64,000 nucleotides of DNA from Desulfobaccales bacterium (GCA_052147455.1 JBKQKO010000124.1:4618-68617); one strand, 5' to 3'; numbered from the stretch's first letter, positions 1 through 64,000 are shown. Translations and numbers: made by a program. The notes: generated by a model from the letters alone, not told the origin.

Positions 1-41
1 GCCCCCACGGAAAAAATCTTTTTTTTGGGGATTTAATATCG

Positions 42-1268
42 TTATCTAACCGGGCTGTCCGGGGAAGGGGTGGCGGCTGTCTGGGGTCTCGCTCCGGCCC
101 TGGCGAACTTGCCGAATTTTTCGGCCAGATAGGGGCTCAGGCGCCGGGCCGCGATATCGGCAAACACTTCAGACCCGGCGTTGGAAAAATGCATCAGGTC
201 ATAGTAATCCCGGGAACTCTTGGGCATCTCCCGGGCCTCATCGATCACTAGCAGGTGCTCTTCCGCCCCCACCCGGCGGGTCACGTCGTTGTAAAGCTCC
301 AGGACCTGCCAGCCCACCTCGCCGTTCATGCCGTTGGCCACCGCGATCTTCCCCAGGTCGAGGCCGGTCAGGTCGTCGGTGACCTTGCCATAGACCACCG
401 GCTGGGTGAGGAGCACCGGGACTATGTGGTTATCCTGGGTGACCTTCAGGAGCCGCCGCAGCCGCGCCTCATAGGCCGGCACGTACTTTTCCGCATGGGT
501 CTTAAGAAGCGCCGCCCTTTCCGCCTCCGACAACTTAAGTTGCGGCAGGGTCGTCAGGTCCAGTTCTCCCATGTCTCGCTCCCCGATGGCCTGCACCGAT
601 TTGGGGAAGGCATAGCGACACAGGTTCAAGGCCGCCGAGGCCACTTCGCTGCGGTAAGCCAGGGCCGCGAGAAACTTGTCCAGGGAGCGGAAACTGATCT
701 TGGTGCCCATACGGGTGTCGAATTCCCGGGGACCGCTGACGCCCACTTCGTTGATGCCGATCAGAAAAACCGCCACCTTCGGCTGCAATTGGGCGATAAA
801 GTTGTGCATCAAAATGTAATGGCCGTAGGTAGATTGGCCGCAAAATCCGGCATTGTCGAGCCACAACTTGTTAAAGTCTTGCTGCAACTTGACCCCCAGC
901 ACGTGCGGCCAGGTCTTGTCTGCGGCGATTTCCAGACATTCGGTGGTGCTGCCGCCCACCGTGACCACGGTCAGCCAGTCGGCGAAATCCTTGGGAGGCT
1001 CCGGACCTTTGAAACCCAAGGAATTATTATGATGCACTACCAGGGCGTCGATTTTGGTGCAGTTATAGTGATGTAGTATCTCGGTTTTATTAACCGGCAA
1101 TATTATATTGTCGCCTTTAATTCTAAATCCCAAGGGATTGTAGAACCGCAAGGAAACTTCACAGATACTCAGCGCCAAGATTAAACTGATAAATATCAGG
1201 GTGAGATTTTTACCAAGATTCTTTAATCTTGTCGACCTGGTTACTTGGGGCGCATGGCCTTGAGACAT
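42..1268 (-). CDS. membrane-anchored SGNH/GDSL-like hydrolase
   Basis: 408-aa ORF. N-terminal hydrophobic anchor (LTLIFISLILALSICEV). VGGSTTE resembles the SGNH nucleophile block and YDLMHF the DxxH block. ORFs 255..1076(+) and 535..864(-) are shadow frames. Confidence 0.5.
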   Translation of the reverse strand: MSQGHAPQVTRSTRLKNLGKNLTLIFISLILALSICEVSLRFYNPLGFRIKGDNIILPVNKTEILHHYNCTKIDALVVHHNNSLGFKGPEPPKDFADWLTVVTVGGSTTECLEIAADKTWPHVLGVKLQQDFNKLWLDNAGFCGQSTYGHYILMHNFIAQLQPKVAVFLIGINEVGVSGPREFDTRMGTKISFRSLDKFLAALAYRSEVASAALNLCRYAFPKSVQAIGERDMGELDLTTLPQLKLSEAERAALLKTHAEKYVPAYEARLRRLLKVTQDNHIVPVLLTQPVVYGKVTDDLTGLDLGKIAVANGMNGEVGWQVLELYNDVTRRVGAEEHLLVIDEAREMPKSSRDYYDLMHFSNAGSEVFADIAARRLSPYLAEKFGKFARAGARPQTAATPSPDSPVR

Positions 1269-1365
1269 ATTTATCCGGTTCCTCTTACCCTAAATTTTCG
1301 CCAAATCAGCGGCGGATTGTCAATGAAAAACTTCCTTGCCAAACAAAAGCCAAAACCCATAAGCG

Positions 1366-1411
1366 TAGGGGCGACAGTGGCACCGGCTTCCAGCCGGTGA
1401 TAGGGTCGCCC
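1366..1411. repeat. REP-like nested palindromic unit (family A)
   Basis: TAGGGGCGACAGTGGCACCGGCTTCCAGCCGGTGATAGGGTCGCCC. Outer arms GGGCGAC/GTCGCCC enclose inner arms CACCGGC/GCCGGTG. Related copies at 2714, 3798 and 18568. Confidence 0.7.
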
Positions 1412-1739
1412 GGGAGTGTACCTCTGCCAGGCATAGCAGAGATAATCGGCGGCCATAGGCCGCCCTATAAATTTCCCTCTCTTTACCCGCTTCTATGGCG
1501 GGCTGGGCCCGCCGTTTTAGCAGCCATTAATGCGAGCCAGCGAATCTCCATGAGCGCTCGGGCTGAGGCGTTTTTGTAGGATCGGACACCTGGGCCCGCG
1601 CCTGCAAAAAACGTCTGACTCTCACTCCTTGCCAGCCGGGGCTGAATCGACTATAGTGCCTAAGGGGAGAAAGGAGCTTGCCAGGAACGGGCGAGACGCC
1701 CGTGCCACCAGCCCCTCAGGCTTCTCCAGGCGCTCACCC

Positions 1740-2651
1740 ATGATGTCCTTAACCAGGCGAAAAATCTCGCGCGTGGTCATCTCCACCGCCTTGGGCCAGG
1801 CGGGGCGGGGCATCTTTCCCTATACCCTGCTGCCGGGCTACCGCCGCCTCCTCCGGGTGGTAAAGGAAACCGGCGCCACGGTCTTCACCAAGTCGGCCAC
1901 CCGTTTCCCCAGGCGGGGCAATTTCATCCCCGGCAATCCCCTCACCTGGAAATACCTCCGGCGGCTGCCGGAGATGGGCATGCTCAACGCCTACGGCCTC
2001 ACCAACCGGGGGATGGCGGCCTGCTCCCAGGATATCCGGCGCTCCTGCCAGGCCGGAATCAACGTCGTCCCCAACCTTTACCCCGAATTCATCAAAGGGA
2101 CGGAGACCGCCATCCGGGAGACCCTGGAGGCCCTGGAGATTTATCGGGAGAGCCTGGGTCCGCACTTTGGGGCGCTGGAACTCAACTTCTCCTGCCCCAA
2201 CTCCCAGGAGGAGATCGCCCAAAACCTCCAGCAGGGCTTAATCTGCTGTCAGCAGGTGCGGCTGCGATACCCCGAACTTTTTTTGATCGCCAAGATCAGC
2301 ATCTGCCACCCCTACGAGTTTTCCCAGGAGCTGGAGAAAATCGGGGTTAACGCCATCCACGCCATCAACACCATCCCCTATGAGGTCATTTTTCCCCCGG
2401 ATCGCTATCCCCCCTCGCCGCTCCTGGCCGCGGGCGGCGGCGGGGTCTCCGGCGGCCCGGCCTGGGCCGCGGCCTATGAATACAACCGGGGGCTGCGCCC
2501 CAAGGTGGGCGGTTTTTTGATCATGGGCTGCGGGGTGCGCCGCGGCCAGGACGTGCAACGCTACTTCGAGATCGGCGCCGACGCCGTCAGCCTTTGCACC
2601 CTGGCCCTGCGGGATTGGCGGGAGGCGGCCGACATTATCCGGTCTTATTAA
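1740..2651 (+). CDS. dihydroorotate dehydrogenase-family (class 1 DHOD/DPD-like) TIM-barrel flavoprotein
   Basis: Motifs NAYGLTNRG, LELNFSCPN and GGGGVSGGP are typical of the DHOD/DPD family. Start moved to the ATGATG at 1740 (M38 of the 340-aa track ORF). Confidence 0.6.
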   Translation: MMSLTRRKISRVVISTALGQAGRGIFPYTLLPGYRRLLRVVKETGATVFTKSATRFPRRGNFIPGNPLTWKYLRRLPEMGMLNAYGLTNRGMAACSQDIRRSCQAGINVVPNLYPEFIKGTETAIRETLEALEIYRESLGPHFGALELNFSCPNSQEEIAQNLQQGLICCQQVRLRYPELFLIAKISICHPYEFSQELEKIGVNAIHAINTIPYEVIFPPDRYPPSPLLAAGGGGVSGGPAWAAAYEYNRGLRPKVGGFLIMGCGVRRGQDVQRYFEIGADAVSLCTLALRDWREAADIIRSY

Positions 2652-2713
2652 CGGGCTGTTGAAAAACTCCTTAAAAAGAGGAGTTCTTCTAGGGGCGGCT
2701 CGCTGAGTCGCCC

Positions 2714-2801
2714 GGGCGACCTAATCACAGGCTGGAAGCCTGTGCCACTAAAGGAAATGGTGGGCAGTGCCACCCTACAAATCTGGGCCACTGTCGCCCC
2801 T
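2714..2801. repeat. composite REP unit: family A interrupted by family B
   Basis: GGGCGACCTAATCACAGGCTGGAAGCCTGTGCCAC | TAAAGGAAATGGTGGGCAGTGCCACCCTACAAATCTGG | GCCACTGTCGCCCCT. GCCAC is duplicated on both sides of the inserted block. Confidence 0.7.
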
Positions 2802-2866
2802 GCGTCTGGAACACCCGCTAGTTTTTAACAGTCTGTTAACGAAGAATTCGCAGGCTGGCGTCAATA

Positions 2867-3724
2867 ATGGCAAGGTTCTCACAGGGTCAGGGAGCGATGT
2901 CCCTTCAGGCGATAGCCGAGCGGAGAGAGCGAGGCGGCCGGGAATTCCTGCTGGCGCCGATGGCGAGCCTGCGGGCCTGGGCGGCGGCACGGAGTCTCAG
3001 CCTGGGCCGGGCCCAGGAACTGGCCCTGGAGGCGGGCATCTTCCCCGAAGCCCTGGAGCGCAATTTCCCCAGCCTGACCCCGGCGGAACAGCTCACCTTA
3101 TGGCGGGGCAGCGCCCTGGTGGCGGGGATGGGGGGCCTGGGGGGCTGCCAGGCGATGCTGCTGGCCAGGGCCGGGGTGGGCCGCCTCTACCTGGCGGATG
3201 GCGACGTCTTCACTCCCTCCAACCTCAACCGCCAGTTGCTGGCCACCGCCCTCACCCTGGGGCAGAACAAGGCCGTGGTCACCGCCCGCCATCTCCGGGA
3301 GGTCAACGAGGGCCTCCTCATTGAGGCCATCCCGGAATTTCTGGATCAGGAGCGCCTGCGGGAGGTCCTCCCCGCGGTGCGGGTGCTGCTGGACGCCCTG
3401 GATACCCTTGGGGCCCGGCGGGACCTGATGGCCGCGGCCAAACAGGCCGGGGTGCCGGTGGTGCACGGCGCGGTAAGCGGCGTCTTTGGCCAGGTGACCA
3501 CCCTCATGCCCCAGGACCGCGGGGAGTTTAACCTTGATCCGCTCGTGGAAGCCCCGGAGCCTTCGACCGCCCCCGGGGTGCTGGCCCCCACTGTCACCCT
3601 GATCGCCAGCCTCCAGGCCATGGAGGCCATCCGCCTGCTGCTGGGAAAAGAGCCCAATTACCGGGGCCGCCTGGCCCACTTCGACGGCGACACCGGCCGC
3701 CTGGAGATCTTGCCGCTGGGCTGA
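2867..3724 (+). CDS. ThiF/MoeB/HesA-family E1-like adenylyltransferase
   Basis: Nucleotide-binding loop GMGGLGGCQAMLLARAGVG followed by DGDVFTPSNLNRQ, a ThiF-family hallmark. 285 aa. Confidence 0.8.
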   Translation: MARFSQGQGAMSLQAIAERRERGGREFLLAPMASLRAWAAARSLSLGRAQELALEAGIFPEALERNFPSLTPAEQLTLWRGSALVAGMGGLGGCQAMLLARAGVGRLYLADGDVFTPSNLNRQLLATALTLGQNKAVVTARHLREVNEGLLIEAIPEFLDQERLREVLPAVRVLLDALDTLGARRDLMAAAKQAGVPVVHGAVSGVFGQVTTLMPQDRGEFNLDPLVEAPEPSTAPGVLAPTVTLIASLQAMEAIRLLLGKEPNYRGRLAHFDGDTGRLEILPLG

Positions 3725-3750
3725 TGGGCTTGGGAAGGGAGCCAGGGCTG

Positions 3751-3781
3751 CCACAGGCGAGACGCCTGTGCCACTGCCCCT
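3751..3781. repeat. partial family-A palindrome
   Basis: CCACAGGCGAGACGCCTGTGCCACTGCCCCT, with arms CACAGGC/GCCTGTG. Confidence 0.5.
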
Positions 3782-3797
3782 GCCAACCCGCAGAAGA

Positions 3798-3887
3798 AGG
3801 GGTGACAGTGGCACAGATTGGTAGGGTGGGCACTGCCCACCATTTCCTTTAGTGGCAGAGGCTGCCAGCCGGTGATGGGGCCGCCCC
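3798..3887. repeat. composite REP unit (A interrupted by B), inverted relative to 2714..2801
   Basis: Its reverse complement aligns by eye at roughly 85% with 2714..2801. It includes GGTGGGCACTGCCCACC and the same GTGGC duplication. Confidence 0.7.
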
Positions 3888-3917
3888 TGGCCTGGACAAT
3901 TTTTTTTGGCGATATTC

Positions 3918-4157
3918 TCAGCCGCCGCCGATGGGCGGAAACAGACCCAGTCGTTCATTCCCCTGCAAGACAAAATTCGCCTCCTGCCGGCGGCCGTCCA
4001 CCATGATCAGGGTGACTTCCGGGCCGGGCAGGCCCAGGCGGGCGATCACCTGGGCCACCGTGGCGCCCGCAGGGACTTCCAATGAAAATCCGTTATACGG
4101 GTCGTAGCCGGAAACATATGGTCGCAGGGTGGCGTTGAGGAAGATTTGCAGGGGCAT
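3918..4157 (-). CDS. MoaD/ThiS-family ubiquitin-like sulfur carrier
   Basis: C-terminus ...LFPPIGGG (terminal Gly-Gly). About 79 aa from the ATG at 4157; the track ORF starts at a GTG at 4220 with no RBS. Sits immediately downstream of the AOR gene. Confidence 0.7.
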   Translation of the reverse strand: MPLQIFLNATLRPYVSGYDPYNGFSLEVPAGATVAQVIARLGLPGPEVTLIMVDGRRQEANFVLQGNERLGLFPPIGGG

Positions 4158-4316
4158 GCTTATCTGAACGTTTGCCTTGGAAGCCGGGGCCTTAGCCCAG
4201 GTTTCCAAGGCTCTTTCCACGGGTTGGGGGGATTGGGGGGAGGGCAGGGATTTTTTGTATTTTTTGGATTTTTTGTATTTCTTGTAAGGGTCCCTGGCCC
4301 TCCCTCAACTGTCTTT

Positions 4317-6053
4317 CTACAAATCTGCCAGCACCTGGTCGATTTCCTCGTCGGTGAAGTCCCAGGTGACGTTGTGTGGTTTCAGATTCTCTTTAAAAAA
4401 GCCCGGCAGGCGGTCCTGGGCCCGGGTGAAGCCCGCCTCCCGGTTGAAGCTGCGCTCGTCGTGGAGGATCTGCCGGCCCAGGGCCGTCACGTCGGCGGTG
4501 GTGAGGCTCAGGCCATAGCGGGCATTGATCAGGTCCACGATGCACTGCAGGGCCTCGGGGTTGTCCAGCACCGGGAAGGCCACGAACAGGCAGAGGCCGG
4601 TGGCGTCGATGGCCGCGGTGGCGATCTGCAGGTTCCGGGAGAGTTCGATGTTGCCCTCCTTTTTTAAGGGGTCACCGCCGCCGCCGCACTTCAGGATATT
4701 GGCGGCCACCCCGTAGCCTGCGGTGTGGTCGCCCCCCATGGGGCTGGTGGCGTAGGTGAGGCCCACGCCTTTTTCGGCCCGGGGGTCATAGGCGGGCAGG
4801 GCCTGGCCCTTCACCGCCGGAACCCGGTCCAGCCCCAGGGCCCGGCCGGTAAAGACCGCGCCGTTGCCGATGATTAAACCCCAGGGGTCGTTTTTGCCCA
4901 CCTTTTTCAGCATCTTGATGGCCGCGGGGCCATTGCCCCAGGGGATGACCCCCCCTTCCATCAGCACTCCGACGGTAACCCCCATTTCGATGGTGTCCAG
5001 GCCAAGGTCATCGCAGAGGCGGTCCATTTGGGCGATTTCATCCAGGTTGTGGATCAGGGTATTGGCCCCCAGGGCCCAAATGGTCTCGTATTCGAAGCCG
5101 GAGGTGAGATATTTGCCCTTGGCGTCGTAGTAGGACTGGGAGCACTGGATGAGGCAGCCGGGATGGCAGCCTTCCTTGGTCTTGCCGCCCCGCTGCTTGA
5201 TGAGTTCGGCCATGCGCTCGCCGCTGATGTCTTCGGCGTATTGGAAGCGGCCGCCCCGGAAGTTCTTGGTGGGCAGGGCCCCGGCCTCGTTGATGATGTT
5301 GATCAGGACTGCGGTGCCGTACGCGGGCAAGGCCTGGCCGGTCACCGGATGGCAGGACAGGTGGTGGGCCCAGGCGCGGGCGGCGGCCTTGAATCCCTCC
5401 GGATCGGCCAGGGGGATGCTGGCCGGGGCGCCCTTATCGTCCACCATCAGGGCCTTGAGCTTCTTGGAGCCCATCAAGGCCCCCAGGCCGCCCCGGCCTG
5501 CCGCCCGGGCGGGACGGCCGGCGGGATCGCTGACCTGGATGCTGGCCGCGGTCAGGCATTTCTCCCCGGCCGGGCCGATGCTCATCACCCCCATGCCCCG
5601 GCCAAAACGCTTCCACAGCAGGGCCATGGTCCGGTAGTTTCCCAGACCCTCATACTCGGAAGCAGGGAAGAATTCCACGCCCTCCTGGGAAATCTTCACC
5701 AGGGAGCAGCCGTCACCCTCCCGGGGTTTGCCCTCCAGCACTACCGCCTTGATGTCCAGGCGGGCCAGCTTTTGGGAAACGATCCCCCCGACGTTGCTCT
5801 CCTTGATGGTGCCGGTGAGGGGAGATTTACCGCCCACCGAGAGGCGCCCGGAGTTGGCCGCAAAGGTGCCGGTGAGCAGCCCCGGGGCCAGCACCAGCTT
5901 GTTGGCGGCGCTCAGGGGGTGGCAGGTGGGGTCCACTTCCTCCCGGATGAGGCGGGAAGTGAGGGCCCGCCCCCCCAAACCGGCGTAGGCCGGGGGAACT
6001 TCTTGCCAGCGGTAACTCTGCCGGGCCATATTGAGGCGCAAAATCCTGGACAT
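4317..6053 (-). CDS. aor: aldehyde:ferredoxin oxidoreductase (tungstopterin AOR family)
   Basis: 578 aa with full-length AOR-family similarity (N-terminal MSRILRLNM..YAGLGGRALTSRL; GGDHTAGY block; CHPGC cluster region). Confidence 0.9.
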   Translation of the reverse strand: MSRILRLNMARQSYRWQEVPPAYAGLGGRALTSRLIREEVDPTCHPLSAANKLVLAPGLLTGTFAANSGRLSVGGKSPLTGTIKESNVGGIVSQKLARLDIKAVVLEGKPREGDGCSLVKISQEGVEFFPASEYEGLGNYRTMALLWKRFGRGMGVMSIGPAGEKCLTAASIQVSDPAGRPARAAGRGGLGALMGSKKLKALMVDDKGAPASIPLADPEGFKAAARAWAHHLSCHPVTGQALPAYGTAVLINIINEAGALPTKNFRGGRFQYAEDISGERMAELIKQRGGKTKEGCHPGCLIQCSQSYYDAKGKYLTSGFEYETIWALGANTLIHNLDEIAQMDRLCDDLGLDTIEMGVTVGVLMEGGVIPWGNGPAAIKMLKKVGKNDPWGLIIGNGAVFTGRALGLDRVPAVKGQALPAYDPRAEKGVGLTYATSPMGGDHTAGYGVAANILKCGGGGDPLKKEGNIELSRNLQIATAAIDATGLCLFVAFPVLDNPEALQCIVDLINARYGLSLTTADVTALGRQILHDERSFNREAGFTRAQDRLPGFFKENLKPHNVTWDFTDEEIDQVLADL

Positions 6054-6569
6054 GGGCGATCTCCTTTACAATAAATACCAAAAATGCAAAAAATTCCGCT
6101 AAGGGCCGATGCGCCCGGGGATTTGGTTTAAGGTTCAAGGTCCAAAGTTAAGGCTCAATGGCGGCCAGGGTAATATACAAAATATTAAGACCTCATCGAT
6201 CAGAAGGCAAGGCCCGACCGGCAGGAATGTCCCTTGACGGAGGGTAAGCTGGCCGGGCTCCGCCGCCGGAGAGGCCGGGGTTGGGCAAACCGGGCGGGAA
6301 TGGTTTCCGCAAGTTCCACGGATAGGGCGCCATTCCTCTACTGGTATTCCCGGGCCCTGGCGTTGGTAGCTATCTCCCTGCCGGGGTTTTTTCGCGAATA
6401 GCCTCGGGTCCGAAAGGCACCTAGCAATTTACGCCAAAATCTATCTAATGGATAAAAAGAGGATGGTGTGCCTGGTTTTGACCAGGTCGGTTATGATAGC
6501 CGGCGAAGGAAACCGGCCGAAAATTTGCAGGTCACGCCAGACTGACCCCAAAAACCAAAGGAGCTGTTT

Positions 6570-7028
6570 ATGAAAAAGTTAATTATCCTGTTAATCCTGG
6601 CAATTACCCTGGGTGCCGGCATGATGGGAGCGATGCCTGGACTTTCCCAGGCGCAGGTCTATGCGCCTCCGCCCGTGCATGCCGTAGCGGCGCCTTGGAT
6701 TGGCGCCAATACCCCGTGGGTCTATTACCACGGTGATTGGTTCTTGAACGGCATCCTGCATTACTTTTTTGGCCCCCAATATGGATGGGCCCCGTATTAC
6801 GCCTATCCCGAAACCTGTATCGTCAGACCCGGCCACTGGTATGGTCCGCACTGGGAAGGATGGTATCACTCCCATCCGGTTTACTGGGAAAATTTCCAGC
6901 ACCGCTACCCGCATTGGAGCGAACACCAGGTAGGCCGTCATTATGGCGAGGAGTTCTATAACAAGTATCATCATGGCCAGGGCGGCGGTTGGCATCACTG
7001 GAACACTCATGGACCTGGTATGCCATAA
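6570..7028 (+). CDS. secreted His/Trp/Tyr-rich small protein (unknown function)
   Basis: RBS AAAGGAG lies 7 nt upstream of the ATG. Signal peptide MKKLIILLILAITLGAGMMGAMPGLSQA. The mature part is rich in H, W and Y (HWYGPHWEGWYHSHPVYW...HHGQGGGWHHWNTHG). Confidence 0.6.
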   Translation: MKKLIILLILAITLGAGMMGAMPGLSQAQVYAPPPVHAVAAPWIGANTPWVYYHGDWFLNGILHYFFGPQYGWAPYYAYPETCIVRPGHWYGPHWEGWYHSHPVYWENFQHRYPHWSEHQVGRHYGEEFYNKYHHGQGGGWHHWNTHGPGMP

Positions 7029-7147
7029 GCAAGCCCCACCGGGTGACTGAAAGGGAAGATGAGAGGGGCAGGGCAGGCAAAGGGTGCGGGTTGAGGCGCC
7101 GCCCCCTGAACCTGCCCTCTGCCCCGAGGTTAACTGAGGTTATAAGG

Positions 7148-7747
7148 GTGCGAAAATCATTATCAGCGGTCATGCTGGCCATGGCCTGGGCCGCCTGGCT
7201 CACCGCCCTGATGGCGCCCCTGGGCTGTGAGCCATATCCGCCGCTGCCATACCAGGGTCAACCTTATCCCCAACAGCAGTATCCGCCGCCGTCATCCTGG
7301 GGTCCCCGGGCCCCGGCGCCGGCGCACCTGCAAGACGTGGAAGAATGGATCTTTTACTTCACCAATGAAATCCGCCGGAGATCCGGCCTCCGCCCCCTGG
7401 CCCAAGAAGGGACGCTCTCGGCCATTGCCCAAGCTTATAGCAATGACATGCTGCGGCGCGGCTTCTTCAGCCATACCAATCCCGAAGGCCTGACTGTCAA
7501 GGAAAGGCTCAGCCCTTATTTCTCCGGCTCCATCCGCAGCTGGGGAGAAAACATCTGGGAAGGCTCCAACCTGTCTGTGGCCAACCGCGAGGCCCTGGCC
7601 CGGTACATTATGAATTCCTGGATGTCCAGCTCCGGCCACCGGGAAAACATCCTGGACGCCGACTACACCCACCTGGGCGTGGGGGTTACTGCCGTGGGTC
7701 GGGAGATCCGGGCCACCCAAGATTTTGCCAATCTTCAAGGCAGGTAG
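7148..7747 (+). CDS. CAP/SCP/PR1-like (YkwD-type) secreted protein
   Basis: CAP-domain blocks FFSHTNPEG, WGENIW, SSGHRENILD and YTHLGVGV. Start placed at GTG 7148 (alternative ATG 7172), giving signal/lipobox-like VRKSLSAVMLAMAWAAWLTALMAPLGC. Confidence 0.75.
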   Translation: MRKSLSAVMLAMAWAAWLTALMAPLGCEPYPPLPYQGQPYPQQQYPPPSSWGPRAPAPAHLQDVEEWIFYFTNEIRRRSGLRPLAQEGTLSAIAQAYSNDMLRRGFFSHTNPEGLTVKERLSPYFSGSIRSWGENIWEGSNLSVANREALARYIMNSWMSSSGHRENILDADYTHLGVGVTAVGREIRATQDFANLQGR

Positions 7748-7786
7748 CCCGTCCCACGGTTGCAAGCTGAGAGCTATATTATATAA

Positions 7787-7809
7787 GTGGCACAGGCCTC
7801 CGGCCTGTG
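7787..7809. repeat. family-A-type palindrome
   Basis: GTGGCACAGGCCTCCGGCCTGTG. Confidence 0.5.
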
Positions 7810-7840
7810 TTTCAGCGGCTGGAAACCGGCGCGACTTACA

Positions 7841-7864
7841 GCGCAGGCTAAAGCCTGCGGCTAC
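7841..7864. repeat. 24-nt palindromic repeat (family C)
   Basis: GCGCAGGCTAAAGCCTGCGGCTAC. Its exact reverse complement occurs at 32898..32921. Confidence 0.75.
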
Positions 7865-7982
7865 CAAGGCAAAAGCTGACCGCGGCAAATTTGCAGAGCC
7901 CATTTAGCCGCGGCATGGCAGGCAGGATGGTCCCCGGCAGTGGGCGGCCCGGGAGGCTTTAACCGAAATGGTGGCTGGGGAG

Positions 7983-8318
7983 TTAATCCGAGTAGACGAA
8001 AACCGGCCCCGAAAGGAATTCCAGCGCTACCTCAAAATTGGGGGATTCTTTAGTCGGCTGGTCGATGCGCTTAACCTTCCCTTTGGCCTTGATTTTGTGG
8101 GGAATGAGGGGATTTGCCTGGTCAGGCTGGAATTTGAAAATGAAGTCGGCAATATCGTCTGGTTGCAGTTTGGGTGCGGTTTCGGACATATGCAGGCCGC
8201 CCAAGCTGATGTCTCTCATAACGGCCCGGCTGGAAAATGAATCTTTCGACCCCTGCAATTGTGCCTGATATTCAAATTGCACGGATTGATAGACCCGGGG
8301 GAATAGTCGCCGCTCCAT
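7983..8318 (-). CDS. PilZ-domain (c-di-GMP-binding) protein
   Basis: N-terminal RRLFPR (RxxxR) and DISLGG (DxSxxG) motifs. 111 aa. Confidence 0.75.
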   Translation of the reverse strand: MERRLFPRVYQSVQFEYQAQLQGSKDSFSSRAVMRDISLGGLHMSETAPKLQPDDIADFIFKFQPDQANPLIPHKIKAKGKVKRIDQPTKESPNFEVALEFLSGPVFVYSD

Positions 8319-8493
8319 GAAACACCCTGCCCAGGGTTAACTGAAATTTAAATGGGCAACCTTGGCTGCCTCTGTCCAAAAGAAGCTTTAGGGAATACCC
8401 CCAAGTTTCCCTGATCCCAGACAATTAATGGGTATAGTTAGCATAAATCTAAAAAATTGAAAAGGTAATTTTTTGATAAACAGGCATGAGGCT

Positions 8494-9762
8494 CTAGCCG
8501 CAGCCTTCGCCCTGGCCCTTGCTGCAGCAAGCCCGGCTCAGTCCGCCGCGGCGCCCTTTCAGGGAAGCCAGTGACTCACCGGCGTAGATGCGGCTCAGCC
8601 CCACTTCGATGAAACCGGACATCTCCACCGGGATCACCCCGGCTTCCCGCAGGATGGCCCCGGGGGTATCGCCCAGGGCGCTGACCAGCACCGCCCGGCA
8701 GTCCTTGAGGATCTCCGCCAGGGCCCACCAGCGGTTGGAGCCGTTCCCCGGCGCCGGGGCCGCCCGTTCTTCCAGCAGCCTGAAACCCCGGTCTGCCGGC
8801 CCCCAAATCTGAAAGTAATCCGCTTCCCCCAGATGCAGATTGACCAGGGCTCCCTCCCGGCTGGCTACAGCCACATAAGGCCGGCTCTCGTCCGGGGAAG
8901 ACGGCGATGTCTGGGCACAGGCGCTTAAGCAGCCGCGCCACTCCGGGGAGCGGTCATCCCCCAGCAAACCCACGGCATCGGCCCGGCAGCGGGTGCAGTG
9001 GCGCATCTGCGGCAAAAATTCTTCGGCCGCCGCCTGGATGGCCGCCATGGCGGCGGGCTCCGGCTCGGGGAGCTCCCCGAAGGGGGTATCGGCATTGGGA
9101 TAGACGGGCATGCAATTGAGGAGGTCCACACCCAATTCCACCATCTTGCGGGCCACCGCCGGCACATGGTGGTCATTGACCCCGGGGATAACGATGGTAT
9201 TGACTTTGACCACCAGCCCCCGGGCCTTGAGTCCGGCAATGGCTGCCAACTGGCGGCTGAGCAACAGGTCGGCGGCCGCCATTCCGCGGTAAACCCGTTT
9301 TTGATCCCGCACCCAGCCATAGATGCGGCTGCCGATCTCCGGGTCCACCGCGTTCACGGTGATGGTCACATGGGAGACCTTAAGTTCGGCCAGTTCGTCA
9401 AGATAAGGAAGCAACCCCAGGCCGTTGCTGGCCAGGCAGAGGAGGAGATCTGGAAACTGCCGGCGAATCAAGCGCAGGGTCTCCATGGTCTCCAGGGGGT
9501 TGGCGAAGGGATCTCCCGGGCCGGCGATGCCGGCCACCGTGATGCGGGGCTCGGCCTCAAGCACCTGCTCCAGGTAGGCAATGGCCTGGGTGGGAGAGAG
9601 CACCGCACTGCTCACCCCGGGCCGGGACTCGTTGACGCAGTCGAACTTCCGATTGCAATAGTTGCAGAGGATATTACACTTGGGAGCCACCGGCAGATGC
9701 ACCCGGCCATAATGGCCTTTGACCTCGGCATTGAAACATGGGTGGTGATCGAGATTCAGCAT
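8494..9762 (-). CDS. nifB: nitrogenase FeMo-cofactor biosynthesis radical-SAM protein NifB (with C-terminal NifX-like domain)
   Basis: CNILCNYCNRKFDCVNESRPGV radical-SAM/NifB signature. 422 aa. Last gene of the nif cluster. Confidence 0.95.
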   Translation of the reverse strand: MLNLDHHPCFNAEVKGHYGRVHLPVAPKCNILCNYCNRKFDCVNESRPGVSSAVLSPTQAIAYLEQVLEAEPRITVAGIAGPGDPFANPLETMETLRLIRRQFPDLLLCLASNGLGLLPYLDELAELKVSHVTITVNAVDPEIGSRIYGWVRDQKRVYRGMAAADLLLSRQLAAIAGLKARGLVVKVNTIVIPGVNDHHVPAVARKMVELGVDLLNCMPVYPNADTPFGELPEPEPAAMAAIQAAAEEFLPQMRHCTRCRADAVGLLGDDRSPEWRGCLSACAQTSPSSPDESRPYVAVASREGALVNLHLGEADYFQIWGPADRGFRLLEERAAPAPGNGSNRWWALAEILKDCRAVLVSALGDTPGAILREAGVIPVEMSGFIEVGLSRIYAGESLASLKGRRGGLSRACCSKGQGEGCG

Positions 9763-9859
9763 GGCCTTAATTCCTGGGTTTTAATCATCTCCGGTCTTCA
9801 GCTTTGGCCTTCGGGGTCCTGTCCCCGACTGGCGAGGCCGGGAGCCCTTCCCTCCGGAA

Positions 9860-9876
9860 ACTCGAAATTCGAAACT
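9860..9876. repeat. 17-nt motif ACTCGAAATTCGAAACT (family D)
   Basis: An identical 17-mer occurs at 18513..18529. It contains the palindrome TCGAA-A-TTCGA. Confidence 0.6.
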
Positions 9877-9881
9877 TGAAA

Positions 9882-11273
9882 CTATAAATAGGCATAGCCC
9901 ACTTTGGAAGCCCCCTGTTTCCGCGCCAGGACGGCGTTGACCAGGCGGTCCAGGAGGCTCTGCGCGCCCCGATAACCAAGATGGAGGATCCTTTGGCCGC
10001 CGAAGCGGTCATGGATGGGAAAGCCCAGCCGCACCAGGGGCAGTTGCCAGCGCCGGGCCAGGTGATAACCTTTGCTGTGTCCGAGGAGCAGGTCCGGGGG
10101 GCTGGCCAGACCTTCGACGGCCGCGGCGATCTGGGAAAAATCCGCCCCTTCCAAGACCAGCGGCGGCTCCGGCAGCAGGTCGGCGATGACCTCGGCCAGG
10201 GCGGCCTTGAGGTGGCCGCTCTTGCCCCCGGAGGCGCAGAGCACCGGGCGCACCCCGATCTCCGCCAGGAAGGAGGTAAGCCCCACCACCAGATCTTCTT
10301 CGCCATAGACCACCGCCCGCTGGTTAAACAGATATTTATGCCCGTCCACCATGGCGTCGATGAGGCGGCCCCGCTCCAGGGCATGCCGCCGGGGGGCGGC
10401 GCGGCCGGCCAGTTCCTCCAAGACTCCAAAAAACCGGTCGGTCTCCCGGAGGCCGATGGGCGTCCCCAGGGGATGCCAGGGCACCCCAAAGTGATTTTCC
10501 AGGAAGCGCCCGGCGGTTTCCTGGGGGGCGGAGAGGCAGCGGCCGAACTCCAGGGTGGCCCGGGAGCGGCCCGTGGCCTTGATCTCCACCAAAGGGGTGC
10601 CGCCGGCCGGGATCTTCTCGTAGTCCAACTGCGCCGGGCCGTCCAGGGTCTCGGAGAAGTCCGGCAGGATGATGCCGGTGAGGCCAAAATCCTCCAGAAT
10701 TTCCCGCAGGTAGCGGAGATCCGCCGGCGATACCAGGCCCGCCAGCAGGTTGACGGCTGCCGAGGCTTCACCCCCCTGGGCCAACTGCTCCACCAGGGCC
10801 CGGACCGCGGCGTGGAAGCCTTCCATGTGGGTGCCGGAATAGCTGGGGGTGGAGACGGTGACGATCTCCGGCAACTTAACCTCCTCCCCGGGGCCGGCGG
10901 CTTCCTGGCAAAACTCCCGTACCATCCGGGGCACGTCATCGCCAATGGTTTCGGTCAAGCAGGTGGTGGCCACCCCGATGAGCCGAGCCCCGTATTGGTT
11001 CATGACGTTGCCCAGGCCCTGCTTGAGGTTGGCGCCACCGCCGTAGACCGCCTGCTTCTCCCCCAGGGAGGAGGAGGCGATGTCCATGGGCTCCCGGAAA
11101 TGGCTGATGATGTAGCGGCGCATGTAAGTGGCGCAGCCCTGAGAACCGTGAAGAAAAGGCACCGCCCCCTCCACTCCCCGAAAGGCCAGACAAGCCCCCA
11201 AGGGTTTGCAGAGCTTGCAGGCGTTGGTGGTGGAAACGTAGGCCTCCTCCGGATTTTTATCGCGATTCATCAT
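9882..11273 (-). CDS. nifN: nitrogenase cofactor scaffold NifN
   Basis: 463 aa. N-terminus NACKLCKPLGACLAFRGVEGAVPFLHGSQGCATY is typical of NifN/NifK-family proteins. Overlaps nifE by 17 nt. Confidence 0.9.
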   Translation of the reverse strand: MMNRDKNPEEAYVSTTNACKLCKPLGACLAFRGVEGAVPFLHGSQGCATYMRRYIISHFREPMDIASSSLGEKQAVYGGGANLKQGLGNVMNQYGARLIGVATTCLTETIGDDVPRMVREFCQEAAGPGEEVKLPEIVTVSTPSYSGTHMEGFHAAVRALVEQLAQGGEASAAVNLLAGLVSPADLRYLREILEDFGLTGIILPDFSETLDGPAQLDYEKIPAGGTPLVEIKATGRSRATLEFGRCLSAPQETAGRFLENHFGVPWHPLGTPIGLRETDRFFGVLEELAGRAAPRRHALERGRLIDAMVDGHKYLFNQRAVVYGEEDLVVGLTSFLAEIGVRPVLCASGGKSGHLKAALAEVIADLLPEPPLVLEGADFSQIAAAVEGLASPPDLLLGHSKGYHLARRWQLPLVRLGFPIHDRFGGQRILHLGYRGAQSLLDRLVNAVLARKQGASKVGYAYL

Positions 11274-12636
11274 GCGCCTCTTGTACCTTCAGTCCCTGGA
11301 CCCGGCGAGGGACAAACCGCCACACCGGGCTCATCACGCTGTTATGGACCTCCCGGGCGAAGTTGAGCATCCCTGCGAACCCTTCCAGGGCCTCTTTACG
11401 TTCATGGTTATGGTCGCAAAAGCCCACCCCCAGCTTGTAGGCGATGGGGCGTTCCTTGACCCCGCCCACGAAGAGGTCCACCTCCGCTTCCTTCAGGAAG
11501 CTAGACAGTTCCAGGGGATTGGAATCGTCCACGATGATGGTCCCGGGGTCAGTGATCTCGTGCAGTTCCTGATAATCTTCCTTAGTGCCGGTCTGGGAGC
11601 CCACCAGGACCACTTGCATCCCCAGCAGACGAAAGGCCTTCACCAGGGAGAAGGCCTTGAAGGCGCCCCCCACATAGATGGCGGCCTTTTTTCCAGCAAG
11701 GGCCTGTTGGAACTCCCGCAGCTGGGGATAGAGAATGGCCAGTTCTTCCTGGACCAGTTCCCGGGTGCGCTCCATCATTTCCGGGTCTTTGAAGAAGCGG
11801 GCCACCGCGTAGAGGGATTCAGCCATATCCTCCACCCCGAAATAGGAGACCCGGATATGGGGGATGCCGTAGGTTTCCTGCATCATGACGGCCAGGTCCA
11901 TGGTGGAGCCGGAGCATTGCACCAGGTTCAGGGCCGCCCCGTGGGCCCGGCGGATATCATCCACCCGGCCGTCCCCGGTGATATTGGCCACCACCTGGAC
12001 CCCCATGCGGGCCAGATAGTCACGGATGATCCAGATCTCCCCGGCAAGGTTGAAATCGCCCAGGATATTGACGCTGGCGGGGCCGATGCCGGCGAGGTCG
12101 CCGGTGCCCACCAGACGGAACATGGCCTGGCAGGCGGCCTGGTAACCGGTCCTCTTGTTGCCTTTGAAACCCTCGGATTGCACCGGCAACACCGGGATGC
12201 CCTTCTCCTGGGCCACCTTTTTGCAGACCCCTTCCAAATCGTCGCCGATGAGGCCCACGATGCAGGTGGAGTAGACGAAGGCGGCCTTGGGTTGGTGCCG
12301 CTCAATGAGTTCCACCAGGGCCCGGTAAAGCTTGTGCTCGGCGCCGAAGATGACGTCCATTTCCTGGAGGTCGGTGCAAAAGCTCAGGCGGTGCAACTCC
12401 GGGCCCGAGGACAGGGCGCCCCGGATATCCCAGGTGTAGGCGGCGCAGCCGATGGGGCCGTGCACCAGATGCAGGGCGTCGGCAATGGGATAGAGGACTA
12501 CCCGGGAGCCGCAGAAGACGCAGCCCCGCTGGCTCACCGCCCCGGCCAGGGACTCCCGGTCGCAGTCCATCCGGAAAGGCGCCTCGCCCTTGCGGTGGAT
12601 CTGGTCTTTTCTTTCTGTAAAGATCGCCGACTTCAT
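11257..12636 (-). CDS. nifE: nitrogenase cofactor scaffold NifE
   Basis: 459 aa. CVFCGSRVVLYPIADALHLVHGPIGCAAYTWDIRG is NifE/NifD-like. Confidence 0.93.
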   Translation of the reverse strand: MKSAIFTERKDQIHRKGEAPFRMDCDRESLAGAVSQRGCVFCGSRVVLYPIADALHLVHGPIGCAAYTWDIRGALSSGPELHRLSFCTDLQEMDVIFGAEHKLYRALVELIERHQPKAAFVYSTCIVGLIGDDLEGVCKKVAQEKGIPVLPVQSEGFKGNKRTGYQAACQAMFRLVGTGDLAGIGPASVNILGDFNLAGEIWIIRDYLARMGVQVVANITGDGRVDDIRRAHGAALNLVQCSGSTMDLAVMMQETYGIPHIRVSYFGVEDMAESLYAVARFFKDPEMMERTRELVQEELAILYPQLREFQQALAGKKAAIYVGGAFKAFSLVKAFRLLGMQVVLVGSQTGTKEDYQELHEITDPGTIIVDDSNPLELSSFLKEAEVDLFVGGVKERPIAYKLGVGFCDHNHERKEALEGFAGMLNFAREVHNSVMSPVWRFVPRRVQGLKVQEAHDESR

Positions 12637-12727
12637 GGCCTTCCCTCAGGTCCTTTGCTGTTTTAATTCGCCCACCCCGGGGCGCGGCCGAGGGGCCGCC
12701 TGGTTATGGGGCTTAGAGTTGCCCACC

Positions 12728-13033
12728 TCAGCTCACCAAATAGTCCTTGGCCGGGCCGCCGTCTTCCAGGGCGTCCAGGATGGCGTCGATGGCCTCTTCG
12801 CCGTCCACCCCGGCGTACCAATGGCCTTCGGGATAGACCAGCAGCACCGGTCCGCTATCGCAGAGTTTCAGGCAGCCGGTAGTGGACACCATCACGTTGG
12901 TGAGACCCCGATCGGTCAGCTCGCTTTCCAGGTACCCCAACAGGTCCGGGGCATTTTTCTTGATGCACTTGCCTTTGGGCTCCAGGCCCCGGAAGCTCAT
13001 GCACACAAAGATATGATGATCCGGTTTTTCCAT
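12728..13033 (-). CDS. thioredoxin-like [2Fe-2S] ferredoxin
   Basis: HHIFVCMSF...GCLKLCDSGPVLLVYPEGHWY pattern. Start at ATG 13033 with AAGGAG 7 nt upstream; the track ORF is N-extended to 13129. Confidence 0.75.
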   Translation of the reverse strand: MEKPDHHIFVCMSFRGLEPKGKCIKKNAPDLLGYLESELTDRGLTNVMVSTTGCLKLCDSGPVLLVYPEGHWYAGVDGEEAIDAILDALEDGGPAKDYLVS

Positions 13034-13139
13034 GAGAATGCTCCTTATTTTCATTTTCCAGCCCCAGCCTGGGCCCGGGATCGTTTTGCCGGGGACCCGC
13101 CCTCTTGCTTTCCGGGTCTTGGCCCCCAATCCCTGGCCC

Positions 13140-14516
13140 TTACATCACCAGTTCAAAGCTTTCTTCCGGGGCGTCCCGGTCCTGGCGGTCCAGCAGGGCG
13201 TCCAGGATCTTTTCCAGGAGGCGCAACCCGCCCCGGTAACCCACGGTGGGGAAGTAGCTGTGGCCGACACGATCCATGATGGGGAAGCCGAAGCGCACCA
13301 GGGGGAGGTCTTCATCACGGGCGATGTACTTGAGGTAGGTGTTGCCCATGAGCAGATCCACCGGGGCGTTCCGCAGCCACTGGTGCAGCAGGAACAGGTC
13401 ACCGCCACTCTTGACGTTCACCGGATGGGGCACATCCCTGGTAATCTCCTTGATCTTGGCTTCAAACTTCTTGCCCGGCGTGCCGCTGACGATGTGGATG
13501 GGCCACATGTCCAGGGACACCAGGAACTCGGTGAGGGAAATGAGCTGATCCGGGTCCCCCGCCAGGGCCACCTTGCGGCCGAAGAAATATTGGTGCATAT
13601 CGGTGATCACGTCCACCAGCCGGCCCCGCTCGATGTTGATGGAGTCGGGCACGGTCACCCCGGCGATGCGCCGCAAGGTGTCGATGAAGACGTCGGTGGC
13701 CATGAGCCCGATGGGCAGGTTGAGGATTTCGCAAGGCACCTTCCACTTGGTGTCCAGGGCCCGGGCCGCCGGCCCGGAGGCCAGGGGCCCCAGGGCCACC
13801 GTGCCCATGCTGCTGCCGGTGGCGACCAATTCCGCGACCGTGACCCCGCCGGCGGGGAAGGGGGAATAGTGGCCGGTTTGGGGGCCGTTGAGCACGTTGG
13901 AGGTATCGGGGAACATGATAACCGGGACCTGCAGTTCTCCAGCCAGCCGCTTGATTTCCTCCATATCGCTCGGCTCCACGTATCCGGGAATCAGGTTAAT
14001 CCGGTTTTCCTTGTGGGCGTTGCCTTGGGCCAGATAATCCACCATACCCCGGACCATGTTGGCGAAACCGGTGACATGGGAACCCACGTAGCTGGGGGTG
14101 TTGGCGTGGATCACATGGCGGCCCGGGGGGATCTTGCCCTCGTCCCTGGCCTTGGCGATGATCTGGGGGATGTCGTCCCCGATGGTCTCCGACAGACAGG
14201 TGGTATGCACCGCAATGACTTCGGGCTCGTAAACCGAGAAGATGTTGTTGATGGCCTGGAGCAGGTTGGCCTGCCCACCGAAGACCGAGGCGCCTTCGGT
14301 AAAGGCGCTGGTCGCCGCCAGCACCGGCTCCTTGAAATGCCGGGTCAGGGCGCTGCGATGGTAGGCATAGCACCCTTGCGAGCCGTGGCTGTGGGGCAGG
14401 CAACGGTGAATCCCCAGGGCCGCGTACATGGCCCCGATGGGCTGGCAGGTCTTGGCCGGGTTGATGGTCAAGGCGGTGCGTTCTTGGATTTCTTTGGGCG
14501 TATGTCTAAGCAGCAT
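13140..14516 (-). CDS. nifK: nitrogenase MoFe protein beta chain
   Basis: 458 aa. CQPIGAMYAALGIHRCLPHSHGSQGCYAYHR is a NifK signature region. Confidence 0.95.
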   Translation of the reverse strand: MLLRHTPKEIQERTALTINPAKTCQPIGAMYAALGIHRCLPHSHGSQGCYAYHRSALTRHFKEPVLAATSAFTEGASVFGGQANLLQAINNIFSVYEPEVIAVHTTCLSETIGDDIPQIIAKARDEGKIPPGRHVIHANTPSYVGSHVTGFANMVRGMVDYLAQGNAHKENRINLIPGYVEPSDMEEIKRLAGELQVPVIMFPDTSNVLNGPQTGHYSPFPAGGVTVAELVATGSSMGTVALGPLASGPAARALDTKWKVPCEILNLPIGLMATDVFIDTLRRIAGVTVPDSINIERGRLVDVITDMHQYFFGRKVALAGDPDQLISLTEFLVSLDMWPIHIVSGTPGKKFEAKIKEITRDVPHPVNVKSGGDLFLLHQWLRNAPVDLLMGNTYLKYIARDEDLPLVRFGFPIMDRVGHSYFPTVGYRGGLRLLEKILDALLDRQDRDAPEESFELVM

Positions 14517-14565
14517 GACGTTATCCTCGATTCCTTTACCAAAAAATCCGGGGCGGCCCGGCGGT

Positions 14566-16221
14566 TCATTCCCAGGCGTATTTGCCGGCCAGTTCGGGAT
14601 TCTCCTGCCAGGGGGCCTTCAGATACTTCCAGACCTTGCTATTGACCATGCGGTCGATCTCCCGGTAGAAGTTGACGGCGCCGATAAAGCCGGCATAGGG
14701 GCCGCCGGAGTCATAGCTGTGCAGTTGCTTCATGGGCACGCCGCTCTTCTGAATGATGTATTTCTCTTTGATGCCGGCGCAAACGATGTCCGGCCGGTAA
14801 ACCTCGATGAGCCGCTCCGTTTCGAACTGACTGATGTCGTCGATCACCAGGGCGCCGCTCTCCATCTCCGCCATCATGCCCTGGTATTCACCGAACTTGA
14901 CGCCGTCCTGCTCCAGGTGGGCCATCTGCTCGGTAGTCAACCTGGGGCGGTAGCGGCTGGGGTCCGGTTCCACCTGGAGTTCTTCGATAGTGCGGCTGTC
15001 CGCATCCACCTTGAGGCCGGGCAAAACCCGCCGGCCTTCGTAGTCGTCCCGATGGGCGAACTCGTAGCCCGCGGCGATGGTTTCCATGCCGATCTCCCGG
15101 AAGAGCTCCTGGTAATGGTGGGCCCGGGAGCCGCCCACGAAGAGCATGGCGCGTTTCCCCTGGCAGCGGCTCTTCACTTCTGCCCGCACCGCCTCCACCC
15201 GGGGCATCTCCCGGGCGATGACCTCTTCCACCTGCTGGCTCAGCTTGGGGTCCTCGAAATAACCGGCGATCTTCCGCAGGGCCTTGGCGGTGGCCTCGGC
15301 CCCGGTGAAGTTGACCTTGAGCCAGGGGATGCCGAATTTCTTTTCCATCATCTCCGCCACGTAATTGATGGAGCGGTGGCACACGATGAGGTTGAGGTCC
15401 GCGGTGTGGGAGTTGGCGAAATATTCGTAACTGGAGTTGCCGCTGAAGGTGCAAATCAGGGTGATGCCGCAGTCCTCGAAGAGGCGCTCGATCTCGAAGG
15501 CATCGCCGCCGATATTATATTCCCCCAGCAGGTTGATCTTGAAATCGCCTTCCCGCACCGTGTCATCCAGGCCCACCACATGGGTAAAGATGCCGTTGTT
15601 GGCGATGTGGTGGCCCGCGGATTGGCTCACTCCTTTGTAGCCCTCGCAACTGAAGGCAAAGACGTTGATCCCCAGCTTTTCCTTCATCTCCCGGGCCACT
15701 GCGTGGACGTCATCCCCGATGAGGCCCACCGGGCAGGTGGCGAAGATGCTGATGGCCTTGGGCTTAAAGAGGTCGTAGGCCTCTTGCACCGCCTGGCGCA
15801 GCTTCTTCTCGCCACCGAAAATGATCTGCTCATCCTGCATGTCGGTGGAAAAGCAGTAGGGCATGAAGTTATGGTCTTCCGGACTCTTGGGCCGGGTCTG
15901 GTTGCGGCGGGTCAGCCAGCTATAGAAGCCGCAGCCGATGGGGCCGTGGGTGATATTGACGATATCCCGGGTGGGACCCAAGACCACTCCCTTGCAGCCC
16001 GCATAGGTGCAGCCCCGCTGGGAGATGAGGCCGGGGACGGTCCTGATGTTGGACTGAATCTCCGGCACGGTCAGATCCGGGGCCACTTGGTTGACCACGA
16101 TCTGTTTGGCGCGCTTGCGGGCGACCTTGGTGGGATATTTGCTGAGCAGCTCCTTTTTCACTTCTTCCGCATCGATCTCCAGAATCTTGGCGCTCAAGTC
16201 TTCTTGGGTCAGGGTGGCCAT
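14566..16221 (-). CDS. nifD: nitrogenase MoFe protein alpha chain
   Basis: GCTYAGCKGVVLGPTRDIVNITHGPIGCGFYSW region. Start at ATG 16221 (MATLTQ...) with GGAGAGAGG upstream. The ~551-aa length is consistent with the long anaerobe-type NifD. Confidence 0.95.
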   Translation of the reverse strand: MATLTQEDLSAKILEIDAEEVKKELLSKYPTKVARKRAKQIVVNQVAPDLTVPEIQSNIRTVPGLISQRGCTYAGCKGVVLGPTRDIVNITHGPIGCGFYSWLTRRNQTRPKSPEDHNFMPYCFSTDMQDEQIIFGGEKKLRQAVQEAYDLFKPKAISIFATCPVGLIGDDVHAVAREMKEKLGINVFAFSCEGYKGVSQSAGHHIANNGIFTHVVGLDDTVREGDFKINLLGEYNIGGDAFEIERLFEDCGITLICTFSGNSSYEYFANSHTADLNLIVCHRSINYVAEMMEKKFGIPWLKVNFTGAEATAKALRKIAGYFEDPKLSQQVEEVIAREMPRVEAVRAEVKSRCQGKRAMLFVGGSRAHHYQELFREIGMETIAAGYEFAHRDDYEGRRVLPGLKVDADSRTIEELQVEPDPSRYRPRLTTEQMAHLEQDGVKFGEYQGMMAEMESGALVIDDISQFETERLIEVYRPDIVCAGIKEKYIIQKSGVPMKQLHSYDSGGPYAGFIGAVNFYREIDRMVNSKVWKYLKAPWQENPELAGKYAWE

Positions 16222-16317
16222 GTTCCTCTCTCCATCTAAAGAAATCTGTGGTAAAAGGTCTTTCATTATTGAGGGCCCGGGCTTTCCAGGCGCAGCTTTG
16301 ATTAACTGGGCTTACCC

Positions 16318-16698
16318 TCAGGATTCGTCCAGGACCTGGTCGCCGCTCTCGCCGGTGCGCACCCGGACGGCATCCCCCAGGGGCATGACGAAGATCTTGC
16401 CGTCCCCGGATTTGCCGGTGCGATTCACCTCGATGATGGTCTGCACCGTCTTGGGCACCAGCCGATCCGGGACCACGGTGAAGAAGATCCTCTTGGGGAT
16501 CAGGCGCTGGCTCTGGCCCAACTGGGCGACTGCCTCCTCGTAGCCCTTTTCCGCCCCTTCCAGCAGGGTGAGATCCACCAGGCCCTTGCCCCGCCCCAGG
16601 GCGTCCCGGGCGGTGACCGAAGAGATACCCGCCTCCGCCAGGGCCTTCTTGGTCTGGTTCATCATATTGATGCGGACGATGGCCATGACCTCTTTCAT
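16318..16698 (-). CDS. nifI2: P-II family nitrogenase regulator NifI2
   Basis: P-II fold sequence (MKEVMAIVR...GRGKG...GDGKIFV). Lies between nifI1 and nifD. Confidence 0.85.
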   Translation of the reverse strand: MKEVMAIVRINMMNQTKKALAEAGISSVTARDALGRGKGLVDLTLLEGAEKGYEEAVAQLGQSQRLIPKRIFFTVVPDRLVPKTVQTIIEVNRTGKSGDGKIFVMPLGDAVRVRTGESGDQVLDES

Positions 16699-17051
16699 GG
16701 CTTCACCTCTTCCAGGGCGCCGGGCCCGGTCTCCTTGATGCCGGAGCTGATGGTGTAGAGTTCCTCCACCGGAGAGACAAAGATCTTGCCGTCTCCGTAG
16801 GCGCCCTTGTCGCCGCTGCGGGCCGCCTTGAGCACCGTCTTGATCACAAAATCCTTGTCCTGGTCCTGTACCACCATGAGCAGCAGTTCCTTGGGGATTT
16901 CGTCGTAGGTGATCTCGCCGATCTTGATGCCCCGTTGCTTGCCCCGGCCCACCACGCTCATTTTGGTGACCGCGGGGAAGCCCGCTTCCATTAAGGCGGC
17001 CAGGACGGCGTCCACTTTTTCCGGCCGCACCACCGATCTGATCATGATCAT
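16695..17051 (-). CDS. nifI1: P-II family nitrogenase regulator NifI1
   Basis: MIMIRSVVRPEKVDAVLAALMEAGFPAVTKMSVVGRGKQRG...GDGKIFVSPV. Start at ATG 17051 with GGAGG 8 nt upstream; the track ORF is N-extended. Overlaps nifI2 by 4 nt. Confidence 0.85.
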   Translation of the reverse strand: MIMIRSVVRPEKVDAVLAALMEAGFPAVTKMSVVGRGKQRGIKIGEITYDEIPKELLLMVVQDQDKDFVIKTVLKAARSGDKGAYGDGKIFVSPVEELYTISSGIKETGPGALEEVKP

Positions 17052-17190
17052 TCTTTGGTCCTCCAGGGTAGTTCTTCCAGGAATAATTCCATCTGTTCCG
17101 ACATCTCCGCCTGTTGCCGCAAAAACGCCGTTAGCCATCGCCTGGCCGCGGCCAGGATGCAAGTTAGCTCCATGTCTCCCTCCTGCTCCC

Positions 17191-18068
<878 letters not shown>

Positions 18069-18287
18069 GCTTTTGGCTAAGTTTAATATCTATTGGAATT
18101 ATCTATTAAAATAATATATTGCCGGGATAGCTGTCCTTCTTCAGAACGGCTTATTTGTACGATTATGTATATCAGTGCCTTAATAATTATACATTAGCGT
18201 ATAGTTGATGTAATGCTATTATACGTTTATGTATGATATGCTTGTCCTGGAAGCACCCGGGGGGAACGCCCCTGAGAGAAGGAAAAC

Positions 18288-18305
18288 GGTGGGCAGTCCC
18301 ACCCT
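18288..18305. repeat. stand-alone family-B palindrome
   Basis: GGTGGGCAGTCCCACCCT with flanks GGAAAAC / AGATG, resembling the block inserted at 2749..2786. Confidence 0.55.
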
Positions 18306-18474
18306 AGATGAACCTGCGCAGGCGGAAGGGGTTAGGGGGAGGAGGGCGTCAGTCGTGGGTAACTATCGGATAATGCGTAACTTCTTTCAGCTCCCCCTCC
18401 CGGTGTCGCCCCCGCAAGGGGGAGGGAACCAGTCAAGAACGCCACATCCCTCTCGGGGCCTGGCGTTTAGTGAC

Positions 18475-18502
18475 AAAAAAAAGGGCGGTTCACGAACCGC
18501 CC
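18475..18502 (-). terminator. rho-independent terminator of the HAAT-1 ABC operon
   Basis: The minus strand reads GGGCGGTT-CGTG-AACCGCCC (8-bp GC-rich stem, tetraloop) followed by TTTTTTTT. Confidence 0.8.
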
Positions 18503-18512
18503 TGCTGAAAAG

Positions 18513-18529
18513 ACTCGAAATTCGAAACT
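18513..18529. repeat. 17-nt motif ACTCGAAATTCGAAACT (family D)
   Basis: Identical to 9860..9876. Confidence 0.6.
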
Positions 18530-18536
18530 AAAAACT

Positions 18537-18618
18537 GGGCGACCCAGCGGGTCGCCCCTACAACTCTGGGCGACCCAATCACAGGCTGGAAGCGAAGCCT
18601 GTGCCACTGTCGCCCCTA
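18537..18618. repeat. two REP units: GGGCGAC-N5-GTCGCCC hairpin plus a complete family-A unit
   Basis: GGGCGACCCAGCGGGTCGCCCCTAC followed by GGGCGACCCAATCACAGGCTGGAAGCGAAGCCTGTGCCACTGTCGCCCCTAT. Confidence 0.7.
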
Positions 18619-18621
18619 TAA

Positions 18622-19332
18622 CTAAATCCCCAGGTAGACGCGCCTGATCTCATCGTTCTTCATGAGGGCCCGGGCCTCCCCTTCCAGGTGCACCCGGCCC
18701 TCCGCCAGGACATAGGCGAAGTCGCTCACCGCCAGGGCCATGGTGACGTTTTGTTCCACCAGGAGCATGGTGAGCCCGGTCTTCTTCAAGCGGGTGAGGG
18801 ATTCGAACAGGGTGAGGGCCAGCAAGGGGGAAAGGCCCAAAGAGAGTTCATCCAGCATCAGGACTTCCGGCTCGGCCATCAGACCCCGGGCCACTGCTAC
18901 CATCTGCTGCTCGCCGCCGCTCAGGGTGCCGGCCTTCTGCCGGGCCCGCTCTTTGAGGCGGGGGAAAAGCTCGAAGACCTTCTCCAGATTTTGCTGAAAG
19001 GACGGCCGGGCCCGCCGGGAAAAAGCGCCCATCTCCAGGTTTTCCATAATCGTCATTTCCGTGAAGAGCTGGCGCCCTTCCGGGACCAGGACCATGCCGG
19101 CCTTAGCCCGGGCGTGGGCCGACCACTGGCTGACATCCCGGCCGCCAAAGGTGACGGTGCCCTGCCAGGGGCGCAGGAGCCCCATCATGGTTTTCAACAG
19201 GGTAGTTTTGCCCACCCCGTTGGAACCCACCAGGGTGGTGAGCTTCCCCTGCTCCAGACGCAGGTTCACCCCCCAGAGGATCTGGACCCCTTCGTAGCCC
19301 GAAGTGATATCCTTGACTTCTAAGAGATTCAT
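18622..19332 (-). CDS. HAAT-family (branched-chain amino acid type) ABC transporter ATP-binding protein, LivF-like
   Basis: Walker A GSNGVGKTT, signature LSGGEQQ and Walker B LMLDE. 236 aa. Confidence 0.9.
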   Translation of the reverse strand: MNLLEVKDITSGYEGVQILWGVNLRLEQGKLTTLVGSNGVGKTTLLKTMMGLLRPWQGTVTFGGRDVSQWSAHARAKAGMVLVPEGRQLFTEMTIMENLEMGAFSRRARPSFQQNLEKVFELFPRLKERARQKAGTLSGGEQQMVAVARGLMAEPEVLMLDELSLGLSPLLALTLFESLTRLKKTGLTMLLVEQNVTMALAVSDFAYVLAEGRVHLEGEARALMKNDEIRRVYLGI

Positions 19333-19390
19333 GTAGTTGGTTTAGCCTTTGCCTTTAACTGAAAAACGCCCACTGCAACTGAAAACCGCC

Positions 19391-20143
19391 TCATTCGGCC
19401 AGAAGCCGCGCCGTCATTTCCGGATCCCCCAGGTAAGCCTCGATGACCTGGGGGTTGCCGGCCACCTCCTGGGGGCTGCCCGCGGCGATGAGCTGCCCAT
19501 AGTCCAGGACGATGATCTGGTCCGAAATACTCATCACCGCCTGCATGACGTGCTCGATCATCAGGATGGAGTAGCCCTGGCCCCGGATCTCCCGGATGGT
19601 CTGCATCATGTGGGCGATCTCCGAGGGGTTGAGGCCGGCCAGGACCTCGTCCAGCAGCAGCAGGTAAGGCCGGGCCGCCAGGGCCCGGGCCAGTTCCAGG
19701 CGTTTCTTTTGCGCCACGTTGAGGCCTCCCGCCAACCGTTGGGCCCGGTCCGCCAAGCCCACCTGGGCCAGAGCCTGTTCCGCCAGGGAGGCGGCCCGGC
19801 CCAGGGAGTGGCGTTCCCGGCCGAAGCAGGCCCCCACCATGACATTTTCCAGGACGGTGAGATCGTTCAGGGGGCGGACCACCTGGTGGGCCCGGGCCAG
19901 GCCCCGCCGGGCCACCTCGTAGGAGGGCAGGCCGGTAATCTTTTCCCCCCGGAAGATCACCTGGCCGCTGCTGGGGGGAAAGACCCCGTTGATCACGTTG
20001 AACAGGGTGGTCTTGCCCGCGCCGTTGGGGCCGATGAGCCCCAGGATCTGCCCCTCGGACAGCTCAAAGCTCACGTCCAGCAGGGCCTGCAGGCCGCCAA
20101 ATTTCATGGAGACTTCCTGAACCTGGAGGATCATTCCAGCCAT
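19391..20143 (-). CDS. HAAT-family ABC transporter ATP-binding protein, LivG-like
   Basis: GPNGAGKTT Walker A, LLLDE Walker B and C-terminal ...VIEAYLG. 250 aa. Confidence 0.9.
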   Translation of the reverse strand: MAGMILQVQEVSMKFGGLQALLDVSFELSEGQILGLIGPNGAGKTTLFNVINGVFPPSSGQVIFRGEKITGLPSYEVARRGLARAHQVVRPLNDLTVLENVMVGACFGRERHSLGRAASLAEQALAQVGLADRAQRLAGGLNVAQKKRLELARALAARPYLLLLDEVLAGLNPSEIAHMMQTIREIRGQGYSILMIEHVMQAVMSISDQIIVLDYGQLIAAGSPQEVAGNPQVIEAYLGDPEMTARLLAE

Positions 20144-21099
20144 CTCCGCAACTCCGGAAAGCGCTTCCTAAGCCAGCCCACCCCGCCCCCGGGGACAAAG
20201 AGGACGATGAGCAGGAGAATCAGGCCCGTGGTGGCCAGCTGCAGGTTCTTAAAGATAACGCTGGTGAGGAGGTAATCCCGCAGTTGCTCATAGGCGAAGG
20301 CCCCCAGCACCGGCCCCAGCAGTGTGCCATTGCCTCCCAGCATCACCATCACCAGGACCTCCAGGGACATTTGAAAACTGAAGGCGTCATCGGGCTGCAC
20401 ATTGCCATTCTTAAAGAAATAGAGGGTACCGATGAGGCCGGGGAAAAAGGCGGAGAGCAAAAAGGCCTTGGTCTTGTCCCGGGGAGCCTTGACTCCCATG
20501 ACCATGGCGGTGTCCTCATCTTCCCGGATGGCGATCAGGCCCAGGCCGAAGCGGGAACGTTTCACCAGGTAACTCACCACCAGCGCCGCCAGGGTGACCA
20601 GCCACAAGAGGATGAAGGTGAGCCACAGGGCTTGGGCGGCGCCACCGTAGCGGTCGTAGGCCGAGAAGTTGATGGACAGGCCGATGGAGCCGCCGAAGGG
20701 CTCAAAATTGCTGACAAAGGCCCCGGCCGCTTGATTTACCCCGATGGTGGCCAGGGCAAAGTAGGCCCCCCGCAGTCGCAGGACCGCGGCGCCGATGATG
20801 AAGGCGATGGCCATGGCCATGACCCCGCCGGCCAAGGCGGCCAGGTAAAGGGGCCACCCGAATTCGCTCAACAGATAGAAGCCGAAATAGCCGCCCATGC
20901 CGAAAAAGACGATATGGCCGAAATTGACGTAGCCGGTGTAGCCCATGATGATATTCAGGCTGGTGGCCAGGCCGATGAACATCAGGCCCGTGAAGGCCGT
21001 TTCCCGCAAGGTGTCCTGGCGCAAGGCCAGGACCGCCAGGCCGCCCAGGAATACCAGGAGGAAACTGGGCCATAACCCGGAGTGCCGGAAAGGGTTCAT
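20131..21099 (-). CDS. HAAT-family ABC transporter permease, LivM-like
   Basis: 322-aa polytopic membrane protein. GYTGYVNFGHIVFFGMGGY is typical of LivM. Confidence 0.85.
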   Translation of the reverse strand: MNPFRHSGLWPSFLLVFLGGLAVLALRQDTLRETAFTGLMFIGLATSLNIIMGYTGYVNFGHIVFFGMGGYFGFYLLSEFGWPLYLAALAGGVMAMAIAFIIGAAVLRLRGAYFALATIGVNQAAGAFVSNFEPFGGSIGLSINFSAYDRYGGAAQALWLTFILLWLVTLAALVVSYLVKRSRFGLGLIAIREDEDTAMVMGVKAPRDKTKAFLLSAFFPGLIGTLYFFKNGNVQPDDAFSFQMSLEVLVMVMLGGNGTLLGPVLGAFAYEQLRDYLLTSVIFKNLQLATTGLILLLIVLFVPGGGVGWLRKRFPELRRWLE

Positions 21100-21954
21100 T
21101 TATTTGGACCCCAGCAGCCCGGTGGGGCGGACCACCAGGACCAGGACAAACAGAACAAACTCCACCACCGTTACCCAGCTCACCGGCATAAAGATGGGGA
21201 CCACCCCTTCCAGACCTCCCAGGAACAGCCCCCCCAGTAGAGCCCCCAGGGGGTTGCCCAGCCCCCCCAGGACGCAAATGACGAAGGCCTTCAGTTGATA
21301 GCTGGCGCCGCTCAAAATGGTGAAGGGGAAGAAGGTGGAGGTAAGCCCCCCGGCCACCGCGGCCAGCATGGTGCCCAGGCCGAAGCTCAGGGCCAGGATC
21401 TGGGACGAAGGGATCCCCATCAGCTCCGCCGCCGCCTGGTTTCCGGACACGGCCCGGATGGCCTTCCCCGGCCGGGTAAAATAGAGAAACAGATAGAGGG
21501 CGCCGGTGATCACCACTGCGGCCAGGGCCGCCAGCAGCCGGGTGCCGGTAAAAATAACCCCGCCCCAGTTGAAGGAGCCCGCGGAAAAATTGATATTTCG
21601 GGGCGAGGTGGTGAAGACCGCGGTGCCCACCCCGATGATAATCATATTTACTGCGAAGGTGGATAGCAGGGTGGACAAATAACCCGCCTGGATCACCCGC
21701 TGCAGGGCCACCCCGTAGATCAAAAAGCCGAAGAGCAGGGCCAGGACCGCCACCGCCACCAGGGCCAGGTAGGGATTCATCGCCAGATCGGAGAACAACA
21801 GGTAGGTGGTGAACATCCCCAGGGCCATGGTAGCCCCGTGGCTCAGGTTGATGACCCGCATTACCCCCCAAATCAGGGTCAGGCCCATGGCAGCCACGCC
21901 GTACACGAAGCCGATGAGCAGGCCGTCGATTATCGAAGACAGAATTTGGGCCAC
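21100..21954 (-). CDS. HAAT-family ABC transporter permease, LivH-like
   Basis: GLLIGFVYGVAAMGLTLIWGVMRVINLSHG is typical of LivH. Start at GTG 21954 with GGAG upstream; the track ORF is N-extended. Confidence 0.85.
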   Translation of the reverse strand: MAQILSSIIDGLLIGFVYGVAAMGLTLIWGVMRVINLSHGATMALGMFTTYLLFSDLAMNPYLALVAVAVLALLFGFLIYGVALQRVIQAGYLSTLLSTFAVNMIIIGVGTAVFTTSPRNINFSAGSFNWGGVIFTGTRLLAALAAVVITGALYLFLYFTRPGKAIRAVSGNQAAAELMGIPSSQILALSFGLGTMLAAVAGGLTSTFFPFTILSGASYQLKAFVICVLGGLGNPLGALLGGLFLGGLEGVVPIFMPVSWVTVVEFVLFVLVLVVRPTGLLGSK

Positions 21955-22101
21955 TTTGAGGCTCCTGAAGCTACAAAATCTTAACCCCGGGAAGGGGCAG
22001 GCCGGTTCCAGGTCAGGGGCTGCTCGCCTTGGCGCCCTTCCCCAAGAGCTGGAGGACACGGCCTACCGTGCCCTCCTCTCAGCAGACCAACAAGCCCCGG
22101 C

Positions 22102-23355
22102 TTAATGCGCCGGACAGAGGATGGCTTGCCCATTGGCGGCGGCCGGCGGAGACACTGCCACTTTCTCCGGTTTGCCCTGGGCATCCTTCTGCCACTGGAT
22201 GACGATCATCTGGTGGCCGACCTGCAGGCCGTGGGCCTGGGGGGTGGTGTCAAACTTGGTGAGGCCAAAAAAGGTGTACATGTTTTCCCCATCGAGGGCC
22301 GCCTTGACTTTGTCCGTGTCTATGGAGCCGGCCTTTAATATGGCCTCTTGCAAGATCAGCCCGGCGGCGTAGCCCCCAGCGCTGTGATAGGAGGGATCTT
22401 CATGGTACTTGGCCTTATACGCCTCGATAAATTCGGGCACCGTGGGCCCGAACCACTCCACACCTTCCTTCTTAGCCGCCTCCGGGCTGTATTTGGCCAG
22501 CGGTTCCCACTGGGATGATCCCGTCACACCGATGCAGGCCTCGCCCAATTCGGCAAATTTGGGCTCCGGCGGAGCCACCAGCAGGCCGACCAACTTGGGA
22601 TTGACCTTCTTTTCATAGATCAGCTTGGCGAGGGTGGTGGTATCGGCGAAGTGGCCGCCGCCCATCACTGCGTCCGTCCCGGGCGGGATCTTGTCGATGA
22701 AGGGGGAGAAATCGGTGGTGGCGGGGTCATAGCCTTCGTCCATCACTATTTTAAAGCCTTTGCCTTCGGCGTATTTCTTCAGACCATTCACACAGGCGGT
22801 GGAAAAATTGTCCTTTGAATAAATGACGGCGATGTTCTTGGCCTGGGGGGCCAGCTTGGCCAACACGTCGACGGGGCCCGCCAGGTAGAAGCCGGCAGGG
22901 GTGTAAGCCTGGTAGACCAGGGTGTAGCCTTTGTTATGGGTGGCTTCCGCAGCCGCCCCCGCGGTGATCATGATCCGTTTATACTGTTGGGCGATGATCG
23001 CGGCGGCATCCGCCAGGGGGCTGCTGTAGGGACTGATGAGGAAGTCGACCTTATCGGTGCTGATGAGGCGGGTATAAAGCTCTTGCACCCGATCCTTTTT
23101 GCTCTCGTCGTCATAGAATTTGGCAGCCACTTTGACTGCGGTGCCGTCAGCCAGCTTGATGCCACCCGCTTTGTTCACCGTGTCGATCCAGAGGTTCAAG
23201 CCGTTGATCTGGCGGATGGCCTCCACGTTGAACGCTCCGGTCTGAGAGGCGGTGAAGCCCAAGGTTATGGTCTTTTCCGCGGCCATCCCGGGAGCGCCAA
23301 CCACTAAGAACACCACAAGCATGGCCAGACAGCTAACTAATCCAAAACGCCTCAT
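22102..23355 (-). CDS. HAAT-family ABC transporter periplasmic substrate-binding protein
   Basis: Type-1 periplasmic binding fold. Start at ATG 23355 with GAGGAGG upstream. Signal peptide MRRFGLVSCLAMLVVFLVVGAPGMAA. Confidence 0.85.
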   Translation of the reverse strand: MRRFGLVSCLAMLVVFLVVGAPGMAAEKTITLGFTASQTGAFNVEAIRQINGLNLWIDTVNKAGGIKLADGTAVKVAAKFYDDESKKDRVQELYTRLISTDKVDFLISPYSSPLADAAAIIAQQYKRIMITAGAAAEATHNKGYTLVYQAYTPAGFYLAGPVDVLAKLAPQAKNIAVIYSKDNFSTACVNGLKKYAEGKGFKIVMDEGYDPATTDFSPFIDKIPPGTDAVMGGGHFADTTTLAKLIYEKKVNPKLVGLLVAPPEPKFAELGEACIGVTGSSQWEPLAKYSPEAAKKEGVEWFGPTVPEFIEAYKAKYHEDPSYHSAGGYAAGLILQEAILKAGSIDTDKVKAALDGENMYTFFGLTKFDTTPQAHGLQVGHQMIVIQWQKDAQGKPEKVAVSPPAAANGQAILCPAH

Positions 23356-23541
23356 AGCTCCTCCTCGGTCCGGCGTTTGCCGGACCTCAACAAACAAGTT
23401 AAAGACTCCCCGAATATTGGGGCATGATTCCCACAAATTGTTTATACCGCAAGGAAAAGGGTGCTTTCAAGGGATATCTTGATCAGCCCAGGCGGAAAAT
23501 TTCCGATTCTGTTGCAGGAAATGTTCCTGCCGGCTGAAGAT

Positions 23542-24078
23542 CTAATGCAAGTAGGGCCGGAGAAATTCCATGCCTTCTTTGGGCGCCGCCTCTCCTTGGA
23601 ACCGGAAAGGTACGGGGATTATGCCTCCCATAACGGAGGCCAGGCGAAAACTGCCGGAGATTTGGTAGCGCACTTTCTGCTGTGGATTTTGCAGAAACAT
23701 GGGCAAAAAGCCCAGCAAGGCGTCTAGCTTCACCAGGATGGGGAAATGGGCCACCGTCTGCCCCCCGGCAGGGAGGTTCACTGCCTCCTGGGAAGACCCC
23801 GTGGCTACGCGGCGGCCTTCGATCCATAACTGATAATCATAGCCCAACAGGTTCAGGGGCTGGGGGTTGGGATTTTCCAGGAGCAGGTTGGCCGCCAGGG
23901 GCCAGCCGTCCGAGGTGGGTTGATAGACAGCGAGGCCCTGGAAGGAGACCTTGGGGGCCTGAATCTCTCCCCGGGCCAGTTCCCGGACGCCACAGCCGGA
24001 CGCCGCCAAGACTGCCAACCCCAGCAGCCAGATGCAGGCTCTCTCCAGGAGCGTCCATAACCGGGGTTTATCCCTCAT
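23542..24078 (-). CDS. LEA_2 (LEA14/NDR1-HIN1-like) domain lipoprotein
   Basis: Lipobox LAASGC, then a beta-rich pattern PKVSFQGLAVY...ANLLLENPNPQPLNLLGYDYQLWIEGRRVATG typical of LEA type-2 domains. Confidence 0.6.
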   Translation of the reverse strand: MRDKPRLWTLLERACIWLLGLAVLAASGCGVRELARGEIQAPKVSFQGLAVYQPTSDGWPLAANLLLENPNPQPLNLLGYDYQLWIEGRRVATGSSQEAVNLPAGGQTVAHFPILVKLDALLGFLPMFLQNPQQKVRYQISGSFRLASVMGGIIPVPFRFQGEAAPKEGMEFLRPYLH

Positions 24079-24228
24079 AAGTTGTCCACAAACTTGATAA
24101 CGGTGGAGTCTATAGTCAACCGCGCTTCTGTTAAATTGGCAGGCGCAGGGGGCCCCGGTGGTGTCGGCGGGCTCACCTCTCTGAACCGGAATCTGGGGTG
24201 GGGGGATATTCGGGATGGCGGACTGGCC

Positions 24229-25185
24229 TCAACTGTTGCCCTGCCGGAGTTGCTGCAGCTTTTCCAAGGCCCGCTGCAAGTTGGCCTTAGCTTCCTCGTA
24301 AAAAGAGGGCCGTAGCTCAATGGCCCGTTGGAAGCATTTGGCCGCTTCTTCATATTGACCGGCCACGAAATAGTGGACCCCGATGTTGTTGTAGGCCTGG
24401 GCCTCATCCCCGGCCTTCATGAAGGCATCCATGGCCTCATTATAGCGCTTATCCGCGGCCAGAGCCATCCCCATTTGATAATTGAGCTTTTCGTTTTTCG
24501 GATCCAGGGCCAGCCCTTGTTGCAGGCAGGCGATGGCCTGCCGATAATCCTTCAAATCGATGTAGGCCTGCCCCAGGGCCGGGATGCTGGAAACGTGGCG
24601 GGGGTCTATCGCCAGGACCCGCTTTAGTTGGACCACCGCCTTGCCTGGCTGACCACTCTCCAGGTAGGCCACCCCCAGGAGGTGCAGGGAATTGACCCGC
24701 TGGGGCTCCTGGCCCAGGACCGTCTGGAATTCATCGATGGCCTGGGAGTAATTCTTTTCCTGCAGGTGCACCAGCCCCATGGCTTCGTGGGCCTGGAGCA
24801 TCTCCGGCCGGTGCACCAGAACCAGGGCCAGTTCCTGCTTGGCTGCCGGCCACTGGCCATTGAGGAGGAAAAGGACCGCGACCTTGTAGTGCAGGTCATA
24901 GCGTTCGGGGTTTTTCCTGAGAATTGACAGAAAGTCGAGGAGGGAGGATTCGTAATCCCCGGTCTGTACGGCGGCGTCCCCCAAGGCCTCTATGCGGTCC
25001 TGCGGCAGGGATTGCCTATCGTGCGCCTTCATTTTATTCCAGATGGTGTCGTTGGAAGAGGTGCCCGCGACAAGGCTATCCAGAGTAGATGGACCTGTCG
25101 CCTGGTCTTGCTGGGTACAACCGGTTAGAAGCATCAGCATGGCCAGAAGCCCGGCGATGCCTGCCAGGGGCTTAATGGTCTTCAT
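24229..25185 (-). CDS. TPR-repeat lipoprotein (PilF/TadD-like)
   Basis: Lipobox MLLTGC. Multiple TPR units are visible (AxxxLGxAYxxxGxxxxAxxxxxxAL). Confidence 0.7.
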   Translation of the reverse strand: MKTIKPLAGIAGLLAMLMLLTGCTQQDQATGPSTLDSLVAGTSSNDTIWNKMKAHDRQSLPQDRIEALGDAAVQTGDYESSLLDFLSILRKNPERYDLHYKVAVLFLLNGQWPAAKQELALVLVHRPEMLQAHEAMGLVHLQEKNYSQAIDEFQTVLGQEPQRVNSLHLLGVAYLESGQPGKAVVQLKRVLAIDPRHVSSIPALGQAYIDLKDYRQAIACLQQGLALDPKNEKLNYQMGMALAADKRYNEAMDAFMKAGDEAQAYNNIGVHYFVAGQYEEAAKCFQRAIELRPSFYEEAKANLQRALEKLQQLRQGNS

Positions 25186-27349
25186 TCCCTTGCTCGATTA
25201 AGCGCGCCATGGTTTGGGGCTGGGCCAGGAGATCGCTGCCTAGCAAGACCTTAATGGCCACTCCTTTTCTGAGCCTGGGGGACTCCACCAATTGGGCCCC
25301 GGGGAAGATCTGGGATTTGAGGGCCTGGGCCACCCGCTCCGTCCCGGGGCAGAAATAGATCACCGTGGTTTCCGCCCCGAAATCGATATGGTTGCCAATC
25401 ATGCCGACATGGAACCCTTCTTGGGACAACCGGTCCCGGGTCTGGTGAGCCAGCATCTGGGCCCGGGTGCCGTTCCGGATCTCAATGACGCTGGTTATCA
25501 GCTCTGCGGCGGTCAGCGGCGCCTGGGGAACCCCGGGGTGGACCAGGGTTTTCGCCGGGGCGGGCGCCGGCCCCTGAAGGGGTGAGCGGGCAGCCCCGGA
25601 GGCGGCCGCGGCCGCCATGATCAGCGAGGTAGCCGGCCTTGGGGAAGCGGTCGGCCGGGGTTGTGGCTTCTGCGGGGAGGCGCCCGCCTCTTCCCCCCTT
25701 AAGCGGGCCATTATCCGGGGCTGCTCCAGGAGATCGCGGCCTAGCAAGATCTTGATGGCCACTCCTTTGCTGAGCTTGGGGGACTCCACCAATTGGGCCT
25801 CGGGGAAAATCTCGGAGTGGAGAACCCGGGCCACCCGCTCCGTCCCGGGGCAGTAATAGATCACCGTGGATTCCGCTCCAAAATCGATGTAGTTGCCGAT
25901 CCGGGCAACGTTGAAGGCTTCCTGGGACAGCACGCTCCGGATTAAGTGGGCCAGGTCTTGGGCGCCGTTGCCGTTCAGGATCTCAATGCCGGTATTCACT
26001 CGCTCTGCGGCGGCCAGGATCGTCCGGGGCGCGGGCGCTTTGGCAGCCTTTTCTACCTTAGCCGGCGCCGCGGCGGCCAACAGCCTGGCCGGGGCCGGCG
26101 CCGTCACCAGGGTTGTTCCCTGGGCCGCCACGGATTTGCCGGAGGAAGCTGCCACTGGCGGGGCAGGCGGGGGCGCCACTTTGGCTGCTTCCGTCAACCC
26201 TGCCGTTGGCCGGGTGGCCGCAGGCGTCGCTGGGGCGGCCGCCTCAGCAGTAATGGGCGGTTCCGCCGCCAGGGATCCGGCTTGGGCAACAACTATCACC
26301 GGAGCCGCCGGTTTCTGCGGGGCCGGAGCCTTGGCTGATTCCGCCAACCCTGCCGCGGGCGTAGCCTTGACGCTGGTCTGCCCTTCCGCCACCAATAAAG
26401 ATCCATCTTGGGAAGCAATAATGGCCGGGGCCGCCGCTTGCGGCTGCCGCGAGGCCGCAGGTGGCTGCGGCAGAGCCAGTCCTGGCTCCGTCGCTTTGGC
26501 GGCTCCGTTCACCTCAGTCTTGGGGGCCGCGGCCAAAGGCCGCGCCGCGGGCGCCGCCTCCAAGGTGGGGGGCGCTGCCGCTGCCGGTGATTTGGCTGCA
26601 GAATCAGCCAGCGGCGCGCCTGGCCCTGGCTCCGCTATCCTGGCATAATAGGCAGGGGCGCTCATTCCCAGGAAAGCCAGGGCCTGGTTCATCCGGGTTT
26701 GGGCGAGGGCGGCGCCTTCCGCTTCCTCCCAAAGCCGTTTGGCTTCCGCCAGCTTGCCCTGGCGGCACCATAACAGTCCTAAATTGTTCCGGGCGGCCAG
26801 ATTGCCGGGATCACGGGCCAGGGCCTCCTGGAGGCAGGATTCGGCCCTGCCCAAGTCTCCCTGAAGATAATAGGAGAAGCACCAATTGTTGTGCAAGGCC
26901 CGGTTGTCGCCATAGCGTTTCAGGGTCTCCTGGTACAGCTCTTGAGCCAGTGGGAATTGTCCCTGCTCCTGGTACATCTGGGCCAGGGCATCCACCACCT
27001 TGAGATTAGCGGGATCCACCTCGTGGGCCTGCTGCAATTCCTTTAAGGCGATCTCCGGCCTCCCCATTAACTGGTAATAATGGGCATTATACAACAGCCG
27101 GGCGGAGTCCATCGCGGCTGACAAGGCTACTCCCCGGGCCGTCCCATTATTGGCCAACCATGAGGCGTTGCAGCCCACCCCCAACAACGCCCCCGTCAGC
27201 GCCGCCATGGCCAGCGACCATGCCAGCCAGCGCTGCCGGCCAGAGGCGGATCCACTGGCGGCTGCCCTGAAAGGACCCTGGGGCGGCCGCGGCCGCCGCC
27301 GGGGCCCCCTGTCCCCTGGCCATAATTGGCCGAGCCCTGCTGCCCACAT
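25172..27349 (-). CDS. TPR protein with Ala/Pro-rich linker and two tandem LytR_C-type domains
   Basis: N-terminal lipobox-like LLGVGC and TPR repeats, then about 200 aa of A/P-rich low complexity. Two ~90-aa units follow (ILNGNGAQDLAHLIRSVLSQEAFNV...GVAIKILLGRDL and IRNGTRAQMLAHQTRDRLSQEGFHV...GVAIKVLLGSDL). Confidence 0.7.
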   Translation of the reverse strand: MWAAGLGQLWPGDRGPRRRPRPPQGPFRAAASGSASGRQRWLAWSLAMAALTGALLGVGCNASWLANNGTARGVALSAAMDSARLLYNAHYYQLMGRPEIALKELQQAHEVDPANLKVVDALAQMYQEQGQFPLAQELYQETLKRYGDNRALHNNWCFSYYLQGDLGRAESCLQEALARDPGNLAARNNLGLLWCRQGKLAEAKRLWEEAEGAALAQTRMNQALAFLGMSAPAYYARIAEPGPGAPLADSAAKSPAAAAPPTLEAAPAARPLAAAPKTEVNGAAKATEPGLALPQPPAASRQPQAAAPAIIASQDGSLLVAEGQTSVKATPAAGLAESAKAPAPQKPAAPVIVVAQAGSLAAEPPITAEAAAPATPAATRPTAGLTEAAKVAPPPAPPVAASSGKSVAAQGTTLVTAPAPARLLAAAAPAKVEKAAKAPAPRTILAAAERVNTGIEILNGNGAQDLAHLIRSVLSQEAFNVARIGNYIDFGAESTVIYYCPGTERVARVLHSEIFPEAQLVESPKLSKGVAIKILLGRDLLEQPRIMARLRGEEAGASPQKPQPRPTASPRPATSLIMAAAAASGAARSPLQGPAPAPAKTLVHPGVPQAPLTAAELITSVIEIRNGTRAQMLAHQTRDRLSQEGFHVGMIGNHIDFGAETTVIYFCPGTERVAQALKSQIFPGAQLVESPRLRKGVAIKVLLGSDLLAQPQTMARLIEQGNEDH

Positions 27350-27388
27350 GATGGCTATCCCCTTGTTACCGCCTGCGGCGGCGGCGCG

Positions 27389-27682
27389 CTAATAGGTAGA
27401 GACTATCCCCGGAGGTGGCGCAGCCTTCTTCTCCTCGCCCGAAAAGCTCTTGATATATTCAACCGTTTCAACAACTCCGGCCTTGGGGTATAGCCCCGTC
27501 GCCGGGGTGTCCATCAGGCCGGCCTGGGGATTGAGCACCGACTGGGCCACATTGTTTTGCACCGCATTGCCGTAATCTTTTGCGAGGAAGTCGGGGCTGG
27601 TACAACCCGCCAGCCACACCAGCGCCAGGGCCAGCCCGATGAAGGCGGTTCCGGCTTTCAATCTTCGCCTCTCGTTTTTCAT
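27389..27682 (-). CDS. small lipoprotein (unknown function)
   Basis: Start at ATG 27682: MKMKNERRRLKAGTAFIGLALALVWLAGC (lipobox). 97 aa. The track ORF is N-extended into the secretin gene. Confidence 0.55.
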   Translation of the reverse strand: MKNERRRLKAGTAFIGLALALVWLAGCTSPDFLAKDYGNAVQNNVAQSVLNPQAGLMDTPATGLYPKAGVVETVEYIKSFSGEEKKAAPPPGIVSTY

Positions 27683-27729
27683 TTTCAGCCTCTGCCTGAG
27701 ATGTGATGGGGGGAAAAGTGCTCCCGCGA

Positions 27730-29220
27730 TTACGGTTTTTGAACCCCAAAGCCCGCCGGCATCGGTGGGGCCGGCTGCTGGACCTGGACCGGCGGTGACT
27801 TCGGCTGCCCCTGAGTCCACCCCAGGAGATATTTCTCATAGTCGCTGGGGTCTATCCACTTGTCATCGGCCAGCCGGGCGGTACCCGGGGTCACGGGCTT
27901 CACCAGGTGCGGGGTCACCAGCACCACCAGTTCGGTCTCCTGCTTCTGCCAACTGCTGGAACGGAACAGGTTCCCTAAAACGGGGATGTCCCCCATATAG
28001 GGAAACTTGTTGACGATGTTACGGTCCTCATTTTTGAGCAGCCCGGCCATGGCAATGGTCTGACCGTCATAGACCTCCAGATGGGTTGACATGCGCCGCA
28101 CCAACAACCCCTCAATGGTGAAGCCGCTGATGGTCACCGTCGTGCTGGGATCCAGCTCCGAAACCTCAGGTTCCAATCTCATGGCGATTTTGTCGCCGTC
28201 CAGCACCGTGGGAGTGAAGTTCAAGCCCACCCCGTACTTCTTGTAATCAATGGTGATGGTGGTGCCGCCCACCCCGCTCTGGGGCACCGGCACGGGATAC
28301 TCGCCGCCGGCCAGGAAGGAGGCCTGCTGGCCGCTGGTGGTCACCAGGTTGGGCTCCGCCAGCACCCGCCCCAGGTTATTCTGCTTGAGAATGTCAAAAA
28401 ACATGGTCCAAATGAGCCCGCCGGCCTTAAAACCCGCAATGCCTTCGATATTGGTACTGAGGGCTTGTGTAAAGCTAGTGTTCACACCGCCGGTTTTTGG
28501 CACTCCAGTGCCATTGAGGAAAACCCGGGTCAAAGACTGGAGGGCCGCCAGGGCGTTAACCTGTTGCGCATAAATATTGCCCTGGGGAGCGAGGGCGGTC
28601 CAGTTGATCCCCATGCGATCCAGAACGGTCCGATCGATCTCCGCCAGGCGCACCTCCACCATCACCTGCTGCACCCCCCCGACGTGGAGCAGGTTCACCA
28701 CATTCTCCCTTCTGGGGCCCCCGCTGGTGCCCCCGCCCCCGCTATAGGCGCCCGCCAGAGCGAGAGCGGTGTCCTGGACCAGCGGCCCGCTCACCTCCCC
28801 GGAGAGCACCACGTTGGCACCCGCGGCCTGCACCGAGATTTTCTGGCCGGGCAGAATCTGGTGCAGCTTCTCTTTTAAGAGGGTGAGGTCCGCCTCCACC
28901 GTCACGGTGGCCGAAGTGAAACGGTTTTTGCCCCAGATGCTCAGATTGGTGACCCCCGGGGCCAGGCCGTTGACGTAAACTTCCTTCTCGGAGATCAGGA
29001 TGATGTCGGCGATCTCCGGGTCGGCCACGGAGATGCGGGTAATGGGGTAGGCAGAACGCAGCACCTTGGATTGCCCCACCTGCAGGTGCAACACCTGGGT
29101 GATCTCCTGATTCTTCATCCTTTCGGTTAGGTCCGCCCCGGCGGCGCTGCTCACCCCTAATCCCCACAGCAGCACCCACAAGGACAGCAACCACCCCCAC
29201 CTGGCTGCCATTTTCTTCAC
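27730..29220 (-). CDS. secretin, CpaC/RcpA-like (type II/III secretion system family)
   Basis: GTG start with AAGGAGGGGGG upstream. Signal peptide present. N-terminal ITRISVADPEIADIILISEKEVYVNGLAPGVTNLSIWG (pilus-formation N-domain type). C-terminal secretin core ...IPVLGNLFRSSSWQKQETELVVLVTPHLV. Confidence 0.8.
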   Translation of the reverse strand: MKKMAARWGWLLSLWVLLWGLGVSSAAGADLTERMKNQEITQVLHLQVGQSKVLRSAYPITRISVADPEIADIILISEKEVYVNGLAPGVTNLSIWGKNRFTSATVTVEADLTLLKEKLHQILPGQKISVQAAGANVVLSGEVSGPLVQDTALALAGAYSGGGGTSGGPRRENVVNLLHVGGVQQVMVEVRLAEIDRTVLDRMGINWTALAPQGNIYAQQVNALAALQSLTRVFLNGTGVPKTGGVNTSFTQALSTNIEGIAGFKAGGLIWTMFFDILKQNNLGRVLAEPNLVTTSGQQASFLAGGEYPVPVPQSGVGGTTITIDYKKYGVGLNFTPTVLDGDKIAMRLEPEVSELDPSTTVTISGFTIEGLLVRRMSTHLEVYDGQTIAMAGLLKNEDRNIVNKFPYMGDIPVLGNLFRSSSWQKQETELVVLVTPHLVKPVTPGTARLADDKWIDPSDYEKYLLGWTQGQPKSPPVQVQQPAPPMPAGFGVQKP

Positions 29221-30086
29221 CCCCCCTCCTTAATCTTACTCAAATATTTTGCTTAAGATTTGCAGAAAGTTAACCACCTTTTGCAACTCTATGAGAGTAT
29301 ATGAGAGTATTTGCATCATTATAATGTCAAATATTTTTTGTCAAGTAATTTGTCCAGATGCAACCGGAAAAATTGAAGAGGTATTTAAAGCTACAATATT
29401 TCAATCTGAATTTTGGCTGCGGACCCAATGGCCAGGCCAGGATTTTTATTGCCCCTATTGTTGTAACCGCGATCAGGGACAATGGTTGGTTTCCTTATTT
29501 ATTTCAAAAGGTTGGGTCCAGGGGAACCAGATCCGCTTGCAACCGGCCCCCGGGACCACCACCATCCTGTGTTTACTGAGCCGGTCTTCTTACCCGTTAT
29601 TTCCAAACCAATTTATCCCGCCGCCAGCAATGCCGCGTCGGTTCAAGATCACCTGACCTTGGCAGTTGGGTGTTGCTCGTAGTTTGCAGTGCTGTTAATC
29701 TTCCGATTAAGGGTCGTTACGCTGGTCCCCCAATAGCTTCCCTCCTGTGAAAAATATCCTTTTAACATAGCAGTTCAAAACGGCTAATCTATTATTTGCT
29801 GAAGCCAATATATTAAGCTTTTTTAGTAGGATATACCTATGACCGGCTGGCGCCGGCAATTTGCCCTCCCGGTTTTGGAGCAGCCCGGGTGGGAAGGCAA
29901 CCGCATGGTGTCAGTCTCCGACGCGGGCTAACGCGGTAAGGGGGAGGCAATCTGCTCCAGATTGTCGTCCCTGTCGCTGATGATCAGTCTGCCCGAAGGC
30001 AGCCGCCAGACCAAGGCCGGGAGCCGCCGGGAAAAAATCATTGCCCGGGCTGTTTTTTTCGGCTATATTTTTCAGAAAATAGCGCC

Positions 30087-30470
30087 ATGGGAAACAAGCG
30101 AAGCCATCACGGCCGGGGCACGGCCCTGGCAGAAAGTCCCGGAGCCGACGGCTTCCAGATCAAAGGCCGCCTCTGGCTGGAAAAGGGGGGAGAGACCTAC
30201 CTGAGCTGGGGCCGGATAGTTCTCCTGGAGCGGATCCGGGAACACCACTCCATCGCCGCGGCGGCCCGTTCTCTGGACATGGCCTACAGCCACGCCTGGT
30301 CCCTGGTGGCCGCCTTGAACCGCTTGGCCGGACAGGACCTGGTGGGCCGCAGCTTCGGCGGTCGCCGGGGCGGCCGGGCCTGGCTCACTGCCGCCGGGGA
30401 GGAGGCCATCACCCGATTTTGGCTCCTGGTGGCAGACTTCCGGGATTGGCTGGCCAGCCGCCAATTTTGA
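30087..30470 (+). CDS. ModE N-terminal-type winged-helix regulator (no Mop/TOBE domain)
   Basis: GRIVLLERIREHHSIAAAARSLDMAYSHAWSLVAALN...GGRRGGRAWLTAAG matches the ModE N-domain pattern. Only 127 aa. Confidence 0.75.
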   Translation: MGNKRSHHGRGTALAESPGADGFQIKGRLWLEKGGETYLSWGRIVLLERIREHHSIAAAARSLDMAYSHAWSLVAALNRLAGQDLVGRSFGGRRGGRAWLTAAGEEAITRFWLLVADFRDWLASRQF

Positions 30471-30561
30471 GTCGCCCCGCCCTGTGCCTGACAAAAATAT
30501 CCGCAGTTAGAGGTTCGCAAAAGACCCAAGTGAAAATTTTCGGGAAAAGGAGGACCGGCGA

Positions 30562-31395
30562 ATGGGATACCATTTCTGGTTAAAGACGTGGATGGCTGGA
30601 TTGCTGCTGACCCTGCCGCTGGCGGGGGTTAAGGCCGCGGCGGAGACTATTCACCTCCGCTGTGCCTCCACCACCTCCACCGAGAACTCCGGGTTGTTCC
30701 AATACCTCCTGCCGATCTTTGAGAAAAAGACCGGCATCCACGTGGATGTGGTGGCGGTGGGGACCGGCGCCGCCATCGAGATCGGCAAGCGAGGCGACGC
30801 CGACATGCTCCTGGTACACGCCAAAGCCTCGGAATTGACCGCGGTCCAGGAAGGCTATTTCGTCAATCGGCACGATTTGATGTATAACGATTTTGTCATC
30901 ATCGGCCCCGCGGGCGATCCTTTGCAGATCAAAGGTCTGACCTCGGCGGCGGAGGCCTTCAAGAAGATCTACGCCGCCGGCGGCCCCTTCGTCTCCCGGG
31001 GAGATAAGTCGGGAACCAATGTGAAGGAACTGGCCTTGTGGAAGGCCGCCGGCCTGGACCCCAAGGGGAAGCCGTGGTACCTGGAGGTGGGCCAGGGCAT
31101 GGAAAAGACCCAGCGGGTGGCCAATGAAAAACGGGCCTACACCCTTACCGACCGGGGCACCTGGCTGGCCACCAAGGATAAGGACAGGATGGAGATGCAG
31201 ATAGTGTTAGAGGGGGATCCGTCCCTGTTCAACCAATACGGGGTGATGGTGGTGAATCCCGAAAAACATCCTCAGGTCAAATATAAAGAAGCCATGACCT
31301 TCATCAACTGGCTGATATCCCCGGAAGGCCAGCAAACCATTGCCGCTTACCGGGATGCCCATGGCAACCAGCTTTTCATCCCCAATGCCAGGTGA
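30562..31395 (+). CDS. tupA: tungstate ABC transporter substrate-binding protein
   Basis: Signal peptide, then ASTTSTENSGLFQYLLPIFEKKTGI..VGTGAAIEIGKRGDADMLLVHA, the TupA-type anion-binding pattern. Confidence 0.8.
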   Translation: MGYHFWLKTWMAGLLLTLPLAGVKAAAETIHLRCASTTSTENSGLFQYLLPIFEKKTGIHVDVVAVGTGAAIEIGKRGDADMLLVHAKASELTAVQEGYFVNRHDLMYNDFVIIGPAGDPLQIKGLTSAAEAFKKIYAAGGPFVSRGDKSGTNVKELALWKAAGLDPKGKPWYLEVGQGMEKTQRVANEKRAYTLTDRGTWLATKDKDRMEMQIVLEGDPSLFNQYGVMVVNPEKHPQVKYKEAMTFINWLISPEGQQTIAAYRDAHGNQLFIPNAR

Positions 31396-31476
31396 GTTTT
31401 GCCGGAGGAGTGGCGCCGGCGCACCTGGTCGGCCGCGGCCAGGATATCCGCAAGGTCCAGGTAGATCCGAGAGACC

Positions 31477-32181
31477 ATGAGTGACCTTCTGCCTTTCCTG
31501 GGCAGCCTCGACTTGCGGGAACTGTGGGGCATCGTCTGGCTGTCCCTCTGGGTCTCCGGCGCCGCCCTCCTGCTGGCGACGGTCATCGCCTTGCCCCTGG
31601 CCGCCCTCCTGGCCTTGCAGCGGTTTCCGGGGCGGGACGCGGTGATCAACACCCTGCAAACCTGCATGGGGCTGCCGCCGGTGGTGGTGGGGCTGTTTCT
31701 CTATCTACTCCTGTCCCGCCAGGGGCTGCTGGGTTTCCTGAGCCTGCTCTATACCCCGGCGGCCATGGTCCTGGCCCAGACCATCCTGGCCTGGCCCATC
31801 GTCGCCTCCCTGGCCCACGCCGCCATCGTCAACGTCGACCCGGTGATTCGTCAGGCGGCCGTGACCCTGGGGGCCACCCCGCGGCAGCAGGCGGTCACCA
31901 TCATCAAAGAAGCCCGCTATGGGATTATCTCCGCGATCATGGCCGGGTTCGGGCGGGCCAATGCCGAAGTGGGCGCGGTGCTCATCGTGGGCGGCAACAT
32001 CGCCGGCTACACCCGAGTCATGACCACCACCATCGCCCTGGAGACCGACAAGGGTAACTTCGAGCTGGGCATTGTCCTGGGGATCATCCTGCTGGCCCTG
32101 GCCCTGCTGGCGAACCTGGCCCTGCGCCGCCTGCAACGGCGGGGGCGGGGCGCCGGGCTGGAGATGAGTTCATGGGCCTGA
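31477..32181 (+). CDS. tupB: tungstate ABC transporter permease
   Basis: 234-aa membrane protein of the CysTW/ModB type, lying between tupA and tupC. Confidence 0.8.
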   Translation: MSDLLPFLGSLDLRELWGIVWLSLWVSGAALLLATVIALPLAALLALQRFPGRDAVINTLQTCMGLPPVVVGLFLYLLLSRQGLLGFLSLLYTPAAMVLAQTILAWPIVASLAHAAIVNVDPVIRQAAVTLGATPRQQAVTIIKEARYGIISAIMAGFGRANAEVGAVLIVGGNIAGYTRVMTTTIALETDKGNFELGIVLGIILLALALLANLALRRLQRRGRGAGLEMSSWA

Positions 32182-32825
32182 GACTGGAAGCGGTCAACCT
32201 CCGGAAAACTTACCCGGGCAACCCGGTGTTGCGGGACTGCTCCTACGCCTTTGCCGCCGGCCGCACTTACGCCTTCCTGGGTCCCAACGGCAGCGGCAAA
32301 TCCACCCTGTTCCGCATCCTGGCCCTCCTGGAGAAAGTCGACGCCGGCCAGGTAAATTATCTGGAAAATGGCGCAGCCCTTGGCCAAAACCTGGAATTAC
32401 GGCGCCGCTTCACCCTGGTGCTGCCTCGCCCCGGCATCTTTAATACCACGGTGTTCCACAACGTCGCCTATGGCCTGAAGATCAGGGGGGTTAAATCCGG
32501 GGAGCTGGAGAACCGGGTGAGGGAGGTCCTGGCCAGCGTGGACCTGGCCCACAAGGGCGGGCAGCGGGCCCTGGACCTCTCCAGCGGCGAAACCAAGCGC
32601 CTGGGACTGGCCCGGGCCATGGTCCTGGCCCCCGAGATCCTCTTCCTGGACGAGCCCACCGCCAACATCGATCCGCACAACGCGGAAATCATCGAGGACA
32701 TCATCCTGCGGATGAAGGCCGGCGGAGGGGCCACCATCCTGATGATCACCCACGACCCGGCCCAGGCGGACCGGCTGGGGGATGAACTCCTCTATCTGAA
32801 GGACGGCCGGCTGCTGGCCGGGTGA
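32172..32825 (+). CDS. tupC: tungstate ABC transporter ATP-binding protein
   Basis: GPNGSGKST Walker A, LSSGETKR signature and LFLDEPT Walker B. Overlaps tupB by 10 nt. Confidence 0.8.
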   Translation: MGLRLEAVNLRKTYPGNPVLRDCSYAFAAGRTYAFLGPNGSGKSTLFRILALLEKVDAGQVNYLENGAALGQNLELRRRFTLVLPRPGIFNTTVFHNVAYGLKIRGVKSGELENRVREVLASVDLAHKGGQRALDLSSGETKRLGLARAMVLAPEILFLDEPTANIDPHNAEIIEDIILRMKAGGGATILMITHDPAQADRLGDELLYLKDGRLLAG

Positions 32826-32897
32826 GGCCGCGGCCCGGGGAATGTTTCAGAAATACCTTTAAAAATATCTATAAGTAAGTTATTGTAGCCGCTTCTG

Positions 32898-32921
32898 GTA
32901 GCCGCAGGCTTTAGCCTGCGC
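32898..32921. repeat. 24-nt palindromic repeat (family C)
   Basis: GTAGCCGCAGGCTTTAGCCTGCGC, the exact reverse complement of 7841..7864. Confidence 0.75.
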
Positions 32922-33051
32922 TCTTTTGATTAAGGATTTTCGCAAACTAAACGTCCAGCGCCTCAGGCGCCAGGAGATCTGCTGCGGCGGAAATCTGCCA
33001 GGCGCAGGGCCCGGCAGGATAGTTACGCCTGCCTGGGCCGGCCTCTTTTCC

Positions 33052-33059
33052 CGGCACCG
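33052..33059. repeat. target-site duplication, left copy (CGGCACCG)
   Basis: An identical 8-mer at 38042..38049 abuts the other TIR. Confidence 0.8.
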
Positions 33060-33076
33060 GGTAGTGTCCTAATTTG
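33060..33076. repeat. left terminal inverted repeat GGTAGTGTCCTAATTTG
   Basis: Exact reverse complement of 38025..38041. Confidence 0.9.
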
Positions 33077-33085
33077 AATTGATTG

Positions 33086-33496
33086 CTATGATTCGAGGAA
33101 AGATTTTAAGAGATTCTTCAAGGCCGTTTCATCCTTGGTTTGACATTCCCATATCACCAGTACGCGCCACCCTTGAACTTGTAAAGCTGCTTTTTGTTCT
33201 GCATCCCGAGCCGCGTTGCGATCCAGCTTCGTCCGCCAAAAGTCAATGTTCGATTTAGGTGCGTTGGCCCTCGGGCATCCTTTATGCTGGTGCCAGAAAC
33301 AGCCGTGTACAAAAATGGCTTTCCGTCGTGAGCGGAAAACAAGATCAGGACTTCCGGGCAAATCGCGGCCGTGCAGCCTATAGCGATAGCCCATACCGTG
33401 AACCATTCTCCGCACAAACATCTCAGGCGCGGTATTCTTTCCCTGGACAGCCCGCATATTGGCGCTTCGGCGCTCGCGGGAAAGTTTGTCAGGCAT
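33086..33496 (-). CDS. vsr: very-short-patch repair endonuclease
   Basis: MPDKLSRERRSANMRAVQGKNTAPE..VRR.LH..GYRYRLH..LPG.PDLVF...AIFVHGCFWH.H is a Vsr signature. Start at ATG 33496 overlaps the HNH gene stop (ATGCCTGA). The track ORF is N-extended. Confidence 0.9.
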   Translation of the reverse strand: MPDKLSRERRSANMRAVQGKNTAPEMFVRRMVHGMGYRYRLHGRDLPGSPDLVFRSRRKAIFVHGCFWHQHKGCPRANAPKSNIDFWRTKLDRNAARDAEQKAALQVQGWRVLVIWECQTKDETALKNLLKSFLES

Positions 33497-34064
33497 CGTC
33501 ACCGAACTTCTTACTGAGCCACGCAAAGACCGCCCGCTGTTCATCCTGTCCGGCACGCCTAACCTGGGAAAGGAGCCAAATGCCGGTCGGTTTTTCAGTA
33601 GTGATGTTCTTCGCTCCCTGATTACACGTCGAACACAAAGCCCGAAGGTTGGAGAGTTCGTCCAAACCCCCGAGGCTTTTGTCCTTGATGTGGCCGATAT
33701 GGAGCCTAACCTTGCGTCCGGTTTCCGGGTCAATCTCGCCAGGGGTGAGGCCGCACATCTGGCAGGTGAAGCCGTTGCGGTCCAGAACCTCGGCGCGAAG
33801 TTTTATTGAAATGCTCCGCGTGAATACCGTGGATGATTTTTCGGGCGGCTTCTGCTGTAGGAGGTATTGGCCGGGCTTCAAAGAGGATGAATCATTGTGC
33901 GTAAGGATCGGCCACCCTTCATCCTCGCGAAGCTCTCTCACGCGTCGCGCCCATTCGCTTACGCCGGTACCGGCGGCATCGCGAATCTCAATGGAGGTAA
34001 CGATCCTCCCGATGTTGGCAAGGAGAAACTGCCGGATTTTCTCTTTGGACCCGACCTTAGTCAT
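33489..34064 (-). CDS. HNH endonuclease with N-terminal winged-helix-like domain (putative restriction enzyme)
   Basis: CQMCG...HIGHIKDKSLGG...NLRALCSTCN HNH/zinc motif. Overlaps the methyltransferase gene by 8 nt. Confidence 0.8.
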   Translation of the reverse strand: MTKVGSKEKIRQFLLANIGRIVTSIEIRDAAGTGVSEWARRVRELREDEGWPILTHNDSSSLKPGQYLLQQKPPEKSSTVFTRSISIKLRAEVLDRNGFTCQMCGLTPGEIDPETGRKVRLHIGHIKDKSLGGLDELSNLRALCSTCNQGAKNITTEKPTGIWLLSQVRRAGQDEQRAVFAWLSKKFGDDA

Positions 34065-34779
34065 TTCCGGTTCGCCTCAACGGTTCCTGCTCCATGGTCA
34101 ATAAGTGCCGGATCAACTGTTCGCCGATATAGCAGGTATAGGCGGGCGGGATGGCCTCATTGATTTCGTTCTTCGTCATCCAGTCAATGTCCATCGCCTC
34201 GCGGGCGGCAGCAATCGTACAATTACCGCCTCCGGTGACTTGAACAAAATCCGTCCATTCATTCGTCTTCCCGAAGTGAGACTTTCTCTTGTCGAAGGTA
34301 TGGACCTTGGGATGCTTTTTATGCTCAGGCCGCGTAATCGGAAAGTTTACCTCAAACAGCCGGTGCCGTAATACCCGGAGGCCGGGGAACATCGTTCCGC
34401 ACAGAACCACGGGGTTGAGCAGCGGAGCGCCCTCGACATTCTCGATAATATAAGGGAGCCCCGTTCGGACAAACATTTCGCGAACAGGCTCAATCAGGCG
34501 CGGCCAATCATCTGCGTTGCGGTTACGCTTGGCGAGGTCCGAATATGACTGACAGGGCGGCGATGCGTGAATGGCATCAAACAATGCGATGAACTTCGGA
34601 TCGAGCGTAAGAGCGTCTGCCAGAATGAACTGAAACGGATAGTTCGGCTGTGGCTTAATATCAACGCCGACAACCTCGAATCCTGCTCTGTTGTAACCGA
34701 CGCCAGCACCGCCAGCACAACAGAAAAGATCGAGTAGCCGGGGCTTCCCTGGTGCCGCTTTAATGCAATCTTTCATCAT
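34057..34779 (-). CDS. compact DNA (cytosine-5) methyltransferase
   Basis: Motif I DLFCCAGGAGVG, motif IV ASPPCQSYS, motif VI YIIENV, and C-terminal EAIPPAY (motif X-like). 240 aa. Confidence 0.9.
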   Translation of the reverse strand: MMKDCIKAAPGKPRLLDLFCCAGGAGVGYNRAGFEVVGVDIKPQPNYPFQFILADALTLDPKFIALFDAIHASPPCQSYSDLAKRNRNADDWPRLIEPVREMFVRTGLPYIIENVEGAPLLNPVVLCGTMFPGLRVLRHRLFEVNFPITRPEHKKHPKVHTFDKRKSHFGKTNEWTDFVQVTGGGNCTIAAAREAMDIDWMTKNEINEAIPPAYTCYIGEQLIRHLLTMEQEPLRRTGND

Positions 34780-34836
34780 ACGCCTCTTTTAATATTGGAT
34801 GTGGCATTTTCGGCCTGATTTAAGTAAGGGAAAACT

Positions 34837-35493
34837 TCATTTGAAAAGTAGGGATATTATAATCCCTGCGAATATTGCAAGCAATCCTGGAAGAATCAGT
34901 TTATAAGTTATGGTAGTTAGTGTGTTCACGCTTTGTGCCAGAGATCGTAAATCTTTGCCAAGGTCCGATAAACTTGTAGTCTCAAGTTCTCTTAAATAAG
35001 CTTTATCTACTTCCGGAATACGTCCTTCTTTATGATCGGGAAAGGGTCCTATCACCTTCTCAACAGCTTTCTCAAGACGATGAAATTCAATGGTGCAAAT
35101 AGGGTCTAAATAATCTACTGTAACAGCTCTGCCGCCACAATTATAAAGCCCAAGTCTTAGATGTCCCTCAAAACCAGGATCAATTTGCATACCAGCAAGA
35201 AGAATTAATCCACGCCTTGCCCAAGAACTTTTCATTCCGATATGTGCAGCTATATTGAGAGGTAATCGAAATGATTCATAAGTCATTATCAATGCGAAAT
35301 CGCCAGCGTGCAATGTTACACTATTCGCCGTGGAGAGATTAATAAGAACATAATCGCGACTGACCAAAGCTTGGCCGCCTGCTCTTGCATCATAAGAACA
35401 AGGTTGCTGTCGATTTGCGTCGTATGGTTCAATGCCAAACTCATGAGATTTAAGGGCTTCTATTATTTCCCCATCTGTAATTAACATGGCCAA
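34837..35493 (-). CDS. dCTP deaminase/dUTPase-fold protein with C-terminal transmembrane anchor
   Basis: Dcd-like blocks SYDARAG, MKSSWARRG and IDPGFEGHLRLGLYN. The C-terminal extension ends in LILPGLLAIFAGIIISLLFK. Confidence 0.8.
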   Translation of the reverse strand: MAMLITDGEIIEALKSHEFGIEPYDANRQQPCSYDARAGGQALVSRDYVLINLSTANSVTLHAGDFALIMTYESFRLPLNIAAHIGMKSSWARRGLILLAGMQIDPGFEGHLRLGLYNCGGRAVTVDYLDPICTIEFHRLEKAVEKVIGPFPDHKEGRIPEVDKAYLRELETTSLSDLGKDLRSLAQSVNTLTTITYKLILPGLLAIFAGIIISLLFK

Positions 35494-35792
35494 TTCTCCT
35501 TTTTTGAGATACCCTTATAGTCATGAACAATGGAAGCCCTGACAGCCTTCTCAGGGGAACCTACGGGAGGAATGTGCAGCACGGCATAATACCGTCTTTT
35601 GGTGCTTCCCTCTATCGGGGAGGACCAGGCATAGCATTTATCGGTCTGAGGATTCCCCTTGATGAGAAAAACAGATACCACTCCGCCCCAGACAGTTTCC
35701 TCCCCAAACATCTCCACCACGGCCACATCTTCCAGGAAGGACGCCTGGCAATGGTGCAGCCGCTCCACGGCCCGTTTCAAATCTTCTTCCAT
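35481..35792 (-). CDS. hypothetical protein (103 aa)
   Basis: Start at ATG 35792 (MEEDLKRAVERLHH...). Its 3' end overlaps the Dcd-like gene by 13 nt. No recognisable motif. Confidence 0.45.
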   Translation of the reverse strand: MEEDLKRAVERLHHCQASFLEDVAVVEMFGEETVWGGVVSVFLIKGNPQTDKCYAWSSPIEGSTKRRYYAVLHIPPVGSPEKAVRASIVHDYKGISKKENWPC

Positions 35793-35827
35793 TGGTAAAC
35801 CTACCTGCGGCGATTTTATCGGAAAGG

Positions 35828-36091
35828 TTAAACGGGAACCAGTTTCGTCCAATCCCATTTTCCTATCTGAATCAAGGTATCCATTGCCGCCGCTATCTCG
35901 GGGTCAAACTTGAAAACATCTTCCCGCGGAAATCCAACAGGTTGAATTTTAGTGTCCCCGGCCAATAAATTCTCAAAGATGGTATCGGTGGTAATATAGA
36001 CCCCCCGCCCAGCCTCTTCCCATATACGGCGAACCAGAGGCTCACCCCCAAAGGCCCTGACAATCACCATATCGCCCTGCATTTCTGCCAC
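35828..36091 (-). CDS. hypothetical protein (87 aa)
   Basis: ORF in the same orientation, 35 nt upstream of the 103-aa ORF. No recognisable motif. Confidence 0.4.
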   Translation of the reverse strand: MAEMQGDMVIVRAFGGEPLVRRIWEEAGRGVYITTDTIFENLLAGDTKIQPVGFPREDVFKFDPEIAAAMDTLIQIGKWDWTKLVPV

Positions 36092-36230
36092 CTCCGTTAT
36101 GAAGATGGTTCCATCTTAAACGGACTTTTATGCAGTTTCAGAAAAAATCGAATATTTTAGATTCCGGTATTGATTTTTATTGACAAGGTATTGGATTAGG
36201 TATAAGGTATTGTCAAATGGAGGGTATGGC

Positions 36231-36944
36231 ATGAACGAAAAAGAGTCCGCCAAGAAAATTATCCCGCCCTATGTGCCTTATAAGACGTTCATTAACTTCC
36301 TGGATAACCTGAGGCAGCAGGGGGTGCCCCAAAAGATTGACCGGAGCATATCGCCTTTTAAGTCAATGTCCGGTGCCCTTCAAGGCCAGGTGCGGTTGGC
36401 CCTGGAATACCTAAATTTGATAACCGATAGCGGAGAAACAACGGAAGGGCTAAAAAAATTGGCCAAAGCTGAGGACGGGATAGAAAGGGAACAAGCTCTA
36501 AAAGATGTCCTTCTGCCTGCTTACTCCTTCATATTCGAAAACGGGATAGACATCGAGAGTGCAACCCATCGCCAATTGGAAGAACTTTTTACTCAAGAAG
36601 GAGCGACAGGAGACACGCTGCGTAAATGCACCGCTTTTTTCCTGTCCGCGGCCAGGGGCGCCGGAATAAAACTGTCTCCCCATTTCAAAAAGGTTCGTAG
36701 CCGGCGTGCGGGTTCAGCAAAGCCAAAACGCCAATCGCAGGCCAAAGCTCCAACCGATAAACAGCCAGCGAAAGAACCGGCGTCTCCCCCAAAAGCCGCA
36801 GAGCCGACAGATGATTCCTCGATGAAGTTCATAATTGATCTAATGGGCAAATTCAATCCAGAGTGGTCCAAAGATGCTCAACAAAACTGGCTTGAAGCAA
36901 TCAATAAGCTACTGGATCGTTTTCAAAAGAAGTCGGGGGATTAA
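36231..36944 (+). CDS. hypothetical protein with globular N-domain and Lys/Pro/Ala-rich basic linker
   Basis: ATG 36231 preceded by GGAGGG. Residues 1-150 look helical/globular, followed by KKVRSRRAGSAKPKRQSQAKAPTDKQPAKEPASPPKAAEP and a short C-terminal helix. Confidence 0.55.
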   Translation: MNEKESAKKIIPPYVPYKTFINFLDNLRQQGVPQKIDRSISPFKSMSGALQGQVRLALEYLNLITDSGETTEGLKKLAKAEDGIEREQALKDVLLPAYSFIFENGIDIESATHRQLEELFTQEGATGDTLRKCTAFFLSAARGAGIKLSPHFKKVRSRRAGSAKPKRQSQAKAPTDKQPAKEPASPPKAAEPTDDSSMKFIIDLMGKFNPEWSKDAQQNWLEAINKLLDRFQKKSGD

Positions 36945-37026
36945 TCCAATGCAGGGGGTGATGAACATGAGAAGAGGCTTGGTTCCTGTCAGCGGTGAAT
37001 CGCCCTGGCAGGGACCGCAAAAGGAA

Positions 37027-37073
37027 GGCTCCATAGCCTCTGAGTCGTTGGCGCGATGCAAGGCTATGGAGCC
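37027..37073 (+). other. perfect 12-bp stem hairpin
   Basis: GGCTCCATAGCC, 23 nt of loop, then GGCTATGGAGCC. Lies in a non-coding-looking region. Confidence 0.6.
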
Positions 37074-37089
37074 GTGGCGATTCTTCTGT

Positions 37090-37157
37090 GGGGCGCGATT
37101 GGTTCCCTGGAGGTCCCTACAGCCCACCTGGGCGGGGTTCGATTCCCCGGCGCTCCA
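37090..37157 (+). ncRNA. tRNA-like / tmRNA-3'-end-like element (68 nt, no normal cloverleaf)
   Basis: 5' GGGGCGC pairs with 3' GCGCTCC, including a G3:U70 wobble, followed by A73. A canonical T-arm CGGGG-TTCGATT-CCCCG is present. Only 36 nt lie between acceptor and T-arm, with no D or anticodon arm that I could fold. Confidence 0.35.
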
Positions 37158-37210
37158 CTTTCATTCAAGATAGCAAGTATTTACCCGGTAGTCAATAAGG
37201 AATCTGCAAG

Positions 37211-38032
37211 ATGAACATTCTGCGGCGGGAAAAGCAGGAAGCGGCGATAGCGGCCCTGGTGGAAGGTGCTTCAATCCGGTCAGTTGAACGCATGACCGGG
37301 ATTCACCGCGATACCATCATGCGCCTCGGCTACCGAGTAGGGCAAGGCTGCGAAAACCTTATGGATTCTTATATGCACCACTTGAAATGCCAGACTGTCC
37401 AGGTTGACGAAATATGGTGTTTTGTGGGTAAAAAGGAGCGCCACCTTAAAGACACCGATAACCTTGAAGAACTTGGCGATCAATGGGTATTTGTGGCCCT
37501 GGACTCCGACAGCAAATTGATACCATCTTATTTGGTGGGGAAACGCTCTACCGCTAATGCCTATGCCTTTATGGAGGACTTATCTGAGCGGCTGGATAAC
37601 AGGGTGCAGTTAAGCAGCGATTCTATGAGGGCTTATATAGGAGCCGTGGATTCGGCATTTGGGGCTATCGTGGATTACGGCCAGGTGGTAAAAGCGTATG
37701 AAACGGAGCCGATTGGCGCAGGCAGGTATTCTCCGCCCAAAGTGATCAGGGCTGACCGGATCATTATTTCCGGCAGCCCTAACCAATCCAAGATATCAAC
37801 CTCACATATCGAGCGGCAAAACTTGACCATGCGGATGCAGATGCGGCGCTTCACCCGGCTGACCAATGCCTTTAGCAAGAAGCTGGATAATCTCAAGGCA
37901 GCCGTGGCCTTGCATTTTGCTCATTATAATTTCGTGCGGATTCATAGCTCACTTCGGGTTACTCCGGCAATGGCCGCGGGTGTCACCGATCACCTTTGGT
38001 CAATTTCTGAACTTATGCGAGAGGCAAATTAG
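37211..38032 (+). CDS. IS1-family transposase (single ORF)
   Basis: N-terminal HTH (SIRSVERMTGIHRDTIMRL), VDEIWCFVGKK, and TSHIERQNLTMRMQMRRFTRLTNAFSKK..NFVRIH..L..TPAMAAG, like the IS1 InsB C-region. The stop codon lies inside the right TIR. Confidence 0.9.
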   Translation: MNILRREKQEAAIAALVEGASIRSVERMTGIHRDTIMRLGYRVGQGCENLMDSYMHHLKCQTVQVDEIWCFVGKKERHLKDTDNLEELGDQWVFVALDSDSKLIPSYLVGKRSTANAYAFMEDLSERLDNRVQLSSDSMRAYIGAVDSAFGAIVDYGQVVKAYETEPIGAGRYSPPKVIRADRIIISGSPNQSKISTSHIERQNLTMRMQMRRFTRLTNAFSKKLDNLKAAVALHFAHYNFVRIHSSLRVTPAMAAGVTDHLWSISELMREAN

Positions 38033-38041
38033 GACACTACC
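38025..38041. repeat. right terminal inverted repeat CAAATTAGGACACTACC
   Basis: Exact reverse complement of 33060..33076. Confidence 0.9.
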
Positions 38042-38049
38042 CGGCACCG
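38042..38049. repeat. target-site duplication, right copy (CGGCACCG)
   Basis: Identical to 33052..33059. Confidence 0.8.
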
Positions 38050-38056
38050 GGATGCC

Positions 38057-38084
38057 TTGACAAGGGGAGTGCATTTGATAAAAT
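38057..38084 (+). promoter_or_regulatory. sigma70-type promoter of tRNA-Arg
   Basis: TTGACA (38057..38062), a 16-nt spacer, then TAAAAT (38079..38084). The tRNA starts about 10 nt downstream. Confidence 0.6.
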
Positions 38085-38093
38085 TTTTGGCGC

Positions 38094-38170
38094 GGGCGAT
38101 TAGCTCAGGTGGATAGAGCGTTGGTCTCCGGAACCAAAGGCCGGGCGTTCGAGTCGCCCATCGCCCGCCA
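38094..38170 (+). tRNA. tRNA-Arg (anticodon CCG)
   Basis: Hand-folded cloverleaf: GGGCGAT/ATCGCCC acceptor, GCTC-AGGTGGATA-GAGC D-arm, TTGGT-CTCCGGA-ACCAA anticodon arm (CCG), GGGCG-TTCGAGT-CGCCC T-arm, encoded CCA. Confidence 0.93.
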
Positions 38171-38194
38171 GTTTCCAAACTTTCCTCAGGCTTT

Positions 38195-38228
38195 GGTGAA
38201 TATCTAGATGAATATCTTCACCAGTTTT
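38195..38228 (+). terminator. possible tRNA terminator hairpin
   Basis: GGTGAATAT...ATCTTCACC imperfect stem followed by AGTTTT. Confidence 0.35.
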
Positions 38229-38576
38229 CCCTCCACAAATCAACTATTCTATAATCGAAGTAATCAGGTGATCTGTGGTTCACCGCATTGCTCCAAGTCT
38301 ACGATGAATTTTTCGTTAGGAGCCACGGCGATCAACGAGGATTAAGAGGATGAGAATTGTGACCCTGCTACAGAATGGCCATTAAGAGTGCAAGGCGAAA
38401 TTATTGGGGCGGCGGCGGGCTTGAGAGGTGGGGGAAAATTAAAGATATATTCCGGATATATGGAGCTTTTTGGCTCAGTGATAAGTCTCGGATCATGGCA
38501 GTACTTGACACTTTTGCCCAATTGCATCCTAGGGCAAATCTCTTCTCAAGTTAATGCCTCTTGGGCGTTTAAGGGA

Positions 38577-39284
38577 TCAAGATATGCCAAGGTATGCTTG
38601 GCGAACCCCGTCATGGGACAGCAGCTCGTCACCTGTCCCTTCAAGAACAATTCGACCCGTCTGGAGCACGTAGGCGCGATCCGCGACTTGCAATGCTTCG
38701 TAGACATTCTGTTCAATGAGTAGCACCGTTAGACCTTCTGACTGCAAGCGCACAATCACCTCAAAAACCTCGTCAACCAACTTCGGCATTAGGCCAAGTG
38801 AGGGCTCGTCGAGTATAAGCAGTTTGGGCCGGGACATCAATCCTCTGGCTATGGCAAGCATCTGCTGCTCTCCGCCCGAGAGGGTCTCTGACTTCTGAAA
38901 TTGACGCTCCTGCAAGCGGGGAAACATTGTGAACACCTGATCAAGCGTAGCTTCTATTTCTCCCTGTTCGTGGCGCGTGTAGGCTCCCAGCAACAGATTG
39001 TCCAGAACGTTCATTTTGCCGAAAATCAGGCGTCCCTCTGGCACATGCGACATACCCCTGGCAACAATTTCATACGGATGTAGGGCGGTGATATCCTCTC
39101 CAAGAAATTCTATGGTCCCCTCAATTGGGTGCAGCAGACCAGAGATTGCCTTGAGCAAGGTCGATTTCCCAGCTCCATTCGAACCGATTACAGAGGTGAT
39201 CTCCCCCTCATTCACCTTGATGGTGATCCCCCGCAGTGCTGGGATTTCATCATACGTCACTTCAATGTCAGCGACCCTTAGCAT
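38577..39284 (-). CDS. HAAT-family ABC transporter ATP-binding protein, LivF-like (set 2)
   Basis: GSNGAGKST, LSGGEQQ and LILDEPS motifs. 235 aa. Confidence 0.9.
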   Translation of the reverse strand: MLRVADIEVTYDEIPALRGITIKVNEGEITSVIGSNGAGKSTLLKAISGLLHPIEGTIEFLGEDITALHPYEIVARGMSHVPEGRLIFGKMNVLDNLLLGAYTRHEQGEIEATLDQVFTMFPRLQERQFQKSETLSGGEQQMLAIARGLMSRPKLLILDEPSLGLMPKLVDEVFEVIVRLQSEGLTVLLIEQNVYEALQVADRAYVLQTGRIVLEGTGDELLSHDGVRQAYLGIS

Positions 39285-40005
39285 GATACTTCACCCCCAG
39301 ATAGGCCTCAATGACCGCTGGATCGTTAAGAACCGTTTCTGGCACGCCTTGGGCGATGAGCCGGCCTCCGTCAAGCACATAGATCCATTCTGCAATGGGA
39401 ATAAGCGCCTCCAATACATGTTCCACCATAAATAGAGTGATCCTCTGTTCTTTTTGCAAATTGCGCAGCAAATCAAGTGCCTCGTGAATCTCCGAGGAAT
39501 TCAGACCAGCCATAGTTTCATCCAGCATCAGCAGCTTTGGTTGCAACCCCAGCGTCATAGCCACCTCAAGACGTTTCTTATCTGCTATCGTCAGGCTCCT
39601 GGCAGGTAGGAGTGCCTTCGATTCCAAGCGGGTCAAGCTAAGGATTTCCTCCGCCCGCCGGCGGGCTTCGTTTACCCTGGATGTCTTGCCAAAGACCCCC
39701 ACCATCACGTTTTCCACCACACTCATATCCATCAGCACCTTGACCACCTGAAAGGTTCTGACGAGTCCGGTATGAGGTACCCGGTATGAAGGAAGTTTGG
39801 TGATTTCCTGCCCTGCAAACTTTATCGTTCCGGCAGTAGGTTTGTAGAAACCGCTGATACAGTTAAAGATGGTAGTCTTGCCGGCTCCGTTCGGGCCGAT
39901 AAGACCAACCACCTGTCCCTCGCCGATTTCCAAGTTAACATCCTGGCAAGCGATCAGGCCTCCGAAACGCTTGGTTAATCCCTTCACTTCGAGTAAGCTG
40001 GTCAC
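39268..40005 (-). CDS. HAAT-family ABC transporter ATP-binding protein, LivG-like (set 2)
   Basis: GPNGAGKTT and LMLDE motifs. GTG start at 40005 overlaps the upstream stop (GTGA). The track ORF is N-extended. Confidence 0.85.
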   Translation of the reverse strand: MTSLLEVKGLTKRFGGLIACQDVNLEIGEGQVVGLIGPNGAGKTTIFNCISGFYKPTAGTIKFAGQEITKLPSYRVPHTGLVRTFQVVKVLMDMSVVENVMVGVFGKTSRVNEARRRAEEILSLTRLESKALLPARSLTIADKKRLEVAMTLGLQPKLLMLDETMAGLNSSEIHEALDLLRNLQKEQRITLFMVEHVLEALIPIAEWIYVLDGGRLIAQGVPETVLNDPAVIEAYLGVKYHAKGR

Positions 40006-41063
40006 GGTTTTCCCTGCTGGGCCTTGATCGACAGACCTGTGGGCCCGGGGCGGCGCCGAAAGTTCCGCAGCCTCTGCAACCATCCCATAACGCCGTTAGG
40101 TTGATAGATAACTATAATGATAATCAATAAACCGTAAATCATCAGGTCCACGCCTCGTCCTGTACCTCCCAGCCAGGCCCGGGCATACTCTGAAATGGGG
40201 ATGAGGATTAAAGCGCCAACCAGAGGTCCAAATAAATAAACGGCTCCTCCCAGGGTAGCTACTAGCACGATAATGGTGGACATGTTGATATTCAGAATGC
40301 TGGCTGGATCAATATAAAGAACATATTGCGCGTAAAAAGTGCCCGCCAAAGCTGTAAAGAAAGCACTGACACCTAATGCCAAGGATTTGTAATGGGCTAG
40401 GTTAACACCTAGTCGTTTCGCTGAATCCTCGTCGTTGGCGATGGCACGAAAATAGAAACCAGGCTTCGTTTGAATCATCCAGTAGGTGACCAGTACGCTC
40501 AAGGCATACAGGCCCAGGACGATGTAGTAATATGGCAGCTTGCTGGAGAATTGGAAATAGCCCCATCCTGACTTGAGTGGCAAACTCAACCCATCTGCGC
40601 CGCCTACTAATCTCCAATTGGAAAAGAGGATTTGCACAACCTGCTGAAGCGCAATGGTCGCAATGGCAAAGTAATGACCCCTCAATTTTGAGAATGGATA
40701 ACCGATCAAAACGGCAAACACGGCGCTGATGAGTCCACCCGCGACCAGCCCGAGCCACGGTGATAGTCCGGTATCAAGAAAAAGTAAAGTCGACGTATAT
40801 GCTCCAAAGCCGAAGAAAACGATATGCCCGAACGAGATCATGCCGGCATATCCCCCTGCCAGGCTCCAAGCTTGCCCGAGAAGGGCGTACATGAAAATTA
40901 GAATTAATACGTGCTGGAAATGGTGATTGTCATACAGCAAAGGCAGGATGCAGAAGAGGAGGGCCGCCGCCGGCAACCAAAGGTTGTCAATCTTAAATTT
41001 TGCTTTATTCCGCCCGTGTCCGCCGGGTGTCGGCTGCCGTTGATTCACTATCTTGGTCACCAT
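40002..41063 (-). CDS. HAAT-family ABC transporter permease, LivM-like (set 2)
   Basis: 353-aa polytopic protein with GYAGMISFGHIVFFGFGAY. Confidence 0.85.
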   Translation of the reverse strand: MVTKIVNQRQPTPGGHGRNKAKFKIDNLWLPAAALLFCILPLLYDNHHFQHVLILIFMYALLGQAWSLAGGYAGMISFGHIVFFGFGAYTSTLLFLDTGLSPWLGLVAGGLISAVFAVLIGYPFSKLRGHYFAIATIALQQVVQILFSNWRLVGGADGLSLPLKSGWGYFQFSSKLPYYYIVLGLYALSVLVTYWMIQTKPGFYFRAIANDEDSAKRLGVNLAHYKSLALGVSAFFTALAGTFYAQYVLYIDPASILNINMSTIIVLVATLGGAVYLFGPLVGALILIPISEYARAWLGGTGRGVDLMIYGLLIIIIVIYQPNGVMGWLQRLRNFRRRPGPTGLSIKAQQGKP

Positions 41064-41917
41064 CCAAACAGACCTTTCGGCCGAATAGAAACCACACCCA
41101 GGTAGATTAGGAAGATGACGGCATCCTTGTATTGAGGTCCCAGATACAGGCCTCCAAGATGCTCTGCCAGGCCGATCATGAGACCTCCTAAGAACGAACC
41201 CGGAACACTGCCAAATCCCCCCAGGGCAACGATGGCGAAGGCCAGCAGGCCAAACTTGTCACCCACACTCGGAAAAACGTAGTAGAAATTACACAACAGA
41301 GATCCAGCCACGCCCAAGAGAGCCAGGGCCACACCGAAGGTAATGCCAAACACCCGCTCCGTATTGATCCCCATCAGCGCGGCCGCTTCCTTACTAATTG
41401 AGGTTGCCTGCACGGCGCGGCCCAGACGGGTTTTTTTTAACCACCAGTAAGTCCCCCCGAAAACGGCAACGCTGGTTAGAGCGGCAATGACTTTTGCCTC
41501 GCTGACCACAAATAATGGAAAACGCCAGGTACCTGAAATCAGGGTACCGCGCAGTTGCTGATAGTCGGGACTCCAAACAAAGACCGCCAAATTAACCAGG
41601 AAGATAGCGATTCCGAACGTTAGGAGCAGTTGTGCCAATATAGGCCCCGTCAGGACCTTCCTTACCATAGTGCCATACGTGCCCCAGCCAACGAAAAACA
41701 TAATCAGTGCGACCAAGGGCAACGATATGAGGGGGTCAATTCCCCAGAGTTTGTCCGCCCAAAAGGTAAGGAACATAGCCAGCATTAAAAAGGCCCCGTG
41801 CGCGAAGTTGATGATGTTCATTACCCCCCAAATCAATGTCATGCCCACGGCGATCAAAGCGTATATTGATCCCATCAGCAATCCGTCGATCACCATTTGC
41901 AGAAGCTGGTTTTCCAT
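41057..41917 (-). CDS. HAAT-family ABC transporter permease, LivH-like (set 2)
   Basis: MENQLLQMVIDGLLMGSIYALIAVGMTLIWGVMNIINFAHG. Confidence 0.88.
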   Translation of the reverse strand: MENQLLQMVIDGLLMGSIYALIAVGMTLIWGVMNIINFAHGAFLMLAMFLTFWADKLWGIDPLISLPLVALIMFFVGWGTYGTMVRKVLTGPILAQLLLTFGIAIFLVNLAVFVWSPDYQQLRGTLISGTWRFPLFVVSEAKVIAALTSVAVFGGTYWWLKKTRLGRAVQATSISKEAAALMGINTERVFGITFGVALALLGVAGSLLCNFYYVFPSVGDKFGLLAFAIVALGGFGSVPGSFLGGLMIGLAEHLGGLYLGPQYKDAVIFLIYLGVVSIRPKGLFGW

Positions 41918-41984
41918 GCTTCTACTCCGCGCACCCGCTCAGAGTCGAAAGAGGGCCTGCTGGTGGCAGGCCCCTCGACCTCTG

Positions 41985-43229
41985 CTACTTGCTCCAGCCG
42001 GGAAACGGCCAGACAATCTTCATCGTGGCAACGTTTGGAGGCCAGACCGTTTGGAATTCCCCATTGACCCTCTGTTGCAAAACTAAAGAGGCGTATTTAT
42101 TCTGTTGGTTCTGGTCAAATTGAATTCCTTTCCATGGCATAATGCCTGCACTCATGTTGGTCGTCACCAGCGCCTTTTGAATGGCATCCGGGTTCGTGGA
42201 ACCGGCACGGTTGATCGCATCCGCCAAAACAAACGGCGCGTTGAAACTCCGTACGGCATTTTCGGTTATATCGTGACCGAACTTCTTGCGGTAAAGATCG
42301 TTGACCTGTTGAATCGCCGGAATGGTTTTTGCCATAGCAAGATTGAACTCAGACAGCACCACGAAATAATCTGCATCGGGGCCTACCGTTTTCAAATACG
42401 ACCTATCCGTATGCCCCGTCCATGACATAAGGGCCTGTGGAGTGAAGTTATGGAGTTTGAAAGCTTCCGTGTAAAGTATTTCATCCGAAACATAGGAATT
42501 TTCCATCACGACGTCCGGGTGTGCATCCATGATGCGGGCCACTTCGCTGGAGACGTCCGTGGTGCTGTGAGAATAGGGCACATCTGCTACAATTTCGTAC
42601 CCGTATTTCTTGGCGCCAATCTTCTCTTGCTCGGCAACGCTGGAGCCCCACTCTGAGTTCTCATATACCAGGGCGATCCGATTGATGGAATGTCCCTGCT
42701 TTCTCATGCCCTCCAAGAATTCGAATTGGTCCTGGGCACCTATCGAGACGTTGGGGTTAGCGCGGAAAAAATAATGAAAGCCCCGTTCGGTCAACGCGGT
42801 AGAAGTCGAGTCCGAACACACCATGGGTATATGCATGCGCTCGGTTACCTGGCTCACCGTTTTGGTTACGGAACTTTGATAAGCCCCGACCATGGCCACA
42901 ACTCCATTGTTGGAGATAAGGTACTCTGCTGCGCTAATCCCGGTTTGGGGAGACCCCTGGGAGTCTGAAAATACGGCCTCTAACTTTGCCCCACCCAGGG
43001 AAGGAATGCCAGCAGTTTTTGCAAAGGGAATATCTATGTCATACTCATTATTAATGATATCGATTGCCAGTTCCACACCCGATTTACACTCCTGTCCCGT
43101 CGAGGCTACATCCCCGGTCAAGGGGTAAACGGCGCCGATCTTAATGACCCCAGCGGCAAGGCTTATTCCAGGGAGAATAACCACCACGGCAAGAACCAGT
43201 ATCCCTAGGCCTACGTATTTGCGAACCAT
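41985..43229 (-). CDS. HAAT-family substrate-binding protein (set 2)
   Basis: Signal peptide, then IKIGAVYPLTGDVASTGQE, typical of the type-1 PBP (LivK family). Confidence 0.85.
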   Translation of the reverse strand: MVRKYVGLGILVLAVVVILPGISLAAGVIKIGAVYPLTGDVASTGQECKSGVELAIDIINNEYDIDIPFAKTAGIPSLGGAKLEAVFSDSQGSPQTGISAAEYLISNNGVVAMVGAYQSSVTKTVSQVTERMHIPMVCSDSTSTALTERGFHYFFRANPNVSIGAQDQFEFLEGMRKQGHSINRIALVYENSEWGSSVAEQEKIGAKKYGYEIVADVPYSHSTTDVSSEVARIMDAHPDVVMENSYVSDEILYTEAFKLHNFTPQALMSWTGHTDRSYLKTVGPDADYFVVLSEFNLAMAKTIPAIQQVNDLYRKKFGHDITENAVRSFNAPFVLADAINRAGSTNPDAIQKALVTTNMSAGIMPWKGIQFDQNQQNKYASLVLQQRVNGEFQTVWPPNVATMKIVWPFPGWSK

Positions 43230-43869
43230 TTTTCGTCCCTCCCTTCATTCTCATCCAAACGAATTAATTTGTTTGGAAACCCCTCTCCGCCAAAACATCA
43301 CTCCCTTGCAGAATACCACGGGAGGTAGATAGTTAGAGGGGGGCATTAAGCATCCCCGGCGAAAATGTACTTTTTTGCCTGCTCCGCCGCACTGCGGGTA
43401 TTTAACGTTTACCTTACCCAGACAAGTTTCACATGTAGCTATCTCCTTTATCTGTAAATTTTATAGTTGCTATCAACCGATCTCATGCCGCAAAGAGGTA
43501 ATGCGTCTTATAGCCAAATTATCTCGTAGGAGGCATGATAGCACAAATTTCCCTGAAAGATTAATTTTTCCAAAAATCTGAGCATACCCAACCCTCAGAA
43601 TCCAAATACTTCCCAGTTGTGGAGCTTAAGGAGCCCAACCCAGCACCGCCCGGTAATGGTGCGCTAGAGGAAGGGCGAAGGCGCGGTCTCCTTTGCTCAT
43701 GGGACTGAATATAGCTTGCCAGGATTAGCAGTTATCCCTTTGGAGGGCGAAATTCCGGATATGATTTGGATATGGGAAGTTTCATCTTCGAAATGATTAC
43801 TAGGCATAGAGGTAATTTCCAACCTAACCCGGATCAAGAGGCCCCCCATCAGCTCATCGGCAACCACCA

Positions 43870-44283
43870 TTAACTTTCAGCCGGTATAATTTCTTCTTTG
43901 AGACGCACGGCATGAACACATCCAATAAACTGCCCATCTTTTCTCATAGGTGTAAGTGTTACGAGAATGACCTTTCCATAAGGCTTGGCCTCATAATGGA
44001 ATGGCTCAGTCCTTCCCCCGGAGAACTCCAGGAGCATCGAATCAAATTTTTGGTTAGTAATTGCTTTCTTATGATGTAGATGGATATCCGAGCCGATATA
44101 TTCAGGTTTGCGGTCCAATATCTCGGCCGAATGACGATTATAATAGAGGAGAGTTCCTTTCGGGTTGAAAATTGTCACACCCACCTCTAAGCAATCCATT
44201 GCAAGAGAGACCAGTTCCCTCAATTGTGTTATACTTTCAGGTTCTCCCAGATGATTGCTCCCATTATTTTTTTCCTCGTTCAT
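43870..44283 (-). CDS. stand-alone PAS-domain protein
   Basis: 137 aa with a PAS-like core (GVTIFNPKGTLLYYNRHSAEILDRKPEYIG...DGQFIGCVHAV). Confidence 0.6.
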   Translation of the reverse strand: MNEEKNNGSNHLGEPESITQLRELVSLAMDCLEVGVTIFNPKGTLLYYNRHSAEILDRKPEYIGSDIHLHHKKAITNQKFDSMLLEFSGGRTEPFHYEAKPYGKVILVTLTPMRKDGQFIGCVHAVRLKEEIIPAES

Positions 44284-44428
44284 AGCTCCTGCCTGGGAAA
44301 GACATCCTATCTCAAGGCATGTTTTGTAGTTGCCTTCTCTTTTAATCCGATTATTTCATCAAGGGTGTATCTCCCGCTTTTCCCAGGAAGATTAAGGCGA
44401 GTGCTTTGACCCAGCCGCACGTGTTCTT

Positions 44429-44701
44429 TCACCAACGCCTAGGCATCTGCCGAGATGAGAAACGTGTACCTACTCGCTTATTGGCTGCCTCGATACGGCT
44501 GGCAAGGTTTACTGCAGCGCCGATGACCGTCATCTTCTTGTTCCCTGGAGCGCCCAAGGTCCCAGCCACTACTTGTCCGTAGTGCAAGCCTAAACGTATC
44601 TCAAAGCTCTCTTGGTATAGCTCCTTCAAATAAGGACCAAGTTTCTGGACAGCATCGATCATCTCAAGTCCTGTCTGGATGGCCCGTGCGGCAGCCTTGG
44701 C
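44429..44701 (-). pseudogene. 5'-truncated, 3'-frameshifted class III adenylate/guanylate cyclase fragment
   Basis: Only the C-terminal half of the catalytic domain is present (RLGLHYGQVVAGTLGAPGNKKMTVIGAAVNLASRIEAANK). Homology continues 13 codons upstream of the M and then hits a stop. The metal-binding N-half is absent and the C-terminus reads out of frame. Confidence 0.7.
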
Positions 44702-44774
44702 CTAACGTAGTCAAAAAGCGGTTTTTGGGATCCCTTTGCCAGGGGCAAACCCCACAAAGCTTCTCTCGCTGCAA

Positions 44775-45227
44775 CTATTGCCGCCGGACCTTTTCCATCG
44801 CCGCGGTAATGGCCTCCTTGTTGAGGACAAACTCCATCATCCCTACCTGTTGCTCGTAGGTTTTCGAATCCACCAACTCCTTGATGCGGTCTTCCAGGAT
44901 GTGATATACAGGGAGTCCCAACGGGACTCCGGCCAAAGGACCTGCGAAGGTGGGGTCGCCTTTGGTGACGGTTTCAGCATAGATTTCAGCGCTTTCCGCA
45001 TCGGGAGAGCCCAAAACCACCACCAGGTTTTCCGTGCCGTTGTCTTCAACGGCTTTCTTGATCGTCCCCTGATCTTCCAGATCCATGGCCCCCGCCGCAG
45101 TTCAGACAAAGCACTGGGTCAACGCCAGGACCGGTTGAGCTCCTGCGGTCCGGATGCACTCGGCAATGGCCGGGGCTGGCACCCCATCCCGTTCCCCGAT
45201 GCAAATGACTTTCTTTCCTTGTAACAT
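44775..45227 (-). CDS. grdA: glycine/sarcosine/betaine reductase complex selenoprotein A
   Basis: Translating through the TGA at 45102..45104 gives [53 protein letters not shown]...GDPTFAGPLAGVPLGLPVYH, including the canonical CxxU motif. GAGGAGG RBS before ATG 45227. The track shows only the part 3' of the UGA. Confidence 0.93.
45102..45104 (-). other. in-frame UGA (selenocysteine) codon of grdA
   Basis: Codon 42, within CFV-U-TAAG. Confidence 0.9.
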
Positions 45228-45251
45228 GTGACAAAACCTCCTCGGTTATAC

Positions 45252-45599
45252 TTAGGTAGATGACAATTCCAGGGCCGCTTCCAGATAGCCCGCCACAAAT
45301 TTGTCCAACTCTTCCTGATTGACTTCTTTTCCCGACAGCCGGCCTACTTCCTGGCCGTCCCGATACAGCAGGAAGGTGGGCAAGCCCATCACCTTAAGAT
45401 CGATACACAGCCGCCGGTTTTTGCTGGCGTCCACCTTGGCCACCTTCAGCCGTGTCCCATATTTACCCGCCAGTTCCTCTACATATGGCATCAGGGCTAG
45501 GCAGGGGGCGCAGGCCGGTCCCCAAAAATCTACCAGCACCATTCCCGGCGAGGATTCGATTTCCGCAACGAAGGTCTCTTTGGTGACCTCCAGAGCCAT
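45252..45599 (-). CDS. thioredoxin
   Basis: 115 aa. Thioredoxin fold with active-site region DFWGPACAPC and ...GLPTFLLY. Confidence 0.85.
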   Translation of the reverse strand: MALEVTKETFVAEIESSPGMVLVDFWGPACAPCLALMPYVEELAGKYGTRLKVAKVDASKNRRLCIDLKVMGLPTFLLYRDGQEVGRLSGKEVNQEELDKFVAGYLEAALELSST

Positions 45600-45604
45600 A
45601 CCTT

Positions 45605-47038
45605 TTATCCTCCATTTCTTTCTAATAAGAATGACATCCCGTCGGACAGTTTGGTCATCATGGCCAAAAAGAGGCTGCCCTTGCCCAGAAACATGGCGTG
45701 GCGCAAATCTCCCCGGAGCATCCGGTTTCGGGCGTGACCCAGGAACGGCAGGGCCGAGGGGATATGCCCCTGGGTGGGGGCAAAGCCCGGCATGCCGTGG
45801 GTGTGCACGAACTGATCCAAGTCGGCGGGAGTCAGCAACTTATGCATGACGGCCAGTCCGCCAATCATGCGGTAGTTCCCCCGGGGGGTGTTGCCGCTGC
45901 CGGCCGGTTCGGTGATTTCCGGGTTATGCAACTCCGTGGCGTACTTTTCAATATCCGTAATCTTCAGGCCCACCCGAGCCAACGGCTTAAAAACCAAGGA
46001 TTCCATGATGGCCTGCTGCGAGGAAGACGCCGCCACTTCATGCTTGCCCACCACATCCAGCCTGATCCTGGGATTGACCCCGTCATCCTGGCCCACCACC
46101 ACGGCAAAGGCCCCCAGAATGTCCTCCAGGATGGGGATGGATTTGGCCAGGTGACCTCGCATCTTCATACCGAGCTTGGCCAGAGAACCGCCGCCCACCA
46201 CTACCACTTCTTTGAATACCCCGGCCTGAACCAAGCTGGCCGCCAATACCATGGTATGCACCGGGGCGCAGCAAAAGGCTTTGATATCAGCGCCGCTGCT
46301 GTTAACGCATCCGGCTTTTTCCGCCATAGCCTTGGCCAGGTTGCCGGCGCCCCGTTGGTAGCGGTCGCCCACGGCCTCTTCCCCGCAATTCATGACGAAA
46401 TCAATGGCCGCGGCGCCGGGCCCAAAAGAACTGAGCAGGTGGCGCAGGGCCAGGACTCCCGAGGCCTTGCAGGCCAGGTTTTCCAGGAGGATGGCGGCGC
46501 TCAGGTTTTCATCCTCATCGTGGCCGTTACGCAGGCAGCCCACCAGTTCGTTTTGCTCAAAAATGGGGAGAGCGCCGCCGGCAATTTCCTGTCGGAGTTG
46601 CTCCCAAGCGACTCCCGTACCCAAGCGCTCCCGGTCCTCATCCTTGAACAAGGGGTGATTCGAAAGGGCCTGCTTGACCTTGGCGGTAAAATTTTCCTCC
46701 AACCGGACCAGGTCGAACTCATCCACCACTTTCAGCAGGCCGTAGAACTCAGATTGAGGCATGATTTCGCCAAAAGGGCCGAACCGCTGCGCCCCTTCTA
46801 AAGGATGTTGAAACCAGGGCCGTTCAATTCCCCATAGATTTTCCGGGTGCAGGGCGCCGATGAAAACCTGGTGCGCCGGGTACGCCACGGCTTCCTCATA
46901 GCTCCGCAAGTGTGATTTAATGTTCTCCAGTAAACCTGGTTCCTTGGGAATTTCCCGCACCGGTTTCGATCCGTAGCGGACCAGGTCCGGAGTATGTGCC
47001 AGCACATAGGAGACTCCCTTGACTACCGGATACCCCAT
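45605..47038 (-). CDS. grdC: glycine reductase complex component C beta subunit-like
   Basis: MGYPVVKGVSYVLAHTPDLV...ERPWF...FGEIMPQSEFYGLLKVVDEFDLVRL closely resembles the clostridial GrdC N-terminus. Start at ATG 47038 with AGGAGG. The track's 571-aa ORF is an N-extension overlapping grdB. Confidence 0.85.
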   Translation of the reverse strand: MGYPVVKGVSYVLAHTPDLVRYGSKPVREIPKEPGLLENIKSHLRSYEEAVAYPAHQVFIGALHPENLWGIERPWFQHPLEGAQRFGPFGEIMPQSEFYGLLKVVDEFDLVRLEENFTAKVKQALSNHPLFKDEDRERLGTGVAWEQLRQEIAGGALPIFEQNELVGCLRNGHDEDENLSAAILLENLACKASGVLALRHLLSSFGPGAAAIDFVMNCGEEAVGDRYQRGAGNLAKAMAEKAGCVNSSGADIKAFCCAPVHTMVLAASLVQAGVFKEVVVVGGGSLAKLGMKMRGHLAKSIPILEDILGAFAVVVGQDDGVNPRIRLDVVGKHEVAASSSQQAIMESLVFKPLARVGLKITDIEKYATELHNPEITEPAGSGNTPRGNYRMIGGLAVMHKLLTPADLDQFVHTHGMPGFAPTQGHIPSALPFLGHARNRMLRGDLRHAMFLGKGSLFLAMMTKLSDGMSFLLERNGG

Positions 47039-47073
47039 TTCACCTACCTCCTGGTAACGCCGGACCGCTCCCG

Positions 47074-48378
47074 TCAGGCGTTGAAAATCGTTGGCTGGCC
47101 AACCTGCGATTGCAGAGCGGCCAGAGATTGATCCACTAGTTTTCGCCGCACGGCTTTTTCCTGGTTGGGGCTCAGGTCGGGACTGCCCAAGGGGTAGGGT
47201 ATGGCAGCAGCCGGCAAGATCCGGTTGGCGCCCACTGCTAAGGCAATAGACGTGATGGCACAGATTTGCACCGTGGGGATTCCGGCCCGTTCCAGTTCTT
47301 TGGCGATCGTTGCCCCGCAACGAGTGCCAGTCCCTCAGGTGGAGGTCAGGATAACCGCCTGCACCCCGTCTGCAATCAAACCCCGGGCAATCTCCTGGCC
47401 AAATTTGCGGGCGTTTTCCAGGCTGGTGCCGTTGCCGGTGGTGGTGAAAAAGTACGGGTATAACCTGCCGATCTTGCCTTCGCGCTCGCAGTCCCGGAGC
47501 GCGTCCACCGGCAATACCCGATCGGGGTCTTCGTTGGCAAAGACATTGCTGTAGCCACCGTCGACGGACTGGAATTCCACTCCCGACAGGTCTTCGATGC
47601 CCTCCAGGCTGTACTTGAGAAACTTGCTGGCCCGGGCGGACTCCAGCCGGTCCGGGTTGCCCTTGGGGACGATACCGCCTTCGGTTACCAGGGCCACGGT
47701 GGCGGTACTGAGGTCGCTCACCGGGGGAGCCGGGGAGACCCTCTCAAAGGAAGGCATGGGGAGCTCCGTGCGGTAAGGCAGCCCCTGCAATTTGGCCAGG
47801 AGCAGGTCCACCGCCCGCGCCGCGCCGGTTTTCTCGGCCCAGGTGTTCTTGCGGATCCCCCGGGGCAGATAACCTTCGGCCTCGGGTATGCCTAAGGCCT
47901 CGCCCCCAGCCAATTTTAGACCCAGGACGGCCATGGCCGCAACGGCCTGGCGCATGCCGGCCGCAGAGGGACCGGTTGCCACGCAGAAGATGTCCTTCCG
48001 GTAGAGTTCTACGCCAGGGTTTTCCGGGTACATGCCGGTCACCGCGGGAACTCCCAGCCGGGTCTGCACGGCCTGGCATACGGCCCCACAGGCCGGGCCA
48101 TACCTCCCGGCATTGAAGGCCGGGCCGGCCACGACTAACTGAGGCTCAAAGGACCTGATGAGTTGCAGCACTTCTTCAGTGGCCTCCAAGATATGTTCGG
48201 CAAAGAAATTATCCCCACAGATCACCGTGGCCACCACCTGGGCTTTCTCGCCCAGGGCGGCTTGCAGGGCTATCCCCGGTCCCACCGGGTGGGCCACTGC
48301 CCGGGGAGCCACCCCGGCCTGGTCTTCTCCGCCGATCTGACCGAAAAACTGATTAAGATAATGGACTACTCTGATCAT
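47074..48378 (-). CDS. grdB: GrdB-family selenoprotein B-like (set 1)
   Basis: MIRVVHYLNQFFGQIGGEDQAG is a GrdB N-terminus. ...AVILTST-U-GTGTRCGATIAKELERAGIPTVQICAIT... reads through the TGA at 47335..47337 into track ORF 47074..47271 in the same frame. Confidence 0.9.
47308..47322 (-). promoter_or_regulatory. SECIS-like hairpin of grdB-like 1
   Basis: The minus strand reads CGTTGC-GGG-GCAACG, starting 13 nt after the UGA. Confidence 0.5.
47335..47337 (-). other. in-frame UGA (selenocysteine) codon
   Basis: Joins ORFs 47335..48378 and 47074..47271. Confidence 0.88.
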
Positions 48379-48390
48379 CCGGGCACCTCC

Positions 48391-49647
48391 TCAATACTCC
48401 CTGATGGACAGATGGGTGGCCCCCAACTGGTTGGTGGCCGTATAGATGCGTCCCAGGGCGATGGTCAGCCCGGAGTCAGGCGGCCCTGCGACCCCGGCGA
48501 TCTCCTCGCCTCCTATAACCTGCCCCACGGGAGCCAGCGTCACCAACTCGTCGTTGTTGCCGGTGGTGACCACGGCGTCGGCTTCGGGGACGCTATCCAC
48601 CAGCGACGGCTGGTCCCCGGCGGCTCCGGCAATCTCGTTGGCCAGGATGACGGTTTTAATGCCAAGTTTTTCACTTTCCCGGCAGCTAAGCATCAGGTCG
48701 GTATCCGCGTGACCACCGCCCTCTTGGGTGATGACGGCTCCCTGGGCGCCCAGTTGCCAGGCCAGCTTGGCGGCAAATTTCGCCGAGCGTTCCTTTTCCC
48801 GCAGGGTGCTATGTTCATTGGCTAGCACCACTCCCGCAAAGATCAGGTCCCGGCCATGCCGTCGAGCCAAATCCAGGACCACCGGGTTGTGCAGATGGAG
48901 ATAAGTGGGATTCTTCTGGCAGGCGATGATGTAGTTGCTGCTGACTAGGGCCCCATCCAGCACCTCATTGGGGTGGAGAAGGGTGGGCAGCAGTTCCCGG
49001 GCGTTTTCGCCATACACCAAGGTATCCCGCAACAACCCCTGGGATTGCAGGTGATAGATATATACGACCCGGGGCAGATCCTGAGCTTGGTTTTCCAGCA
49101 CGCCCAGGTCAAACACCTCAACCTGGTCAGGAACCAGGTGGCGGGTGGGTCCGGCCAGGTATACCGCGGCCTCCAGCGCCGCCTTCCGGGTGGTCCGGTC
49201 AAACTCCGCGTCCGTGGTGGCGGGATGGGGAGTGCAGAGTAGCACCACGTTGATGGTTTTAGAGAAGATGCTGTAGTCCGCTCCCGGCCCTGCCATGTCC
49301 ACTATCCCTTCCTGAATACCCTGCCTTTTGCCGGTTTGAAGCACGGCTACCCCACCCAGCACGTTGGTCTGCCCCCGGCCGGCAATCTCCATGGGGCCCA
49401 GGGCTCCGGGAAAGGGCGTAGCACCACCGGAGAGCTTAAGGCGCGGCTGCACGGCGTCCATGATATGCACAATCCTGACCGCTTCCCCAGGCCGGGCCAG
49501 CTTCACCTCCACCTCCGCAAACGAGTGGTCCCGGTTCAGGAATCCTACCAATTCCGATTGGTTGATAACCAGGGTACCCTGTTCAATTCCGGTGCCCTCT
49601 CCGAACCGGGCATCCTTGATCGTGAATTTGCGTAACTCCAGCCTCAT
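48391..49647 (-). CDS. grdE: GrdE-family (component B alpha/beta proprotein-like), set 1
   Basis: MRLELRKFTIKDARFGEGTGIEQGTLVINQSEL is a GrdE-type N-terminus. Start at ATG 49647 with GGAGAGGAG upstream. Confidence 0.85.
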   Translation of the reverse strand: MRLELRKFTIKDARFGEGTGIEQGTLVINQSELVGFLNRDHSFAEVEVKLARPGEAVRIVHIMDAVQPRLKLSGGATPFPGALGPMEIAGRGQTNVLGGVAVLQTGKRQGIQEGIVDMAGPGADYSIFSKTINVVLLCTPHPATTDAEFDRTTRKAALEAAVYLAGPTRHLVPDQVEVFDLGVLENQAQDLPRVVYIYHLQSQGLLRDTLVYGENARELLPTLLHPNEVLDGALVSSNYIIACQKNPTYLHLHNPVVLDLARRHGRDLIFAGVVLANEHSTLREKERSAKFAAKLAWQLGAQGAVITQEGGGHADTDLMLSCRESEKLGIKTVILANEIAGAAGDQPSLVDSVPEADAVVTTGNNDELVTLAPVGQVIGGEEIAGVAGPPDSGLTIALGRIYTATNQLGATHLSIREY

Positions 49648-49699
49648 AAAAGGAAACTCCTCTCCAGGCCTGGCCATCTTCCCATACTTAATGACCCGC

Positions 49700-51202
49700 T
49701 TACACCATTCCCAGCCAATGCCAATAGGTGGCGCTGAAGATTACCATAAAAATAATGGCGATAATCACCAAAGGAATACCCACCTTCATCATGTCATCAG
49801 AACTAAAGGTGTCGGTGGAGTAAGCCACCATGGCCATGGGGGTGTTCACCGGAATGATTACGGAAAACTGAATGGTGTAGTAGAAGATGAGAGTCAGGCC
49901 CCAGACGCTGAGGCCGGGAATGTTGAGGCCCTGGGCAAAACCAATAGCCGTGGGCACCAGGGCGGCAACCGCCGCGGACCGGGCGGAAAAAGCCAGGGAA
50001 AAGATGGAGAAGAACAAGCCGCCGGCTGCGATCATCAGCAGCAAGGGCCATTGGTCCACTCCCAGAGCGATGATGGTGTTCTTGGCGACCCAGGCCGCCG
50101 CCCCGCTCTTCAAAAGCCAGATTCCCAGGGAAATGGCAGCGCCGAATAGCATCAGCGTTCCCCAATTCACTTTACCCACCAACTGTTTCCAATTGGCCAC
50201 CCTGAGACCCGGGAAAAATATCGCCGCTACTGCCAGAAGCGCTACAGTGCTGGGGTCTAGCCGGTGCAAGACATTTCCGGTGCCCCACATGAAGATGGTA
50301 GCCAGCATGATGATCAATAGCTTAACTTCTCCGCTAGTAATAGGCCCCAATTTGGCGCTATGCTCCTGAACGACGGACACCCCGCCAGCCAATTCATCCT
50401 TGCCCACCGGGAACAAATAGATAACCAGCAAATAGAGGACCACCCCCATCGTCAGGGCAAAGGGCATGCCATAGATGGCCCATTGGAGCCAGGTGATCTG
50501 GTGTTGGGTAGCCTGGGAAATGTACATGGCGGTTTGAATGGGTGGGGCGCCTGAGGTCAGAATGCCCATCCCGGCTATCCCGGTGCCAAAGGCGACCAGC
50601 AGTAACATCCCTTTGCTCAGGTTGCTTTTTAAGTCCAACCCGAAGGCTTTAATAATCCCTACAGATATCGCAGTCATCAAGGCGGCGTTGGCTGCCTGGG
50701 CCGGAATAAAGACCGTCAAGATAAAGGCCATCAACAGGACTCCCAAGAGCACCCGTTTCGGCTTGGCCCCCATGCGGCTCAAGATGAACAGGCCGATTCT
50801 CTGTCCCAACCCGGTTATCTCGATGGCGGCTGCCAGAAACAGGGCGCAAACCACGAGCACCCAGGCCGGCGAACTGAAACCGGAGAGGGCCATGCCCAGG
50901 GCTGCCTCGGTTCCCACCAGTTTACCGGGATTGGCGGCTTCCGGGGAGAGGGCCACCAAGAGCGTAAAGGAGGCGATCAGAAAAAACGAACTGGCCGCAT
51001 AGCCCACTGCTTCCGAGACCCAGATGACCAGCATGAACAGCATCACGCAGAGCAGGGCATGTCCCACCGGCGTCAAGGAGGACGGAAAAGGGATGAAGTA
51101 AAGGGCTATCAGGACGAGGAAGGCAAGGATGATCCCCACCGCACGCCGCATCTTCCCAACCGCGGTTGTAGCGCCGGAGATCTTGGCATCAGACTTTCCC
51201 AC
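49700..51202 (-). CDS. DASS/SLC13-type (ArsB/NhaD-superfamily) anion permease
   Basis: 500-aa polytopic membrane protein. Family assignment is from overall pattern only. Confidence 0.6.
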   Translation of the reverse strand: MGKSDAKISGATTAVGKMRRAVGIILAFLVLIALYFIPFPSSLTPVGHALLCVMLFMLVIWVSEAVGYAASSFFLIASFTLLVALSPEAANPGKLVGTEAALGMALSGFSSPAWVLVVCALFLAAAIEITGLGQRIGLFILSRMGAKPKRVLLGVLLMAFILTVFIPAQAANAALMTAISVGIIKAFGLDLKSNLSKGMLLLVAFGTGIAGMGILTSGAPPIQTAMYISQATQHQITWLQWAIYGMPFALTMGVVLYLLVIYLFPVGKDELAGGVSVVQEHSAKLGPITSGEVKLLIIMLATIFMWGTGNVLHRLDPSTVALLAVAAIFFPGLRVANWKQLVGKVNWGTLMLFGAAISLGIWLLKSGAAAWVAKNTIIALGVDQWPLLLMIAAGGLFFSIFSLAFSARSAAVAALVPTAIGFAQGLNIPGLSVWGLTLIFYYTIQFSVIIPVNTPMAMVAYSTDTFSSDDMMKVGIPLVIIAIIFMVIFSATYWHWLGMV

Positions 51203-51239
51203 TGCTCAGCCCTCCTTCTTTAGAAATACCAGGTTTTAC

Positions 51240-52682
51240 TCATCGGACTGTCCGAATAGTATTAGACTGCCCCACACTATCTTCTTTCTTGCGGGTGATT
51301 AAACTGACAACAATTAAAACGATCGCACTGACCATAAGTCCCGGATACAGCGAAGAGATGCCCTTCGGATAAAGGGAGTGCCAGATGAAGTCAGTTAACG
51401 GCCCCAGTATTGCCGCCGCAATGCCACCTGCCGGGGTAACCAGGCGTTTACAGAACATGGCGCCCAGAAACGGGAAGAGGGCAGTGCAACCCCGCAATCC
51501 CATGGATAGGAAGGCGAAGCCCAGGAGCAGCTTGCCAAAACTGCCCCTGACGCAGACTACGGCGAGAACACAAAGACAGAGTATCAATGTCCGCTGCACC
51601 CACAGAGCCCTTTTGTCATTGGTTTCCTTGGCAATATACGGTTTGTAGATATCACGGGTAAGCATAGTCGAAATGCCGAGGTTTAAACCGGCTATGGTTC
51701 CGATCACCGAAATAAACAGGGTGGCTAAAATTACCCCTGCGAGCAAGGGTGGCAGGTAATGCAGAATGAAAACCGGTAAAACCTGGGCAGATGCAGTTGT
51801 CAACCCGGGGAAGCCAGCAAGATGAGCCCTCATATACAATCCGACCAGAACGCCACAGGCGCCAAACGGGGGGATAAGAAATGCTGAGAGCAAGGCGCCC
51901 AGGCGAGCCTTGCCGAAACTCCTGGTTGCTGCAACCGCTTGAATGTAGGTCTGGGTGCAGATAACTCCCACCACCAGCGAGAATCCATCTGCTAAGTCCC
52001 GTGAAACTCCACGGCCAAACAGGGAAAACCAGGGGAAAGGGTTTGGAAAAGCGTGATACATCGCCCTGATGCCGCCGAATTGGTAAAGAGACTCGCCAGC
52101 GGCGGCTATCATTGCTGCATATAACAGGAGTATTTTGACTGTGCCGACCATACCGGTGCCTTGAATCCCGCCAGCCATAACATATGCAAGAGTTATCAAT
52201 ATAGTGATAATCACCGCAACCGTAGGATTGAGATTAACTACTGAAGTTAGCAGCGCCACCGCTGCCAGACCATTGGCGATGACATTAAAAAATATGCCAA
52301 AGCTCGTGAAGATACTGGAAATGGGTCCTATTGCCGAACCGTAAGTCCCGACCAGATACTCGGGGATGGTGATTATCTTGCTTGAATAAATGGGCTTGAG
52401 CATAAAAGTCCCCAAAGCCAGGAAACCGATCCCTGCTCCGATACAGAACCACCAGGCGTCCAGGCCGTAAAGAAACGCCAATTGGGCGGTACCGATAGTA
52501 GCGTTACCACCCACCATGGTTCCCATTATAGTCCCTGCAACAACTGCCGCCCCCCCTTTACGCGAGCTGCCCGCAAAATCTCTTTCGTCTTTAACCCGGG
52601 TCCCGGCATAGAGGCCAAAACCAACAATTACCAATAACGTGATTATCATGCCAATAATATGAGCTGGGGTAATTAATATCAA
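51240..52682 (-). CDS. sodium:solute symporter (SSS) family transporter
   Basis: 480 aa. N-terminal pattern ...GLYAGTRVKDERDFAGSSRKGGAAVVAGTIMGTMVGGNATIG is typical of the SSF. Confidence 0.75.
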   Translation of the reverse strand: MILITPAHIIGMIITLLVIVGFGLYAGTRVKDERDFAGSSRKGGAAVVAGTIMGTMVGGNATIGTAQLAFLYGLDAWWFCIGAGIGFLALGTFMLKPIYSSKIITIPEYLVGTYGSAIGPISSIFTSFGIFFNVIANGLAAVALLTSVVNLNPTVAVIITILITLAYVMAGGIQGTGMVGTVKILLLYAAMIAAAGESLYQFGGIRAMYHAFPNPFPWFSLFGRGVSRDLADGFSLVVGVICTQTYIQAVAATRSFGKARLGALLSAFLIPPFGACGVLVGLYMRAHLAGFPGLTTASAQVLPVFILHYLPPLLAGVILATLFISVIGTIAGLNLGISTMLTRDIYKPYIAKETNDKRALWVQRTLILCLCVLAVVCVRGSFGKLLLGFAFLSMGLRGCTALFPFLGAMFCKRLVTPAGGIAAAILGPLTDFIWHSLYPKGISSLYPGLMVSAIVLIVVSLITRKKEDSVGQSNTIRTVR

Positions 52683-52768
52683 AACAGTCGCCTCTCAAAA
52701 TTCTGATTAAGATTGACTCTTCTTATGTTCCTTCCAGTATCAAGCAATACTTACCACTCGCTAACGCA

Positions 52769-54082
52769 TCACATTGCCTCCGGTTCGAACAGGGTGGGCC
52801 CGTCGACCTTGGTCTGCAGGGCTTTGACGATGGCCCTGGCGAATTTGATTCTCCAGGCCCTCTCGTCTTTGGCAGAGAGGGCCGGGGTGCCGCAGGGACA
52901 GCTGAAACGATTTCCCCGGAGGACGCGGTTGGCGCCGACCTTGAGCGCCACCGCGGTCAAGCTAGTGACAGTCACTGTGGGCAGGCCCGCTCTTTCCAAC
53001 TCTTTTCCCATCGTAGCGCCGCTACGAGTTCCCGAACCTCAGGTGGCAACCAGCAAAGCCGCACCCACCTTCTGAGCCAGCAGGTCCGCGGCGATCTCCC
53101 TGGCGTGCTGGGCCATCTGGCTTAATATGCCATGATTCCCGCAGGTCACGTAATATGATTCCAAAAGCTCCCCGATCTCGCCGCGCCGGACGAGTTCCCG
53201 CAGAACGTCCACTGGGACCATCCGGTTGGGATTGGCGAGAGCGTGCGCAGCATCGTAGCCGCCGTGGATCACCTCGTATTCACCGGACTTCAGTGAATCT
53301 ATCCCTGCGATGCTATACTTGAACCACTTTGAGGCGCGCACCCATTCCAGCTTGTCAGGGTTGCCGCTGGGGACCAGTCCGGACTCGGTCACCACGGCCA
53401 GGCGCATCCGCGATGGATCGGGCACGGGAGGGGGCGGGGTAACTTTGTCATAATTTGGCAGGGGGACCTCTGTGGTGAAAGGACGCCCATTTATCCGGGC
53501 CAAGAGGAGATCGAGAGCCCTTGAAGAGGCAGATCCTTCCACTAACGCATTGATCCGCTGGCCGCGAGGAAGATATCCCTCGGCAGCAGCCGGCCCCAGG
53601 GGTTCTCCATGCCCAAGCTTCAAGGCCAGACGAGCCATGGTGGCAAGAGCTTCTTTCATGCCGACGGCCGAGGCGCTTGTCGGCACGATTAGTAAATTCC
53701 GGTAGAGCTCAACAGCGGCATTTTCCTTGAACATCCCGGTGACCGTGGGCTTGCCGAGATAATTTACCACGTCGGCACAAACCCGGCCGCACGCCAGGCC
53801 GTACCGCCCGGCATTGAAGGCAGGCCCTGCAATAACCACGTCGGGGGCAAATCCTGCGATCAGCTTGAGCACGGCGGCAGCAGTCTGCTCCATGTGGTCA
53901 GCAAAAAGGCCGTCTCCGCAGATCACCGTACCCACGACCTCGGCTTCCTTGCCCAGGGCCTGCTGGAGGGCACGGCCAGGACCGGTTACTCCGGGCATTG
54001 CCTGGGGAGGAAAGTCCGCTTTGTCTTCGCCGCCAATCCCGCCAAAAAACTGATTCAGATAATGAACAATGCGCATGGTCAA
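52769..54082 (-). CDS. GrdB-family selenoprotein B-like (set 2, divergent Sec motif)
   Basis: MTMRIVHYLNQFFGGIGGEDKAD...ALLVAT-U-GSGTRSGATMGKELERAGLPTV... reads through the TGA at 53039..53041 into track ORF 52769..53011 in frame. Start overlaps the grdE-like 2 stop (ATGA). Confidence 0.82.
53012..53026 (-). promoter_or_regulatory. SECIS-like hairpin of grdB-like 2
   Basis: The minus strand reads CGTAGC-GGC-GCTACG, starting 13 nt after the UGA. Same geometry as set 1. Confidence 0.5.
53039..53041 (-). other. in-frame UGA (selenocysteine) codon
   Basis: Joins ORFs 53039..54082 and 52769..53011. Confidence 0.8.
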
Positions 54083-55350
54083 TACTCCTGTGCCGTAACG
54101 CCGCGCTGGTTGGTCTCGATGGTCGCGGCATAGAGTTCCTGAAGCGGCAGATCGAGTTCCCCCTGGGCTGGCTCGCCCCGGTGAGCCAGGTGGGTTCCCC
54201 CAATCACCAGTGCGACGGGCGGGAGTTGCAGCCGCCTATCGATCCCCCCGCTGCTGGCAATGGCCACAGCTTCGGGCACGAAGTCGACTAAGGGAATGTC
54301 CTTGCCTTCGGGCCCTCCGTACTCGTGGACGACAATCCCGGTGGGAATCCCCGCTTCTTCGAGGGCCTGGACGGTCAGCATGAAATCTATATGGGTATTA
54401 CCGGTCGCTTCGTAGGTGCACAGCGCCCCGTTCGCCCCGAGCATGTTCGCCAACTTTGCCACAAACTGGGCCGAACGTTCCTTCAGAAATTCGGTCTCAT
54501 GGTGGCCCCGGGAAATGATAACCCCCCCGAAGTTGAGCTCCTTGCCATGCTTCTGATATAGGGCGACGAGGGAGGGGTGCCAGGTGTGCCTAAAAGTAGG
54601 CGTCCGGGTGCCGATCTTGTAATTTGAGCCAACGACGGCTCCGTCCAGCATTTCGTTAGGATGCAGGATGGTGGGCAGGCAGCCGCTGAACTCGTGGCCA
54701 TAAACATGGGTCTGGAGCATTGGTCCCTGAGCGCGAACCTGATGAACCCAGACAATCCGCGGCAGGCCCACAGTCTCTTCGCCGAGTCCGAAAACTTCCA
54801 TTTTGGGGGGAGTGAGTTCCCGAGTCACCCCTGCCAAATAGGCGGCCACGCGAAGCGATGCCCGTCGCAGGGCATCATCGTACTCCACATTCGAGGAGGC
54901 CTCTCCCGGTACAAATTCAAGCAACAGGTTGACCCGATCGGAGCAACCACTATAAACCGCGCCAGGTCCGGACATCTCGATGATGCCTTCTTCAAAGGCA
55001 TGGACTCCGCTTGCCGGGAAAGGGAAGTCCCCCACCTCTACTACCGTGAAACCTTCGAGGCGGTGAGTACGGCCGGAACCGCAGGTGCGCGGCGGACCAT
55101 TGAATCCCGGAAACGCGCCGGACGGACCACTCACTTTAAATAGCGGCTCGATTGCGTCCAGTACTCGGACCACCCGGACAGAATCCCCCGGGAATACCAG
55201 ATGGAGCCGAACATCTTGGATTCGCCCGTCCTGGAGGATCAGGTTTCGTATCGCCTTCGGCTCGATGGTAAGAACGCCATCCCGATATTCTGTCCGGTCT
55301 CCGAATCGGGCGGACCGGACCAGGAAAGAACCTAATTCCAAGTGTGCCAT
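54079..55350 (-). CDS. GrdE-family protein, set 2
   Basis: MAHLELGSFLVRSARFGDRTEYRDGVLTIEPKAI plus shared blocks with set 1 (HPNEMLDGAVVGSNY, ERSAQFVAKLA). Its ATG overlaps the stop of the upstream Mo enzyme (TAATG). Confidence 0.78.
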   Translation of the reverse strand: MAHLELGSFLVRSARFGDRTEYRDGVLTIEPKAIRNLILQDGRIQDVRLHLVFPGDSVRVVRVLDAIEPLFKVSGPSGAFPGFNGPPRTCGSGRTHRLEGFTVVEVGDFPFPASGVHAFEEGIIEMSGPGAVYSGCSDRVNLLLEFVPGEASSNVEYDDALRRASLRVAAYLAGVTRELTPPKMEVFGLGEETVGLPRIVWVHQVRAQGPMLQTHVYGHEFSGCLPTILHPNEMLDGAVVGSNYKIGTRTPTFRHTWHPSLVALYQKHGKELNFGGVIISRGHHETEFLKERSAQFVAKLANMLGANGALCTYEATGNTHIDFMLTVQALEEAGIPTGIVVHEYGGPEGKDIPLVDFVPEAVAIASSGGIDRRLQLPPVALVIGGTHLAHRGEPAQGELDLPLQELYAATIETNQRGVTAQEY

Positions 55351-57641
55351 TATTGTGCACCTCCGTGTTGCGAGACTTCACCGCATAGGTCTTTTGGGAT
55401 TTCCTCTGGCTTGACGAGATAGATGCGACACAAATTAAAACGAAGAGACCAGGTGCCCATTTCTGCTCCGCAAACATCATCTTCATCTTCGGTCAATACA
55501 TTTATATTGGATAACCAGACCCCAAAAAGGGAAGGTTCAGATTCCGGCATCTCCGGATACCACCAGTCAAAGTCGGCGTGGACCACGCGGGGATCTATGC
55601 CTGCAAAAATCTTACATTTCTGCATTACCCGGCCACGCCGTGTCTCAATCCAAACCCACTGGCCGTCAGAGATCCCAAGTCTCCGGCAGGTTTCCGGATG
55701 CACTTCTACTACTGGGAAAGGATACTGTTTCCGGATGACGGATACCTGGCGCCAGTCGGTATGCATATACTCTATCCGGCGAGCTCCGTTGATCATTATC
55801 AGGGGGAACTCTTTGGACAACTCCGGCTGACTAATAGGCGTGATGGGTTCTTCCTGATATTGCGGTAACGGATCGTAACCGAGCTTTTTGAGCAAGGTAG
55901 AATATAATTCTACTTTCTTGGTCGGGGTGGCGAATCCGATCTTCTCGTATTGTTGGTACTGAGGTGGATTAAGGATCTGCTTAACCCTGTCCCGGGCAAA
56001 TTTTTCAAACTTGAGACCAAGAGCCTGAAAACGGTAATTCAGCATCTCTTCCGAGCTCTCCCAGGTCCAGTGTTCGCCCTGTCCCAATCGAATTCCCAGA
56101 CCTCGCCAAAACCCATACTCGTCACGGCGGTCGTATTCTCCGGGTAAGACAGCAGGCATAACCGCCGGGCTAGCCGTCAAGGTTCGGGCCAGGCCCAAGT
56201 AGGAATAGGCCTGTGGCTTTTCCAACCAGCTGGCAGCCGGCAAAACATAGTCAGCGAGAGCCCCGCTAGGCGTTTTAAAAGTGTCCATTACCACAAATAA
56301 ATCAAGTTCCTTCAAGGCATCATAGACCCTACGCGTATTAGCATGGGATACCATGGGATTGGAGCCCACACTGAACAGCGCCCTGATCGGATAAGGTTGG
56401 CTGGTCAAGATGGCCCGATAGAGGCTGGGGGCGTGCCCCTGGCCTAAATACCAAACCGGCGGTTCGGCCCGGCTTCCCCAGGTACGATAGGTCAGCTCTT
56501 CCAGTTCAGTCTGCAAGGGCCAGCCATGAAACTTGTACCGCTCCGTTCCGATCTGTTTTGCTTTTTGGGTGGCAGGGAGCAGGTCTGTCAGCTCCATCTC
56601 GCGGTCGGATAGGTAAAACGGATGGGGCCCTGGGAGCTCCTCTCCACCCTGCACATCAATATTGCCAGTCAAGGCCGCCAAGATCCATCTGGCATGAATT
56701 GCCGAAACAGCATTGGCCTGCTGTTCTACACCCATGCCTTCCACAAAAGCCGCCGGCTTCGTCATGGCATACAGACGTGCTGCATCCCGAATGAGCTGAG
56801 CCGGGACCCAGGTGACCTTTTCAGCTTCTTCCAGGTTGAATTGTTCAACTCTTGCCTTGAGTTCGTCAAAACCGTGGCACCACCGCGTAACAAAGTCATG
56901 GTCATAAAGATTCTCCTTAATGATGACGCGAATCATGGCCATCAGGAGAAAGGCATCGGTCCCGGGACGCAACTGCAGCCATAAGTCGGCTTCGGCTGAG
57001 GTCTCGGTTCTCCGGGGGTCAATCGCTATGAGCTTGGCACCTTGTTGGATTGCCGTCTTGCTGATCTCATATACGATTGGGCGGCTCACAAATGAGTTGC
57101 ATCCCAGCAGAACAATGCAACGGGTAGATGGCGTGATACTGAACGCCGGGTACCAACCTATGATCGCCCGGGCTACATTGACCCGGGGCCCCATACAAAT
57201 CGGCGATGGCCCGACGTAGTTGGGGCTGCCCCACAAGTTCATGAACCGGGTACCATACTCAAACTGGGCCCAGTTGTCTCCGCTAAGCAAGCCGACGGCC
57301 TCGGGCTGGTATTGCTTCCCAATTACCGACAAGCGCTCGGCAATCTCATCTAAAGCCTGCTCCCAAGAAACGGTCTCCCAACGTCCCGCACCTCTTGGTC
57401 CAGACCTTTTTAGGGGAAACTTGAGACGGTCTGGGTGATAAAGCCATTCCACCGCCGCAGCCCGGCGATAACACTTGACCCTTTGAGCCCCGGAGCACCT
57501 TTCCCCTAAAGAGTGATCCAAAGTTAAACGCAACAGACGCCGGTCCTTGACATGAGCCAGAATATGACAACGCCCTTTGCACCACTGGCAGATCGCGGGT
57601 CGTTTCTCTTCCATGGGTCCTATTGCTAATGGCCTTGCCAA
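55350..57641 (-). CDS. cytoplasmic molybdopterin (Mo/W-bisPGD, MopB-superfamily) oxidoreductase
   Basis: 763 aa. N-terminal CQWCKGRCH...C [4Fe-4S] motif, no twin-arginine signal. MopB blocks present (LIAIDPRRTETS, GSNPMVSH; C-terminal barrel VEVHPETCRRLGISDGQWVWIETRRG). Confidence 0.85.
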   Translation of the reverse strand: MARPLAIGPMEEKRPAICQWCKGRCHILAHVKDRRLLRLTLDHSLGERCSGAQRVKCYRRAAAVEWLYHPDRLKFPLKRSGPRGAGRWETVSWEQALDEIAERLSVIGKQYQPEAVGLLSGDNWAQFEYGTRFMNLWGSPNYVGPSPICMGPRVNVARAIIGWYPAFSITPSTRCIVLLGCNSFVSRPIVYEISKTAIQQGAKLIAIDPRRTETSAEADLWLQLRPGTDAFLLMAMIRVIIKENLYDHDFVTRWCHGFDELKARVEQFNLEEAEKVTWVPAQLIRDAARLYAMTKPAAFVEGMGVEQQANAVSAIHARWILAALTGNIDVQGGEELPGPHPFYLSDREMELTDLLPATQKAKQIGTERYKFHGWPLQTELEELTYRTWGSRAEPPVWYLGQGHAPSLYRAILTSQPYPIRALFSVGSNPMVSHANTRRVYDALKELDLFVVMDTFKTPSGALADYVLPAASWLEKPQAYSYLGLARTLTASPAVMPAVLPGEYDRRDEYGFWRGLGIRLGQGEHWTWESSEEMLNYRFQALGLKFEKFARDRVKQILNPPQYQQYEKIGFATPTKKVELYSTLLKKLGYDPLPQYQEEPITPISQPELSKEFPLIMINGARRIEYMHTDWRQVSVIRKQYPFPVVEVHPETCRRLGISDGQWVWIETRRGRVMQKCKIFAGIDPRVVHADFDWWYPEMPESEPSLFGVWLSNINVLTEDEDDVCGAEMGTWSLRFNLCRIYLVKPEEIPKDLCGEVSQHGGAQ

Positions 57642-57721
57642 TGGCCCGTAAGAAGATGAATCAAATGGTAAGGCCGTATGAGCTCGAAAAGTTAGGATGC
57701 TCCTTCACTTCCCAATTTATT

Positions 57722-59332
57722 TTAGTGAGCGGGAAAGGTCCGGAATTTGGCGGTACCATCACGTTCAACCTGTGCCACCAGCCCAAGCTCCCATTCTATG
57801 TACTCTCGTTTTGCCTGTTCTGGAGCATCCGGGTGCATATAAGGCATATACCACGTGTCATCCGGCTCGCTTAGCGCGTGCTCCATACCCTTCGTCGTCG
57901 GAAGCCCAGCGTTAATCCAAGCCGTAGTACCGCCATCTAAGACCAGGACATCGGGCGCAAATTTTATATCCTTTAAATCTCTGGCGGCGAGGTGAGCTAA
58001 AATGCCATCTTCAGATGTTAGTATAAGTGTTTTAAGGTGCTGGACTTTTGACAAGTCTATTCCCAATCGGGAACGTATTCCCCACCAGCCCCCTGGAATA
58101 TGTTTTTCTTTATAATATCCACTGGAAGCTACGTCGATTATCACTGTTTCTTTATCAGAGTTCTTCAGCAGCTTCGCAAGCTCCTCGGCTGTTAGAGTAT
58201 TGGCCTTCTCCAAGCCAGGTACGCGGGATCTATAAGGACCCTGAATCAAAGGCAAGCCGGTGATCCCATTTTCCAGCACTGAACAATCTGTCCAGCCCAT
58301 CTGAATTAACCAGGAGGCAGTCATGGTGGCACGGACCTCGGTATCGTCCAGTAATACCAGGCGAGCGTTGAAAACGCTGATATATTCATCAGTTGCCTGA
58401 ATAAGCTGCCCGCCCTGAACATTACGGGAACCTTTCAGATGCCCGGCTGCGAATTCATCCGGAAGCCGCACATCGATTACATACAGAGTCTTGTCGCTGC
58501 TCTCCCTCATCCACTTTTTCAAAGTGTCGTAAGCTATCTTTCTGACGCCGAACCGTTCGGCTACCCTGGCGGCGCCTTCCTTGGCTTTGGCAAGTCCTGC
58601 GAGTGACGGCGCCGGAGCTATTCGGGTTTGCCCGTAATCGAGTTCGAACCCGCTTAGCTGCCAGCCCATGGTACCATTTTCTAACGCGGCCACTGGATTC
58701 GGGATACCTGCGTTGACCAGCGATTGTGCCCCGATGATGCTCCGCGTGCGTCCGGCGCAATGGACTACGATCAGGGTGGCTGGATCGGTCACGGCGTCGT
58801 GTACCCGATAAACCAGATCGGCGCCCGGGGCGTTGGTACTTCCCGGGATGGTCATAAGGTGATATTCACTCGTTGGCCGGCAATCTAGAATGAATTGTTT
58901 TTCATGGTTAGCAACCTTCTGGTGCTCTTCTTGAGGAGTTATGAAAGGGGTATGGTATTTTTCGGCAATCCACTCGCCAAAGGCCTTGCTATAAGCACCA
59001 ACGCCGGAGAAAAGCTCAAATCCGGCATCACGCCAGCCCGAAATTCCTCCTTGGAGGATCGATACATTGATGTAACCCAGTTCGTGAAGACGCATGGCCG
59101 CTCTTTCATCCAGGCGCCATACATCCGGCGGACCCTCACTGATGAGCACGATTGGGGTCGCCAGTCGCGGCACCAGGTCGCTGATCATGATTTCGAGCTG
59201 ACTCAACGGAACACAGGAGGAAAGCAGAAGATGTTCCCTTGAAAAAGGGTTGCGTTCCCTCATGTCCAACAGGGTGATCTCCATATCGCTCTTGAGAAGG
59301 TCCTTAAGCTGGTGTGCTGTAATGTATTTCAT
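57722..59332 (-). CDS. multi-domain rhodanese-like sulfurtransferase
   Basis: About 536 aa from ATG 59332. Repeated rhodanese-type units. One active-site loop VHCAGRTRS (CRxGxR-type). Confidence 0.75.
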   Translation of the reverse strand: MKYITAHQLKDLLKSDMEITLLDMRERNPFSREHLLLSSCVPLSQLEIMISDLVPRLATPIVLISEGPPDVWRLDERAAMRLHELGYINVSILQGGISGWRDAGFELFSGVGAYSKAFGEWIAEKYHTPFITPQEEHQKVANHEKQFILDCRPTSEYHLMTIPGSTNAPGADLVYRVHDAVTDPATLIVVHCAGRTRSIIGAQSLVNAGIPNPVAALENGTMGWQLSGFELDYGQTRIAPAPSLAGLAKAKEGAARVAERFGVRKIAYDTLKKWMRESSDKTLYVIDVRLPDEFAAGHLKGSRNVQGGQLIQATDEYISVFNARLVLLDDTEVRATMTASWLIQMGWTDCSVLENGITGLPLIQGPYRSRVPGLEKANTLTAEELAKLLKNSDKETVIIDVASSGYYKEKHIPGGWWGIRSRLGIDLSKVQHLKTLILTSEDGILAHLAARDLKDIKFAPDVLVLDGGTTAWINAGLPTTKGMEHALSEPDDTWYMPYMHPDAPEQAKREYIEWELGLVAQVERDGTAKFRTFPAH

Positions 59333-59572
59333 CTCTAAAATCCTTTCATACCATTCGAAGTGGGGAAGTCCGGGTGAGCCAAAGCGTGATTGAGAGACCC
59401 TGCTTGTGAGTGGGAGAGCCAAACCAGGAGCGGGTCGGCTCCAAGGCACCACAACACTCCACGGCGGTGTGACCTCCAGGTCTCATGGATACGCACACTC
59501 GCCGAGAGGAGTATCGGCGCATCCTGAACCACCATAAATCATGATCGCAGATTTCAAGTAACAGGCCTATGC

Positions 59573-60622
59573 TTAGTGAGGATATCTACCTTTGCTAAGT
59601 CCAACGTTTACCAGTGCCCTTAGATTGTCAGGGGACACCCCTGGGGGAACGGTGCAATCCGCAGAGAGGAAATAGCCCCCTCCCTTCGCAGCCTTGGCAA
59701 TGCACGAAGCTGCTTCGGCTTCGACCTGTTCAGGCGTGCCCTGGAGAAGCGTATCTACAGCCTTGACATTGCCCATGAGGGTGATTTTGGATCCAAAGTT
59801 CTTCTTAAGATCTGCCAAATCCACCTTGTCCACATGCAGGATATCGACGTTTTCGTCTGTGACCAGATCGAAACGGTCATTCCAGTTGCCACAGGTATGG
59901 AACATGATCTTGACATCCTTATGGCCTTTGATATCCGAGAACATGCGCTTGGTATAGGGATGTGAGAATTCCTTATAGTGGTCGTACCTGATGCAATCTT
60001 TATTAGCTACGGGATTCGACAAACAAATGATGTCGGCTCCGGCATCCGTAAGGGCTTTGCTATAGGCTGTACAGGGACCGATCACGGTCTCCAGCAACTC
60101 TTTGACAAAACCAGGATCCAGCATGATGTCGAGGTATAGCTGGCTGGAACCCCTTAACATACACGCCGTTCTGAAAGGGGGGGAAACCCATGCACATATC
60201 GGTATGTCCTCCCCGAGTTTTGCTTTGAGCCCGCGGACGACATTGAGAAGGAAAGGCATCCTGCCATCTTTTTGCGGATCGATTTTGGTTTTGAGCTTCT
60301 TAATGTCGCCCTTGTCCTTCAGCAGGGGCTGAGAGATCCATGGAGCATCGTCTTCGGGCAATTCCACGTGGGCTCCCAAGGCCTCATCCACCGCGGGAGT
60401 ACACCAGATATCGAAAGCGGCATCGATATGAAAATCTTTGATAAGTCTGGCCTGGGCATCGACGTATTTATTTCCATCGGCCCAAATGTCGGCAAAGGTA
60501 TACCCTGAATAACGGATGGAGATTTCCCTGGAAGCAATTACAATGGGCACCCGGTCAGCTTCACGGTGAGCCATGGCCTCAAACACCCGTTCCCGAGAGC
60601 TCATCTGCGGTGTCTTACTCAT
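59573..60622 (-). CDS. uroporphyrinogen-decarboxylase-family (MtaA/MtbA-like) corrinoid methyltransferase
   Basis: 349 aa with a URO-D-family pattern (ERVFEAMAHREADRVP...FHTCGN...). Adjacent to a corrinoid protein gene. Confidence 0.75.
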   Translation of the reverse strand: MSKTPQMSSRERVFEAMAHREADRVPIVIASREISIRYSGYTFADIWADGNKYVDAQARLIKDFHIDAAFDIWCTPAVDEALGAHVELPEDDAPWISQPLLKDKGDIKKLKTKIDPQKDGRMPFLLNVVRGLKAKLGEDIPICAWVSPPFRTACMLRGSSQLYLDIMLDPGFVKELLETVIGPCTAYSKALTDAGADIICLSNPVANKDCIRYDHYKEFSHPYTKRMFSDIKGHKDVKIMFHTCGNWNDRFDLVTDENVDILHVDKVDLADLKKNFGSKITLMGNVKAVDTLLQGTPEQVEAEAASCIAKAAKGGGYFLSADCTVPPGVSPDNLRALVNVGLSKGRYPH

Positions 60623-60653
60623 CAGCTTTCTCCTTGATCGCGAGGACCACGAA

Positions 60654-61289
60654 CTAGTTTTTTCCGAATTCTTTCAGAAGATCGACCGCGGCGACGGCAT
60701 CTTCGGCATAAGCGTCAGCGCCGATCCGATCGGCGAATGCTTTATTCAAAGGCGCCCCCCCGATGATCACTTTGACCTGGTCTCGGAGATTTTGCTCTTG
60801 CAGCAGGTCAATCACATTTTTCATTTCCATCATAGTGGTGGTGAGCATGGCGCTCATCCCCAGTATCTGGGGCTTTTTCTCTATCACTGTTTCGGCGAAC
60901 ACCTTTCCTGAGACATCAATGCCCAGGTCGACAACTTCGAAGCCAGCGGCTTCAATGAGCATAATGACGATATTTTTTCCAACATCGTGAAGATCGCCTT
61001 TCACAGTTCCAATCACAATTCTACCCGCCTTGCCGAAAGTTCCACTCACCAACAGCGGCTTAAGTAGATTAACAGCTTGTTTCATAGTCTCTGCACTGAG
61101 GAGAACCTCAGGAATATACATTTCCTCTGCTTTAAAGCGTTGACCGACAATTTCCATGCCAGAGAGTAACCCCTGGTTTATGATTTGCAGCGGCTCATAG
61201 TTATTATCGATTGCCTCGCGAGTAAGACGTTCAATTTCGCCTATTTTACCTTCGATCACCGCCTCACCAAGACGCTTAAGGATATCCAT
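60654..61289 (-). CDS. corrinoid (B12-binding) protein
   Basis: B12-binding DxHxxG motif (GDLHDVGKNIV) and SAMLTTTM block, with an N-terminal helical cap. Start taken at ATG 61289. Confidence 0.85.
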   Translation of the reverse strand: MDILKRLGEAVIEGKIGEIERLTREAIDNNYEPLQIINQGLLSGMEIVGQRFKAEEMYIPEVLLSAETMKQAVNLLKPLLVSGTFGKAGRIVIGTVKGDLHDVGKNIVIMLIEAAGFEVVDLGIDVSGKVFAETVIEKKPQILGMSAMLTTTMMEMKNVIDLLQEQNLRDQVKVIIGGAPLNKAFADRIGADAYAEDAVAAVDLLKEFGKN

Positions 61290-61463
61290 ATTGATGCCCC
61301 CCACTTATCTTAATCTTAACGATGTCAATCAATACCAGCCAAGTAAACCTGGGTCTTATTATTCAATATTTAATAGCACCTTTAGGTATTACCCGAACCA
61401 GATGATTAGATGCTTTCAATCATGGTTAGGTGCTGTCATCATATTCAACATTTATTATCATAG

Positions 61464-62192
61464 TTAAGCTTCCGCCAATGATCTGAAGATTTTCGTGGTC
61501 CCACCCTCCGGAGGGGAATCGGCATGCAATTGCTCCCATTTATCCAGGTATTGCGCAGATTCTTCAATGTGGGCCCGCATAAGCCTTTCAGCCTTATCAG
61601 CCTCACGTTTTTCAAACAAATCTATAAGTTCAAGATGTTGGGCCAAGGCACTCTTCAATCGGGGCAGGAAACCAGATGTACGGAAGCGGATAAGCCGCAT
61701 ATGGTCATAGAGGGTTTTGGCAATATCAATCAATATACCGCAGTCACTGCGCTTTAATATAAATTCATGAAATTTGATGTTCGCCTGAGAGAATTCATAG
61801 CGTTGTTTTTCGAGAACTGAATTGAGAAACGGAGTAAACATTGCTCTCATTCTGGCAAAGTCTTCGCGGCTGAAATTATGGGTGGCCAAACGCGCCGACA
61901 TGCCTTCCAAGGTTGCACGTACCATAAGAATCGAAATAATTTCTTTCTTGCTTTTCCTGACAATAAATACTCCCCTGTAGGGCACCACTTCCAGAAAACC
62001 TTCTGCTGCCAGCCGATTAAAGGCTTCTCGCACCGGCGTTCGGCTCACTTTTAGCTGGGCAACCAGTTCCTTTTCATCTAATTTGCTGCTTTGGGGTTGG
62101 TCCCTGAGATCCGTTGTCAGTATGTACTCTTTGATGGCGTCGTAGGCCTTTTCACTGAGCCGTAAATGGCCGCTAAGAGCTATGGGCTTCAT
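61464..62192 (-). CDS. GntR-family (FadR/FCD-type) transcriptional regulator
   Basis: N-terminal wHTH (LVAQLKVSRTPVREAFNRLAAEGFLEVVPYRGVFI) plus a helical FCD-like C-domain. Confidence 0.85.
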   Translation of the reverse strand: MKPIALSGHLRLSEKAYDAIKEYILTTDLRDQPQSSKLDEKELVAQLKVSRTPVREAFNRLAAEGFLEVVPYRGVFIVRKSKKEIISILMVRATLEGMSARLATHNFSREDFARMRAMFTPFLNSVLEKQRYEFSQANIKFHEFILKRSDCGILIDIAKTLYDHMRLIRFRTSGFLPRLKSALAQHLELIDLFEKREADKAERLMRAHIEESAQYLDKWEQLHADSPPEGGTTKIFRSLAEA

Positions 62193-62253
62193 ATTTTATG
62201 CCTCTTGGGTGATTAGGTGTTATTTCCTTTGCCCAATCGTTCTAAAGTATTTC

Positions 62254-62961
62254 TCACATACCGAGGTAGGCCTTGGTCAGGCGGTCGTCTTGCAACAATC
62301 GCTTTCCAGTGTCCTCCAGGACGATGATGCCATTTTCTATGACATAGCCAAAATCTGCGATAGAGAGAGAGTGGTGGACATTCTGTTCTACGAGCAGCAC
62401 CGTGGTACCCTGAGAACGAATGCTCCGGATCAGTTCGAAGATCTTTTCGACAAAGAGAGGCGCCAGCCCCATAGTGGGCTCGTCCAGCATCAGCAGTTTA
62501 GGCTCAGCCATGAGGCCGCGCCCGACAGCCAGCATTTGCTGTTCGCCGCCAGACAGGGATCCGGCAAGTTGCTGTCGCCGTTCCTTTAACACTGGGAGCA
62601 AGTCAAGGACACGGGCAAGGTTTTCCTTTTTCTGGGCTCTAGCCCTGGGACAATAGCACCCCATATCCAAATTCTCCATGACGCTCATGAAAGGGAAAAC
62701 TCGACGGCCCTCCGGAACTTGCACAAGCCCAAGATCAACAATCCGGTGGGGAGGAAGCTGGTCGATCCGCTTCCCGAGGAACTCAATCTGCCCACTCTTC
62801 TGGTCAATAATGCCGGAGATGCAGTTAATGGTGGTACTTTTGCCAGCCGCATTGGGACCGACTAGAGTCACAATTTGTCCAGCATCAATTTCAAGGGAGA
62901 CCCCACGTAGCGCCTGAATATCACCATAGTAGGAATAAAGATTTTTGATGCTTAGTAACAT
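62254..62961 (-). CDS. HAAT-family ABC transporter ATP-binding protein, LivF-like (set 3)
   Basis: GPNAAGKST, LSGGEQQ and LMLDEPT motifs. Confidence 0.9.
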   Translation of the reverse strand: MLLSIKNLYSYYGDIQALRGVSLEIDAGQIVTLVGPNAAGKSTTINCISGIIDQKSGQIEFLGKRIDQLPPHRIVDLGLVQVPEGRRVFPFMSVMENLDMGCYCPRARAQKKENLARVLDLLPVLKERRQQLAGSLSGGEQQMLAVGRGLMAEPKLLMLDEPTMGLAPLFVEKIFELIRSIRSQGTTVLLVEQNVHHSLSIADFGYVIENGIIVLEDTGKRLLQDDRLTKAYLGM

Positions 62962-62996
62962 GGGACCTACCTAAATATCCTTTAATGAACCGATCC

Positions 62997-63752
62997 TTAG
63001 TTATCCCCCAGCTCTGGTTCTCGGCATTCCGCTGGATGCGCGTAGGATTCACCCAGGTAGGCTTCAATCACCCGCCTGTCCTTGCAGATCTCAACCGGCG
63101 TTCCCATGGCGACCAGTTCTCCATGATGGAGAACAAAGATCCGCTGGCAGAGGCACATAACGGCAGCCATGACATGTTCGATCAGCACCACGCCGATGCC
63201 CGAGGCGTGGAGGCGCGCAATGGTAGCCGACATCTCCTGAACCTCTGGCAGGCTCAGCCCCCCCATAACTTCGTCCAGGAGCAAGAGCCTGGGCTTGGTC
63301 GCCAGAGCACGTGCCAGCTCCAGCTTCTTCCGAAGTCCGATGGGCAGACCCTGAGCGAGATCGGCAGCTCGATGGGAAAGTCCTACTTGTTCCAGCGCCC
63401 ATTCAGCCACTTCCCGGGCCTTTTTTGGGTGTCGTTCGTGGCAGAGCGCCCCAACCAGGGCGTTGTCAAGCAGACTCAGGTGACTGAAAGGTCGCGTCAA
63501 CTGAAAGGTGCGGCAAAGACCCAGGCGGGTGATTCGATGAGGTTTCCACCCTTTCAAGTCATAGCCGGCAAAGACCACCCGCCCCTCTGAAGGAGCGTAA
63601 TAGCCGCTGATCACGTTAAATAATGTGGTCTTTCCCGCTCCATTAGGACCGATCAGTCCCACCAACTCATGCCCACCTATCTGGAGGTCAACGTTCTTCA
63701 CGGCGACCAGGCCTCCAAATCGCATGGTAAGCGCGGATGTTTCCAACAGCAT
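62997..63752 (-). CDS. HAAT-family ABC transporter ATP-binding protein, LivG-like (set 3)
   Basis: GPNGAGKTT, LLLDE and VIEAYLG motifs. Confidence 0.9.
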   Translation of the reverse strand: MLLETSALTMRFGGLVAVKNVDLQIGGHELVGLIGPNGAGKTTLFNVISGYYAPSEGRVVFAGYDLKGWKPHRITRLGLCRTFQLTRPFSHLSLLDNALVGALCHERHPKKAREVAEWALEQVGLSHRAADLAQGLPIGLRKKLELARALATKPRLLLLDEVMGGLSLPEVQEMSATIARLHASGIGVVLIEHVMAAVMCLCQRIFVLHHGELVAMGTPVEICKDRRVIEAYLGESYAHPAECREPELGDN

Positions 63753-63767
63753 TAGCCCAACCTCGGG

Positions 63768-64000
63768 TTATGAGGGTAGAGAACGGAGTTGATCAGACCT
63801 CCGGCGCAAACGATCGCCTACCTCCACCACAATGCCCTTAGGCATGAATAACACGACCAGAACCAACAGCAGGCCATAGATTGCCATGCTGACCCCGCTG
63901 GCCGCGGTGCCGCTGAAAGCTGCCCGCAGGAAAATCTGCAGGGGGGTAATGAGCGCTGCGCCCAGTATGGGTCCGATGGCAGTGCCCATTCCCCCGATAA
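63768..64000 (-). CDS. HAAT-family permease, LivM-like (set 3), partial: runs off the window
   Basis: C-terminal TM segments ...GPILGAALITPLQIFL...YGLLLVLVVLFMPKGIV. The reading frame is open to the window edge. Confidence 0.7.
   Translation of the reverse strand, partial: IGGMGTAIGPILGAALITPLQIFLRAAFSGTAASGVSMAIYGLLLVLVVLFMPKGIVVEVGDRLRRRSDQLRSLPS

Follow-up and report, generated by a model that had tools for sequence, protein, structure and literature searches.

The selenoproteins GrdB, GrdF and GrdH, which belong to the 'protein B' components of glycine (GrdBE), sarcosine (GrdFG) and betaine (GrdHI) reductases, have the motif UxxCxxC (PMC6778437), as the preliminary description of the locus studied here had stated. 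In the reference sequences that we used (P. acidaminophilum GrdF, E. gilvus GrdH and A. noterae GrdB), it reads U-G-T-C-T-R-C. The fluoroacetate reductase pair FarE/FarB of Cloacibacillus porcorum features a GrdB-type protein without CxxC after Sec and a GrdE-type protein without the processing Cys; it is thought to use shared GrdA and GrdC, and its X-CH2-COO- substrate cannot form a Schiff base (PMC10838667). In the literature searched, we found no described Grd-type B component sharing an operon with a MopB-family enzyme, in agreement with the preliminary description, and no description of a corrinoid methyltransferase system with MopB and a multi-domain rhodanese.

The window (the whole stretch of 64,000 nucleotides from a Desulfobaccales bacterium, GCA_052147455.1 JBKQKO010000124.1:4618-68617) contains on its minus strand three open reading frames, 55350-57641, 54079-55350 and 52769-54082, encoding MopB, GrdE2 and GrdB2; no other genes of the row summarized in Table 1 are packed as tightly. 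The stop codon TAA of MopB overlaps the ATG of GrdE2 in TAATG (55352-55348), as had been noted, and this junction is kept in eight Desulfobaccales contigs. An ATGA overlap claimed for GrdE2 and GrdB2 could not be reproduced: the sequence is TTGA-CC-ATG, with the GrdE2 stop TGA at 54081-54079 and the GrdB2 ATG at 54076, leaving a 2-nt gap that is annotated in the same way in homologues. A stop/start overlap of 1 nt is ordinary operon packing and has no statistical weight alone. Scanning the region for consensus promoters and terminators gave only chance-level matches. The context is that of the GrdB family, with GrdE2 directly upstream and GrdC, thioredoxin and GrdA at 44775-47050; a GrdD homologue was not detected in the window, L018, L036 or L037, nor a TrxB homologue in the window. 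The second ATPase ORF of the importer (62997-63752) was assigned from its position and length relative to L001, and the remaining importer genes lie past the window end. The tupABC genes and W-type AOR mentioned in the preliminary description are present as TupA/TupB-like and ABC ATPase genes at 30562-32825 and an AOR-like gene at 4320-6053, with the TupA/TupB-like and AOR-like genes about 20-50 kb from the three-gene stretch; the TupA/TupB-like genes, 20 kb away, are circumstantial with respect to tungsten.

Table 1. Features of the gene row in the window.
Feature	Coordinates	Strand	Assignment and basis
LivFG-type ABC importer, two ATPase genes	62254..63752	-	LivF-like match for 62257-62961
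GntR/FCD-type regulator	61464..62192	-	Synteny; orthologues in L003 and L066 with PF00392 + PF07729
Corrinoid (B12-binding) protein	60654..61304	-	PF02310 + PF02607; D-x-H-x-x-G motif (DLHDVG)
MtaA/CmuA-family (URO-D fold) methyltransferase	59573..60622	-	PF01208 + TIGR01463; best solved relative MtaA 4ay7
Four-domain rhodanese	57722..59332	-	PF00581 x4; start uncertain, ORF reaches 59452
MopB	55350..57614	-	754 aa; PF00384 + PF01568; end-to-end match to 2e7z
GrdE2	54079..55350	-	GrdE-family subunit of Grd 'protein B'; PF09338, E=5.5e-105
GrdB2	52769..54076	-	GrdB-family selenoprotein; PF07355; TIGR01918; Sec codon TGA 53039-53041
SECIS hairpin	53011..53027	-	UCGUAGC-GGC-GCUACGA, start 14 nt 3' of UGA; from folding and covariation
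Sodium:solute symporter (SSF)	51240..52682	-	PF00474
DASS-family divalent-anion:sodium symporter	49700..51202	-	PF00939 + TIGR00785
GrdE1, second GrdE-family subunit	48391..49677	-	PF09338, E=2e-146; alignment
GrdB1, second GrdB-family selenoprotein	47074..48378	-	Sec codon 47335-47337; motif U-G-T-G-T-R-C
GrdC, reductase complex component C, beta subunit	45605..47050	-	NF040746, 671 bits vs cut-off 450; start approximate
Thioredoxin	45252..45599	-	PF00085
GrdA selenoprotein A	44775..45227	-	PF04723; motif C-F-V-U; Sec codon 45102-45104

GrdB2 matched PF07355 over residues 1-345 (E=4.4e-128) and TIGR01918 with 368.9 bits (cut-off 65.45). Its in-frame TGA is followed by G-S-G-T-R-S, giving U-G-S-G-T-R-S, and both this motif and that of GrdB1 are as the preliminary description had read them. 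U-G-S-G-T-R-S is invariant in about 40 loci of several phyla; in about 40 loci the frame is conserved beyond the TGA, including the 89 amino acids downstream. The divergence of the Grd pair is real, a conserved property and not decay. The predicted SECIS hairpin was paired in 196/196 cells of the alignment, with compensatory changes in three pairs, and none of 500 shuffles reached the observed values of pairing and compensation; an A-U to U-A swap in the hairpin tracks the codon change from Cys (UGC) to Ser (AGC). The presence of this covarying hairpin supports selenocysteine decoding of the TGA. In the tree, GrdB2 proteins formed a large monophyletic clade, with Sec in every member, separate from GrdB/F/H and from GrdB1. 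As judged from these sequences, GrdE2/GrdB2 is a widespread branch of the glycine-reductase family.

We aligned the GrdE-like proteins of the window with GrdE, GrdG and GrdI. At the position of SGNC in GrdE/GrdG, GrdE2 has GSNY and GrdE1 has SSNY, so that the pyruvoyl-precursor Cys is replaced by Tyr in both; GrdI of betaine reductase and FarE of fluoroacetate reductase likewise have a precursor site without Cys. The best reading of GrdE2/GrdB2 is that of a putative Schiff-base-independent 'protein B', which would supply GrdA and GrdC.

MopB had been described as a cytoplasmic enzyme of 763 amino acids with an N-terminal CxxCxxxC...C cluster and no Tat signal. The cluster and the lack of a Tat signal stand; the length does not, since the most likely start is ATG 57614 (754 aa, as in the 92%-identical P0001) rather than TTG 57641 (763 aa). 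The N-terminus reads CQWCKGRC...C with the spacing C9-x2-C12-x3-C16...C48, and the first cluster Cys at residue 9 leaves no room for a Tat signal. MopB residues 5-727 aligned with residues 2-719 of the acetylene hydratase chain 2e7z (E=4e-142). The motifs CQWCKGRC and SPICMGPR are conserved across the MopB clade, in which the Cys metal ligand is invariant. The position of Asp13, which adjoins the second cluster Cys and which we take to be the catalytic residue of acetylene hydratase, is occupied by Lys in the window MopB and in all 13 close-clade members having the N-terminus, and by Lys or His throughout the family at about 50% identity. The positions of Ile142 and Lys48 of acetylene hydratase are Met and Arg in the window MopB. 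On these alignments, MopB is classified as a Cys-ligated W/Mo-bisPGD and [4Fe-4S] enzyme of the acetylene-hydratase branch. Identity with acetylene hydratase itself was rejected on account of the Lys at the Asp13 position and the corrinoid/rhodanese context. Tungsten is plausible for MopB because its closest solved relative, acetylene hydratase, is a tungsten enzyme.

The conserved partners of MopB are the four-domain rhodanese, the MtaA-like methyltransferase and the corrinoid protein, which are retained over 72-95% identity and also in L025 (50% identity), where the order is rhodanese - MtaA-like - MopB. The rhodanese gene lies directly upstream of MopB in those close-clade loci that have a readable upstream gene, and its product has a single catalytic loop, H-C232-A-G-R-T-R-S (numbering of the 576-aa ORF). 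A motif survey showed that the MtaA-like methyltransferase carries the pattern H-x-C...C, which we take to be the zinc motif of MtaA. A methyl-THF methyltransferase is also present in three MopB loci of other lineages and RACo in one; in L066, Pterin_bind and RACo genes follow. The MopB module, which comprises the LIV-type ABC importer, GntR, corrinoid protein, MtaA-like methyltransferase, four-domain rhodanese and MopB, is a corrinoid-dependent methyl-transfer pathway, distinct from GrdE2/GrdB2 and more deeply conserved. There is a faint indication that this pathway would act on thiol or thioether sulfur.

Conservation of the MopB-GrdE2-GrdB2 triad, on which the preliminary description had made its reading depend, was found only among closely related Desulfobaccales contigs with MopB identity of at least 88%; the triad is absent from L003/L006, L008, L011, L065, L066 and L067. 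The sister contig L011 (MopB 88% identity) has a clean deletion scar of GrdE2-GrdB2 next to an intact MopB, and only GrdE1/B1 is left. No Grd gene adjoins the MopB orthologues with 72-78% identity that are encoded in Syntrophobacter, Desulfarculaceae and MAG or metagenome contigs. Conversely, an adjacent MopB is missing in 36 of the 38 metagenome loci of the GrdE2/B2 type; elsewhere, GrdE2/GrdB2 occurs beside Tct transporters, GrdA, GrdC and thioredoxin. GrdA follows the pair in L018 and L033-L038, as do GrdC and thioredoxin where the locus extends far enough. In L027 and L005, GrdE2/B2 is the sole intact B component beside GrdC (in L027 also with thioredoxin and GrdA), which, set against L011, indicates reciprocal loss of interchangeable B modules. 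In L001-type contigs GrdB2 and the SSF-GrdE1 block have a GntR gene between them, which places GrdE2/B2 within the MopB transcription unit. Wherever a locus of the GrdE2 sub-branch with 73% identity or more is informative, genes for MopB-domain and corrinoid-methyltransferase proteins lie within 10 kb. In L018 these are a MopB orthologue, located 8 kb upstream of GrdE2/B2 on the same strand, and Pterin_bind; in L017, MTTB and a B12-binding gene accompany a fusion of GltD and MopB. This recurrence makes it possible that MopB and GrdE2/B2 are functionally linked more closely than through a shared regulon.

Taken together, we assign a probability of about 0.6 to the reading that the 4.9-kb stretch consists of two independently conserved modules that share an operon in a Desulfobaccales lineage, MopB and GrdE2/B2 probably belonging to the same catabolic regulon without being obligate physical partners. 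The preliminary description had taken the coupling to imply stoichiometric expression and possibly a complex. The corresponding reading, a new Mo/Se reductase in which MopB, GrdE2 and GrdB2 form a stoichiometric complex with the W/Mo centre and Sec acting on one substrate, found no support and we consider it improbable: the TAATG overlap with the 2-nt spacer, the junction kept in the eight contigs, the same-strand MopB orthologue of L018 and the fact that no such link is described in the literature searched speak for it, but they face the exact loss of GrdE2/B2 in L011, the MopB genes without adjacent Grd in Syntrophobacter, Desulfarculaceae, L065, L066 and L067, the 36 metagenome loci without adjacent MopB and the pair's own conserved partners GrdA, GrdC and thioredoxin. 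Adjacency without any functional link, in which the GrdE2/B2 cassette landed or stayed between the corrinoid/MopB and Grd operons and is only incidentally co-transcribed, is possible though doubtful. It would agree with the gain, loss or movement of GrdE2/B2, DASS-GrdE1-GrdB1 and GntR among contigs of 88-95% identity and with the separation of the modules in most lineages; it accounts poorly for the MopB-type and corrinoid genes near the closest GrdE2/B2 relatives in L017 and L018, and for the single strand, small gaps and kept junction.

Two further alternatives concern the Grd pair itself. The best NCBIfam matches of the pair are to the GrdF/GrdG, GrdB and GrdH models, and its Cys-less precursor site would fit betaine reductase GrdI; an ordinary betaine, sarcosine or glycine B component is nonetheless very improbable, considering the scores of 381.1 for GrdF (cut-off 800), 348.7 for GrdB (602.2), 310.6 for GrdH (775) and 254 for GrdG (780), the separate clade, the U-G-S-G-T-R-S in place of the U-G-T-C-T-R-C of the three reference enzymes, and the neighbouring Tct, TRAP or SSF transporters, in contrast to the BCCT betaine-type carrier of the E. 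gilvus grdH locus. Membership in the glycine/sarcosine/betaine equivalogs was rejected because the cut-offs of TIGR01917, NF040794 and NF040795 were not reached, and membership in FarE (NF053623) because the score was 109.9 bits where 675 would be required. Decay of the GrdB-like gene to a pseudogene, as was considered likely for a copy without UxxCxxC in the DCMF genome paper (PMC6778437), is hardly tenable here: the frame, Sec codon, seven-residue motif and SECIS pairing are kept in about 40 loci at 62-97% protein identity, and FarB also lacks CxxC, and its operon was picked out by transcript levels in fluoroacetate-degrading cells (PMC10838667).

Under the preferred reading of two modules in one operon, the regulon would pair a methyl-oxidising branch with a reductive acetyl-phosphate branch. 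By analogy with the described reductases, GrdE2 would hold an X-CH2-COO- substrate and the Sec selenolate of GrdB2 would attack its alpha-carbon; GrdA, whose gene lies 7.5 kb downstream, would take over the carboxymethyl group on the Sec of its C-F-V-U motif, GrdC would turn this group into acetyl phosphate, and thioredoxin would re-reduce GrdA. To judge from the residues at the two sites, activation of the substrate probably proceeds without a Schiff base, because GrdE2 has Tyr at the precursor Cys and GrdB2 lacks both Cys residues of UxxCxxC. X would for that reason be a good leaving group, as in the betaine and fluoroacetate reductases: a quaternary or tertiary ammonium, a sulfonium, a halide or similar. 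GrdA, GrdC and thioredoxin are found alongside the GrdE2/GrdB2 pair; GrdA and GrdC are missing within 10 kb of many soil copies, so that the putative canonical hand-over to GrdA may not extend to the whole clade.

Compared with FarE/FarB, the pair shares the GrdB-type protein without CxxC after Sec and the GrdE-type protein without the processing Cys, but it has no adjacent FarA antiporter or FarC radical-SAM gene, belongs to another clade in other phyla, and scores only 110 bits with the FarE model. Betaine reductase GrdH/GrdI resembles it in the absence of the precursor Cys (SGSF in GrdI, GSNY in GrdE2), in the Sec of the GrdB-family subunit and in the GrdA, GrdC and thioredoxin genes of the same cluster, whereas GrdH keeps U-G-T-C-T-R-C, GrdB2 falls in a separate clade, and a nearby BCCT transporter is lacking. 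Acetylene hydratase of Pelobacter acetylenicus (2e7z) matches MopB from end to end, including the [4Fe-4S] motif and Cys ligand, and is likewise cytoplasmic with no adjacent gene for a separate electron-transfer subunit; the context of MopB, however, is corrinoid methyl transfer and a rhodanese, not acetylene fermentation. Psr works with the rhodanese-like sulfur carrier Sud. Among solved structures, the polysulfide/thiosulfate reductase PsrA/PhsA comes second in similarity to MopB (2vpw, E=1e-72), and the rhodanese encoded beside MopB is a further resemblance, although MopB scores 269 bits against the PhsA cut-off of 694, is cytoplasmic and has no PsrB/PsrC genes, and this rhodanese, unlike the PsrA/PhsA and Sud arrangement, combines four domains with a single active loop. 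The methyl-transfer genes resemble the MtaA/MtaC and MtsA/MtsB systems with MeTr and RACo in the DxHxxG corrinoid protein, the URO-D fold and the H-x-C...C pattern.

The genes of interest belong to an unbroken row on the minus strand of the window, running from ~63.7 kb down to 44.8 kb. It includes two Grd protein B pairs (a GrdE-type and a GrdB-type subunit each), GrdE1/GrdB1 and GrdE2/GrdB2, the latter directly downstream of the cytoplasmic W/Mo-bisPGD enzyme MopB. Most of the coordinates and motifs in the preliminary description held. The MopB cluster motif, CQWCKGRC...C, begins at residue 9, and the enzyme thus lacks a Tat signal; its TAA stop codon overlaps the ATG of GrdE2 in the sequence TAATG. 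In GrdB2, G-S-G-T-R-S follows an in-frame TGA, and the GrdB1 motif reads U-G-T-G-T-R-C. Two details required correction: the GrdE2/GrdB2 junction, described as an ATGA overlap, is TGA-CC-ATG with a 2-nt spacer, and the most likely start of MopB, described as 763 aa long, is the ATG giving 754 aa, as in a 92%-identical homologue. A scan for promoters and terminators gave chance-level results only. The window derives from a Desulfobaccales bacterium, and the best matches, at 88–95% identity, were Desulfobaccales or 'delta proteobacterium' MAGs.

Features of the window; the minus-strand row is listed in order of transcription
Feature	Position	Strand	Remark
Two LivFG-type ABC ATPases		-	start of row
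GntR regulator	61464-62192	-	
B12-binding corrinoid protein		-	
MtaA/CmuA-family methyltransferase		-	
Four-domain rhodanese		-	
MopB	55350-57614	-	
GrdE2	54079-55350	-	
GrdB2	52769-54076	-	
SECIS stem, GrdB2 gene	53011-53027		overlaps codons for T-R-(C/S)-G-A-T
SSF symporter		-	
DASS symporter		-	
GrdE1		-	
GrdB1	47074-48378	-	
SECIS stem, GrdB1 gene	47305-47321		overlaps codons for T-R-(C/S)-G-A-T
GrdC		-	
Thioredoxin		-	
GrdA		-	end of row
Adenylate-cyclase fragment	43870-44662		
Second LIV-type ABC importer	38577-43229		
TupA-like and TupB-like genes, ABC ATPase	30562-32825	+	each under its equivalog cut-off
ORF matching aldehyde:ferredoxin oxidoreductase	4320-6053	-	match in N-terminal 200 residues

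The G+C content drops from ~0.60 to 0.47–0.53 between positions 34000 and 46000, a segment that holds the second LIV-type importer, a PAS-domain ORF and the adenylate-cyclase fragment. The position of the GntR gene varied among the contigs and loci from related genomes, MAGs and metagenomes (L001–L067) that were compared with the window: in the window, L005, L009 and L011 it comes before the corrinoid gene, and in L001 (L001:14976-15686), L007, L010 and L028 it lies between the GrdB2 and SSF genes.

The motif UxxCxxC is documented for GrdB, GrdF and GrdH (PMC6778437), and P. acidaminophilum GrdF, E. gilvus GrdH and A. noterae GrdB indeed show it, in the form U-G-T-C-T-R-C. The divergence of GrdB2 from this motif was confirmed: U-G-S-G-T-R-S was invariant after Sec in ~40 loci with DNA. 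GrdB2 falls into a monophyletic clade, apart from GrdB/F/H and from GrdB1, with more than 100 database clusters at 62–95% identity among the matches listed, nearly all of which terminate at the Sec codon. The clade with U-G-S-G-T-R-S ranges over Desulfobacterota, Rokubacteria, Burkholderiales, Hydrogenedentes and soil and peat metagenomes. The partner subunit diverges as well; in alignments, both GrdE1 and GrdE2 have Tyr at the position of the pyruvoyl-forming Cys of glycine- and sarcosine-reductase GrdE/GrdG. Scores against the NCBIfam equivalog models for GrdB, GrdF, GrdH, GrdG and FarE were all far under the cut-offs, no solved structure of GrdB or GrdE was found, and the cultured or annotated Grd carriers in the plasmid collection had only canonical Firmicutes, Enterococcus and Photobacterium genes, so that the collections searched yielded no cultured carrier. 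Other motif variants were observed too: members of a third GrdB clade, with the motif U-G-T-G-T-R-S, and their GrdE partners lie just upstream of GrdE2/GrdB2, with a TctC gene in between (L032:725-2023, L035:1147-2448 and L036:7700-9001), and L038 has a further type, U-G-T-S-T-R-C.

A SECIS hairpin lies 14 nt past the UGA. Its stem was paired in 196 of 196 cells (28 distinct sequences), with compensatory changes in three pairs, and none of 500 shuffles reached the observed values. An A-U to U-A swap in the stem tracks the codon change from Cys (UGC) to Ser (AGC), which is balanced on the opposite arm by a synonymous Ala change from GCA to GCU. The second Cys was therefore lost in a way that kept the SECIS. 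Given the conservation and the covariation, we rejected the possibility that GrdB2 is a pseudogene. Judged by sequence, GrdE2/GrdB2 represents a widespread and new form of Grd protein B that lacks the pyruvoyl-precursor Cys and the CxxC cysteines.

Conservation of the MopB-GrdE2-GrdB2 triad across lineages proved narrow, the same junction being confined to eight contigs (L001/L002, L005, L007, L009, L010, L027 and L028) with MopB 88–95% identical. In the sister contig L011, whose MopB is 88% identical, MopB is directly followed by the SSF gene without GrdE2/GrdB2. Compared with the window (52769-52790 and 55340-55352), L011:12250-12290 is a clean deletion scar, in which the MopB stop and the first three GrdE2 codons (TAATGGCGCAC) are joined to the final GrdB2 codons and stop (GTGATGCG...). 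L027 and L005, in contrast, have lost DASS and GrdE1, with GrdB1 absent from the former and a fragment in the latter, and retain GrdE2/GrdB2 beside GrdC; thioredoxin and GrdA are also visible in L027. Among contigs 88–95% identical, then, only GrdE2/GrdB2 is intact in L027 and L005 and only GrdE1/GrdB1 in L011; all three keep GrdC, and GrdA is kept where the locus extends far enough. This reciprocal loss shows that the two B components behave as interchangeable modules serving one GrdA/GrdC/thioredoxin set.

MopB lies beside the GrdE2/GrdB2 type in only 2 of 38 metagenome loci, both at 93% identity or above. The other GrdE2/GrdB2 pairs either stand alone or have TctC or TctABC upstream and, if the contig extends far enough, GrdA with thioredoxin and GrdC downstream. 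For many soil copies, the surrounding 10 kb contain neither GrdA nor GrdC; in L019, L020 and L043–L053 (soil, Rokubacteria, Burkholderiales), GrdE2/GrdB2 was seen alone, with no GrdA, GrdC or thioredoxin in the flanks available. Neighbours of stand-alone soil pairs included a TRAP-type permease with an NMT1_3-type binding protein at one locus and a family-5 binding protein at another. No enzyme hinting at a substrate recurred at these loci, the rest being a hydrolase, GFO/IDH/MocA-type oxidoreductases and a response regulator. Queries with E. gilvus GrdD, the alpha subunit of component C, found no match in L018, L036 or L037 or in the window, where GrdC, thioredoxin and GrdA occupy 44775-47050; a TrxB query found none in the window.

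The best solved relative of MopB in end-to-end alignment was acetylene hydratase (E=4e-142), followed by PsrA. The metal-ligand Cys was invariant in the MopB clade in MAFFT alignments of the N-terminal parts. The Asp next to the cluster Cys, which we take to be the catalytic residue of acetylene hydratase, is replaced by Lys in the MopB clade and by Lys or His across the family at ~50% identity; hence MopB is not acetylene hydratase proper, and neither is any member of this clade or family. Formate dehydrogenase was also rejected, as the Fdh-alpha model covers the N-terminal half only and scores 293 against a cut-off of 666. Acetylene-hydratase-like genes in the plasmid collection were only distant (at most 36% identity).

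In the loci with a readable upstream gene, a four-domain rhodanese with a single catalytic loop, H-C-A-G-R-T-R-S, lies upstream of MopB; L008 extends only 0.7 kb upstream of its MopB. Ahead of the rhodanese come an MtaA-like methyltransferase and a corrinoid protein carrying a DxHxxG motif, as well as GntR and a LIV-type ABC importer. The methyltransferase, whose best solved relative is MtaA, has an H-x-C...C pattern, presumably matching the MtaA zinc motif. In L066, genes for a methyl-THF:corrinoid methyltransferase and for a RACo-type activator come after MopB; L065 and L018 have the methyl-THF methyltransferase gene there, and L008 has URO-D-like, B12-binding and MTTB-family genes (MTTB-family and B12-binding genes at L008:3638-7598, beside a 73%-identical MopB orthologue). 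In L025, with MopB 50% identical, the order rhodanese, MtaA-like protein, MopB is kept with a stop/start overlap. Around the L025 trio (L025:1-18244) are numerous ABC binding proteins of the NMT1/sulfonate type, together with a NifH-like gene and a variant radical-SAM gene, a setting that hints at organosulfur metabolism. Because the neighbourhood is kept down to L025, the deeply conserved partners of MopB are not Grd proteins but a rhodanese and a corrinoid methyl-transfer system. We found neither module described in the papers searched on acetylene-hydratase-like enzymes, GrdB-like proteins or rhodanese-corrinoid-molybdopterin clusters.

The preliminary description took the coupling of MopB, GrdE2 and GrdB2 to imply co-translation and stoichiometric expression, possibly in a complex. 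Some observations favour a closer link. The three genes are the tightest packed of the row, and in L001-type contigs the GntR gene parts GrdB2 from the SSF-GrdE1 block. Within the sub-branch of GrdE2 proteins sharing at least 73% identity, moreover, both other informative loci have a MopB-domain protein and corrinoid genes within 10 kb. In L018 this protein is a true MopB orthologue, with 71% identity over the C-terminal part, and Pterin_bind is present as well. In L017 it is a 1184-aa fusion of GltD-like and MopB parts with just 32% identity, which lies next to genes for MTTB and a B12-binding protein (L017:10570-15774). But L011 lost GrdE2/GrdB2 and kept MopB, and MopB orthologues at 72–78% identity (Syntrophobacter, Desulfarculaceae and three further contigs) have no adjoining Grd genes. 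Given the tight packing, the GntR position and the L017 and L018 neighbours, a role in the same pathway is likely; a complex is unlikely and, in view of the narrow triad, the scar and the separate occurrence of both modules, not supported. In one lineage, then, GrdE2/GrdB2 lies beside an acetylene-hydratase-family W/Mo enzyme of a corrinoid and rhodanese module.

With the family memberships, Sec and SECIS, missing cysteines, gene neighbourhoods and reciprocal losses taken as observed, a chemistry can be proposed by analogy with the Grd mechanism. The GrdB2 selenolate would attack an X-CH2-COO- substrate, bound with GrdE2, at its alpha-carbon; the carboxymethyl group would pass to GrdA (C-F-V-U), GrdC would make acetyl phosphate, and thioredoxin would recycle GrdA. 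Lacking the pyruvoyl-precursor Cys and CxxC, GrdE2/GrdB2 would handle its substrate without a Schiff base, so that X, like its counterpart in betaine or fluoroacetate, would be a good leaving group. The neighbouring SSF, DASS, Tct and (at one locus) TRAP-type transporters faintly hint at an anionic or zwitterionic carboxylate as the substrate of the clade. The MopB module participates in corrinoid-dependent methyl transfer. The MtaA-type pattern, the rhodanese, the affinity of MopB to Psr/Phs and the sulfonate-type context of L025 tentatively suggest a thiol or thioether sulfur as its most likely target; quaternary amines may be an alternative, given that L008 and L017 carry MTTB genes. Combining these elements, MopB and the rhodanese might serve the corrinoid-dependent demethylation of a sulfur or onium carboxylate (e.g. 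of the methylthio- or dimethylsulfonioacetate type), with GrdE2/GrdB2 reducing the same carbon skeleton to acetyl phosphate in Desulfobaccales, a reading to which we assign a probability of roughly 0.15. Methyl-oxidising and reductive acetyl-phosphate branches in one regulon would resemble betaine fermentation. If true, demethylation and GrdE2/GrdB2 cleavage would constitute a new Stickland-like pathway, uniting W/Mo, cobalamin and selenium chemistry in one operon.

No new principle is demonstrated here, but two uncharacterised enzyme groups gain clear gene-context handles; the set of corrinoid protein, MtaA-like methyltransferase, rhodanese and MopB provides one for a large family of cytoplasmic W/Mo enzymes. 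If the GrdE2/GrdB2 clade cleaves a non-amine or onium X-CH2-COO- to acetyl phosphate, Grd-type substrate-level ATP formation would extend far beyond the amino-acid-fermenting Firmicutes. Whole clades appear to dispense with the 'required' UxxCxxC motif and with the pyruvoyl group, and genes without them should therefore not be dismissed as pseudogenes. Betaine-reductase GrdI likewise lacks the pyruvoyl-forming Cys, as do the GrdE-like proteins of the window. For both cysteine losses of GrdB2/GrdE2, fluoroacetate reductase is the published precedent: FarB lacks CxxC, FarE lacks the processing cysteines, and the enzyme presumably relies on the shared GrdA and GrdC for a substrate unable to form a Schiff base (PMC10838667).
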